Positions 1 through 64,000 of a stretch of DNA of 64,000 nt are shown in pieces. A program made the translations under genes and the position numbers. How positions within the stretch are numbered: the stretch's first letter is position 1; each line of letters begins with the position of its first letter. The notes below the pieces were generated by a model, which did not search any database, was not told where the DNA came from, and saw only the letters and a program-made list of their open reading frames with translations. The stretch is from Nemertoderma westbladi (lineage: Eukaryota > Animalia > Xenacoelomorpha): the NCBI GenBank assembly GCA_032718475.1, contig JAUCBJ010007794.1, forward strand, positions 1 to 64,000, given 5' to 3'.

Positions 1-3000
1 AGTTGGATTGGGCTGATGCTGGTGGAAGGGTGGAGCTGGAGCCACAGCGGGTGGTATATGGAGGAGCAGTTGGATTGGGCAGGTGCAAGCGGAAGGGTGG
101 AGATGGAGCCACAGCGGGTGGTATAGGGAGGGGCAGTTGGATTGGGCTGAGGCTGTTGGAAGGGTGGAGCTGGAGCCACAGCGGGTGGTATAGGGAGGAG
201 CAGTTGGATTGGGCTGAGTCTTGTGGAAGGGTTGAGCTGGAGCCACAGCGGGTGGTATAGGGAGGCGCAGTTGGATTGGGCTGAGGCTGGTGGAAGGGAG
301 GAGCTGGAGCCACAGCGTGTGGTATAGGGAGGATCAGTTGGATTGGGCTGAGGCTGGTGGAAGGGTGGAGCTGGAGCCACAGCGGGTGGTATAGGGAGGA
401 GCAGTTGGATTGGGCTGAGGCTGGTGGAAGGGTGGAGCTGGAGCCACAGCGGGTGGTATAGGGAGGAGCAGTTGGATTGGGCTGAGGCTGGTGGAAGGGT
501 GGAGCTGGAGCCACAGCGGGTGGTATAGGGAGGAGCAGTTGGATTGGGCTGAGGCTGGTGGAAGGGTGGAGCTGGAGCCACAGCGGGTGGTATAGGGAGG
601 AGCAGTTGGATTGGGCTGAGGCTGGTGGAAGGGTGGAGCTGGAGCCACAGCGGGTGGTATAGGGAGGAGCAGTTGGATTGGGCTGAGGCTGGTGGAAGGG
701 TGGAGCTGGAGCCACAGCGGGTGGTATAGGGAGGAGCAGTTGGATTGGGCTGAGGCTGGTGGAAGGGTGGAGCTGGAGCCACAGCGGGTGGTATAGGGAG
801 GAGCAGTTGGATTGGGCTGAGGCTGGTGGAAGGGTGGAGCTGGAGCCACAGCGGGTGGTATAGGGAGGAGCAGTTGGATTGGGCTGAGGCTGGTGGAAGG
901 GTGGAGCTGGAGCCACAGCGGGTGGTATAGGGAGGAGCAGTTGGATTGGGCTGAGGCTGGTGGAAGGGTGGAGCTGGAGCCACAGCGGGTGGTATAGGGA
1001 GGAGCAGTTGGATTGGGCTGAGGCTGGTGGAAGGGTGGAGCTGGAGCCACAGCGGGTGGTATAGGGAGGAGCAGTTGGATTGGGCTGAGGCTGGTGGAAG
1101 GGTGGAGCTGGAGCCACAGCGGGTGGTATAGGGAGGAGCAGTTGGATTGGGCTGAGGCTGGTGGAAGGGTGGAGCTGGAGCCACAGCGGGTGGTATAGGG
1201 AGGAGCAGTTGGATTGGGCTGAGGCTGGTGGAAGGGTGGAGCTGGAGCCACAGCGGGTGGTATAGGGAGGAGCAGTTGGATTGGGCTGAGGCTGGTGGAA
1301 GGGTGGAGCTGGAGCCACAGCGGGTGGTATAGGGAGGAGCAGTTGGATTGGGCTGAGGCTGGTGGAAGGGTGGAGCTGGAGCCACAGCGGGTGGTATAGG
1401 GAGGAGCAGTTGGATTGGGCTGAGGCTGGTGGAAGGGTGGAGCTGGAGCCACAGCGGGTGGTATAGGGAGGAGCAGTTGGATTGGGCTGAGGCTGGTGGA
1501 AGGGTGGAGCTGGAGCCACAGCGGGTGGTATAGGGAGGAGCAGTTGGATTGGGCTGAGGCTGGTGGAAGGGTGGAGCTGGAGCCACAGCGGGTGGTATAG
1601 GGAGGAGCAGTTGGATTGGGCTGAGGCTGGTGGAAGGGTGGAGCTGGAGCCACAGCGGGTGGTATAGGGAGGAGCAGTTGGATTGGGCTGAGGCTGGTGG
1701 AAGGGTGGAGCTGGAGCCACAGCGGGTGGTATAGGGAGGAGCAGTTGGATTGGGCTGAGGCTGGTGGAAGGGTGGAGCTGGAGCCACAGCGGGTGGTATA
1801 GGGAGGAGCAGTTGGATTGGGCTGAGGCTGGTGGAAGGGTGGAGCTGGAGCCACAGCGGGTGGTATAGGGAGGAGCAGTTGGATTGGGCTGAGGCTGGTG
1901 GAAGGGTGGAGCTGGAGCCACAGCGGGTGGTATAGGGAGGAGCAGTTGGATTGGGCTGAGGCTGGTGGAAGGGTGGAGCTGGAGCCACAGCGGGTGGTAT
2001 AGGGAGGAGCAGTTGGATTGGGCTGAGGCTGGTGGAAGGGTGGAGCTGGAGCCACAGCGGGTGGTATAGGGAGGAGCAGTTGGATTGGGCTGAGGCTGGT
2101 GGAAGGGTGGAGCTGGAGCCACAGCGGGTGGTATAGGGAGGAGCAGTTGGATTGGGCTGAGGCTGGTGGAAGGGTGGAGCTGGAGCCACAGCGGGTGGTA
2201 TAGGGAGGAGCAGTTGGATTGGGCTGAGGCTGGTGGAAGGGTGGAGCTGGAGCCACAGCGGGTGGTATAGGGAGGAGCAGTTGGATTGGGCTGAGGCTGG
2301 TGGAAGGGTGGAGCTGGAGCCACAGCGGGTGGTATAGGGAGGAGCAGTTGGATTGGGCTGAGGCTGGTGGAAGGGTGGAGCTGGAGCCACAGCGGGTGGT
2401 ATAGGGAGGAGCAGTTGGATTGGGCTGAGGCTGGTGGAAGGGTGGAGCTGGAGCCACAGCGGGTGGTATAGGGAGGAGCAGTTGGATTGGGCTGAGGCTG
2501 GTGGAAGGGTGGAGCTGGAGCCACAGCGGGTGGTATAGGGAGGAGCAGTTGGATTGGGCTGAGGCTGGTGGAAGGGTGGAGCTGGAGCCACAGCGGGTGG
2601 TATAGGGAGGAGCAGTTGGATTGGGCTGAGGCTGGTGGAAGGGTGGAGCTGGAGCCACAGCGGGTGGTATAGGGAGGAGCAGTTGGATTGGGCTGAGGCT
2701 GGTGGAAGGGTGGAGCTGGAGCCACAGCGGGTGGTATAGGGAGGAGCAGTTGGATTGGGCTGAGGCTGGTGGAAGGGTGGAGCTGGAGCCACAGCGGGTG
2801 GTATATGGAGGAGCAGTTGGATTGGGCTAGGTGGCGGAAGGGTGGAGCTGGAGCCACAGCGGGTGGTATAGGGAGGAGCAGTTGGATTGGGCTGAGGCTG
2901 TTGGAAGGGTGGAGCTGGAGCCACAGCGGGTGGTATAGGGAGGAGCAGTTGGATTGGGCTGAGGCTTGTGGAAGGGTGGAGCTGGAGCCACAGCGGGTGG

Positions 3001-6000
3001 TATAGGGAGGAGCAGTTGGATTGGGCTGAGGCTGGTGGAAGGGTGGAGCTGGAGCCACAGCGTGTGGTATAGGGAGGAGCAGTTGGATTGGGCTGAGGCT
3101 GGTGGAAGGGTGGAGCTGGAGCCACAGCGGGTGGTATAGGGAGGAGCAGTTGGATTGGGCTGAGGCTGGTGGAAGGGTGGAACTGGAGCCACAGTGGGTG
3201 GTATAGGGAGGAGCAGTTGGATTGGGCTGAGGCTTGTGGAAGGTTGGAGCTGGAGCCACAGCGGGTGGTATAGGGAGGAGCAGTTGGATTGGGCTGAGGC
3301 TGGTGGAAGGGTGGAGCTGGAGCCACAGCGGGTGGTATAGGGAGGAGCAGTTGGATTGGGCTGAGGCTGGTGGAAGGGTGGAGCTGGAGCCACAGCGGGT
3401 GGTATAGGGAGGAGCAGTTGGATTGGGCTGAGGCTGGTGGAAGGGTGGAGCTGGAGCCACAGCGGGTGGTATAGGGAGGAGCAGTTGGATTGGGCTGAGG
3501 CTGGTGGAAGGGTGGAGCTGGAGCCACAGCGGGTGGTATAGGGAGGAGCAGTTGGATTGGGCTGAGGCTGGTGGAAGGGTGGAGCTGGAGCCACAGCGGG
3601 TGGTATAGGGAGGAGCAGTTGGATTGGGCTGAGGCTGGTGGAAGGGTGGAGCTGGAGCCACAGCGGGTGGTATAGGGAGGAGCAGTTGGATTGGGCTGAG
3701 GCTGGTGGAAGGGTGGAGCTGGAGCCACAGCGGGTGGTATAGGGAGGAGCAGTTGGATTGGGCTGAGGCTGGTGGAAGGGTGGAGCTGGAGCCACAGCGG
3801 GTGGTATAGGGAGGAGCAGTTGGATTGGGCTGAGGCTGGTGGAAGGGTGGAGCTGGAGCCACAGCGGGTGGTATAGGGAGGAGCAGTTGGATTGGGCTGA
3901 GGCTGGTGGAAGGGTGGAGCTGGAGCCACAGCGGGTGGTATAGGGAGGAGCAGTTGGATTGGGCTGAGGCTGGTGGAAGGGTGGAGCTGGAGCCACAGCG
4001 GGTGGTATAGGGAGGAGCAGTTGGATTGGGCTGAGGCTGGTGGAAGGGTGGAGCTGGAGCCACAGCGGGTGGTATAGGGAGGAGCAGTTGGATTGGGCTG
4101 AGGCTGGTGGAAGGGTGGAGCTGGAGCCACAGCGGGTGGTATAGGGAGGAGCAGTTGGATTGGGCTGAGGCTGGTGGAAGGGTGGAGCTGGAGCCACAGC
4201 GGGTGGTATAGGGAGGAGCAGTTGGATTGGGCTGAGGCTGGTGGAAGGGTGGAGCTGGAGCCACAGCGGGTGGTATAGGGAGGAGCAGTTGGATTGGGCT
4301 GAGGCTGGTGGAAGGGTGGAGCTGGAGCCACAGCGGGTGGTATAGGGAGGAGCAGTTGGATTGGGCTGAGGCTGGTGGAAGGGTGGAGCTGGAGCCACAG
4401 CGGGTGGTATAGGGAGGAGCAGTTGGATTGGGCTGAGGCTGGTGGAAGGGTGGAGCTGGAGCCACAGCGGGTGGTATAGGGAGGAGCAGTTGGATTGGGC
4501 TGAGGCTGGTGGAAGGGTGGAGCTGGAGCCACAGCGGGTGGTATAGGGAGGAGCAGTTGGATTGGGCTGAGGCTGGTGGAAGGGTGGAGCTGGAGCCACA
4601 GCGGGTGGTATAGGGAGGAGCAGTTGGATTGGGCTGAGGCTGGTGGAAGGGTGGAGCTGGAGCCACAGCGGGTGGTATAGGGAGGAGCAGTTGGATTGGG
4701 CTGAGGCTGGTGGAAGGGTGGAGCTGGAGCCACAGCGGGTGGTATAGGGAGGAGCAGTTGGATTGGGCTGAGGCTGGTGGAAGGGTGGAGCTGGAGCCAC
4801 AGCGGGTGGTATAGGGAGGAGCAGTTGGATTGGGCTGAGGCTGGTGGAAGGGTGGAGCTGGAGCCACAGCGGGTGGTATAGGGAGGAGCAGTTGGATTGG
4901 GCTGAGGCTGGTGGAAGGGTGGAGCTGGAGCCACAGCGGGTGGTATAGGGAGGAGCAGTTGGATTGGGCTGAGGCTGGTGGAAGGGTGGAGCTGGAGCCA
5001 CAGCGGGTGGTATAGGGAGGAGCAGTTGGATTGGGCTGAGGCTGGTGGAAGGGTGGAGCTGGAGCCACAGCGGGTGGTATAGGGAGGAGCAGTTGGATTG
5101 GGCTGAGGCTGGTGGAAGGGTGGAGCTGGAGCCACAGCGGGTGGTATAGGGAGGAGCAGTTGGATTGGGCTGAGGCTGGTGGAAGGGTGGAGCTGGAGCC
5201 ACAGCGGGTGGTATAGGGAGGAGCAGTTGGATTGGGCTGAGGCTGGTGGAAGGGTGGAGCTGGAGCCACAGCGGGTGGTATAGGGAGGAGCAGTTGGATT
5301 GGGCTGAGGCTGGTGGAAGGGTGGAGCTGGAGCCACAGCGGGTGGTATAGGGAGGAGCAGTTGGATTGGGCTGAGGCTGGTGGAAGGGTGGAGCTGGAGC
5401 CACAGCGGGTGGTATAGGGAGGAGCAGTTGGATTGGGCTGAGGCTGGTGGAAGGGTGGAGCTGGAGCCACAGCGGGTGGTATAGGGAGGAGCAGTTGGAT
5501 TGGGCTGAGGCTGGTGGAAGGGTGGAGCTGGAGCCACAGCGGGTGGTATAGGGAGGAGCAGTTGGATTGGGCTGAGGCTGGTGGAAGGGTGGAGCTGGAG
5601 CCACAGCGGGTGGTATAGGGAGGAGCAGTTGGATTGGGCTGAGGCTGGTGGAAGGGTGGAGCTGGAGCCACAGCGGGTGGTATAGGGAGGAGCAGTTGGA
5701 TTGGGCTGAGGCTGGTGGAAGGGTGGAGCTGGAGCCACAGCGGGTGGTATAGGGAGGAGCAGTTGGATTGGGCTGAGGCTGGTGGAAGGGTGGAGCTGGA
5801 GCCACAGCGGGTGGTATAGGGAGGAGCAGTTGGATTGGGCTGAGGCTGGTGGAAGGGTGGAGCTGGAGCCACAGCGGGTGGTATAGGGAGGAGCAGTTGG
5901 ATTGGGCTGAGGCTGGTGGAAGGGTGGAGCTGGAGCCACAGCGGGTGGTATAGGGAGGAGCAGTTGGATTGGGCTGAGGCTGGTGGAAGGGTGGAGCTGG

Positions 6001-9000
6001 AGCCACAGCGGGTGGTATAGGGAGGAGCAGTTGGATTGGGCTGAGGCTGGTGGAAGGGTGGAGCTGGAGCCACAGCGGGTGGTATAGGGAGGAGCAGTTG
6101 GATTGGGCTGAGGCTGGTGGAAGGGTGGAGCTGGAGCCACAGCGGGTGGTATAGGGAGGAGCAGTTGGATTGGGCTGAGGCTGGTGGAAGGGTGGAGCTG
6201 GAGCCACAGCGGGTGGTATAGGGAGGAGCAGTTGGATTGGGCTGAGGCTGGTGGAAGGGTGGAGCTGGAGCCACAGCGGGTGGTATAGGGAGGAGCAGTT
6301 GGATTGGGCTGAGGCTGGTGGAAGGGTGGAGCTGGAGCCACAGCGGGTGGTATAGGGAGGAGCAGTTGGATTGGGCTGAGGCTGGTGGAAGGGTGGAGCT
6401 GGAGCCACAGCGGGTGGTATAGGGAGGAGCAGTTGGATTGGGCTGAGGCTGGTGGAAGGGTGGAGCTGGAGCCACAGCGGGTGGTATAGGGAGGAGCAGT
6501 TGGATTGGGCTGAGGCTGGTGGAAGGGTGGAGCTGGAGCCACAGCGGGTGGTATAGGGAGGAGCAGTTGGATTGGGCTGAGGCTGGTGGAAGGGTGGAGC
6601 TGGAGCCACAGCGGGTGGTATAGGGAGGAGCAGTTGGATTGGGCTGAGGCTGGTGGAAGGGTGGAGCTGGAGCCACAGCGGGTGGTATAGGGAGGAGCAG
6701 TTGGATTGGGCTGAGGCTGGTGGAAGGGTGGAGCTGGAGCCACAGCGGGTGGTATAGGGAGGAGCAGTTGGATTGGGCTGAGGCTGGTGGAAGGGTGGAG
6801 CTGGAGCCACAGCGGGTGGTATAGGGAGGAGCAGTTGGATTGGGCTGAGGCTGGTGGAAGGGTGGAGCTGGAGCCACAGCGGGTGGTATAGGGAGGAGCA
6901 GTTGGATTGGGCTGAGGCTGGTGGAAGGGTGGAGCTGGAGCCACAGCGGGTGGTATAGGGAGGAGCAGTTGGATTGGGCTGAGGCTGGTGGAAGGGTGGA
7001 GCTGGAGCCACAGCGGGTGGTATAGGGAGGAGCAGTTGGATTGGGCTGAGGCTGGTGGAAGGGTGGAGCTGGAGCCACAGCGGGTGGTATAGGGAGGAGC
7101 AGTTGGATTGGGCTGAGGCTGGTGGAAGGGTGGAGCTGGAGCCACAGCGGGTGGTATAGGGAGGAGCAGTTGGATTGGGCTGAGGCTGGTGGAAGGGTGG
7201 AGCTGGAGCCACAGCGGGTGGTATAGGGAGGAGCAGTTGGATTGGGCTGAGGCTGGTGGAAGGGTGGAGCTGGAGCCACAGCGGGTGGTATAGGGAGGAG
7301 CAGTTGGATTGGGCTGAGGCTGGTGGAAGGGTGGAGCTGGAGCCACAGCGGGTGGTATAGGGAGGAGCAGTTGGATTGGGCTGAGGCTGGTGGAAGGGTG
7401 GAGCTGGAGCCACAGCGGGTGGTATAGGGAGGAGCAGTTGGATTGGGCTGAGGCTGGTGGAAGGGTGGAGCTGGAGCCACAGCGGGTGGTATAGGGAGGA
7501 GCAGTTGGATTGGGCTGAGGCTTGTGGAAGGGTGGAGCTGGAGCCACAGCGGGTGGTATAGGGAGGCGCAGTTGGATTGGGCTGAGGCTGGTGGAAGGGT
7601 GGAGCTGGAGCCACAGCGTGTGGTATAGGGAGGATCAGTTGGATTGGGCTGAGGCTGGTGGAAGGGTGGAGCTGGAGCCACAGCGGGTGGTATAGGGAGG
7701 AGCAGTTGGATTGGGCTGAGGCTGGTGGAAGGGTGGAGCTGGAGCCACAGCGGGTGGTATAGGGAGGAGCAGTTGGATTGGGCTGAGGCTGGTGGAAGGG
7801 TGGAGCTGGAGCCACAGCGGGTGGTATAGGGAGGAGCAGTTGGATTGGGCTGAGGCTGGTGGAAGGGTGGAGCTGGAGCCACAGCGGGTGGTATAGGGAG
7901 GAGCAGTTGGATTGGGCTGAGGCTGGTGGAAGGGTGGAGCTGGAGCCACAGCGGGTGGTATAGGGAGGAGCAGTTGGATTGGGCTGAGGCTGGTGGAAGG
8001 GTGGAGCTGGAGCCACAGCGGGTGGTATAGGGAGGAGCAGTTGGATTGGGCTGAGGCTGGTGGAAGGGTGGAGCTGGAGCCACAGCGGGTGGTATAGGGA
8101 GGAGCAGTTGGATTGGGCTGAGGCTGGTGGAAGGGTGGAGCTGGAGCCACAGCGGGTGGTATAGGGAGGAGCAGTTGGATTGGGCTGAGGCTGGTGGAAG
8201 GGTGGAGCTGGAGCCACAGCGGGTGGTATAGGGAGGAGCAGTTGGATTGGGCTGAGGCTGGTGGAAGGGTGGAGCTGGAGCCACAGCGGGTGGTATAGGG
8301 AGGAGCAGTTGGATTGGGCTGAGGCTGGTGGAAGGGTGGAGCTGGAGCCACAGCGGGTGGTATAGGGAGGAGCAGTTGGATTGGGCTGAGGCTGGTGGAA
8401 GGGTGGAGCTGGAGCCACAGCGGGTGGTATAGGGAGGAGCAGTTGGATTGGGCTGAGGCTGGTGGAAGGGTGGAGCTGGAGCCACAGCGGGTGGTATAGG
8501 GAGGAGCAGTTGGATTGGGCTGAGGCTGGTGGAAGGGTGGAGCTGGAGCCACAGCGGGTGGTATAGGGAGGAGCAGTTGGATTGGGCTGAGGCTGGTGGA
8601 AGGGTGGAGCTGGAGCCACAGCGGGTGGTATAGGGAGGAGCAGTTGGATTGGGCTGAGTGCTAGTGGAAGGGTGGAGCTGGAGCCACAGCGGGTGGTATA
8701 GGGAGGGGCAGTTGGATTGGGCTGAGGCTGGTGGAAGGGTGGAGCTGGAGCCACAGCGGGTGGTATAGGGAGGAGCAGTTGGATTGGGCTGAGTCTTGTG
8801 GAAGGGTGGAGCTGGAGCCACAGCGGGTGGTATAGGGAGGCGCAGTTGGATTGGGCTGAGGCTGGTGGAAGGGAGGAGCTGGAGCCACAGCGTGTGGTAT
8901 AGGGAGGATCAGTTGGATTGGGCTGAGGCTGGTGGAAGGGTGGAGCTGGAGCCACAGCGGGTGGTATAGGGAGGAGCAGTTGGATTGGGCTGAGGCTGGT

Positions 9001-12000
9001 GGAAGGGTGGAGCTGGAGCCACAGCGGGTGGTATAGGGAGGAGCAGTTGGATTGGGCTGAGGCTGGTGGAAGGGTGGAGCTGGAGCCACAGCGGGTGGTA
9101 TAGGGAGGAGCAGTTGGATTGGGCTGAGGCTGGTGGAAGGGTGGAGCTGGAGCCACAGCGGGTGGTATAGGGAGGAGCAGTTGGATTGGGCTGAGGCTGG
9201 TGGAAGGGTGGAGCTGGAGCCACAGCGGGTGGTATAGGGAGGAGCAGTTGGATTGGGCTGAGGCTGGTGGAAGGGTGGAGCTGGAGCCACAGCGGGTGGT
9301 ATAGGGAGGAGCAGTTGGATTGGGCTGAGGCTGATGGAAGGGTGGAGCTGGAGCCACAGCGGGTGGTATAGGGAGGAGCAGTTGGATTGGGCTGAGGCTG
9401 GTGGAAGGGTGGAGCTGGAGCCACAGCGGGTGGTATAGGGAGGAGCAGTTGGATTGGGCTGAGGCTGGTGGAAGGGTGGAGCTGGAGCCACAGCGGGTGG
9501 TATAGGGAGGAGCAGTTGGATTGGGCTGAGGCTGGTGGAAGGGTGGAGCTGGAGCCACAGCGGGTGGTATAGGGAGGAGCAGTTGGATTGGGCTGAGGCT
9601 GGTGGAAGGGTGGAGCTGGAGCCACAGCGGGTGGTATAGGGAGGAGCAGTTGGATTGGGCTGAGGCTGGTGGAAGGGTGGAGCTGGAGCCACAGCGGGTG
9701 GTATAGGGAGGAGCAGTTGGATTGGGCTGAGGCTGGTGGAAGGGTGGAGCTGGAGCCACAGCGGGTGGTATAGGGAGGAGCAGTTGGATTGGGCTGAGGC
9801 TGGTGGAAGGGTGGAGCTGGAGCCACAGCGGGTGGTATAGGGAGGAGCAGTTGGATTGGGCTGAGGCTGGTGGAAGGGTGGAGCTGGAGCCACAGCGGGT
9901 GGTATAGGGAGGAGCAGTTGGATTGGGCTGAGGCTGGTGGAAGGGTGGAGCTGGAGCCACAGCGGGTGGTATAGGGAGGGGCAGTTGGATTGGGCTGAGG
10001 CTGGTGGAAGGGTGGAGCTGGAGCCACAGCGGGTGGTATAGGGAGGAGCAGTTGGATTGGGCTGAGGCTGGTGGAAGGGTGGAGCTGGAGCCACAGCGGG
10101 TGGTATAGGGAGGGGCAGTTGGATTGGGCTGAGGCTGGTGGAAGGGTGGAGCTGGAGCCACAGCGGGTGGTATAGGGAGGAGCAGTTGGATTGGGCTGAG
10201 GCTGATGGAAGGGTGGAGCTGGAGCCACAGCGGGTGGTATAGGGAGGAGCAGTTGGATTGGGCTGAGGCTGGTGGAAGGGTGGAGCTGGAGCCACAGCGG
10301 GTGGTATAGGGAGGAGCAGTTGGATTGGGCTGAGGCTGATGGAAGGGTGGAGCTGGAGCCACAGCGGGTGGTATAGGGAGGAGCAGTTGGATTGGGCTGA
10401 GGATGGTGGAAGGGTGGAGCTGGAGCCACGTGGAGCTCGCGGTTGGTATAGGGAGGAGCAGTTGGATTGGGCTGAGGGTGGTGGAAGGGTGGAGCTGGAG
10501 CCACAGCGGGTGGTATAGGGAGGGGCAGTTGGATTGGGCTGAGGCTGGTGGAAGGGTGGAGCTGGAGCCACAGCGGGTGGTATAGGGAGGAGCAGTTGGA
10601 TTGGGCTGAGGCTGGTGGAAGGGTGGAGCTGGAGCCACAGCGGGTGGTATAGGGGGGAGCAGTTGGATTGGGCTGAGGCTGATAGAAGGGTGGAGCTGGA
10701 GCCACAGCGGGTGGTATAGGGAGGAGCAGTTGGATTGGGCTGAGGCTGGTGGAAGGGTGGAGCTGGAGCCACAGCGGGTGGTATAGGGAGGAGCAGTTGG
10801 ATTGGGCTGATGCTGGTGGAAGGGTGGAGCTGGAGCCACAGCGGGTGGTATAGGGAGGAGCAGTTGGATTGGGCTGAGGCTAGTTGAAGTGTGGAGCTGG
10901 AGCCACAGCGGGTGGTATAGGGAGGAGCAGTTGGATTGGGCTGATGCTGGTGGAAGGGTGGAGCTGGAGCCACAGCGGGTGGTATATGGAGGAGCAGTTG
11001 GATTGGGCAGGTGCAAGCGGAAGGGTGGAGATGGAGCCACAGCGGGTGGTATAGGGAGGGGCAGTTGGATTGGGCTGAGGCTGTTGGAAGGGTGGAGCTG
11101 GAGCCACAGCGGGTGGTATAGGGAGGAGCAGTTGGATTGGGCTGAGTCTTGTGGAAGGGTTGAGCTGGAGCCACAGCGGGTGGTATAGGGAGGCGCAGTT
11201 GGATTGGGCTGAGGCTGGTGGAAGGGAGGAGCTGGAGCCACAGCGTGTGGTATAGGGAGGATCAGTTGGATTGGGCTGAGGCTGGTGGAAGGGTGGAGCT
11301 GGAGCCACAGCGGGTGGTATAGGGAGGAGCAGTTGGATTGGGCTGAGGCTGATGGAAGGGTGGAGCTGGAGCCACAGCGGGTGGTATAGGGAGGAGCAGT
11401 TGGATTGGGCTGAGGCTGGTGGAAGGGTGGAGCTGGAGCCACAGCGGGTGGTATAGGGAGGAGCAGTTGGATTGGGCTGAGGCTGATGGAAGGGTGGAGC
11501 TGGAGCCACAGCGGGTGGTATAGGGAGGAGCAGTTGGATTGGGCTGAGGATGGTGGAAGGGTGGAGCTGGAGCCACAGTGGAGCTACAGCGGTTGGTATA
11601 GGGAGGAGCAGTTGGATTGGGCTGAGGGTGGTGGAAGGGTGGAGCTGGAGCCACAGCGAATGGTATCGGGAGGGGCAGTTGGATTGGGCTGAGGCTGGTG
11701 GAAGGGTGGAGCTGGAGCCACAGCGGGTGGTATAGGGAGGAGCAGTTGGATTGGGCTGAGGCTGGTGGAAGGGTGGAGCTGGAGCCACAGCGGGTGGTAT
11801 AGGGAGGAGCAGTTGGATTGGGCTGAGGCTGGTGGAAGGGTGGAGCTGGAGCCACAGCGGGTGGTATAGGGAGGAGCAGTTGGATTGGGCTGAGGCTGGT
11901 GGAAGGGTGGAGCTGGAGCCACAGCGGGTGGTATAGGGAGGAGCAGTTGGATTGGGCTGAGGCTGGTGGAAGGGTGGAGCTGGAGCCACAGCGGGTGGTA

Positions 12001-15000
12001 TAGGGAGGAGCAGTTGGATTGGGCTGATGCTGGTGGAAGGGTGGAGCTGGAGCCACAGCGGGTGGTATAGGGAGGAGCAGTTGGATTGGGCTGAGGCTGC
12101 AAGCGGAAGGGTGGAGATGGAGCCACAGCGGGTGGTATAGGGAGGAGCAGTTGGATTGGGCTGAGTCTTGTGGAAGGGTTGAGCTGGAGCCACAGCGGGT
12201 GGTATAGGGAGGCGCAGTTGGATTGGGCTGAGGCTGGTGGAAGGGAGGAGCTGGAGCCACAGCGTGTGGTATAGGGAGGATCAGTTGGATTGGGCTGAGG
12301 CTGGTGGAAGGGTGGAGCTGGAGCCACATCGGGTGGTATAGGGAGGAGCAGTTGGATTGGGCTGAGGCTGGTGGAAGGGTGGAACTGGAGCCACAGTGGG
12401 TGGTATAGGGAGGAGCAGTTGGATTGGGCTGAGGCTTGTGGAAGGTTGGAGCTGGAGCCACAGCGGGTGGTATAGGGAGGAGCAGTTGGATTGGGCTGAG
12501 GCTGGTGGAAGGGTGGAGCTGGTGCCACAGCGGGTGGTATAGGGAGGGGCAGTTGGATTGGGCTGAGGCTGGTGGAAGGGTGGAGCTGGAGCTACAGCGG
12601 GTGGTATAGGGAGGAGCAGTTGGATTGGGCTGAGGCTGGTGGAAGGGTGGAGCTGGAAACACAGCGGGTGGTATAGGGAGGGGCAGTTGGATTGGGCTGA
12701 GGCTGGTGGAAGGGTGGAGCTGGAGCTACAGCGGGTGGTATAGGGAGGAGCAGTTGGTTTGGGCTGAGGCTGGTTGAAGGGTGGAGCTGGAACCACAGCG
12801 GGTGGTATAGGGAGGAGCAGTTGGATTGGGCTGAGGCTGGTGGAAGGGTGGAGCTGGAGCCACAGCGGGTGGTATAGGGAGGAGCAGTTGGATTGGGCTG
12901 AGGCTGTTGGAAGGGTGGAGCTGGAGCCACAGCGGGTGGTATAGGGAGGAGCAGTTGGATTGGGCTGAGGCTGGTGGAAGGGTGGAGCTGGAGCCACAGC
13001 GGGTGGTATAGGGAGGAGCAGTTGGATTGGGCTGGTGCAAGCGGAAGGGTGGAGATGGATCCACAGCGGGTGGTATAGGGAGGGGCAGTTGGATTGAGCT
13101 GAGGCTGTTGGAAGGGTGGAGCTGGAGCCACAGCGGGTGGTATAGGGAGGAGCAGTTGGATTGGGCTGAGTCTTGTGGAAGGGTTGTGCTAGAGCCACAG
13201 CAGGTGTTATAGGGAGGCGCAGTTGGATTGGGCTGAGGCTGGTGGAAGGGAGGAGCTGGAGCCACAGCGGGTGGTATAGGGAGGATCAGTTGGATTGGGC
13301 TGAGGCTGGTGGAAGGGTGGAGCTGGAGCCACAGCGGGTGGTATAGGGAGGAGCAGTTGGATTGGGCTGAGGCTGGTGGAAGGGTGGAGCTGGAGCCACA
13401 GCGGGTGGTATAGGGAGGAGCAGTTGGATTGGGCTGATGCTGGTGGAAGGGTGGAGCTGGAGCCACAGCGGGTGGTATAGGGAGGAGCAGTTGGATTGGG
13501 CTGAGGCTAGTACTTGAAGTGTGGAGCTGGAGCCACAGCGGGTGGTATAGGGAGGAGCAGTTGGATTGGGCTGATGCTGGTGGAAGGGTGGAGCTGGAGC
13601 CACAGCGGGTGGTATAGGGAGGAGCAGTTGGATTGGGCTGAGGCTGGTGGAAGGGTGGAGCTGGAGCCACAGCGGGTGGTATAGGGAGGAGCAGTTGGAT
13701 TGGGCTGGTGCAAGCGGAAGGGTGGAGATGGAGCCACAGCGGGTGGTATAGGGAGGGGCAGTTGGATTGGGCTGAGGCTGTTGGAAGGGTGGAGCTGGAC
13801 CCACAGCGGGTGGTATAGGGAGGAGCAGTTGGATTGGGCTCAGTCTTGTGGAAGGGTTGAGCTGGAGCCACAGCGGGTGGTATAAGGAGGCGCAGTTGGA
13901 TTGGGCTGAGGCTGGTGGAAGGGAAGAGCTGGAGCTACAGCGTGTGGTATAGGGAGGATCAGTTGGATTGGGCTGAGACTGGTGGAAGGGTGGAGCTGGA
14001 GCCACAGCGTGTGGTATAGGGAGGAGCAGTTGGATTGGGCTGGTGCAAGCGGAACGGTGGAGCTGGAACCACAGCGGGTGTTATAGGGAGGACCAGTTGG
14101 ATTGGGCTGAGGCTGGTGGAATGGTGGAGCTGGAACCACAGTGGGTGGTATAGGGCGGATCAGTTGGATTGGGCTGAGGCTGCTGGAAGGGTAGAGCTGG
14201 AGCGACAGCGGGTGGTATAGGGAGGAGCAGTTGGATTGGGCTGAGGCTGGTGGAAGGGTGGAGCTGGAGCCACAGCGGCTGGTATAGGGAGGAGCAGTTG
14301 GATTGGGCTGAGGCTGGTGGAAGGGTGGAGCTGGAGCCACAGTGGCTGGTATAGGGAGGAGCAGTTGGATTGGGCTGAGGCTGGTGGAAGGGTGGAGCTG
14401 GAGGACAGCGGCTGGTATAGGGAGGAGCAGTTGGATTGGGCTGAGGCTGGTGGAAGGGTGGAGCTGGAGGCACAGCAGGTGGTATAGGGAGGAGCAGTTG
14501 GATTGGGCTGAGGCTGGTGGAAGGGTGGAGCTGGAGCCACAGCGGGTGGTATAGGGCGGAGCAGTTGGATTGGGCTGAGGCTGGTGGAAGGGTGGAGCTG
14601 GAGCCACAGCGGGTGGTATAGGGAGGAGCAGTTGGATTGGGCTGAGGCTGGTGGAAGGGTGGAGCTGGAGCCACAGCGGCTGGTATAGGGAGGAGCAGTT
14701 GGATTGGGCTGAGGCTGGTGGAAGGGTGGAGCTGGAGCCACAGCGGGTGGTATAGGGAGGAGCAGTTGGATTGGGCTGAGGCTGGTAGAAGGGTGGAGCT
14801 GGAGCCACAGCGGGTGGTATAGGGAGGAGCAGTTGGATTGGGCTGAGGCTGTGAAGGTGGAGCTGGAGCCACAGCGGGTGGTATAGGGAGGAGCAGTTGG
14901 ATTGGGCTGATGCTGGTGGAAGGGTGGAGCTGGAGCCACAGCGGGTGGTATAGAGAGGAGCAGTTGGATTGGGCTGATGCTGGTGGAAGGGTGGAGCTGT

Positions 15001-18000
15001 AACCACATCGGGTGGTATAGGGAGGAGCAGTTGGATTGGGCAGGTGCAAGCGGAAGGGTGGAGATGGAGCCACAGCGGGTGGTATAGGGAGGAGCAGTTG
15101 GATTGGGCTGAGTCTTGTGGAAGGGTTGAGCTGGAGCCACAGCGGGTGGTATAGGGAGGCGCAGTTGGATTGGGCTGAGGCTGGTGGAAGGGAGGAGCTG
15201 GAGCCACAGCGTGTGGTATAGGGAGGATCAGTTGGATTGGGCTGAGGCTGGTGGAAGGGTGGAGCTGGAGCCACATCGGGTGGTATAGGGAGGAGCAGTT
15301 GGATTGGGCTGAGGCTGGTGGAAGGGTGGAACTGGAGCCACAGTGGGTGGTATAGGGAGGAGCAGTTGGATTGGGCTGAGGCTTGTGGAAGGTTGGAGCT
15401 GGAGCCACAGCGGGTGGTATAGGGAGGAGCAGTTGGATTGGGCTGAGGCTGGTGGAAGGGTGGAGCTGGTGCCACAGCGGGTGGTATAGGGAGGGGCAGT
15501 TGGATTGGGCTGAGGCTGGTGGAAGGGTGGAGCTGGAGCTACAGCGGGTGGTATAGGGAGGAGCAGTTGGATTGGGCTGAGGCTGGTGGAAGGGTGGAGC
15601 TGGAAACACAGCGGGTGGTATAGGGAGGGGCAGTTGGATTGGGCTGAGGCTGGTGGAAGGGTGGAGCTGGAGCTACAGCGGGTGGTATAGGGAGGAGCAG
15701 TTGGTTTGGGCTGAGGCTGGTTGAAGGGTGGAGCTGGAACCACAGCGGGTGGTATAGGGAGGAGCAGTTGGATTGGGCTGATGCTGGTGGAAGGGTGGAG
15801 CTGGAGCCACAGCGGGTGGTATAGGGAGGAGCAGTTGGATTGGGCTGAGGCTAGTTGAAGTGTGGAGCTGGAGCCACAGCGGGTGGTATAGGGAGGAGCA
15901 GTTGGATTGGGCTGATGCTGGTGGAAGGGTGGAGCTGGAGCCACAGCGGGTGGTATAGGGAGGAGCAGTTGGATTGGGCTGGTGCAAGCGGAAGGGTGGA
16001 GATGGATCCACAGCGGGTGGTATAGGGAGGGGCAGTTGGATTGAGCTGAGGCTGTTGGAAGGGTGGAGCTGGAGCCACAGCGGGTGGTATAGGGAGGAGC
16101 AGTTGGATTGGGCTGAGTCTTGTGGAAGGGTTGTGCTAGAGCCACAGCAGGTGTTATAGGGAGGCGCAGTTGGATTGGGCTGAGGCTGGTGGAAGGGAGG
16201 AGCTGGAGCCACAGCGTGTGGTATAGGGAGGATCAGTTGGATTGGGCTGAGGCTGGTGGAAGGGTGGAGCTGGAGCCACAGCGGGTGGTATAGGGAGGAG
16301 CAGTTGGATTGGGCTGAGGCTGGTGGAAGGGTGGAGCTGGAGCCACAGCGGGTGGTATAGGGAGGAGCAGTTGGATTGGGCTGATGCTGGTGGAAGGGTG
16401 GAGCTGGAGCCACATCGGGTGGTATAGGGAGGAGCAGTTCGATTGGGCTGAGGCTAGATACTTGAAGTGTGGAGTTGGAGCCACAGCGGGTAGTATAGGG
16501 AGGAGCAGTTGGATTGGGCTGATGCTGGTGGAAGGGTGGAGCTGGAGCCACAGCGGGTGGTATAGGGAGGATCAGTTGAATTGGGCTGAGGCTGGTGGAA
16601 GGGTGGAGCTGGAGCCACAGCGGGTGGTATAGGGAGGAGCAGTTGGATTGGGCTGGTGCAAGCGGAAGGGTGGAGATGGAGCCACAGCGGGTGGTATAGG
16701 GAGGGGCAGTTGGATTGGGCTGAGGCTGTTGGAAGGGTGGAGCTGGACCCACAGCGGGTAGTATAGGGAGGAGCAGTTGGATTGGGCTCAGTCTTGTGGA
16801 AGGGTTGAGCTGGAGCCACAGCGGGTGGTATAAGGAGGCGCAGTTGGATTGGGCTGAGGCTGGTGGAAGGGAAGAGCTGGAGCTACAGCGTGTGGTATAG
16901 GGAGGATCAGTTGAATTGGGCTGAGACTGGTGGAAGGGTGGAGCTGGAGCCACAGCGTGTGGTATAGGGAGGAGCAGTTGGATTGGGCTGGTGCAAGCGG
17001 AACGGTGGAGCTGGAACCACAGCGGGTGTTATAGGGAGGACCAGTTGGATTGGGCTGAGGCTGGTGGAATGGTGGAGCTGGAACCACAGTGGGTGGTATA
17101 GGGCGGATCAGTTGGATTGGGCTGAGGCTGCTGGAAGGGTAGAGCTGGAGGACAGCGGGTGGTATAGGGAGGAGCAGTTTGATTGGGCTGAGGCTGGTGG
17201 AAGGGTGGAGCTGGAGCCACAGCGGCTGGTATAGGGAGGAGCAGTTGGATTGGGCTGAGGCTGGTGGAAGGGTGGAGCTGGAGCCACAGTGGCTGGTATA
17301 GGGAGGAGCAGTTGGATTGGGCTGAGGCTGGTGGAAGGGTGGAGCTGGAGGACAGCGGCTGGTATAGGGAGGAGCAGTTGGATTGGGCTAAGGCTGGTAG
17401 AAGGGTGGAGCTGGAGGCACAGCAGGTGTTATAGGTAGGAGCAGTTGGATTGGGCTGAGGCTGGTGGAAGGGTGGAGCTGGAACCACAGCGGGTGGTATA
17501 GGGCGGAGCAGTTGGATTGGGCTGAGGCTGGTGGAAGGGTGGAGCTGGAGCCACAGCGGGTGGTATAGGGAGGAGCAGTTAGATTGGGCTGAGGCTGGTG
17601 GAAGGGTGGAGCTGGAGCCACAGCGGCTGGTATAGGGAGGAGCAGTTGGATTGGGCTGAGGCTGGTGGAAGGGTGGAGCTGGAGCGACAGCGGGTGGTAT
17701 AGGGGGGAGCAGTTGGATTGGGCTGAGGCTGGTGGAAGGGTGGAGCTGGAGCCACAGCGGCTGGTATAGGGAGGAACAGTTGGATTGGGCTGAGGCTGGT
17801 GGAAGGGTGGAGCTGGAGCCACAGCGGGTAGTATAGGGAGGAGCAGTTGGATTGGGCTGATGCTGGTAGAAGGGTGGAGCTGGAGTCACAGCGGATGGTA
17901 GGGAGAAGCAGTTGGATTGGGCTGAAGCTGGTGGAGCTGGAGCCACAGCGGGTGTTATAGGGAGGAGCAGTTGGATTGGGGTGAGGCTGTTGGAAGGGTG

Positions 18001-18965
18001 GAGCTGGAGCCACATCGGGTGGTAGGGAGGAGCAGTTGGATTGGACTGAAGATGGAGCCAAAGCGGCTGTTATAGGGAGGAGCAGTTGGATTGGGCTGAT
18101 GCTGGTGGAAGGGTGGCGCTGGAGCCACAGCGGGTGGTATAGAGAGGAGCAGTGGGATTGGGCTGAGGCTGGTGGAAGGGTGGAGCTGTAACCACATCGG
18201 GTGGTATAGGGAGGAGCAGTTGGATTGGACTGAAGATGGTGGAGCTGGAGCCACAGCGGGTGTTATAGGGAGGAGCAGTTGGATTGGGCTGAGGCTGGTG
18301 GAAGGGTGGAGCTGTAGCCACTGCGGGTGGTAGGGAGGAGCAGTTGGATTGGGCTGAAGCAGGTGGAGCTGGAGCCACAGCTGGTGGTATAGGGAGGAGC
18401 AGTTGGATTGGGGTGAGGCTGTTGGAAGGGTGGAGCTGGAGCCACATCGGGTGGTAGGGAGGAGCAGTTGGATTGGACTGAAGATGGAGCCAAAGCGGCT
18501 GTTATAGGGAGGAGCAGTTGGATTGGGCTGATGCTGGTGGAAGGGTGGAGCTGGAGCCACAGCGGGTGGTATAGAGAGGAGCAGTGGGATTGGGCTGAGG
18601 CTGGTGGAAGGGTGGAGCTGTAACCACATCGGGTGGTATAGGGAGGAGCAGTTGAATTGGGCTGAAGATGGTTGAGCTGGAGCCACAGCGGGTGTTATAG
18701 GGAGGAGCAGTTGGATTGGGCTGAGGCTGGTGGAAGGGTGGAGCTGTAGCCACTGCGGGTGGTAGGGAGGAGCAGTTGGATTGGGCTGAAGCAGGTGGAG
18801 CTGGAGCCACAGCTGGTGGTATAGGGAGGAGCAGTTGGATTGGGCTGAGGCTGTTGGAAGGGTGGAGCTGGAGCCACAGCGGGTGGTATAGGGAGGAGCA
18901 GTTGGATTGGGCTGAAGCTGTTGGAAGGGTGGAGCTGGAGCCATAACGGGTGGTATAGGGAGGGG
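1..18965. repeat. 67-bp G-rich tandem satellite, open at the left window edge
   Basis: Unit GGGTGGTATAGGGAGGAGCAGTTGGATTGGGCTGAGGCTGGTGGAAGGGTGGAGCTGGAGCCACAGC repeated head-to-tail. Nearly perfect at ~340-2800 and ~3300-7500, variant-rich at 10-17 kb, degenerate with short monomers at ~17.9-18.96 kb. Confidence 0.99.
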
Positions 18966-20788
18966 CGGTTGCCCTGGTGACATTACGATCCAATCAGGGT
19001 ACCAAGTGCTGGGTGCCTCTCAAAAGGTAGGTGCTAAAATGCACAACGAGTAATAATGAGCACCAATGAGCAACAACGAGCAAACACTTGGGAACTATGA
19101 TAAATACACATCATGACTATTGGATAAACAGTAAATACAATACGTAAGTAGCTGTGTAACAGTAACTATAATACAGTAACTTAACAGTACACCACTATGT
19201 ACTGTAGATTGAAGATACATTCATTATACAGTATAATGTATCCCAGTAATATACCGAATATACACCATATCCTATGTATAATATAGTGTCGTTATTGAGG
19301 CGCAACCCCCCCCCCCCCCCGCCCAAATTTTTACACAATGCCTTTTTTTGCAGAATCGCACCTTTTTTGACGAAAGGAAACGACATCGATATACTGTATG
19401 TACATAGAAATGTTGACAACTCCACCTGAACAAGCCTGTGTATAAGATGAGTTTCATAATATCATTCACGTAACTACTCGACTATTTACTTCAAACTGGG
19501 ATTGATTAATGAGCGAAGCGAGTGACACAAAAACCGAGGACCTAAAGCTATGGGACCTAAACGCTATGTGACCTGATGACTTACTGCTACTGACCTAACT
19601 CAGTAACTGCCTAAAGTATACAGATGTGTGGACCTAACGCTACCAGGCTGCCAGGCTACATTGTCCACAAAAGAGATTCTCATAAATGTTTCCATTTCAA
19701 GCACAACTTTTATATATTAGCCCATAATTTATTAATTTATAGGCCTATAGGCTAATGACAGACAGAATGACTACTGGTTGCCAATAGGCGGTAGGCCTAG
19801 ATAGCAGGTCCGCAGCTTGTACAATGATATAGTCATAGTCCACAACAAGAGAGGGGATGGGATCACTGGGGTTATATTGATGCCTTGTCTTACAACGACC
19901 TGTGAGCAAAAGTGTGGTTTGTCGGCCGGATGGTTAAAACCCTCCATTAATTAAAAATGAATGAGCATAATTTAATAAGTATTACTAACCCAATTTGATT
20001 TTTAATATTAAAAAAATTATAATTACAATACGTTAAACTGAATTAAAAAATACGTAACTAATGATGTATGTACATAACATAGTTTACTTTAAAACAAATT
20101 AGATTTTCAATAAAATTACCTTATCAGAGTATTAAAATTAAATTACGTACATTTTTAGAAGGTATTTTAGGGGGTGCGCTGGCGCTGGCGCTTGGATTTA
20201 TTTATTTCTTTATTTACATTTATTAGTATACTTAGAGACAGGGGCAGGAAGGAAGCTTGTCGAATGTACACAAATACTGTATAAGCAAATGCAATGCAAC
20301 GGCAGCCATCGCGCTGCTACGTCAATGGAGGAGGTCTTTGGCCTTGATTCTGATTTAAGGAACACAGAAACTAACTTCTAATATAACAAAAATTTAAAAA
20401 TATTCCAAAGGATGTTTTTCTGAACTAGTTGTTAGTGTAATAATAGGCCCTGCCCTACAAGAACAAGACTCAGTCTGGGACACTACCACAACACTGCCAT
20501 GTAAATCCAATCGCGGTCCATCCACAAAGTCAAGCAAGCTCCATCCACCGCCCTGTCAATCACATAGCGACTTGGCCATTAACAAAAGCCAGTTCTCGGC
20601 GGGAATCTGAGTTCAAAGGCTTGCCGCAGTTGAGAGATGTAAACTGTTACCTTGAAATCATTTCAATGTCATTTTAATATGAGACAGAAAGTCTGGAATT
20701 TCGGTGTGTCGATTTCAAGGTCATTTCAATATGGCATCAATGTCATTTCAATGTCAATGATACTTTCAATGATATTCTATGGACACAT

Positions 20789-20843
20789 TTTGATCAAACT
20801 TTGATCAATGTTTGATCAAAGTTTGATCAATGTTTGATCAAAG
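20789..20843. repeat. Five tandem 11-bp units TTTGATCAA(A/T)N
   Basis: tttgatcaaac tttgatcaatg tttgatcaaag tttgatcaatg tttgatcaaag; the core TTTGATCAAA is palindromic. Confidence 0.9.
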
Positions 20844-20953
20844 GAATGCTTTTTGAGAGCGGGACTGTAGATGATATATTTATGGCTATTATAGCCAGAC
20901 AGCCAGATACGAGTAAGCCAGTCCCGGTAGCTTTAGGTCCTGGTGGCCTGGTA

Positions 20954-23192
20954 CAGTACTGCTTTCAAATAACGTCGTATTGGATCCTAATAGGATCCTA
21001 TTATAGGATCCAAGTCACTGATTCACTACTATAGGAGTTAGGATTTAATTGTAAATGAAATTTAGCCCAAATTCCAGACTTGGAGGCACTTAGGATTTTA
21101 CATGGATTTTATTAGGAACTTAATTGGAAATCGGCGCTTACTTTGATGTCTGGAAGGTGGACTGACTCAGACTATGCTTGTGCTAGTCCACTTCTTCTCT
21201 ATCCTGTCAATCATTAAGTTGTATAGAATGGACTAGACTCAGCATAAAGTTTGCGTAGTGTTCAGTTCATTAAATTGAGGTATGGTTATCGATGGAAGAT
21301 TACACTCCTACTGTACCTTGTATTGCCAGCCTCTGACAGTCTGACGTAAATAATATTTAAAGTATAAACTCTAATAGATGAAATCCACACACATCCGCAC
21401 ATAGTTAACGTGCCGTGGGCTGGTAGGCTCTGGAATAATTTGAAATCGTATTGAACTTACAAATAAATTTAGGATCACAAACTGTATTTATTACTATTAA
21501 ACATATTTTCAGTAATAAAGAGTAAAACACAATATTTGTGTAATTATTAATAGAACAAATATTAGTTTATTTTTATTTATTAGTTCTACAAACTTAACCT
21601 CTTGGCATATTGATATTAGTATTAATTATAAATTATATTTATTTTACCATGGAAATGGTAAAATTGCCAGATCTAAAAAGTTCGCACAATAATTTAAATA
21701 AAATTATTACAAGTTTGACATCCGAATACAATCAGATTACGCCTAAGCAGCCCACTTCTTGTTGAAGCTCACTCAACGTGTTGACGGGCCTACTTTACAC
21801 AAGCGGCGATACCTTTACCATATGGTAGTTAATGTGTCCAGATGTTGAGTTAAAGCCAGTAGTGTGTTCTTTGCATATTTAACATTAGCCTATGGGGAGT
21901 ATTGTTGTTGTAAGACAAGTCAGGGGAAGGGAAATACAACTCAACCATACTAGACAAAGCAGCCCTCTTTACTACTTTCAGCTATCCCGGGAGATTGATT
22001 GACAGACACTTCTAAGCTTTGATATTTAGCCACTCTAGGTAGACTTACATTAGGCAAATTCCAAGTGATTTTCTAAAGGTTATTTAGTAGGAGCCCGCTT
22101 GACAGCGGGATACTTACTGTAAGAATCTTCAGGATACATTACACTGACTGACATACTGACTGATAATTATCTAGGTTAAGGCACTTCCTGCCTGGCGATT
22201 TTGATGAAATTTTGCAAGTACATTGCTTTGGTGGTTCATAATTGCGTTACAAAATTTCAGATCGATTCTATGTGTGGTATTCGATATATTTAGTTTTTTG
22301 ACATTGTTTTGTCGCGAAATTAAAAGCAATGGTAAAATAACAGCTGGTGTTCATGATGAAATATGGCTTAATTTGTTATACACAGTCATAGAAAAACGTG
22401 TTGGTTGCCAAGTTTTACTAGTAGGCTATAAGGAAAGGCAATGTTTACTCACACATAAGCTGTTGGTTTCTAATGTATTACCCCATAAGCTGATTGCTCT
22501 CCCAGTGCTTCCTAAGGGTATATCTACAATAAGGTTACTCACTCTGCTATGTTAGGGGGTGGATCAGGAGAATGAATTTTAGTTACACAAAGCAGTGTGT
22601 TGTGTCCTATTGCAGTCGATACTCACTGTGGATTGCAAAATGTTTTATAGTTGACCTACACTATAATACAGTAGTTGCATGTATTTAAGGAGCCCGCTCT
22701 GGCCTACCGCCTAAGGAGTACCTATATTACATATTCACATAGAATTCACTGGGAAGAGATATTCCGCTTGACGACGGGGTAATACCTATAGAAGGAAACT
22801 AAATTTGTTATTTGGCTCTATTCGTTGTTATTTATCTGGTTGTGCATCATGGGCATTTTTTATAAATATTCGGTAATCGCATCTTATATCTTGTAAACGT
22901 TCTTGATAATGAAATTATTTGCTTCATATTATATTTTTGTTAGTGGTAGCTAAGTTGCATTTTTAATTATGTGGGGCGAGCCACAAAGTCAGCTAGCCTC
23001 ACGCCTTGCAGTTTAGACAATTTTAGTTTACTTACTGCTGACTGACATAGTTCTTTGTAATAGTCTTGGCTAGGATTTTTCCCTCGGGCTCCTTCCAGCC
23101 AGCTTGCTGGCTTTCTAGTTTCCTATTAGGTTCCTATTAGGATCCTATTAGGATCCAATGATCCAATAGGATGTTATTTGAAAGCGTTACTG
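20954..23192. mobile_element. Non-autonomous DNA transposon (Tc1/mariner/pogo-like ends)
   Basis: TA|CAGTACTGCTTTCAAATAAC at the left and GTTATTTGAAAGCGTTACTG|TA at the right form imperfect TIRs with a TA duplication. Both ends carry sub-terminal GGATCCTAATAGG-type repeats in inverted orientation. No transposase ORF. Confidence 0.6.
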
Positions 23193-23734
23193 TAGCTTTT
23201 AAGTCCGTGGCCTACACTTTACACAGGTTACATAGACGAGTGGAAAGGAACCCAAACTTAAACGAGAGTTAGGAATAATTTAATTGGGAATTAGGACCGA
23301 TTTGGACCTAACGCTACATTACCACTGACTAGGCCTACACTTTGCAGTTTGTAGGGCCTAATTAAGACGTTCCTTCCATACAGGAAATATGGTTCATGGA
23401 CAATATTTCCATATGTTTCCATATTATACATACACACACACGCACCGACATACAATCAGACATACAAACAGATGAATTGACTTTTCAATGTTGATTAACC
23501 ATCGCCCTGACTTGGAAAATTGACGTGTTTACATAATTCGACTTTGCACAATTATTATGAGTAAAACTATAATGGGTCATTTTAACCCAAACGGCCCTTG
23601 GCGTTGCCTAAATAATAAAAGTCAAATAAAAAAAAAGTGTTAAAGTAAAAGTTGTGACCCCGATACATTTGGATAGAGTATAAAAAAGTAGGAGAGGTCA
23701 TGAAATATTGTGACCCCAATAATTATATTGAATT

Positions 23735-24075
23735 TTGTACAGTACATGTAAACTTAGAACTCGCAACAGTGGGTGTAAGGTGGACTCCGAGTGGAAGATA
23801 ATTCCAAATATTGGGCGCAGCTACAGCGAAATATCGATTACAGTAGCTCTCTAGGTTAAATCGTGGGATGATGGGGAGACTCTGGTCATTGGAGCGCAGT
23901 GGGCGTGGTTGATAGTGTGGATGCAAGAGATCAGTAAGATAGGCCGGACCCATATTACTGTATTAAAGGCACACTTACTGTATATGTCAAAAGTGCAAAT
24001 TTATTATCAATACGGCGCAGAATAGGCAGCCAATGAAGATCACGCAACACTGGTGTAATGTGCTCTGTTTTACCG
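23735..24075 (-). pseudogene. 3' fragment of an L2/CR1-group non-LTR retrotransposon ORF2 (post-RT C-terminal region)
   Basis: Frameshifted translation KTEHITPVLRDLHWLPILRRIDNK...GPAYLTDLL...RPLRS...RYFAVAAPNIWNYLP matches the HITPVL-x-LHWLP...AAP-x-WN-x-LP signature of L2/Crack ORF2 C-termini. Confidence 0.85.
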
Positions 24076-24164
24076 AAACGTAACTTTATTGCCGAATTAC
24101 TACTCTTGCCGAACGCGATAGTTGCCGAAACGCGATGTAACCACTGCGCTGCAACGTACAGTAC

Positions 24165-24920
24165 CTGTATGTAAGTGGTCGCCAGGCGCCCGCAGTCTGT
24201 CTGTAACTGGTCGCCAGGCATTAGCAGTCTGCCTGTAACTGGTATCCAGACGCCTGCATTCTGTCTGTAACTGGTAGCCAGGCGCTAGCAGTCTGTCTGT
24301 AGCACTGTATCTGGGAGGCAGGCGCTAGCAGTCTTCCTGTATCTGGTATTCAGATACCCGCAGTCTGTCTGTAACTGGTAGCCATAGCCAGGCGCCAGCA
24401 GTCTGCCTGTAACTGGTAGCCAGACGCTAGCAGAGTCTGCCTGTAACTGGTATCCTGATGGCCGCAGTCTGTCTGTAACTATGGTAGCCAGGCGCTAGCA
24501 GTCTGACTGTAACTGGTATCCAGTTACAGTCTGTCTGTAACTGGTAGCCACGCGCCAGCAGTTTGTCTGTATCTGAGCAGAGTCTGCCTGTAACTGGTAT
24601 CCTGACGGCCGCAGTCTGTCTGTAACTGGTAGCCAGGCGCCAGCAGTCTGCCTGTAACTGGTAGCCAGGCGCCAGCAGTCTGCCTTTAACTGGTATCCAG
24701 ACGCCCGCAGTCTGTCTGAAACTGGTAGCCAGGCGCCAGTAGTCTGTCTGTATCTGGTAGCCAGGCGCCAGCAGTTTGTCTGTATTTGGTAGCCAGGCGA
24801 CAGCAGTCTGCCTGTAACTGGTAGCCAGGCGCCAGCAGTCTGCCTATAACTGGTATCCAGACGCCCGCAGTCTATGTCTGTAACTGCAACTGGTAGCCAG
24901 GCGGCAGCAGTCTTTCTGTA
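24165..24920. repeat. ~32-bp minisatellite CTGGTAGCCAGGCGCCAGCAGTCTGCCTGTAA
   Basis: About 23 imperfect tandem units with alternating TAGCCAGG and TATCCAGA variants. Confidence 0.92.
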
Positions 24921-25064
24921 TAAGAATGTAATTTAAAGTGATAACTAACGTAGTTACTAAGGTAGTTACTAATAATTGTTCTATAAAGGTCTTAATACTT
25001 GCCGCCTTTGATTGCCTTTATGAGACTTTATTCATTGCATAAGTAATTGCCTTTGTCAAAAGTG

Positions 25065-25072
25065 TATAAATA
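25065..25072 (+). promoter_or_regulatory. Candidate TATA box
   Basis: TATAAATA ~90 nt upstream of an AAAAATG start that opens a hydrophobic peptide. Confidence 0.3.
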
Positions 25073-25156
25073 GGAGGAGTTTTAGGCATTAAAACCATTC
25101 TCTATCAGAAAATTATCATAACTTTAGTTACAAAGTTATTTACAAATACTGTAAAA

Positions 25157-25213
25157 ATGTTACCCGTAAGTCTTAAACTATTTCCTCTGCTGTCAGCTCT
25201 TTTCCTACTCCAG
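25157..25213 (+). CDS. Candidate first coding exon (signal-peptide-like) of a host gene
   Basis: MLPVSLKLFPLLSALFLLQ followed by a CAG|GTAGGT splice donor and preceded by a TATA box; no downstream exon identified. Confidence 0.3.
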
Positions 25214-26215
25214 GTAGGTTTATTTAATGCATAAAGTATTCATTTAGCGTTGTTATCTGAATTATTCATTTAATGATTTGCTCACATGAAAAAATAAACC
25301 CTTTATTAAGGATGTTAGATTTATTCATCAAAACAAAAAAAAATGTTTTCTCACAGAATTATTCCACAAACAGAAATTTTATTTAAATGGTTAGCATCCT
25401 AGAGAGAGTGACAACGCATACATGACTGTAGCCAACAGCTGTTTGACTGTTTGACTAGTTGTCCGTATAGGTTATCCCCGTCACCACCATTTGGTCTCCC
25501 CATGTTGCGTTGGATATCCGTCTGTCCACGTCTGTTTCCCTGGCCACGTCTTATTCCCATGTCCACATTTGTTGTCCCGTTGTCCCCACACCAATTGTAC
25601 CCCAACTCATATCAGTTTTCTTGTAATATTGTAATATGTGGTGGATTTTTCAACATTTTCTATCGCAATAATTTTTATTATCCGTTTAAATCACTCATGA
25701 TGTCCTTTTTTTTACTTTTTATGTCCTCCAGAAATTTACCATTAGTTTCCATGCTACCGGTTTCTCTACTGCTGTTCTCCCAGGCTGCTATCAGTACCGG
25801 TATTAGTATATAGAGCACTATTTCGCAGTATTATTGCTGTATTGTTTGTACAGATGTAGGTATTAAGCAGGTATTTTAGGTATTTTAGTACCGGCACCGG
25901 TACTGCTCTAGGCCTACTGTGTAGCCTTACCATTAGAATACGGTATTGGTAGGCCTACCGGCTGACCGGTTGTGCTACTAAATTTTAAATAATTGATAGA
26001 CCAAACTGGATTGTGGAAAATGTGGATATACCTTTCAGTTTCACATACATAATTTATCAGTTTTATAATAGATCATGACTACTGTCTGTGTAGTGTTACT
26101 GATAGCGGCACCACTACTTCCAACAGCACAGATCAGTTCATAAACTTATACGTACTCGAAAAAACTACTTATACATGTTATACCCCGTTACCGTTTCCAT
26201 TTGATACCGTTACCG

Positions 26216-26467
26216 TTGGTTAGAAAATCCCGCTTCTGTAACATGCTCCTTTCCCTCAATTAGTTAAGTGATCGTTTATTGTTTTGGTTAGAAAATCCCG
26301 CCTCTGTAACCTGCTCCTTTCCCTCGATTAGTTAAGTGATCGTTTATTGTTTTGGTTAGAAAATCCCGCCTCTGTAACCTGCTCGTTTCCCTCAATTAGT
26401 TAAGAGATCGTTTATTGTTTTGGTTAGGAAATCCCGCCTCTGTAGCCTTCTCCTTTCTCTCAATTGG
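26216..26467. repeat. 68-bp tandem repeat (~3.7 units) interrupted by element A
   Basis: TTGGTTAGAAAATCCCGC... recurs at 26216, 26284, 26352 and ~26420; the fourth unit is cut at the LTR terminus. Confidence 0.92.
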
Positions 26468-27025
26468 TGTGACGGGATCCAGGAAGGTTCCCGGTTTATC
26501 CGGTTTGTTAGTTCACGCGTGCGTTGTCCCCGCCGTGCGTGAAGGGTAAAAGAGTTTGTGTGATGTTCGTTGTATATAATGATCGGCAAATAAAATGGAT
26601 ATAGATACAGTTATAGATTGTTGTACACGGAAGGCGGGTTAATGTTGACGTACGGTAATTAAAGTCCCCGTCCTTCCCTAACTAAACTTACTAACCTAGC
26701 TAGCACCAATATGACACACTGAGATAACTAACTGATATGATTACAGGTAACTGGTTATATTGCACGGGTGGCCTTGTTGCTCTACTCAATCGGTGCCTTT
26801 CCCCCCTCTGATTGGTTGATACCCTTGTTGGCGCCTTTTGGGGTGTTCCCGTTCACCCCAGCTATTCTCTCTCTTGTCAGGGGAGTAACCCCTGACCCTC
26901 ATTGTGTGCTTCTCCTTCCCATTTTGTTGGGGAGACACGAGTTGGTAATTACCCAAACTCGTGTCCCCCAATATTGCTTATCGGCTCAACTTTATGGGGT
27001 GTTAGCGGGATTGAATAAGCTAACA
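26468..27025 (-). repeat. 3' LTR of element A (558 bp, TGTTAG...GTCACA)
   Basis: About 10 substitutions seen by eye versus 59207-59742; TG...CA ends; preceded on the minus strand by a purine tract. Confidence 0.95.
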
Positions 27026-27034
27026 CTCCCCCCC
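27026..27034 (-). other. Polypurine tract of element A
   Basis: G-run plus AG immediately before the TGTT of the 3' LTR on the minus strand. Confidence 0.85.
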
Positions 27035-27676
27035 ATGCTATCTTCCCGGTGAGAATCCCGCTGGATCCCGATCTAGCATCGGGTGTGGGGTGGAAATCTT
27101 TTCTCTCGGAGTCGGCTTTCCAGGCCGCTCCCTCTGGGTATGATAACGCTACCCTGTACGCCTGGCGTCCATGTCGGGCCGATCGTGCTCACCTCTCACA
27201 CGATTTTTGTTTCCCCAACACTTTCGCCCTTGACTCTACTCTTCTCTCACTCTAACTCTCGGACTTCTCTGTCCCTCACTCAGCCTCTTACTCCTCCCCC
27301 CCCACACTAGGATTGCATCCGCACCCTCTCTGCACTCCGCACTATCATTCTTCCCTCGACCCCTCATTGACTACCTCATACCCTCTGACGAATGTCACCC
27401 CCCCCCCCCTCCCATGCCGTCGCACTCAAGAAGTGTGAAATTGTCTCGTGTCTCGTTCATAGTCCCATAGTCAATTTAGCCCCCGTTCCCAGTAGCTAAT
27501 TGAGAAAGGTTGTATGACTATAGTACTTACTTCGAGCGTATATATTTCTAGATTACTGATTACTACGTACGTACATACAAATTGCACTTATATTGATTAT
27601 TTACATTAAAATTAAATTTGTATTTAATAGTTCGCACGTCTCGCGTGGCGCCTTCCAGGCGTACCACACTAAAGTC

Positions 27677-30127
27677 TCAGTCTATTCCTCCCGACCTTGG
27701 GAACCTCCCCGTCTCTCTCGAGATGGCTTCCTCCCTGGGTCGCTTCCTGGTCACTATCGCTCCCCTGGGATCTGCTTTCTGTCTTCGGACTCTCGCCGAC
27801 ACTTCCTTACTAATCCCGGTAGTCGGTTCCTTGGCTGCCGGTGTTATAAGTTACCGGTACCGCTTCGCGGGTGGCCCCTCCGAATGGCCCTCTTGTCTCC
27901 CCCTAGTGGCGTCCCATAAAATCATCTTCATGGCTCTTGGCACATGCTCCGCCAAGAAATCCCTGAACTCTCCTCTGTTTTGTGGCGTCCACCTATCTAA
28001 ATACCTCTGCGTATTTATCACCCCGGCAAATGATGCCGCCGTCGCCACTTCCTGATAAGTAAACGGAAGCCTCCGTTTAATAATCTCCATGTGGGCCTCC
28101 TGGTTGATTAGGAAGAAACCCCACTTAAACTCCTGGGCCTTCATACGTTGCCGAGTCATTGCCCCGACGTCGGCCCACTCTTCGAAGATCCTGAACTTCT
28201 CTTTGTCGTCCATCCAGTCGCACTGGCGTCCGTAATGTCCCCGAAAGTTACACTTCGGACATTGGTTGTGCAACCGAGGACACGCTCCCATCCTGTGGCT
28301 CGACTCTCGGCAGTATAGACAATAGGTTCCCTTCTGGAACCGATACAAACAGCTCCTTTCCTGGTGGGTCTGTCTCCCACAGTAGTCGCAACCGAGTATC
28401 AGTGTCTCCCACCCCACGTCGTCTTTCGTCCCAAGCGACCTCCGCAGTCTATAGAGTCGCTGATAGGCGAACTTTTGGACATTAGTGTCCCTTTCTACAT
28501 CGATCTCCCCGCCCCTCCCGGGCATTGTCTCTCCAAATACTACCCGTGGTGCCGTCCCCGGTTGTTCGCCCAACCTGATGGTGCCCCCCGCGAAATCCAT
28601 CGCCGGTTTCTTGTGCACCCAGGCCCGCTTGCCGGGTATATCCCAGAAGGCTCTCGCCGCACTGGCCGTCACCACCCTTCCGCCAACCCAGTCCGTGTCC
28701 GAGTGGCCTAACCTCGCGATGGGCGGCACCTCTCCGAACTCGTCATCGTCTTCTTCCTCCTCTCGCAGTGGTTCCAATCCCGGTATCCCGGTTGACCCAC
28801 TATGTCCCTTCCCGCCTTGGACCTTGCCCGTAGCTCTCCATTCCTCTAGCTCCTGTACCTTCCTTAACGGTTGGTCGCCCTCAGCGCCCGCTGGTATGGG
28901 CATCTCTTGCAACCCCGACGTCGACTGTTTCGGTGATCCCACCGTCCACCCCAACTCTCGCCCTAGAGACTCCCCCGAACTCCCCGATGAAGTCCAACGA
29001 AGTTCATCTAGCCCCGCTTGCTCCTCGAAGCCGTAGCTCTGCGTCCTGGCTTCCTCCTCCCTCTCTTCTGCTTCTCTTTTCTCCTGTCTAGCGATTTCTT
29101 CAAATCGCTTCGCTTCCCGTCTATCCGTCTCTAACTGCTCCCACCTCTCATATGGCGTATCCACGTCCCTGTCTACCAGATGTCGGTGGTTGTAGTACAC
29201 CGACTCGCCCTTCAGCCCCGGGTGGTCTACCAGACCCTCGAAAGCCGTCTTAAAGGCCCTTCTGTAGCTCAGGGGTGATCCCGATAGCAGGAATGACGTT
29301 GGTTCTTTCCCAATGACAACGGTCATGAATAGGTTCAGTAGACCTATCATTATCCAGTCCTCCTGCAGGATATATCGCTTCTGATATACCTTTATCGCTC
29401 CTCTCCGGAATTGGTACACCTCTTGTTTCCCTGGTCTCGCTCCCCACTTCAGCGAGTTCGCTAACTCTGCCCCGTACTCCTCTCTGAACTTTCCCCAGTC
29501 CGTCGGTTTATGGCACACGAGCCCCAATAGCTGGCCCATCGCCACTGCTCCGCACTGGCCTGTGTTCCCCACTAGTCCCAACCCGTCTGGCGCTGTCATA
29601 GCCATAAAGACCGTCTGCGTGTCCAGAAGGTTGGGGGTGTCCGGACCGATGATTCTCTCCGCGTCGTCGCGAATCGCCGATCCCACCTTCGTCGTTGACT
29701 TCTCTCTTACCAAGACTTGCACCGCTTTCGGTAATCGGTTCAACTTCGGCCCGTCCTTGCTCCCATACGTTCCTAGATCGAATAGGAAAATGTCCCCATT
29801 TGGCGCAGCCAAATGTAGGAGTATGGTTCTGGCCGACCCTGCTGATCCTCGTCTCGAACCCCCCTCGTCTTCCACGGTTCCCTCGTCGTCTAGGATCATA
29901 TATCCTCCTCTACTGACGGACTCTACGAACCTCTTCCAATCCTTCTTCGGCGACTGCCTCACATACTTCGGAATCACGAACTTCTCCTCGTCTCCCTTCA
30001 CTACGTAGTGGAAGTGTTCGAATATCGCGTTGTCCAGCGACGGTGTCCCGTAGGTTCCGACCAGCCGCTGTTCGTGCACTTCCCTGAAATGGTCTTGTAG
30101 TGCTCGCGCTGGGTGACCCCTCTCCAA
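27677..30127 (-). pseudogene. Accessory ORF of element A: DEDDy-like 3'-5' exonuclease + acidic/coiled linker + three CCHC zinc knuckles
   Basis: ExoI-like ILDDEG; LLHLAAPNGDIFLFDL; ExoII-like LPKAVQVLVREKSTTKVGSAIRDDAERI; LLDTQ; ExoIII-like YQKRYILQED. Knuckles CDYCGRQTHQERSC, CLYCRESSHRMGAC, CPKCNFRGHYGRQC. The TAA at 27851 is premature (GAA in the copy at 53.6 kb); true start uncertain. Confidence 0.75.
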
Positions 30128-30715
30128 CCGCTCGTAGTATCCCCTTGTCTTCTCTTCTCTTCTCTTTCTCGTCCACCAGTATCTCCTTTCCTCCTGACTC
30201 TGCCTTTCTCTTTCTGATCAGCTTGCTCGCCATTCCGAACTCCGTCGCTCGCTCACCCGTAATGTGGTGCCTTACCAAGGCGCTATACAGATGAGTGACA
30301 AGTTAGGATGTTCTGTACTGTTTGACAATGGCCTATTCTTTACTATCTGCGCCTTTCTAGCCTAAATTATTACTTACTTAATTCTGAAGCTAGTAAATAC
30401 ACCCTAATTCCAGTTTCTGTCAGTTACTTTTATTATGTTCCAGAATAATTTTCCTACTGTTGCCATAATTTGTAACTTTCAGCCCTATCCTATTTATTTT
30501 AGTTTTGTTTTTGCCCTACCGTGCTACTACTTACTATTGCCTATGGATTATCCTATTCTCTAATCCACGTTCCGGCCTACTCTGTGGGCCTGTGCAGTAC
30601 AGCAGTATAAGTCGCGTGGCCTACACGATCTATCCAACTGTACTCATATGCCCCCCTCTAACTGCTAACTAATATCTATATCATATATACCCCTCTACTT
30701 CTATCTCTTACTAAT

Positions 30716-31583
30716 TAGTACTACGTACTTTCATACTAACTCTCTCTCTCTCTCTCTCTAACTATCGGTACTACGTACCCTTTAACTATCTACTCTCTCT
30801 CTAACGGTACTACGTACCTTCTAACTCTTACCCTCTTACGGTACTATGTACCCTTTAACTCTTACTCTCTAGCTAGCTAGCGGTACTACGTACCCTCAAC
30901 TAACTAACTAACTAACTAACTAACTCTTACTAACTAATGGTACTACGTACCCTCTAACTCTTACTCTCTAGCTAGCTAGCGGTACTACGTACCCTCAACT
31001 AACTAACTAACTAACTAACTAACTCTTACTAACTAATGGTACTACGTACCCTCTAACTCTTACTCTCTAGCTAGCTAGCGGTACTACGTACCCTCAACTA
31101 ACTAACTATTCTAACTCTTACTAACTAATGGTACTACGTACCCTCTAACTCTTACTCTCTAGCTAGCTAGTGGTACTACGTACCCTCAACTAACTAACTA
31201 TTCTAACTAACTCTTACTAACTAATGGTACTACGTACCCTCTAACTCTTACTCTCTAGCTAGCTAGCGGTACTACGTACCCTCAACTAACTAACTATTCT
31301 AACTAACTCTTACTAACTAATGGTACTACGTACCCTCTAACTCTTACTCTCTAGCTAGCTAGCAGTACTACGCACCCTCAACTAACTAACTATTCTAACT
31401 CTTACTAACTAATGGTACTACGTACCCTCTAACTCTTACTCTCTACCTAGCTAGCGGTACTACGTACCCTCAACTAACTAACTATTCTAACTAACTCTTA
31501 CTAACTAATGATACTACGTACCCTCTAACTCTTACTCTCTAGCTAGCTAGCGGTACTACATACCCTCAACTAACTAACTATTA
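30716..31583. repeat. Internal 92-99-bp dimeric tandem array of element A
   Basis: Units start at about 30938, 31037, 31129, 31225, 31321, 31413 and 31509. Each has two GGTACTACGTACC hairpins separated by (CTAA)n or CTAGCTAGCTAG tracts. Confidence 0.93.
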
Positions 31584-31707
31584 CTCTATTTTTATTTTTA
31601 TTTTATTATTTTGTGTGGGAAGGGCGTCTAGCCCTCAATCCCACCCCCCTCAGTCCAAACTTGGACGACTAAAACACACACACACACCTACACTCTACAC
31701 TCTAGGT

Positions 31708-32188
31708 TTAAGGCGCTCCCTCCAGTAGACAGCATTTCCCTACGGCTCTCCTGTAGGTTTTTCTGTCCTTTGCACCTATCTTTCCACCTATCCGCACTTC
31801 TACCGATCGGACTCTTCCGTCCTCATCGGAGTATGTGCCTACCACCCTCGCCAACCGCCACTGGTTGTTGATGATTGTATCATCCGTGACAATCACGAGA
31901 TCTCCCTCTCTTAACTCCCTATTTGACTTCCTCCACTTACTTCTTTTGTGAAGCGTGGGTAGGTATTCCTCAACCCACCTTCTCCAATACTCTGCGCATA
32001 TTGCTTTAGCGACTTTCCAACTCTGGCGGGAGTGTATGTCATCTGGGTCCACACCCCGCATATCGATTGTCGCTGGCCTCTCCATTAGGAAATGGCTGGG
32101 CGTCAGCACCTCTAGTGACTCAGGGTTATCATTCTCCGGATATAGCGGTCTGCTATTAATGATACCCTCACACTTTGCAAGTACTGTT
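31708..32188 (-). pseudogene. Element A integrase C-terminal part (DUF5641-like tail)
   Basis: RTVLAKCEGIINSRPL...LTPSHFL...YWRRWVEEYLPTL..R.KW...GDLV...W...RV...DGRVRSV; joins in frame with ILRTV at 50721 once B is removed. Confidence 0.93.
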
Positions 32189-33432
32189 TGTACGCGCTTT
32201 TGAAGACCTTTAGCAGTTTAACCTGCCAAAATTTATATGTCTTTTGGTTTATAACTCGACTTTAGCATATGACAAGTATTTAATACCAATAAACACAACA
32301 TTAGCCGAAGCCAGCCTAGTGCGCGTCCATTCACCCGCTGGATATACCCGGGAGACTGGATTCGGAGGGCTTAGATTTTATTGCAGTGTAGCCTACTGTA
32401 TTATTCGATTGATCGTTAATAAATAATCTCTGAAGAAATATTATTTACTTTCGGGAAATATTAACAGTTCCTTTAGGACGTGGCGCTCTATCTAGGTAAA
32501 CAGAGCTATGACTTATACTAAACACAACGGTAAGGCTTATGATTCACATATAAGGCGCATTCTTTAGGAAATGCTTAGTTATCAGCCACAATCATGCACA
32601 CTACCGGTACCGCACAATACTGCACACTAATCTGCCGACCGTCAATGAATTTGATCATACATAAAGAGAACAGCAATTGACTCATGTAGTGTCTATCAAA
32701 TAGCATTAGATTCACTACAAACCACGATAATATAAGTCGCAATTGTTATATGTAACCGGTCTCTCTAACCTGTAGTGTATCAAGAAGATTGGGAAATTTG
32801 GGTTATTTATCGATGTTCTCCAAGTAATAATATTCAACCAACTGATACAAATAATAACCACAGTAAATAGCATTAAGACGGTAGGTTAAGATATGATATG
32901 ATTGGTAGGTATTGGTATGATATGGTTAGTTGTTAAGCATGAGTTGAGTTGATAACAGTTATACTTTCTATAATCTAAGCCTACTAATGTTTCTTCTAAA
33001 GTCTGAAACAAAATGATTCCAGAGCCGGTGTTCTTGGCCTAGATAGAAACAACACAACAACTGTAAGAGTCTCTGTGATAGTGTCACACTGTTGCAGGTA
33101 TCTTTTACACAGAGAGGACAAGCTCTCATTGGCAGAACACCAGATTCCACAGGTTCCACGAATGTCTAAATGCCGAACTATCAGGATTTTTGCAGCCCTT
33201 GGCCAGCACACAAAATTAGTCACTCCGCTCGGTTGCCCTGGTTGCATACTCTGCTGCTATAGCTCTGGTTGGCCGATAGAACATAGCAAAGAGCCCCTCG
33301 TACAGCAAATCAGCCAATCAGCTGGTCGCTTGTATCATTCGAGTTAGGGAGCTTTTTAGAGTATTCCAGCGCCTTGGGGGGAACTGGATTGCAAAGCAAA
33401 AGGGCCAGTTATATCCCACAAAAGCTTTTACA
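32189..33432 (-). repeat. 3' LTR of element B
   Basis: TGTAAAAGC...GCGTACA on the minus strand; about nine differences seen versus the 5' LTR; short purine-rich GGGAGCGG precedes it. Confidence 0.96.
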
Positions 33433-33510
33433 CCGCTCCCAGAAAATGGTATTTAAGTCTATAAAATATACAAAATCACAGTTTCTAATATACGTAAATA
33501 CTCTAAACAG

Positions 33511-35484
33511 TTAGTCTTTCTTGCGCGGACGGCGTTTACGCAGTTTTTTAAAGCTAGCCAGAGTCTTTTTCTCTTTGGGGCGAGCCACTTTACAAGGAGG
33601 GCTATAACTCCTGGGTGAAGGGTGCAATATGATTGCATCAGAGGGTGTCTGATTATGGTCAGTGTATCCGCCAGTCGAAGTGCCGGGTTGGTTGACATCA
33701 ACGTCGGGGGAGAGGGGTCTAACGGCCTTTAGAGCGCGTTTTAGGACGGCCGCTCTTACGGGTCCTTTACGAGTGGTCTGAACGAGAGCCGTGGGTGGAC
33801 CATAGGCAGTCAGAAACTTCCTGGGTTTAATGGTTCTTTCCAACTCGCGTCCGCGGGCTCGGTATTTGTAAGGCCGTCGATATACTTCCTGTAACTCGGG
33901 GTGTGAGTTAACAAATAAGTCTCCATAGCCCGGATCTTGACGGATAAAATTGATTAAGTTATAGGAATGGATGTCGCTAGGATTAACACTCCTGAGAAAT
34001 TTGCGTACGAATTTGGTTGAAATACATTCTCCGACGCGCTTCAGTAGTTCGTAACTCGATATGCGTGATTTCTGTTCGACAGAAGCGAATAGATAAGGAT
34101 GGAACGCATAAACTCCTTCGTAAGCGCGTCCAGGGTAATAGCGATGGCGCGAATCACAATGTAAATCAGCGTTCGCTTCCCAAGCTCTGATGTAACGTAG
34201 TGTAATCATTTCATCTACGCTTTCCAAATCGTGATTAAAAGGGCAATCGAAACTGGCGTGTCCCTTTAATTGACAATGGTGACATTGAGTCATAAATTGA
34301 GGGCAAACCGCAAAAATGTGCAAGTTATTGAGTCTGCAATATGCACAAAAAAATTTCCATCGCCGGTTGTTCGTGGAAATAGGAACAGTGGACGTTTGTG
34401 TCCATGGGTTCGTGTGTTTCTCCTCGAGTAGATTTTCCTCCGCTTGTCTCTGTAAGCGTTCATCTAGAAACTCTTGTAGAGAATACGTGCGTCCAAGCTC
34501 GATGTCCTCCTTGAGGTTTTGGATTTCTCTATCGAACTGTGGCAAAGCTAACTCCTTCACCGATTGGACTTGTTGCTGTAATTTACGTTTCTCTAAACAA
34601 TCTTGTGTTCCCTTTCCGATCTTCTGTCAAATAGCGTCTAAAGCGTTTCTTATAACGCTCTCCTCGACTTCCGTGGCGGGTTGCATCGGGTTTAATCCTG
34701 GACGATTGTAAGGATTAAATGGCGATATTATATGCCCGCGTCCCAATCCGGCTAAGTAGGATGGGCGAATGTCTAACGAACCCACTACCGGAGCACCACC
34801 GATTAATTGTTCGGGTAGCACTAAATCTTTGAACAGTGAATATAGTTCGGGAGGATCAGTGATACTGTTAGGATCAAGAGTTTGAGGTCTCACTAGGGAA
34901 TGAGGAGGCCTGACCGAGTATTCCGGAACTCTGATCATGGGTTTATTTAGTGATCGTTTGAGACGAGCGATCGTAGGTGATACGTCAAACAGGTTTCGCT
35001 CGAAACTCTCGTAAGTATAACGTGTAAAACTGTGTTTAGCGCAGCGTCTCCGCGGATGTTTATGTCTTTCCGTTTGTTGGTTGGGTCTAGGGCATTCGTC
35101 ACAATAATACCAAAGACGTACGTCCTGTAGAGGAAACGCGGGTGATCGTTCTCCAGTTTTGCAATATTCTTCCATTTGTTCAAAGCTATCCGGGATAACA
35201 GGTAGTGGACGATCGGCGGTAAGATACATCATAGTGAAATAGAGCCGTTTGAGTTCTACCATAGGGTCATGATGTATACCTTGAGGATATCGAGTCTCTA
35301 GGTTCTGCTGACTGGCGATGTTGAGATAGGTTTCTCTCAAAAATTCCAGGTAGTCGTTGAAGTCGATGCGTTTATCCGGTTCTTCAACATTTTCTCTTTC
35401 CAGTCTGTTACGAATAGAATTTTCGTGTTCTATTCTCGGTTTATCGTTACGACTCCGCTGGGTATGATATTTAAATAGAACCAT
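33511..35484 (-). pseudogene. Accessory zinc-knuckle protein of element B (one in-frame stop at 34627)
   Basis: The 285-aa and 349-aa ORFs share a frame across a single TGA. Contains CAYCRLNNLHIFAVCPQFMTQCHHCQLKGHASFDC and a basic C-terminal tail. Confidence 0.65.
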
Positions 35485-35576
35485 TTCCCTTTCAGTGTCT
35501 ACATCGTCCGTATCATGTAAATCGATAGGATGGCAGGAAGGCAGATATAATGTTGGGGGGTGTAGCTAGCTATCCG

Positions 35577-36287
35577 TCATATCGGGTGGTCAATATAATT
35601 TGGAGATGAGACTGATTCACTTGTCGCCTCAGCATGTAGTGACTTTTGGATTGCCCCTGATGCAGGTACAATTGGCTGATCAACATATAGTCTATTTGTA
35701 GGTATGCCTAATAAATTATCTATTGGACTTGGTAATGTTGCCTCATTGTCTGGACCTTCTAAAGAATATTCTAGTGGGGTTGAAAAATTTTCAACTGGTA
35801 CTGGTCTCAAAAATGTATTACCTACATGTACACTTGATGTTTTGCCTGACTCCTCCGATGAAGGAAATGTAGGGGTAGTAGCCCTAGTAGGTACCGGTAT
35901 GTTATTAACAGTAGCCTCATGTACCTTAAGTTCATAAATTGCATTCAGTGCCTTCCACTCCTGCTCTATGGTGGTAAATTCCCTAACTTGCTCATCCCGA
36001 TAGCATCTAGCTATATTTGGGTGCAACTGTAACTGATTGACAGTATGTCTAAATGCTGTAACTGAATGGTCAATGTTGGCCATTCTACCTGCCAATGTAT
36101 CTAATGGTAATTCATCGCTGGCTAATTTGTCAGCTATGTCTGTTATTTGCTTCTTTAAATAGGACCTACTTGTTCCAATGGACCTTTTAAGTCTCGATGA
36201 AGTTCCACCTTCATCTAAGCTATTGCTACGATCTCTTGGCCTTTGCCGTAGGTTGAAACCTTTGCGATTTGGAGTAATATCCGACAT
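35577..36287 (-). CDS. Accessory ORF of element B, helical N-terminal half, unknown function
   Basis: 236-aa ATG-initiated ORF in AT-rich surroundings with an amphipathic helical segment (LKRSIGTSRSYLKKQITDIADKL...). Confidence 0.5.
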   Translation of the reverse strand: MSDITPNRKGFNLRQRPRDRSNSLDEGGTSSRLKRSIGTSRSYLKKQITDIADKLASDELPLDTLAGRMANIDHSVTAFRHTVNQLQLHPNIARCYRDEQVREFTTIEQEWKALNAIYELKVHEATVNNIPVPTRATTPTFPSSEESGKTSSVHVGNTFLRPVPVENFSTPLEYSLEGPDNEATLPSPIDNLLGIPTNRLYVDQPIVPASGAIQKSLHAEATSESVSSPNYIDHPI

Positions 36288-37443
36288 TGTATTTATAAAT
36301 GTCAGACTGTACTGTATGTATTGTAAAGTATACTATACCTTTGATTTGTTATACCTAAGCTATAATAAATATATCTATCCTGTACATAATACCAGTATAT
36401 AATATAATGTAATATTAAATATAAGTAATTATAAGTACCGGTAAATCCAATCTGCCTATAGGACCTAACAGCCTAATGTATACCAGTATGGTATAGCCTA
36501 TCTGCCTATGTCTACTATGTAGGTAGACAATAATATTGCCAATATGATATATATACTTGTATCACAATATCAGTGTAAACTGACTGATAATAATTGCCAA
36601 CTAGTACCGGTACTGGGTACTGTAAGAATAGGCCTATACCTTGTTACAAATACAAGGCTATTTATGTGCTAATGCCAATGCAAAATAATATTAGGCTAAT
36701 AATATAAATACTTTATGTCAGTAGTTGTCAACAATGCTATGTGCCAAATGCTAATGTGCTAGCTGGCTAGTGCTAACTGCTAAAATGCTATATGCTAATG
36801 CCAAAATACTATAGGCCTACAACTACTGCATATGCTAATGCTACCAAAAATTGAGAGAAGAATGTAGGCCTGTATGAATAAAATATATTTAGAAATTGCG
36901 CTGCGCTTAAAAATAAAACACTCTGAAAACTGGAAAAATTGAAAAAAGAAAAAAAATGGGTGAATGCGCCGTTCTCTGCCGTGTATTACCAATCTTGCAT
37001 GGAATCTGTATTCCTGGCCAGTAAATACAGACTCCCAAAAATAGTAACACAAAACAGAAAATAGCACACTGTCACACTACATAAGCAGGTACCGGTATTT
37101 CAGCATTTAACATTGTTCAGTTGTTTAAGCAGATTAAATGATTTTGTAAAAATCTAGTTAGGCTATGTGGCCTCTATGGTTATTCAGTATGGTACTTCAG
37201 TAGGCCTACTTACACGCAGTCAGCCTACAGCCTACGTGGTCGGGCTGACCGGTTTCAGCAGCTCGGTGAGAATTCAGGAATTAATAAGAGAGAATTTTAT
37301 AACCACCGGTACTTCTGTACTTTACCGTATGGTTTAGCGTTCAGCATTAAACGGATTCAATAGGCCTAATAGGCTACTATTCAGCTATTTGACCGTTTTT
37401 TTTTTTGAAATTTTTGAAATGAATGCCCTTTTTTTTTTTTTTT

Positions 37444-37692
37444 TTATAGAAAACGTGAAAACGTTAAGAAGTCCATATACGTACCATTACGATGCGTATA
37501 ACGAGCAGTGAATTTTCGATAGTCCAATTCACGCGTAAGTTGCTCCTGGGACATCGGCGGTTTGATATAACGACCATCGTCCTCCGTAATGGTTGGATCG
37601 GCTTCACCGTGCATCAAGCTATTCACAAATGCTTGTAAAGGTAGAGTATATCGCTCCCTGATACCAAGATCATCTTCTATCAATTCCGTCAT
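37444..37692 (-). CDS. Small 82-aa ORF in B's 3' region ending in an A-run
   Basis: ATG-initiated with ordinary amino-acid composition; its TAA runs straight into an A tract of ~17 nt. Confidence 0.3.
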   Translation of the reverse strand: MTELIEDDLGIRERYTLPLQAFVNSLMHGEADPTITEDDGRYIKPPMSQEQLTRELDYRKFTARYTHRNGTYMDFLTFSRFL

Positions 37693-39383
37693 ATCTGCTA
37701 TCTGAGTTTATTAATATTATAATGAGTTTATATTTAGGCGAGCGGGCGTCGCTGCCTACCTCTCTTTGCCCCCGGACAGTGGGATTCTCAGCGCCGATGT
37801 ACCGTCGTCGCGGTGTTTACGCCAACATGTAGCAACAGCACGACAACGATAACCGGCACAAGTCACTCCACTGTCCGTCCCAAAGGCTTGGATCCACTTT
37901 AGGTTCTTTCTATAGTAGAGTTAGGGCTACTTTCACAATTGCGACTAGCTACTGTAAACACACTTTAGCAGTAACATTCACCTATAAACGCACAAATTCC
38001 ACACAACTGTCACCAATTGTACACATACAGGCCATTTGTCCGTTAGTCAGTGCCTTCCAGAATGTCACGTTATTACTATGTATCCTTGGATACTAACAGT
38101 GTGCTATGTATTCTCTATGCTATGCGATGGGACAAGCTTTCTATTGTTCTTTTAACTTGCTTCTAATTCTAGCGTGGGTGTTGCTATGGTGACATTATGG
38201 AAAGCTAGCGGTAGAATTAGGGTAATTCTCATGCATACAGATCTGGAATGCTATTTAATAGTAATTCTTTAATTGTCAATATCCTCTTTATATATGATTT
38301 TATTAATTTTATCGGCTATTGACTATATGTTGGAGATTCTCGCACTCTAATACACTCAATAGGATGAATCTATTAATTAATGGAATTTTGGGAATGTTAT
38401 AAATTGCACAAAATGACAATTTATGAAATTCATTTAAGATATGAATTTAAATTTATTCCCGTGAATTTTATTATTTGATGGTAAAATTGACACAATTTTA
38501 TTCCAGAGCATGTCTGGGGACCTAGGATCCTTAATTCTATAAAATTGTCTTTTAAGATTATCGGTAAGTGCTGCGATATCTTAATTGACTAGAAATTTTA
38601 AAGGATCTGAATTTTACAGATTTTAATAAATATTAAATTAATATTTAAGATGGGCACCGATTTATTCCAGAACTTGTCTGGGGATGTTAACCACTGATTC
38701 TAGAATTTGTCTTTCAAGTATATCGGTGGGTGCCGCGATATCTTAATCGACTAGAATTACAGATGGTCAAAAGGTTTAACAGATTTATTTGCGTTTTACG
38801 CTACTGTTAGAGGGACATCACGCTACTATATGTATTATTTAATATAAGGTAGAAGAGCAATATCGCACGAAGCAATGTCAGTGTGAAGAGGCAAGTCGTT
38901 TCCAAGGTCTACCCAGAGCTTGGTTTAGCCGAGACACGAGGATCTGAACTTTGCATTCCTAATACTCTGCCTACCAATAATACTTAAATATAGTAGGAGC
39001 TTTATTGTACTTTAATAAGTACTGACATGTCATCTTACTATAGTCTTGCATTTATAATATAATACGGACAGTAAGGAAAAAGAAAGAATTATTTCTCGCC
39101 GTCACACTAAATATATATTATGTGTAATTACGTAATAAACACTAATATATTGCACTAATCTACTAAATAATCTAAAATAACATTTTACTAAATAAAATTA
39201 AATAAAACGATTATAATAAAGTACATAATAACGTTCGCATATAAAAATATAATAAAATAGATAGAATAATATAGTCATGCACCCACTCCAGACGTATCAC
39301 GTTGGGGAGTCCCTAGATGTTTGAGGAATTAGGGAGGTGGTCGTGGGAAGAGTGTCTTGCCTTCCATAGTTTCCGGAGAGCTC

Positions 39384-42300
39384 TCAGTCTCTTTCCAGTA
39401 AACATAAACGACCAACTGGGCGATTGAGTTGTTGCGTCTCAAAGATTATGCCGGGTTTCTTGAGGTTACGCCGCATGACGACGAGTTCCACCGAGCGCAC
39501 TAAACCATCATCCGAGATGTGAGTCTCGTTGATACGACCTGTCTGCCACCGTTTACGTGGAAGGTCTGAATCTACAATAAGCACCATGTCTCCGGCGCTG
39601 ACGTTTTCTTGCTGCGCAAACCACTTAGTTCGAAGTTGTAGCGTGGGCAGATAATGTTTCTCGAAATGGTCAGCGAAACGACGGGATAGCAACTGCATAA
39701 GTTGCCAGGTTTGACGGCAGTATTCGTCTCCGTCGGCAATCTCCGATCGTGGGAGCATGGCTACAGGTTTCTTCAGTAGGAAGTGTGCGGGTGTTAGCGC
39801 TTCCAGGGAATTGGGACTCGATGAGACTGGCATAAGCGGTCTCTCGTTGAGATAGGCAGCGATTTCCTCCATTGACGTCCGCAAAAGTTCGTCGGTGAGA
39901 TACGCGCGGCATGGCACTATAAAGTGAAATGCGGTCTTGACACTTCTAATTAATCTCTCCCAGCTTCCTCCCCACCAAGGGGCGTCGGCGGCGTTGAAGG
40001 TCCAGCTAGACGCTGTTATCCTTAGCTGATCGTCCACCTGTCTTTGGTTCCAGTCCTTCACGTAAGTCTGGATTTCGTTGTTGGCACCAATGAAGTTCGT
40101 TCCCTTATCCGATCTCATGGTATTACTAGTCCCGAAGCGAGCGATCTGTCGGCGTAAACTTAAGACGAAGCTGTTGGTAGATAGATCGTTCACCATATTG
40201 AGATGGATGGCTCTACAAGTCATGCATACGAAGATGACACACCATCTCTTGACTATAGTCCTAGCACGATATACTTCAATAGGGCCAAATAAATCTACAC
40301 CAGTATTAGTAAAGGGTGGTTCATAGAAGCTTACTCGTTCCCTAGGTAATTCTGCCTCTCGCTGTTTTAAAGGCCTACTGAATGCTTTCCTACAGGGTAT
40401 GCAGTTCCTAAGAACTTGGTTCAGAGCTCTACGGGGTTTATAAAAATAATAGCGAGTTCGGATTTCGCTAAGAACTCGTTCTCTACCAGCATGATAAAGT
40501 TTACTGTGAACATCTACAATCATCTTGATTTGTACTTCAAGATTTCTAATGAGTATGGGGAATTTAGTGTCAAAGGATAATGGCGCATTGGTGAGTCTTC
40601 CTCCAACACGTATTAACCCATCTATCATTGTGCTAGAGAAGCGATCCCTTAAGCGCATCTGCGGATTTCTCAACAACAGGAAATACTTATCGGAATCCTC
40701 ATAGCATTGCAGGAGTCTCAGTATCTGCTTATTGGTTTCTTCATGCTCCTGGTAACTGATTTTCTCCTTTAGAAACCGGTCGGATGTCTTATATTTGGGG
40801 AGATCTTTAATAACATGAACTTGTGCAGATGTCAATGGAGCGGTATCACTAATGGTCTTCGTCCTGGAGTAGTGATGATGAAAACATCGCCTTAAATATG
40901 TGACGGCCTTACAGAGCCGATTCCAGGAACTGTAGTGATGCATTGCTCTCTGCAGCAGGGGTGAGATTCCTTGCAAACCGTCTGGTATTCCAGATTTCCA
41001 ATCTCTATCTCTAATTTCCACAACAGACTTATTTGTGGCGAGGGATTGCGGATCCGAAGCATCGTTTCCGGAAGTATGTAATACAGATAGATCGACCGTC
41101 GGTTTAAATAACTTCGATTTACTCGCCCGGGTTTTAGGTTTGACTTTCTCCGCTCCCTTGGCTTGTCTAATCTCTGCCGTAGTAAGGTGAGGAGGCCATT
41201 CATTCTCTTCCTTGCTAAGGAAGTCGGGTCCACCCAACCAGTCCGGAGTATCTATCAGTTCCTGTGGAGTTGCTCCCCTGGAGGCGATATCGGCTGGATT
41301 AATCGTACCAGGGCAATGTCTCCATTGATCTATCTTTGTGCGACTAAGAATAATGGCTACTCTGTTAGTAACAAAAACGCTGAACTGACAGACTTCATTG
41401 GTTATATACTCCAACACGAGTAAAGCGTCGGTCCAATAAACAGTTTTCTCCAGTGGATAGTCGATTTGTTCTGTTACGTTCCGGCTGATGGCTGTAGTGT
41501 ATAAAGCCGCTTTTAACTCCGCTCGAGGAACCTTTAACTTGTTGTTAATCAATGCCTTAGAGGTAACCAAGGCGACTTTGATTCCATCCGGAGTTTCGAC
41601 TTGCAGATATGCTAGTATACCTATTCCCATGTCACTGGTGTCTCCAAACACATGGAGTTGATAGGAATACGTAGGGAGAACATGACCAAAATATGAACAG
41701 GAAATTATAAAGCTCTCGATGGCAGGTAGAGAATCTTCCCATTTCATCCACTTCTTTAACAGTTCTCCCTTAAGTGGATCGTCCCAGGAGTGGTTTTCAA
41801 GCCACATTTGTTGTACTAAACTCCGAGCAATCAATATAACTGGGCTAATAAATCCCAATGGGTCGAAATAAGTGCTCAGGATACTTAAACAAATCCGTGT
41901 GGTCCGAACTGGATTATCTCGCTGTTTTAGCTGAAAAAACAGGATATCTCTTTCTGTGTCCCACTTCAAGCCAAGCGTCTTGGTTTCTGGAAGATCGTCC
42001 TTTATTAAGTCTAGGTCTTTCGTTCCTCGATCTTCTACCGGTATCGCTTCCAGAAACTCACGGGAGTTGCTGGTGAATTTCGTCAGTCGAAATCCTCATC
42101 TTTTCAAACACTCTACCGTTCCTTTCGCGACATCAATGGCTTCTTCTACTGATTGAAGGGACTTTAAATTGTCGTCCATGTATATATCACGTTTGATGTT
42201 ATCTATCACCTCTTTTGAGAAGGCGTCCCGGTTGTCATTCGCAGTGGTCCGCACCACGGAGCAGGCGTTGTAAGGGCTTGATATGATCCCAAAAGCCTGG

Positions 42301-43721
42301 ATGGTCATCCAGTACTCTACCAGTTTCTGGTTGAGATCTCCTTCAGGCCACCACAGAAATCTTAGGCTGTCTCTATCTCTATCCAGCGCCTTGACTTGTA
42401 AGAACATTCCTTCTATATCGGAGGCGAACGCGATGGAATATTGTCTTAATCTTAAAAGTATTCCCAACAAGGATTGGAGTAAGTTGGGTCCTGGTAACAA
42501 CTCGGAATTGAGGGATTGGCCCATATATAGAGCGGAGCCATCGAATACGACTCGTACTTCATGGGGTTTACCGGGTTTGGGAACGTAATGATGTGTTAAG
42601 TAATACGTTCTCTCAGTTATTGGTGTTCCTTCCGGTACTCGCTCCGCGTATCCCTTTGTAATCAATTTCTTCAACTGAGTTTGGTACATTTCTTTAGCTG
42701 AAGCATTTGCCGTAAGGCGTCGATGTAATTGAGTGATTCTTTTCTCTGCCAAGGGTCTGTTATTTATAAATCTAGGTTCTCGTTTTCGAAATGGTAGGCC
42801 GATTTCATATCTACCTTGATTTTTTAAAAAACGTGTAGTTGTTTCCTGGATTTGCTTGGCTCTTTCTTCTTTTATCGATAGGGCCTTATCGTATGAATTG
42901 GGCTCTACCAATTCTTGAGTAAAGAATCGTACGGCGAGTTCGTCCCGAGTTCTAGCGTTGTAGCGCTCTATCTCATCATTGAGTTCGTCATTGTAATCAA
43001 TGGGTCCCGATGGGCGAATCAGTTGACATAGGTTCACCTGGTTTTTCCAAATTCTGTTTTCTGTAAGTAGGTCGATTGTGTTCTCTTCATCGAAGAGTTG
43101 GTAGATGTCGTCATTATCTGAGGAGTATGGTGTTCCCTCAGTTAGTTTGTCCACCTCACTGCTCTCCACTTCCCAATCATTTACTTGGTATATTCGTTCT
43201 TGTGGTAGTCTCTCTTCGAGAGTTCTGCGGGAAGGGCCAGTAAAGTACCAACCTACTCTAGTTCTTACCGCATAGGTTTGTAGTGGCTGCGGTTGAGCAG
43301 GCCGTTTCTCCAATGTCTCGAGCTCCTCATGCGCGTTTTGGCCGATGAGTATTTGTACTCCAGGATAATCTGTCTGGAATCGAGGTATCTTAAGCTGTTG
43401 GATGCTCTCGTCTTCGTCCCAGTCATAAGGTTCTACTTGGGTAGTAGCGAAGTTTTTTATAGCCACCATTTTTACTGACCTTATACTTTGTGCTCCTAAT
43501 TTATCCTGGGGGGTGGACAACGCACCTACATAGTAATCTGCCGTTATGGTAGATTTCCAAACCTGTATAACTCCTGACATATTTAACTTAGTTCGGAATT
43601 TGGGTTGTCCAGCAAAGATGTCTTTGGCTAGTTCTTGATCGATGAATGTTCCTGTGCTGCCGGAGTCAAGGAGGGCGTTCACTACGTAACTTTTGTTAGG
43701 ACCGTGAACTCTTACCTGCAC
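39384..43721 (-). pseudogene. Element B pol: aspartic protease, reverse transcriptase, RNase H, integrase
   Basis: LLDSGSTGTF (protease); VRVVFDGS...SLNSELLPGPNL...DIEGMFLQ...YMDD (RT); FDPLG...LHVFGD...WTDA...NPADIASRG (Pao RNase H region); H-x3-H...C-x2-C, GVDLFGP, SDKGTNF, WERLI (integrase). One nonsense codon at 42096. Confidence 0.96.
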
Positions 43722-46700
43722 TACAGGAAATTCTCTGATTTCTTACGTTGGAAGTTGGAGCTTTCCAAGATGGTTGTCTGTCAAAAGTAGTTGGGGGGAA
43801 CTCATTGTCGGTGTCCTTTTCGTAAGTAAGTGCTCGATACACTGCGGTATTTATTAGGTAACAGGATTCGTTGGCGTCGGAGAATTCGTCAGTATAGAAT
43901 CCTTCCATCTCAGATTCTTGATCGGTATCATTTACATCACTGAATTGGACATGTAGTTCGGGCTCACTTACCTGACTCGGGTTGTTTCGTTCGAATTCAC
44001 TGTGTAACAAGATGTGATGTTTTGCACCACACTTTGCACACCTTACGTCGGAGTAACAGGTTCGCCGTTGGTGTCCTTGTCTGAGGCAATTATAGCATAA
44101 CCGCTTATCCCACATGACTTCACGTCTGTCTACCAGGGATTTCTTTAGGAATTCCGCACACGCACTCAAACGGTGGGGCCCGTCGCACAGCGCACATTTT
44201 GGTTTGATGTTACTCACTTCACCTTGGGTAACGTTATGCACTCTCGTTCTTTCTTCGGGCTTTCTTCCATGCATTCTGTTAGGAGACTGAGGAGGAGTCT
44301 TAGCAACCTGTTCTCTCCTGTCATGGGTTCGAGCCTTATATTTACTTACGTCCTTTGAGGTTTTGTTAACATAGTAAGATCAGTCAGTGTCTTTCCCGCT
44401 GTCCTCTTCTTGAGAAGCTTGGCTTTCGCCGTCGTCAGTATAACACACTGGTGTTACCCTTCTCCGAGAAACGGGTTTCTCACTTACCTTATTTTCCGAT
44501 GTTTTCTCTCTGGACTGCTTTATTAGTTGTAATTTTACTTCACCATCTAAGAAGGACATGAGATCAGCCATGGTAGGGCTCCATTGTTGTTGCTCCATCA
44601 TATACAACACTTTCTTGTCCCAGCGTGTACATACTCCACCCTTTGGTAAAGTAGAGACTATGGCTCCAATAACCATGGAACTCTGATATTCATGAGACTT
44701 ACCTAACCAATCCAATTGTCTACAGATCTCCTAAATCTCATCGGAAAACTCTATAATCCCGCTACTAAGGAACTTTCGGGGGGCTACTAATTTTGCATAC
44801 AAATACTTAGCTATGTTATCCTTGTTACCATACCTGATGTTTAATGTATCCCAAACTTGTCTTAATCCATTCCTTCCAAGCACTTGATGAGGAATCTAAG
44901 TTTCTCTCCATTAGATAGTACAGAGTTCTGTATGCTATCTTTGTAATATTCATTGAAAGGTAACCATTTCATCTCATCTCCATTGAATTTGACGATTTCT
45001 CCCACTTTGACCGCTTGGCGGGCTTCTGTTCTAGCCATCTGACGCGTAAAGCTTTCTTGGGCCATCATGTTGTTTAATATCGAATTATCGGTATATAAAT
45101 TTCTCGGATTATTATCAGGTCTATAGGGAATATCATTAACAACAGGTTTATAATCACCCTTAATAGGATTTGCTATAGGAGTTTCTACTTCACTAGCAGT
45201 ATAGATGCGTGTAGGCTCCACACCTTGCGCATGTAATACTTCAGACCTAACAGGTTGACACAATGTTACAGGGGGTATTGGTATACCCTTTTGTATATTG
45301 ACTAATTTGTTGCGTTCTAGCGCGATGCTTTGCTGCACTTCTTGCAATTCTAACTTACTTTCCCTTACTGTTCCCTTGAGTTGGTGGACAGTCTCCTACA
45401 TCTGTCCAAGCAGGAGATTCATCCCCCGCCGTCCCTCCTCTACCCACTCGACCGCCGAAGCGGGAGTCGCCAACATTGTAGCGGGTAGACGCGGGACGAC
45501 GGGAGACAAACCTTTGATTTCTCTCTCGGCATCCAGGACAGGGATATTCTCATGGACTGTTCTACCGGGTACAGGCAGTGTAGTACTGTGTAAAGGGAAT
45601 TTAGAGTTAGACTCTGGAAGTACAGGGGTCTCTAGCACAGGAGTGGCTTTGGGAACGACAGGCCTAATTATTTCAGGCTTATCGACTATCGTAGGGAGTC
45701 TTTTGACCTTAATAATTTGGTCTGTGGGTTCTGTACTACCTAAGTCTGTGCTAGCTAGTTGTCTTCTAACAGCTGGGGGCAAATCAGGCAATTTGTGACG
45801 GTGAGATGTTTTTCTATGCCTGCTTAGACGAGATCTATTTCCTCCGCTTTCAGGATCGGTGGTCTCGCCTTCCTCCGATGATGTGTATCCTTGGCGTTTG
45901 GGAGTAGATCGACTCATCATCTGCATTTGACTAGCTGTTAACTGTTTATTTATGCAGTCCTGCGTCTCTTGAAGATTTTCCAACTCTAGTTGGGTGGTCT
46001 CTTCAGACGCTCTCCGTTTTGCTTCTGCCAATGCCTCCGCCGCTTTTCTTTCTGCCTCTGCCACTGCCACTGCCGCCTTTCTTTCTACTTCTGCCGCTGC
46101 CGCTGCTACTGCCTTTCGATCTTCTATTCGTTTTTTCTTTACTTGTTCTTCCTGGGCTCTAGCGATGCGGAGTTGTTCATCAAATTTAGCTTGGTTTGCA
46201 GCTAACATTTCCGCATCGATTGAGTCCAACACAAGCTTGGCTCCTTCACTATTGGGGCGAAGTCCAGCCAGTTGTCTCCTCAACTCTTCGTCACCTAAGA
46301 AACGTTGATAGTCTGACAGATAGATGTTGATGGCGTCTCTCGTTCGCAGTCTCTCTGCTGTCACTTCGCTTTCCACTTGAGAAAAGGTGGCATCGGTTGA
46401 TTCTTCATAGGTTGGTTGCTCAGCCAGCCGGGATTTCCACTGGGCTGTTTCTTGAACTTTGAGACCTACCCGTTGGAACCAAGTCTTGACAGCAACTTGC
46501 AGCGACGTGTCCTGTCTTCTTTTGGAAGTTTCCTCAAAGGCTGATAGAATTAGTCTAATGCATAGGGTTCTTTCGCGTACTTGACAAAGCAGCTCTTCCA
46601 GCTCTTGAGGTCCTTGAGGTTGTCGAAACAGTTGTTCTTCTAATCGCTCTAAGGAGCCAAAGAATCCCTGCACATATCCTGCTGCCGACCTCTTCCAAAC

Positions 46701-47238
46701 AGCTGGATCCATCGTATCTTTAGTCACTCCCATCCTGTGTATGTCTTCCCAAGTAGCTTCGGACAAATCTAACGGGAGTCCGGGTCCGGGAAAGTTCCAT
46801 TGTGACTCGACAATAGACATCAATTCTTCCCTGGCGTATCCCGCATAACTATCTTGGGTCACTCGCTTACTTCTCGCCCAATCGACTTGGTGTTCCTCCA
46901 CCGCAATCAATATCGTAGTTAGTACTGCGGCAGGAAGAGTGAGAAGGGGATCCGTATAAGCTGTATCCGCCATCTTCACTCCGCGTATTAGGATATTGAC
47001 TAGGATATTGCTGCTGTAGGACAGCTGCTTCTTGGTTCCGTTTGACCTGGGCCCGAGTGCCGATGATAGACCTACGGTGTTGGATTAGCCTAGGGTCTGA
47101 TACTACTACTGGAGGGATGACCTTTCTTTCAGTAGGAGGTGAGCTGAACCCTTTTCTTAATCGCTCCACACTCCTATCTGTGTCACAGATGGTTGTATCG
47201 ATTAGACTGTCCGACAGGTTTTGCTTTGTGTCAGACAT
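43696..47238 (-). pseudogene. Element B gag (fragmented)
   Basis: Starts MSDTKQNLSDS; coiled-coil region; KFNGDEMKWLPF...LSNGEKLRFL (DUF1759-like); triple Cys-His CALCDGPHRLSAC/CYNCLRQGHQRRTC/CAKCGAKHHILLH typical of BEL/Pao; several stops and frameshifts. Confidence 0.92.
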
Positions 47239-48473
47239 GCTTAGCTATACAGTTGAATGCTTACTGCTATAGTTACAGTTAAAGCAAGTCTAGTAATTCA
47301 GTATGACCGTTGGCCTAGTACCGGTAATTAATTACAGTATATTAGAATACCGGTATACACTTATAGTATATATAAGTATTGCAGACTAGGTTTGTCACAG
47401 AATACCGGTATATAATTTCAGTGCAAATATATACAAATAGATAATAAGCCTATTATAGATACCGGTATATCAATTATTTAGAGTAATTGAATTTCTGAAA
47501 TTATAGGGTTACTTAGTTACTTTAGTTTACTCTATTACCGTTATTCAAGCAGTAAGTCCAACTGATATTAAGACCTAATTGTTGTATGACAGGCCTACTC
47601 GCTTATAAACCTTTGAGTTGATTTATAATAGATATATATATATATATACCCGTATGAGGGGTTTTGTTACAATATTGAAATAGATGTTACTATTTCTGGG
47701 AAATAATCACTACACAGAAGCTGTGCGCTCTCAGTGAAGTGCTACTTATTAGACACTAAAACAGATAATTCTACTGGCCTAAGTTACTTATCTACGAATT
47801 ACTTACGATACGGGTGAGATTAAATCTCTTACTAAACACAACAAAATATTACGTACGAAATTTTTTAGGGTAATTTTACAGGGAAACTACAAACCAGTCT
47901 AACAAAGGGTTAGAACTTCTGGTTATTACAACGGACAGGATACTACGGTATTTGAGAATAATAAAGCAGTAGTCAATATACTGCGTTGTCCAGATAGGAA
48001 AAATACCACCGTCTGACGACCTATAGCCATATCGCTATAGGTACTACGTTATGTATCACGGAGTGTTCCTACCTAGAAGTTAATTACCGCGGACTACCAG
48101 ATCCAACGTGCCTATTAACCACTTTACAACACAAATATACTGCCTACACACTAATTACTTTCGGAAAGCACTGTACACTAAACCCTAAATTAGGTACAAG
48201 TACTTATAAAACAGATAACTAGCAGTTAAATATACTTGAACAGTTAAAAGAACCACGGCATCTGCTGGAGTGACCAGAGCACAAAGTCACCAGTCTTTAC
48301 CTACGCCAAGCAGCCCGTGTAGGACCGGGGTTAATTTAACTATAACGGTATGTGTAACAAGCACAATTACTGTAGGAATAAACTTGGGGACATGAATGTT
48401 GCGAATAATCGCATAAACTCTGAATAATAAATATTACGCTACCCGTACAGAATACTCAAACAAAATACAAACC

Positions 48474-48990
48474 AAACGCTGGCAGACTACTATCAAGCCT
48501 AAATAAACTACAGTATGTGCAGATTCCAAAATGGTTAGTTAGTATGCGTTCTAACACGGTAGTACGACTTATTCTTTAGGAGGGGGTTGACCTTACAACT
48601 CAAGATGCCCCAACTTACTAACTGGCACTTTATCGGACAGACTCTACACACGCCGCAATCTCTCCAGACCCAACAACAGCCAGACAACAATCCAGCCTAC
48701 AAAATATCTGAGTAATAACTATTACGGTACCTGAACAGACCACACAAACAAACACAGGCTAAAACGCTGGCAGACCACTATCAAGCCTAAATAAACTACA
48801 GTATATGCAGATTCCAAAATGGTTAGTTAGTATGTGTTCTAACACGGTAGTACGACTTATTCTTTAGGAGGGGGTTGACCTTACAACTTAGATGCCCCAA
48901 CTTACTAACTGGCACTTTATCGGACAGACTCTACACACGCCGCAATCTCTCCAGACTCAACAACAGTCAGACAACAGTCCAGCCTTCAAT
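48474..48990. repeat. 288-bp-period tandem duplication in B's leader
   Basis: AAACGCTGGCAGAC... at 48474 and 48762; the same duplication is present in element C at ~61330-61900. Confidence 0.88.
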
Positions 48991-49186
48991 TATCTGAACA
49001 ATCTGAGCAGACTTACACGTCTTCTGCTCAATATTAACTTACACGTAAATAAAACTGACAGAAATAAGTAAAATCTCAATAAAAAACCAGGGCGGCCGTT
49101 CCCTGATTAAGTACTAAGACCTACCGGTATACAATAATCAAAATCGAATAATACTAATGTACTTATACTGGAAGTACCGGTTAGGA

Positions 49187-49414
49187 CAGTTGGGCCTACA
49201 GACCTACAGCAGTACCGGTTCAGGCAGTTGGGCCTACAGACCTACAGCAGTACCGGTTCAGGCAGTTGGGCCTATGGACCTACAGCAGTACCGGTTCAGG
49301 CAGTTGGGCCTACGGACCTACAGCAGTACCGGTTCAGGCAGTTGGGCCTACAGACCTACAGCAGTACCAGTTCAGGCAGTTGGGCCTACGGACCTACAGC
49401 AGTACCGGTTCAGG
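49187..49414. repeat. Six 38-bp tandem units in B's leader
   Basis: CAGTTGGGCCTACAGACCTACAGCAGTACCGGTTCAGG at 49187, 49225, 49263, 49301, 49339, 49377. Confidence 0.95.
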
Positions 49415-49465
49415 TTTACCGGTCGACCAGTACTTTCAACTTTATTGCTTACTACAATAAAGAAG

Positions 49466-49476
49466 ATAACTGTTAT
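49466..49476 (-). other. Putative self-priming PBS of element B
   Basis: ATAACAGTTAT directly follows the 5' LTR and is the exact reverse complement of LTR positions 50250-50240 (ATAACTGTTAT). Confidence 0.7.
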
Positions 49477-50720
49477 TGTACGTGCTTTTGAAGACCTTTA
49501 GCAGTTTAACCTGCCAAAATTTATATGTCTTTTGGTTTATAACTCGACTTTAGCATATGACAAGTATTTAATACCAATAAACACAACATTAGCTGAAGCC
49601 AGCCTAGTGCGCGTCCATTCACCCGCTGGATATACCCGGGAGACTGGATTCGGAGGGCTTAGATTTTATTGCAGTGTAGCCTACTGTATTATTCGATTGA
49701 TCGTTAATAAATAATCTCTGAAGAAATATTATTTACTTTCGGGAAATATTAACAGTTCCTTTAGGACGTGGCGCTCTATCTAGGTAAACAGAGCTATGAC
49801 TTATACTAAACACAACGGTAAGGCTTATGATTCATGTATAAGGCGCATTCTTTAGGAAATGCTTAGTTATCAGCCACAATCATGCACACTACCGGTACCG
49901 CACAATACTGCACACTAATCTGCCGACCGTCAATGAATTTGATCATACATAAAGAGAACAGCAATTGACTCATGTAGTGTCTATCAAATAGCATTAGATT
50001 CACTACAAACCACGATAATATAAGTCGCAATTGTTATATGTAACCGGTCTCTCTAACCTGTAGTGTATCAAGAAGATTGGGAAATTTGGGTTATTTATCG
50101 ATGTTCTCCAAGTAATAATATTCAACCAACTGATACAAATAATAACCACAGTAAATAGCATTAAGACGGTAGGTTAAGATATTATATGATTGGTAGGTAT
50201 TGGTATGATATGGTTAGTTGTTAAGCATGAGTTGAGTTGATAACAGTTATACTTTCTATAATCTAAGCCTACTAATCTTTCTTCTAAAGTCTGAAACAAA
50301 ATGATTCCAGAGCCGGTGTTCTTGGCCTAGATAGAAACAACACAACAACTGTAAGAGTCTCTGTGATAGTGTCACACTGTTGCAGGTATCTTTTACACAG
50401 AGAGGACAAGCTCTCATTGGCAGAACAACAGATTCCACAGGTTCCACGAATGTCTAAATGCCGAACTATCAGGATTTTTGCAGCCCTTGGCCAGCACACA
50501 AAATGAGTCACTCCGCTCGGTTGCCCTGGTTGCATACTCTGCTGCTATAGCTCTGGTTGGCCGATAGAACATAGCAAAGAGCCCCTCGTACAGCAAATCA
50601 GCCAATCAGCTGGTCGCTTGTATCATTCGAGTTAGGGAGCTTTTTAGAGTATTCCAGTGCCTTGGGGGGAACTGGATTGCAAAGCAAAAGGGCCAGTTAT
50701 ATCCCACAAAAGCTTTTACA
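49477..50720 (-). repeat. 5' LTR of element B
   Basis: Direct repeat of 32189-33432 at a constant offset of 17,288; flanked by TSD CTGTT. Confidence 0.96.
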
Positions 50721-52569
50721 CTGTTCTCAAGATGTCCTCCGTGACCATGTGGGTGTTCATTAACTTTGTCATGAGACGCTTCGAACTGCCCACCAGTCTC
50801 TCGACGCATCCTAGTGTATGTGGTGCATACGGCGTCCTTCTCTCCCATTTTACTTGACGTCGCCTCATGGCTGCCCTGGCTTCCTCCCCTTCCAAGATGT
50901 CCAAGGCCTCTGCCATCTCGTTCTCTGCTCCCACAAAGTTGGTTCCACTGTCGGAGTACATTACTTCGATCGTCCCACCTTTGCGGTCTCTGAACCTTTC
51001 TAGCGCATTTATAAATGCTGATGCGGATGCATCTTGGGCGAGTTCTATCCCTACCGCCCTCGTGTTGTTACATACGAAGATAATACCGTAGCGTTTCTCC
51101 GTGTGCCGCATCACCTTGATCTTTATCAGCCCGAACATGTCCACACCGCAATGCGTAAATGGTGGGTCGTGCTGTCTTACTCTACTTGCCGGTAGTGGCG
51201 CCATCTCCTGTATGGCTCACTCCTTCTTCGCTCGTCTGCAGGTCTGGCACTGCCCCACTACCGCTTTCACCATCTTCCTCAATTGTTTGACCCAGTAGGT
51301 CCTTCTTATCTCTGCGAGGGTTCGGTTGGTGCCCCCGTGCAATATCGACTTGTGGGAGTCCCAGATAATCTGGTGGACTAAAGGCGATCCTGTAGGAATG
51401 ATGATGGGTTTTGGTGGTACCACAATGCTGTTGTTGTATCCCACCCTAGAGTTCATTACTAGAATCCCATCATCGTTAAGTTGTGGCGACAGCGTGATCA
51501 GCTCGCTGTCTCGTCGAAGATGCTGTTGCTTACCGGCGCGTTCCACCTCGTCGCCATAGTTCTTCCGTTGTTCATAGCGGATGACTGCTCTAGCCGCTCC
51601 TTCCAGATCTATGGCTGTCCTGATCTTCTTACTTTTGCCAACTCCCGCGAGGAAATTCCCGAAGGCTCTCCAGTACGCAACTAATTTCTTGGTCTTGTAC
51701 CAACTAGAGCTGTAGCTGAGGAGTTTATCCGTTGGGTTATCGCACAGTTCTACTGATTTGGGTCGCACGTCCCTTATCTCCCTCACCATCTGGGAGTATA
51801 TCTCTTCTCCCTCTGAATCTCCCTCTTCTCCTTCCGATACTACTTCTCCTGGGCCCGGGTCTACCTTTCTCATCGGCGGCCAGGCCTCCTTGTCGCTCAG
51901 AAACTGTGGCCCGTGTTGCCACAATACTTCCTTCTTCAAGAAAGTGTGGCATGCCACGCCCCTCGATAACAAGTCCGCTGGGTTCTCGTCCGTAGGGCAG
52001 TAGTGCCACCTTTCTAGTTCTGTCGTCGCCCTTATTTCGTCCACTCTATTCGCGACGAATATAGGGTATCGCGTTTTCTCGTTATGTAGCCAGCCGAGCA
52101 CTACCATGGAGTCCGTCCAGTAGTGTGTCTCCACTATGTTGGGAATAGCGTCCATTATGTAGTCTGTGGCTCTAACTCCTAATCTCGCTGCTGTCAACTC
52201 TAGTTTGGGAACTGAATCCGAATCTGGTGGCGTTGACTTGGCCTTGCTGAAGGCAAGTCTGGGCTTGTGAGACCCCTCTCGTTGTACTAAGTAGAGTGCC
52301 GCTCCGTATGCCTCTAGCGACGCATCGGAGAACATGTGCAGATCCAGGTTCGTCATGTCCCCATCCGGGAAATACACTCTTGGCATGTTGTATGTTTCCA
52401 TCTGCTCTAGACCTTCTGTCCACTTGCACCACTGTTTCTTAATCTCTTCTGGCACCTCTTCGTCCCACTCATCTTTCAGCTTGTATACTCTTTTGAGTAT
52501 CTGTTTCCCCGTTACTAGTAGTTGGGATGCTAGGCCTAGGGGATTGTATATTCTTGCTATGTATGACAC
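50721..52569 (-). pseudogene. Element A RNase H and integrase core
   Basis: IYNPLG...LHMFSDAS..AYGA...PKLEL...WTDS...NPADLLSRG; H-x3-H...CQTC; GVDMFG; YSDSGTNFVGA. One nonsense codon at 51217. Confidence 0.95.
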
Positions 52570-52613
52570 ATATGGATGACATATCTTTGTGTGGATGTCT
52601 GCGTACGCGTCAC

Positions 52614-52801
52614 TGTGACGGGATCTACGGATCCCGGTTTATCCGTTTGGGTTTTCTACCTACGCGTCCCCGCCGTGTATATGAAAAGGTTCATTAAGAG
52701 TTCTGATGTTCGGTAATATGTATAAAGGTATAATATAGTTGATATATATAGTATAGTATGACACGGTTACCGGTAGATAAGTATGATGGCGGTAGCGGAC
52801 G
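52614..52801 (-). mobile_element. Terminal (R-U5-sized) LTR fragment of a family related to A
   Basis: TGTGACGGGATCTACGGATCCCGGTTTATCCG...CGCGTCCCCGCCGTG is a diverged match to the A LTR end (TGTGACGGGATCCAGGAAGG.TCCCGGTT.ATCCG). Confidence 0.75.
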
Positions 52802-53857
52802 GTGATGGACAGTGCGGCGAGAGCCTTCTGGGATATACCCGGCAAGCGGGCCTGGGTGCACGAGAAACCGGCAATGGATTTCGCGGGGGGCACCATCAGG
52901 TTGGGCGAACAACCGGGGACGGCACCACGGGTAGTATTTGGAGGGACGATGCCCGGGAGGGGCGGGGAGATAGATGTAGAAAGGGACACTAACGTCCAAA
53001 AGTTCGCCTACCAGCGACTCCATAGACTGCGGAGGTCGCTCGGGACGAAAGACGATGTGGGGCGGGAGACACTGATACTCGGTTGCGACTACTGTGGGAG
53101 ACAGACCCACCAGGAAAGGAGCTGTTTGTATCGGTTCCAGAAGGGAACCTATTGTCTATACTGCCGAGAGTCGAGCTACAGGATGGGAGCGTGTCCTTGG
53201 TTGCACAACCGATGTCCGAAGTGTAACTTTCGGGGACATTACGGATGCCAGTGCGACTGGATGGACGACGAAGAGAAGTTCAGGATCTTCGAAGAGTGGG
53301 CCGACGTCGGGGCGATGACTCGGCAACGTATGAAGGCCCAGGAGTTTAAGTGGGGTTTCTTCCTAATCAACCAGGAGGCCCACATGGAGATTATTAAACG
53401 GAGGCTTCCGTTTACTTATCAGGAAGTGGCGACGGCGGCATCATTTGCCAGGGTGATAAATACGCAGAGGTATTTAGATAGGTGGACGCCACAAAACAGA
53501 GGAGAGTTTAGGGATTTCTTGGCGGAGCATGTGCCGAGAGCCATGAAGATGATTTTATGGGACGCCACTAGGGGGAGACAAGAGGGCCATTCGGAGGGGC
53601 CACCCGCGAAGCGGTACCAGGAACTTATAACACCGGCAGCCAAGGAACTGACTACCGGGATTAGTAAGGAAGTGGCGGCGAGAGTCCGGAGACAGAAAGC
53701 AGATCCCAGGGGAGCGATAGTGACCAGGAAGCGACCCAGGGAGGAAGCCATCCCGAGAGAGACGGGGAGGTTCCCAAGGTCGGGAGGAATAGACTGAGAC
53801 TTTAGTGTGGTACGCCTGGAAGGTGCCACGCGAGACGTGCGAACTATTAAATACAAA
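52802..53857 (+). pseudogene. Inverted partial copy of A's accessory gene (zinc-knuckle half plus 3' flank)
   Basis: Near-identical reverse complement of ~27616-28672; 331-aa ORF with the intact C-terminus. Confidence 0.93.
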
Positions 53858-55906
53858 GTACCATCCCTTTATTATCGGGTAACGGTAGCTTTGGTACCTT
53901 CCATACCATCCCTATGGTGTACCGCCCCTCATCACATGTCATGGACTCCTCTACGCTCTGTTGAGCCTGCTTGTCCTCCACCGAGGTCCCTACCCCGGTC
54001 TCCTTTAATCCCTCAAAATCTTGTTTGAGCAGTCTTTTAAGCTGCTCCTCTGCTTTCTCATCACCCATTTCCTGCATAGTTCCCGCGAACATGCATCCTG
54101 ATGTCTCCGACATCCTAAATGGTATCTTGCTCTTGATTGGGCCACTCAGTGTCCACCCGAATGGTGTCAATATCGCCACTGGGTCACACTCCCTGTCTTC
54201 GCCGAAGACCGTTTGCATTCTTTCGTGGGCTGTCGGGCAGTCCATTCCTACTATGATGGATACCTGACGTCCACCTCCTGGATTGAGAAGTCAATACTGT
54301 CCAGGAATTTATATTGCTCGACCTCGATGTTGGTTGGTCGCCTGGCATTGATATTAATTGACTCTATCACTTGGATGGGGTCGATGGTTGCTCCGTAGTC
54401 ACATCCCGGTGCCACTGCTGCAATCGCGCACCGTCCAGTCCTCATCTCTAGGACTTTGTCTTTGCTCGAGATGGTTGTTACTGCCATTCTACTTGGCCTC
54501 GTCCTCAATCCTATTTCTTCGGCCACCCAATCCTCGACTAATGTGAAGGCAGCTCCGCTATCAACCAGCATCAGAGTGGTTACTGATCGATTGCCTTCCC
54601 CAATCACTCGCACCGGTACTACCCCAAGTAGCACCGTTCCTCTTTTCTTCGCCCCTACTGTGCTCGTTGCCATTGTTTGGCCTTTGTTTCGACGGAACTT
54701 AACCGGTGTCTCCTTGCATTGCCTCGCTCGATGTCCACTCATCACACATTGCGAGCAGATCTCATTTCTGTCCGCGTATTCTACCTGATCTTCCCTGGGT
54801 AATGCTTGCCAGTAGCTGCAATTCATGGTTAGATGCCTTGCATTTGTATGTAGCTGGCATTTACTCTTCGGGTCGTAGCCGTCCTTGTACAGCGCATCGC
54901 GTATCGCAACTGCATTTGTGCTAAATTCACTACTGTTTTTATAGCTTGGGTTCGGCCTACTGGATATATTGGGGTTATGTTTATTCGTGTTGTTATTTTT
55001 CCCCTGTCCGGTCTTACCCTCCGCTACTTGTGGACTCGCAGTCCCCTGCGTTGTTGCATATGGTAGTGATTGCCTGAGTTTTGGTAATGCATTCGACGTG
55101 TTGTGCTCTGGTTTCGGTCGATGGTAATCCGTCTTTGGTCCCTTTCCCAGACTATCTTCGCTATAGACTGGGTCGGTTATTAGTTCAGCTTCGTAGCTTA
55201 AGAAGCTGGACATTTCTTCTAGACCCGGTTCCACACCCTTTCTATCTCGAGTGGAGAAAGCGACTTTCCTCCACTTATTGCGCAGCCAGATCGGCAGTGC
55301 CTGCGCTATCGTGGTGATGTTGTTGGACGCGTTTAGCTCGTATGGCGCGTCCAACGTCTTCAGCACGATCAGCGCCTTTTCGACTTTGTTAGCAAACGTC
55401 TTAATGCTAACGGGATTATCCTGTAGGCCACCCGTTGTTATACCTCTCAGGGTTTGCCTGATGATCTTAGCTGGGTGCCCGTATTCCCTATCCAGCGCCC
55501 GCCATGCCGTCGTGAAGCCGCCTTCTATACCCTGGTATTGCCTCACGATGTCGTATGCTGGGCCTCCTGTGTATACTTGCAGATACTTTAGGCACTCCGC
55601 CTGCGTCAAGTTCTTCGTTAGTATTTCGTTACTATACATGCGCCGAAACTGTAGATATTCTTCCAGCCTACTCCCATCGAATTTGAATGGTCCCACCGGT
55701 GGTAACTCGATCCTGGTTTTTATCGCATCGATTAACGTGGCCATCCCCACCGCCTGCGCCTCTAATGGGTTCGATGGATGTTGCATAGTTTCCCTTGTTT
55801 GGTGCGGTCCATCCGTTCTATTCCCTGTCTTTCTCTGGCTTGGGTATATCATTGGGGGTAGCGGCCCCCTCCATATTTCAGTGGCGCATGACTTATTTTC
55901 ATCCAA
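53858..55906 (-). pseudogene. Element A gag core and protease, truncated before RT
   Basis: FKFDGSRLEEY...LKYLQVYTGG (DUF1759-like); CQLHTNARHLTMNC and CSQCVMSGHRARQC; LVDSGAAFTLV protease; TPFGWTLSGP; ends at GRYTIGMVWK...LPDNKGMVL. Confidence 0.92.
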
Positions 55907-55964
55907 GGGGTTCGTTGTTCTCGCTCCTATTGGGGTATATTGTTGATATTGCGATGGGGGAATG

Positions 55965-58900
55965 TCACCCTGTCCCCCCCCCCCCCCCCCCCACCGGTAT
56001 GTATGGTACTGGGGTTGATGTTAATATATTGGGGCCCATGCATCTATCCGCAATAATTCCCCCCTCCCCTGGGTATATGTTATATCCTTTGGTGCTGTAG
56101 TCATACTGCTGCACTGGTACCGGTATAGGCCTATCCGCTTCTGGCCTACCTACCGGAATGTATTCCGCGACTTCCGGGTTTAATCCCGTCGTCCGCGCTA
56201 TCCTATCGCCTATATTGCCTCTGTCAGCATGGCCTATGGTATGTGCAGTAAGGCCTGCAGTATGTCCTACAGTCTGTATGTGTTGCTCGGGATCGAAGTT
56301 TATTCTTCTCGAATAATCCTGCCCGCGGCTACCGTATTCTCGATCGGCAGGTATATCCCGTCGGAAAGTTTCCCTTCGACCCCCTCTACTGCTCTCATCT
56401 TCGTGCCGGTACATCATGTACCCCTCTCTCGACGCGTAGTGCGCCTCGTCGGGTCGCGTCTCTCCGGGGCGACGGCAATCTCCCGTAGTTCGACCCCACT
56501 GACTCTCTCCTTCCAACTCAACTACCGACGGCTCACTATCCGTCCTCGCTCTTCTATCGTTTGCGGCGATACTTCTCCTACCGTCTTCTCTTCTTCTTCT
56601 TCCAGTGCAGTATTCCCGCTCGTGAGATCTCTCGTCGACCTCCCGGTTAAACTCCACTGTTCTTCTTCCCTCTTCTGATTGGGCTCGACGCTCCGTCCGC
56701 CCTCTCGCGACGTCAACCTGCCTCTCTCTGCTCGATCGCACGCCGCTGGGGATACTCGCGATCCCCCTATTACTCTCCGTCGCCGGGTGTTGCGGTTTAC
56801 CTACTTCGGCCCTCGCATTATCCGCCAACGCCTGTGGGACATTCTCTGCCCCCCCTCTCTCGTCACTAACTTCTCGTGGTGGGGTGCTCGTAGCCCCCCC
56901 CCCCCCCCCCTCCCCACCCGCCACTTCTAACTTCACTACCTCTTACTACACTTCTATACCCCTCTTGTGGGGCATTATCTGCCCCCCCTCTCTCGCCGCT
57001 AATCTTACGTGGTGGGGCACCCGTAGCCCCCCCCCCCCACTCGCCACATCTAACTTCACTATCTCTTATTCCACTTCTACACCCTTCTCCCGTCGACACA
57101 ATGTTTGTATTGCGGCTGGGTCCACTTACCCCTGCCTCTCTCTCTACTACTACTTGGCCTACCAGGCCTACTTCGGGCTGGCTCAACCCCGCCGCTTCCG
57201 GCCTACTGTCTACGAGGCCTACCAGGCCTACCTCTTGTTGGCTCAACCCCGCCACCTCCGGCCTACCGACTACGTGGCCTACCAGGCCCTCACCCGCCGG
57301 GCCATGTACGTCGGACGCGTTTACATTAATAACACCACTGTGAGTATCCTCTAGTTCACCCAAATTATCCTGTGCACCAAAGTTAGAAACATTATTTTGC
57401 GTTATAACATTATTTGGATTATTTTGTAAATTCGAATTCGGATTATTATTTGCATTATTTGGATTACTTTGTATATTCGAATTCGGATTATTATTTGCAT
57501 TATTTGGATTACTTTGTATAACTACATTATTAGAATTATTTTGCACGTTAATATTAGAATCGTTCTGATTTAAAATAAAATTATTACTATTAGGTAAAGT
57601 ATTTCCTGCAATGAAAATTTGGTTAGAGTCGTTCAATACAGTATTCGGGTCTGCCGTGCGGTCCCTGTAAGTGGGGCATTAATAAATACATCCACGGCCT
57701 CTTGCTCCTCGAAAATACTCGTGCCCGTCCCGCTCTCAGACACCCCTGCCCGCACCAGTCTTAGTTCGCGCGTCTGTCTTGCTTTGTACTCTACAAACTC
57801 TCCTTGGCGTTTTTTCAATTCTTCTCTCTCGCCATTTTATCCATAGCCTCCCGTTCGCTCTGCTCGGCCAATTCCATCTCTCTCCTAATCCCCTCCCTTC
57901 GCCTCGCCTCACGCTCTCTGCGTTCACTTTCCTCCCTCGCCTCACGTTTCTCGCGTTCCGCCTCACGTTCCTTTCGTTCACTTTTCTCTCTCGCCACACG
58001 CTCCTCTTGTTCCTTCAACTCTATTTCATCATACTCCCTAAGGCTTCTCGCGGCCCTCTCGGCCCTCTCTCTGGTTTCTCTGATCCATACCGCTTCCCTT
58101 TCTAGTAGCACCTTCCCTTCCTCTAACCGTTTACTTATTTCTTCCTGACCTTGCGTTATCAGGTCGATACGATACGTGGCATTTATCGCTCTCACCCGTC
58201 TTTCTTTTACGGAGGATGTAGCAGACTTATCGGTTCTGACGGATTCCTTCCGCCTTCCCGATCTACTAACTTTCCCCCTCCTCCCGGAACTCCCTCCGAC
58301 CGACGAGACCGAATCCGCGGGGTCAACCTCGGATTTGCCCTCCTCAGGTCTGTTCCAACCCACTAATTTTATACCCCGGGCATCGATTAAGTATGGCCCT
58401 ATGTACACTACACTAGGTTGTATACCCCCGTGCCGCCATGAGTCATACAGTTCCTCGGCAACCCTTGTTGCTCTCTCCTCGGCCAATTCTCTCTGCCCGA
58501 AGCGCATTAGATAATATAAATGTCTGTCCGACTTACCTAGTCCTGACTTTAGTTTTACCTCATCTATCGTTTTCCCATTTCTGGCCTCCTCTAGTAGTCT
58601 CCGGGTCGCGTTGTAGGCCCGTTGAAGTCGATCGGAGACCCCAACGTCCTCGTCGCCGACCTCTCCTCCGTCTCTCCGGGTTCGACGTCGTACCGGCGGC
58701 CCCACCGTCGCCGTTCCGGTGGGCCGTCCGTCGCCCTCGGCCTGTGCCTGGCCGGCGACATCGGTACTGACATCTCCGTCGTCTCTCCGGGTCCGGCGTC
58801 GTACCGTCGGCCCCACCGTCGCCGTCTCGGTGGGCCGTTCGTCGCTCTCGGCCTGTGGCTGGCCCGCGACATCGGCACGTCGACCCTCGTTCCGTGTCGA

Positions 58901-59125
58901 CTCGTCTCTTTCTCCCTCGAGCTCGTTCTCTCTATCCTCCGACTCGACTCCCCCTCCTCTCGACTCGGCATCTGACTCCAGACGGTCCCCCTCATCTTGA
59001 ACTTCCGGATCGCCTGATATCGATGGCTCCGGCGTCGTGGGCCTGTACCGTCTGGTTGCGGCCTCGCGGATCGTTTGTTCTCCGTCCGGGGTCCGCGGCG
59101 GTGTCGTTTCTCCTGACCGACTCAT
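55965..59125 (-). pseudogene. Element A long low-complexity gag N-terminal extension (frameshifted)
   Basis: Overlapping ORFs from the ATG at 59125 lead into the gag core; shifts at G-runs and GA runs; R/E coiled coil, Asn-rich block and internal peptide repeats. Confidence 0.75.
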
Positions 59126-59195
59126 TTCCTTTGACTTTAGATTGGTGGCTGGTAGTCACTGGTAGTTAACTGAGTTTAGCTAGGGCGGCAGCTCT

Positions 59196-59206
59196 GATTT
59201 AATTAC
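59196..59206 (-). other. Putative self-priming PBS of element A
   Basis: GTAATTAAATC follows the LTR and pairs with LTR GA(C)TTTAATTAC at 59405-59394 (9 perfect pairs, 11 with one bulge). Confidence 0.6.
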
Positions 59207-59742
59207 TGTGACGGGATCCAGGAAGGATCCCGGTTAATCCGGTTTGTTAGTTCACGCGTGCGTCGTCCCCGCCGTGCGTGAAGGGTAAAAGAGTTTGTGT
59301 GATGTTCGTCGTATATAATGATCGGCATATAAAATGGATATAGATACAGTTATAGATTGTTGTACACGGAAAGCGGGTTAATGTTGACGTACGGTAATTA
59401 AAGTCCCGGTCCTTCCCTAACTAAACTTACTAACCTAGCTAGCACCAATATGACACACTGAGATAACTAACTGATATGATTACAGGTAACTGGTTATATT
59501 GCACGGGTGGCCTTGTTGCTCTACTCAATCGGTGCCTTTCCCCCCTCTGATTGGTTGATACACTTGTTGGCGCCTTTTGGGGTGTTCCCGTTCACCCCAG
59601 CTATTCTCTCTCTTGTCAGGGGATTAACCCCTGACCCTCATTGTGTGCTTCTCCTTCCCATTTTGTTGGGGAGACACGAGTTGGTAATTACCCAATCTCG
59701 TGTCCCCCAATATTGCTTATCGGCTCAACTTTATGGGGTGTT
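59207..59742 (-). repeat. 5' LTR of element A, cut ~23 bp from its end by element C
   Basis: Matches 26468-~27003, then switches abruptly to TGTAAAAGC. Confidence 0.94.
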
Positions 59743-60991
59743 TGTAAAAGCCTTTGCTGAATTGCCCCGTTATTTTTATTATCTTTTACATTAAAATACT
59801 CTGTAGTTGATTTAATAAGTGTAAGAGACCGTATTATTGCTGTATCGGTGTTTTTAGAGGATCTAAGACCTATTTCCTCCGTATGTGTACTGTGAAAGGC
59901 ATATTTTATGATTCTATGGCAATTCGTGACGCAAAGGGGTGATAGCTACTCTTGAACAGTAGTTACTATGACTACGGTTAACAGCTGACATTCATACGTG
60001 TTGATTTCCTTTGTTCTACGGCGTCTCTCAGTTCAGTCAGCCAATTAGAGCGTTTTTGTGGCTCCTTGTACAGAAAATTTCCGAGAAATGACGCAATGCC
60101 TATGTGCAGTGTTTACATTCAGTCCTGAGCCAAAGAAAGAACGGCTTGGAAGTATTTTGTGCTTTACTGTTTTTAGTCTTACACTAGTAGGTTTAATTAC
60201 AAGGACATATATCCTTTAACTACCTGACTCATGGAATCACTGATCTGGGAATACACTGACTGCTGACACACGGCTTTTAATAACTGCTGAAACTGCTAAA
60301 ATTACCTGCTCAATCGATACTGTATACTGCTATTTGTTGTCGGTTATTCATTATATTGGTTGATGAATTATTTTATTGGAATAACGAGAAATAACCCCGA
60401 AAACCCAATATTCTTGATATACCGAAGGTAAGAGAGAAAGGTTACCAATAAAGATTGTGACTTATGTTAAAGTGGTTTGAAGTGAATCTAATGTTATTTG
60501 ATAGACCCTACATGAGTCAGTCTGTGTTCCTTTTATATGTGACTAAAATCAGTGAAGATTGGAAGATTAGTGTGCAGTATTGTGCAGCATTGTGTATGAG
60601 TGAGTCTGTTAAAGAAGCAATTCCTAAAGAATGCGCCATATATGTGAATTATAATTAAGCCATATCGTTGTGAGTAGTTTAAGTCATAACTCTGTTTATA
60701 TAGATAAAGCGCCACGTCCTAAAGGAACTGTTAATATTCCCCGAAGGTGAATAATATTGTCAGAGATTATATAATACTGTCAGTCGAATAATACATTAGG
60801 CTTACATAGCAATAAAATTAAACCGTCGAACCCAATCTCCCGGGAATATCCAGCGGGTGAATGATCGCGCACAGATTGGTTTCGACTAGTGTAGTGAATT
60901 AAATACTTGTCATAGACTAAAAACCGATTTAATATCTAGAAGACATCTTAATTTGGTGGGTTAAACTGCCAAAGGTCTGAAAGCGCGAACA
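59743..60991 (+). repeat. 5' LTR of element C (~1,249 bp)
   Basis: TGTAAAAGC...AAAGCGCGAACA; boundaries inferred from homology to B's LTR ends. Confidence 0.8.
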
Positions 60992-61002
60992 TTAAAGGAT
61001 AT
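60992..61002 (+). other. Putative self-priming PBS of element C
   Basis: TTAAAGGATAT follows the LTR and is the exact reverse complement of LTR 60209-60219 (ATATCCTTTAA). Confidence 0.72.
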
Positions 61003-63213
61003 TTGTTTCTTTATTGCAGTAAGCAATAAAGTTGAAAGTACCGGTCAACCGGTAAACCTGAAAGGTACATCTGTAGGTCAGTAGGCCCAACTGCCAGAAC
61101 CGGTACCAGTAGGCCTGACTACCTAACCACCCGGACCGGTACCTACAGCAGTACAGGTACAGCAGTATTATTCGATTTTGATAGTTGTATACCGGTAGGT
61201 CTTAGTACTTAATCAGGGAACGGCCGCCCTGAATTTTTATTGAGATTTTACTTATTTCTGTCAAGTTTTATTTATTTGTAGGCCAGTATTGAACAGAAGG
61301 CGTGTAAGCCTGATCAGATTGTACAGACGATTTGTAGGCTGAGCTGTTGTCTGATTGCTGTTAAGTCCGAACGAATTGCAGTGTGTGTAGAGCACTTGTC
61401 CGATTAAGTACGGTTAGGAAGTAGGGGCAGCCAATGCGGTAAGGTAAACCCCCAACTAAAGAATAAGTCACACTACTGGGTTAGAGCGCATACTCCCTAA
61501 TCATTTCGGAGTCTGCATGTCCTGTGGTTTATTTAGGCTTGAGAGTAGTCTGCCATCGTTTAGTCTGTACTTTGTTTGTGTAAGTCTGTACGGGTAGCGT
61601 ATAATTTTATTTAAATAATTTGTAGGCTGGATAGTTGTCTGGCTGTTATTAAGTCTGAACGGATTGCCGCGTGTGTAGATCATCTGTCCGATTAAGTACG
61701 ATTAGGCAGTAGGGGCAGCGAACGCTGTAAGGTAAACCCCCAACTAAAGAATAAGTCGCACTACTGGGTTAGAGCGCATACTCCCTAATCATTTCGGAGT
61801 CTGCATATACCGTAGTTTGTTTAGGCTTGATAGTAGTCTGTCAGTGTTCTGTCTGTATTTTGTTTGAGTAGTTTGTACGCGTAGCGTAATATTTATTATT
61901 CAGAGTTTATGCGATTATTCGCAACATTCAAGTCCCCAAGTTTGTTCCTACAGTAATTGTGTTTGTTATACATACCGCTATAGTTAAATTAACCTCGGTA
62001 CTACACGGGCTGCTTGGCGTAGGTAAAGACTGGTGATTTTGTGCATCGGTCACTCCAGCAGATGCCGTGGTTCTTTTAGCTGTTCAAGTATATTTAATTA
62101 CTGATTATCTGTTGTACAAGTACTCGTACCTAATTTAGGGTTTAGTGTACAGTGCTTTCCGAGAATAATTAGTGTAGGCATTATATTTGTGTTGTAAAGT
62201 GGTTGATAGGCACATTCGATTAGCTCTATTAACTTCTAGGTAGGAACACTCCGTGATACATAACGTAGAACCTATAGCGATACGGCTATAGGTAGTCAGG
62301 CGGTGGTATTTTCCTATCTAGACAACGCAGTGTATTTACTACTACTTATTATTTCAAATACCGTAGTACTCTGTCCGTTGTAATAACCGGTTATCTAACC
62401 CTTTGTTAGGCTGGTTTGTAGACTTCTTGTAAAATTACCCTAAAAATTCGTATTTGTTTTTGTAAATTTTTGTGTTTATTTAGAGATTGTAATCTCACCC
62501 GAATTGTACGTAATTTGTAGTATTAAGTAACTTAGGTAAATTAGTATTATTTGTTTTAGTGTCTCATAAGTAACACTTCATTGAAAGCGCACCGCTTTGT
62601 GTAGTGATTACCCCCAGAAATAATAACATTTATTTCAAACATTGACAAAACCCATTAAAACGGGTATATATATATTATAAATCAAATCTAACGATTTATA
62701 AATAGTAGGCCTACCATATAACAATTAGGTCTCAATATCAGTTGGACTACTGCTCAAATAACGGTAATAAAGTAAGTAAGTAACCAAGTAACCCTAAAAT
62801 ACAGAAATTCAATTATTTAAAATAATTGATATACCGGTATTTACGATAGGCCTATTATCTTTATTTCTATAAATTTAGGCTGAAATTATACCGGTACTTG
62901 TAATTAATTCTAGTCCAGAATTATATATACTATAAATTGTAAGCTGTATACCGGTATTTCCGATAGGCCTATTATATATTTATATATATTTGTGCTAAAA
63001 TTATACCGGTATTCTGTGATAAACCTAGTCTGTAATAATACTTATATAGTTATATATACTATAAGTATACCGGTATTCTAATATATTATATATATATCAC
63101 GCTACACTGAGTAGCAGTACCGGTAATTAATTACTAGGCTAGCAGTTAATACTGAGTTATTAGACTTACTCAGACTGTAATACAGCAGTAGACATTCAAC
63201 GGTATACATAGTC

Positions 63214-64000
63214 ATGTCTGATACTAAGCAGAACCTGTCAGACAGTTTATTAGATGTAACTATCTGCGACTCAGATAGAGACGTACAACCGTCTGGTCGT
63301 AAATCCAGTTCACCTCCCACTGTGAGGAAGGTCATCCCTCCAGTAGTAATAACAGAACCTAGGCTGGTCCAACATCGTAGGTCTATCATAGGCACTCGAG
63401 CTCAGGTCAAGCGGGACCAAAAGGCAGCGGAACAGCAACAACCCGCTAGTCAAGAACTTATTCCTCAGCGGCCCAGCAGCTCCAGTAGTGAGGATACTGT
63501 AGAGCTGACACCCGAGAGCGGAGCAGAGATGACGGATGCGGTTTATACGGATCCCCTTCTCATCCTTCCTGCAGCCGTGCTCGCTGGGTTATTGATCGCG
63601 GTGGAAGAACACCAGATCGATTGGGCGAGAAGTCAACGGTCAACTAGAGATAGTTACGCGGGATATACTAGTGAAGAACTGAAGTCTATTGTCGAGTCGC
63701 AATGGAACTTCCCCGGACCCGGACTCCCGTTTGATTTATCAGAAGCTGCCTGGGAAGACATACACCGGATGGGAGTAGCCAAGGAAACCATCGATCCAGC
63801 TGTGTGGAAGAGGTCCGCAGCCGGATACGCACAGGGATTCTTCAGCTCTATGGAGCGAATAGAAAAGCAACTTTTTCAACAACCTCAAGGACCTCAAGAG
63901 CAGGGATCGCTGCTTTATCAAGTTAGAGAAAGAGTTCTGCGGATTAGGCTAATCTTATCCGCCTTTGAGGAGGCTTCTAAAAGAAAACAAGACACGTCGT
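63214..64000 (+). CDS. Element C gag N-terminus (open to the window edge; absent from the ORF track)
   Basis: MSDTKQNLSDSLLDVTICDSDRDVQ...EMTDAVYTDPLLILPAAVL...SQWNFPGPGLP...; no stop in my manual translation; homologous to B's 47238-46500. Confidence 0.88.
   Translation, partial: MSDTKQNLSDSLLDVTICDSDRDVQPSGRKSSSPPTVRKVIPPVVITEPRLVQHRRSIIGTRAQVKRDQKAAEQQQPASQELIPQRPSSSSSEDTVELTPESGAEMTDAVYTDPLLILPAAVLAGLLIAVEEHQIDWARSQRSTRDSYAGYTSEELKSIVESQWNFPGPGLPFDLSEAAWEDIHRMGVAKETIDPAVWKRSAAGYAQGFFSSMERIEKQLFQQPQGPQEQGSLLYQVRERVLRIRLILSAFEEASKRKQDTS

Follow-up and report, generated by a model that had tools for sequence, protein, structure and literature searches.

Three nested elements in the window

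The window, that is the whole stretch of 64,000 nucleotides that was analysed, contains three nested and broken BEL/Pao elements, here called A, B and C (Table 1). C was inserted about 22 nt inside the 5' LTR of A. The LTRs of A (59742-59207 vs 27025-26468) were 97.8% identical. A 5-bp target duplication, AACAG, was found around B and for B alone among the three. The size of B was 18.5 kb and that of A about 14.7 kb without B, and extra 3' ORFs were present. An inverted copy (1,057 bp) of the 3' ORF of A itself has displaced most of the RT of this element. The accessory ORF of A gave no Pfam match and no PDB match below E 0.4, and no tRNA genes were found in the 64-kb window.

Table 1. Coordinates of the parts of elements A, B and C in the window (PBS, primer-binding position)
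Feature	Coordinates	Strand	Remarks
A 5' LTR	59207..59742	-	First ~22 nt cut off by C
A 3' LTR	26468..27025	-	558 bp; purine tract upstream
A primer-binding position	59198..59206	-	9 nt perfect; 2 more possible across a bulge
A LTR site pairing with PBS	59394..59402	-	Second copy at 26655-26663
A gag-pol	50716..59155	-	Broken; integrase interrupted by B, resuming at 31708-32217
B 5' LTR	49477..50720	-	1244 bp, TG...CA; ~99% identical to B 3' LTR
B 3' LTR	32189..33432	-	1244 bp; purine tract before, target duplication after
B primer-binding position	49466..49476	-	11 nt; no spacer, no TGG
B LTR site pairing with PBS (candidate self-primer)	50240..50250	-	3' LTR copy at 32952-32962
B LTR intron-like GT..AG segment	49718..50057	-	340 nt; 3' of primer site, 47 nt 5' of AATAAA; splicing putative
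Hairpin directly 3' of B PBS	49440..49462	-	Predicted fold; also kept in C
B gag-pol	39384..47084	-	Protease, RT, Pao RNase H, integrase, DUF5641; disrupted by stop codons and frameshifts
C 5' LTR	59743..60991	+	~78% identical to B in 3' part; within A 5' LTR
C primer-binding position	60992..61002	+	11 nt; no TGG
C LTR site pairing with PBS	60209..60219	+	See text for differences from B
C LTR intron-like GT..AG segment	60428..60763	+	336 nt; homologous to B segment; splicing putative

BEL/Pao identity of the elements

Peptidase_A17, integrase zinc finger, DUF5641 and protease domains were identified in A and B, with DUF1759 in A, and both elements had Pao-type gag/pol domains in the order PR-RT-RH-IN. 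The RT of B gave 152 matches; the 120 listed were 38-48% identical, carried Pao-type or RT domains and were all of BEL/Pao type. Since the RT of A is mostly displaced, A was placed by its RNase H and integrase, and C, whose pol lies beyond the window, was assigned through 73-83% DNA identity to the LTR, leader and gag start of B. For placement among the named BEL/Pao subclades (Sinbad, Suzu, Dan, Pao, BEL, Tas, Flow), a tree of RT/RH/IN with 42 rows (P0001 left out) was built, in which the Antheraea polyprotein P0075 was the one named reference-like protein; A and B stood on long branches with support of 56 and 69.

According to the ICTV profile of Belpaoviridae, the PBS is 18 nt long and serves host tRNA-Arg or tRNA-Gly, and the genome measures 4-10 kb (PMC8742986). 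The preliminary description stated that BEL/Pao elements are generally described with tRNA PBSs. The window elements resemble this family in domain set and order, TG..CA LTRs, purine tract and, for B alone, the 5-bp target duplication, whereas they differ from it in their size, in their extra 3' ORFs and in having no tRNA PBS, as no TGG occurred within 40 nt after any 5' LTR of the window. The PBS departs from the described trait; assignment to BEL/Pao is based on the proteins, and the identity first proposed is supported by Peptidase_A17, DUF1759, DUF5641 and the listed RT homologues.

Complementarity between the PBS and the LTR

The preliminary description reported that the bases abutting each 5' LTR, where a TGG-starting PBS is missing, are the reverse complement of a site inside the same LTR. 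All six sequences involved were present where it had placed them, the 40 nt scanned per LTR held neither TGG nor another PBS candidate, and the longest reverse-complement match anchored at the first post-LTR base was exact over 11 nt in B, 11 nt in C and 9 nt in A. These lengths were reached in 33 (B), 20 (C) and 116 (A) of 20,000 dinucleotide-shuffled LTRs (p 0.0017, 0.001 and 0.006), and at 3 (B), 2 (C) and 3 (A) of the 1,988 alternative offsets tried over the following 2 kb. The host flanks after the 3' LTRs gave an anchored match of only 5. A complement split over a splice junction was tested in the LTRs of A, B and C and was absent, and by eye no splice acceptor lay immediately 5' of the sites.

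The sites of B and C lie at an equivalent place, 470 and 466 nt from the LTR start, in a like flanking context. They differ at 4 of 11 positions, and all four changes are mirrored in the PBS. The PBS of B matched the LTR of C over 6 nt and that of C matched the LTR of B over 4 nt, thus the complementarity is element-specific. The PBS of A also matched the LTR of C over 9 nt, by chance. The four mirrored changes, called compensatory covariation in the preliminary description, probably arose when the primer was copied into the PBS and not through four separately selected compensations.

Sequencing runs of the host species were also compared. The commonest PBS variant of the A family was 59202 A>G. 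The mirrored LTR letter at 59398 was seen at a contig-end position in two contigs of run X3, unphased, and is absent from the table of differences, which omits letters near contig ends. No change in the PBS or site of B occurred among the 40 of 271 differences listed, a result uninformative on covariation. Coverage in run X4, which comes from another organism and is only tentatively taken as RNA, carried no information on start sites.

Related loci and splice-junction complements

The covariation check proposed in the preliminary description was extended to 88 related loci. Eighteen with repeat-defined LTR ends were scored (for L037 and L045 the ends were adjusted manually, by 7-8 nt, to the closest CA/TA-like end), 12 had an LTR start alone and 58 were not scorable. 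TGG was missing in 17 of the 18, and one had a normal tRNA site. In 16 of the 18, a self-complement of 10-15 nt (9 nt in L045) began 0-4 nt after the LTR. This was contiguous in four loci, while in 12 it was split exactly over an intron-like GT..AG segment of the LTR with the consensus GT[AG][AC]G..YAG. Of 66 downstream windows, 0-2 reached the observed lengths, as did 0-2 of 300 shuffles. The PBS letters varied by family, mirrored changes recurred in L084/L086 and L045/L054, and the PBS of other families almost never matched a given relative's LTR. A looser scan of the 12 loci with an LTR start alone gave junction matches of 10-11 nt in nine, none in two and a repeat-driven one in one, a weak result as the null reached 10-13 nt. 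Across the loci of both scans, L088 gave no clear match, and L019 and L049 gave none. A pattern scan of viral contigs gave 56 matches with no relative among them.

Chance matches in AT-rich sequence, or functionless inverted copies left by RT template switching, would also leave such complements, since the sites are AT-rich, the 11-mer of B is a near-palindrome and A matches over only 9 nt. However, the signature occupied the same position in all three window elements and 16 of 18 relatives, and template switching at the DNA level would not land exactly on GT..AG junctions in 12 loci. This explanation is largely refuted and we consider it highly improbable.

The pairing could instead be a structural or regulatory RNA element (in packaging, splicing control or a translation switch), with priming by a tRNA fragment or another host small RNA. 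Complementarity is the sole thing shown so far, half-tRNA primers are known in copia lineages (PMC6317226), and if the PBS paired with both exon ends, it could direct splicing with no role in priming. Yet the complement sits at the edge of the LTR, and it is from there that minus-strand synthesis has to start if the observed LTR end is to result. The 40 nt beyond hold no other PBS candidate, and the PBS letters change from one close family to another (B vs C, L084 vs L086); a host RNA of fixed sequence could not keep step with such changes. We regard this alternative as unlikely.

Tf1-like self-priming, widespread in BEL/Pao lineages of aquatic animals and often built at a splice junction, is in our judgement the probable explanation. 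Judged from the sequence evidence, tRNA-independent self-priming is strongly supported for the window elements and their relatives, and it is likely that A, B and C prime reverse transcription with their own RNA. Its attribution to "this lineage" in the preliminary description was too narrow, as the identity between A and B in RNase H and integrase is only 30-33%.

Position of the predicted primer in the transcript

In the version first put forward, the site forms the first 9-11 nt of the A, B and C transcripts, as in a strict Tf1 model. The Tf1 primer is 11 nt long and has no spacer, and the 11 nt without spacer of B and C resemble it. The identity between the B and C LTRs was 0.46-0.55 upstream of the site (shuffled 0.49) and 0.68-0.85 from about 130 nt downstream, a step that fits the expectation for U3 vs R-U5. 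The site also lies about 200 nt 5' of the conserved intron-like segment and upstream of AATAAA. However, no TATA box was found at the expected distance upstream of any of the three sites; in A, a TATA-like word and an initiator-like word lay 96 and 72 nt upstream. In 12 relatives the counterpart of this site falls on a predicted exon junction. Additional pairing 5' of the core, which also speaks against a terminal primer, was mildly enriched in the relatives (Fisher p 0.017 with one member per family, n=14; individual p values fell below 0.05 in only 2 of 18), with p values of 0.63, 0.32 and 0.09 for the window elements.

Pairing was predicted at 0.86-0.94 if the RNA of B or C begins within 15 nt of the site. 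In a control with free 5' ends, 26 of 40 arbitrary complements also paired above 0.6, thus folding was discarded as evidence for a 5'-terminal primer. In B and C, the minimum-energy folds, which are unreliable for RNAs of 800 nt, contained the central duplex and beyond it a local hairpin in place of flanking long-range duplexes. The duplex of A was missing from the minimum-energy fold with 60 nt of post-LTR sequence added, and the predicted duplex was lost once 75-150 nt of upstream LTR were added.

Eleven of the junction relatives were scored for a TATA-like box; in five it lay 119-169 nt 5' of the donor, and in L032 it lay 36 nt 5' of it. Several relatives suggest an internal primer, well away from the 5' end of the RNA. 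The strict model is thus possible for A, B and C and on balance somewhat doubtful, and a 5'-terminal location is not required for self-priming.

Comparison with known self-priming elements

Tf1/Tf2 of Schizosaccharomyces pombe, Tj1, Tosmo1-3 and the Tf1/sushi/Tcn1 Ty3/gypsy chromoviruses are described (PMC4600332; bioRxiv 10.1101/2022.12.06.519325) as having no tRNA PBS and a PBS adjoining the 5' LTR that pairs with an LTR-internal site. Self-priming with such geometry has been demonstrated in Tf1, and for the TAR copia elements of plants it has been predicted (PMC4600332, PMC6317226). A, B, C and most of the relatives scored share both features with the Tf1/sushi group. In contrast, their proteins are of BEL/Pao and not of Ty3/gypsy chromovirus type, so that they would work like Tf1 without being members of the group. 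The three-duplex "pretzel" of Tf1 was not predicted for the window elements in the minimum-energy folds, and the splice-junction primer predicted for the relatives was not found described in the Tf1/sushi text available. For the plant Ty1/copia TAR lineage (Houba, Osr-1), self-priming was predicted from complementarity of at least 10 nt beginning 0-5 nt after the 5' LTR (PMC6317226); B and C reach this length and A, with 9 nt, falls just short.

Neither BEL/Pao self-priming nor a splice-made primer was found in the literature searched, the Levin papers, Frame et al. 2001, GyDB, Repbase Reports and supplements being outside its scope. The terms "PBS" and "tRNA" were absent from the available text of the Sinbad paper (PMC554778) and the BEL/Pao survey (PMC3118150), and that of PMC3286476, PMC5408687, PMC5443660 and PMC3601003 contained nothing on BEL priming.

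If true, self-priming would extend to the third LTR superfamily, the one that ICTV describes as tRNA-primed, which bears on whether self-priming or tRNA priming originated first. If the primer is built by splicing, replication of the retrotransposon would become linked to the host spliceosome, a control point apart from the supply of tRNA or tRNA fragments. Annotation tools that demand a tRNA PBS would under-call such elements.

Proposed priming mechanism

In the proposed mechanism, the LTR site, carried in the 5' portion of the RNA, would fold back onto the PBS, the element's RNase H would cut at the 3' edge of the duplex, as in Tf1, and RT would start from the cut end and proceed through U5 and R. 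During plus-strand synthesis the primer sequence would next be returned to the PBS by copying, so site and PBS would stay mirrored as families diverge. In the split relatives the primer would be made by splicing of the 5' LTR copy, and the unspliced 3' LTR copy would pass the intron to new LTRs. We consider it reasonably probable from these comparisons that a large share of aquatic-animal BEL/Pao elements dropped tRNA priming, that in many of them host splicing of a 5' LTR intron joins the two parts of the primer at the exon junction, with the intron retained in the unspliced 3' copy, and that A, B and C represent this system in contiguous form. The contiguous forms may be intron-loss derivatives.

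The predictions of this mechanism are base-exact. The predicted primer 3' end (n=18) was AC in 11 cases, AT in three, CT in three and AA in one, and the base after it was C in 14 of 18, including A, B and C. This A-pyrimidine followed by C is the only hint toward an RNase H cleavage site.

Nested BEL/Pao elements in the window

Beyond the 19-kb repeat array, the window contains three nested LTR retrotransposons. B sits within the integrase of A, and C within the 5' LTR of A; C lies only partly inside the window and extends past its edge. Pfam searches found Peptidase_A17, an integrase zinc finger, DUF5641 and a protease in both A and B, and DUF1759 in A. Among the matches listed, the reverse transcriptase (RT) of B was 38-48% identical to BEL/Pao-type polyproteins. 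Identity between A and B is only 30-33% in RNase H and integrase, which sets them apart as deep, separate lineages; C forms a sister family to B. Every coding region seen in the three elements is broken. At 18.5 kb, B is considerably longer than the 4-10 kb stated for Belpaoviridae.

The RT region of A has been mostly displaced by an inverted copy of part of its own 3' accessory ORF. This ORF contains zinc-knuckle-like Cys/His clusters, and its N-terminal part, judged by eye, may resemble a DEDD 3'-5' exonuclease; Pfam and PDB searches gave no support. One of the further ORF pieces of B has a zinc-knuckle-like motif with no Pfam match.

Positions of features of elements A, B and C and of the repeat array
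Feature	Position	Strand	Remarks
Tandem array	1-18971		67-bp unit; about 95% similarity between copies; at least 19 kb
Element A LTRs	59742-59207 and 27025-26468	minus	97.8% identical
Element B, complete	50720-32189	minus	LTRs about 99% identical; target duplication AACAG
A, LTR site; PBS	59394-59402; 59198-59206	minus	
B, LTR site; PBS	50240-50250; 49466-49476	minus	
C, LTR site; PBS	60209-60219; 60992-61002	plus	
TAGTA(A/G)G word in B, C, A	about 50272, 60187, 59430		22, 22, 28 nt upstream of sites
Intron-like LTR segment, B	50057-49718	minus	conserved; downstream of putative primer site
Intron-like LTR segment, C	60428-60763	plus	conserved; downstream of putative primer site
Inverted copy pair in A	52801-53857 and 27617-28673		1,057 bp, 97% identical; A LTRs nevertheless 97.8% identical
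A accessory ORF	27851-30217	minus	788 aa; between pol and 3' LTR
B further ORF pieces	33511-36332	minus	after pol

Self-complementarity at the LTR edge

As the preliminary description had claimed, the bases abutting each 5' LTR, at the primer-binding position (PBS), are the reverse complement of a site inside the same LTR, and a tRNA-type PBS is absent. The match is 11 nt in B, 11 nt in C and 9 nt in A, and the 40 nt after each LTR contain no TGG. The pattern is real and non-random. Dinucleotide-shuffled LTRs matched over the observed lengths in 33 (B), 20 (C) and 116 (A) of 20,000 cases; at 1,988 alternative offsets within the following 2 kb, such lengths occurred 3, 2 and 3 times, respectively. 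Cross-matches were short (B PBS against C LTR, 6 nt; C PBS against B LTR, 4 nt), and flanking host DNA behind the 3' LTRs gave a match length of only 5. The mirrored change noticed earlier also held: the B and C sites occupy corresponding positions in their LTRs, and each of the 4 letters (of 11) that distinguish them is mirrored in the PBS, for which a rough independent-drift estimate is 4e-6. A TAGTA(A/G)G word is common to the three LTRs despite their divergence and may represent either a promoter element or what is left of a splice donor.

The same description took the LTR sites to mark transcript starts, a possible reading for which the signs conflict and which is somewhat less likely than not. 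In its favour, the B and C LTRs show only background identity in the upstream part but reach 0.68-0.85 beyond about 130 nt downstream of the site. Folding also predicts high pairing for RNAs whose 5' end is placed no more than 15 nt from the site, but arbitrary 5' complements pair too in predicted folds. No TATA box was seen at the expected distance from the sites; in A, TATA-like and initiator-like words lie 96 and 72 nt upstream, and in 5 of 11 relatives with split complements the donor is preceded by a TATA-like box at a distance of 119-169 nt. Also against this reading, the families taken together show a mild excess of additional pairing on the 5' side of the core (p 0.017). The pretzel of Tf1, the self-priming element of fission yeast, did not emerge from the predicted folds, which are unreliable for RNAs of 800 nt.

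Primer-binding types among related loci

Relatives were gathered with an RT alignment (the best 80 of 402 confirmed metagenome loci, plus 8 loci from genome bins). In 18 loci the LTR end was set at the point where the two LTR copies diverge; for two of these loci it was shifted 7-8 nt by hand, and the 3' LTR of L060 ends at the contig end. These loci are partly akin (L059 and L060 are one family, L084 and L086 are close), and many contigs may share one campaign. A TGG tRNA-type site was found in L074 only, a contiguous self-complement of 10-12 nt in four (L045, L054, L063, L085) and a split one in twelve (L003, L007, L013, L020, L032, L034, L037, L059, L060, L069, L084, L086); L088 had no clear self-complement. 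The split loci match over only 6-9 contiguous nt, and over 10-15 nt once a segment of 71-451 nt is taken out that begins GT(A/G)(A/C)G and ends with a pyrimidine tract and AG, leaving 3-9 nt upstream and 5-8 nt downstream. Among controls given the same freedom, matches as long as those observed turned up in 0-2 of 66 downstream windows and 0-2 of 300 shuffles. Foreign PBS matches among the 16 self-complementary loci were within-family, with one exception. Under looser criteria, 9 of 12 further loci also showed junction matches, but the null of that scan was high; the remaining 58 were without usable LTR edges.

A junction-split complement was tested for in the LTRs of A, B and C and not found, the window sites being contiguous. 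Across window elements and relatives the predicted primer ends are AC (11), AT (3), CT (3) and AA (1; n = 18), followed by C in 14/18. The site lies upstream of A(A/T)TAAA in B, C and most relatives; the A LTR has no such word. In an RT/RNase H/integrase tree (42 rows, 693 columns, midpoint root, without outgroup), strongly supported nodes placed contiguous forms among the junction forms (L063 next to L066, 100; L085 next to L084/L086, 97), L074 clustered with moth Pao-like proteins (support 73), and A and B were long, weakly supported branches. Repeated intron loss would be the simplest reading of this unpolarised tree.

At L027/L028, identical complete BEL/Pao elements form a head-to-tail array with a period of 6,138 bp, which may reflect tandem insertion, a circular form or an artefact of assembly. 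The elements at L081-L088 were found in contigs binned as bacterial genomes; the bins probably contain contaminating DNA of animal hosts.

Proposed priming mechanism

Judged from sequence, A, B and C most likely use self-priming. The direct observations are the missing tRNA site, the edge-anchored self-complementarity and the covariation. The LTR site would fold back onto the PBS, RNase H would cut at the 3' edge of the duplex, as in Tf1, and extension would start from the LTR edge. As in retroviruses generally, the primer would be copied into the new PBS during plus-strand synthesis; mirrored changes would thus follow without four separate selection events, provided that the site was the primer. 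In junction forms, one possible route acts in cis: the 5' LTR copy would be spliced, the cut would fall a few bases into exon 2, strong-stop DNA would be transferred to 3' R through exon 2, and the intron would be copied from the unspliced 3' copy; alternatively, a spliced partner RNA may act in trans.

Belpaoviridae are described by ICTV as host-tRNA-primed (PMC8742986), whereas A, B and C lack a tRNA-type site. According to PMC4600332, PMC6317226 and bioRxiv 10.1101/2022.12.06.519325, self-priming has been shown for Tf1, extends to the Tf1/sushi/Tcn1 group and is predicted for the TAR lineage of copia. A, B and C resemble Tf1 in the edge-anchored self-complement. Neither BEL/Pao self-priming nor a splice-made primer was found in the freely accessible literature searched. 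The elements most likely represent a known mechanism in varied form, in a superfamily for which that literature held no description of it.

Variation in host-species runs

In contigs of three host-species sequencing runs (X2, X3, X5), the fifth PBS position of A (59202) is G for A in most of the depth, and 59200 is C in a minority, which would make a G-U pair. At 59398, opposite 59202, the mirror change appeared in one loose-end cell (2 contigs of X3, unphased); it is absent from the difference table, which omits letters near contig ends. These variants, thin and unphased, lean towards covariation in A. For the B region (49250-50760), 40 of 271 differences were listed. With thousands of contigs over 49250-50760, these runs show a very diverse and abundant B/C family, which is suited to a phased covariation survey.
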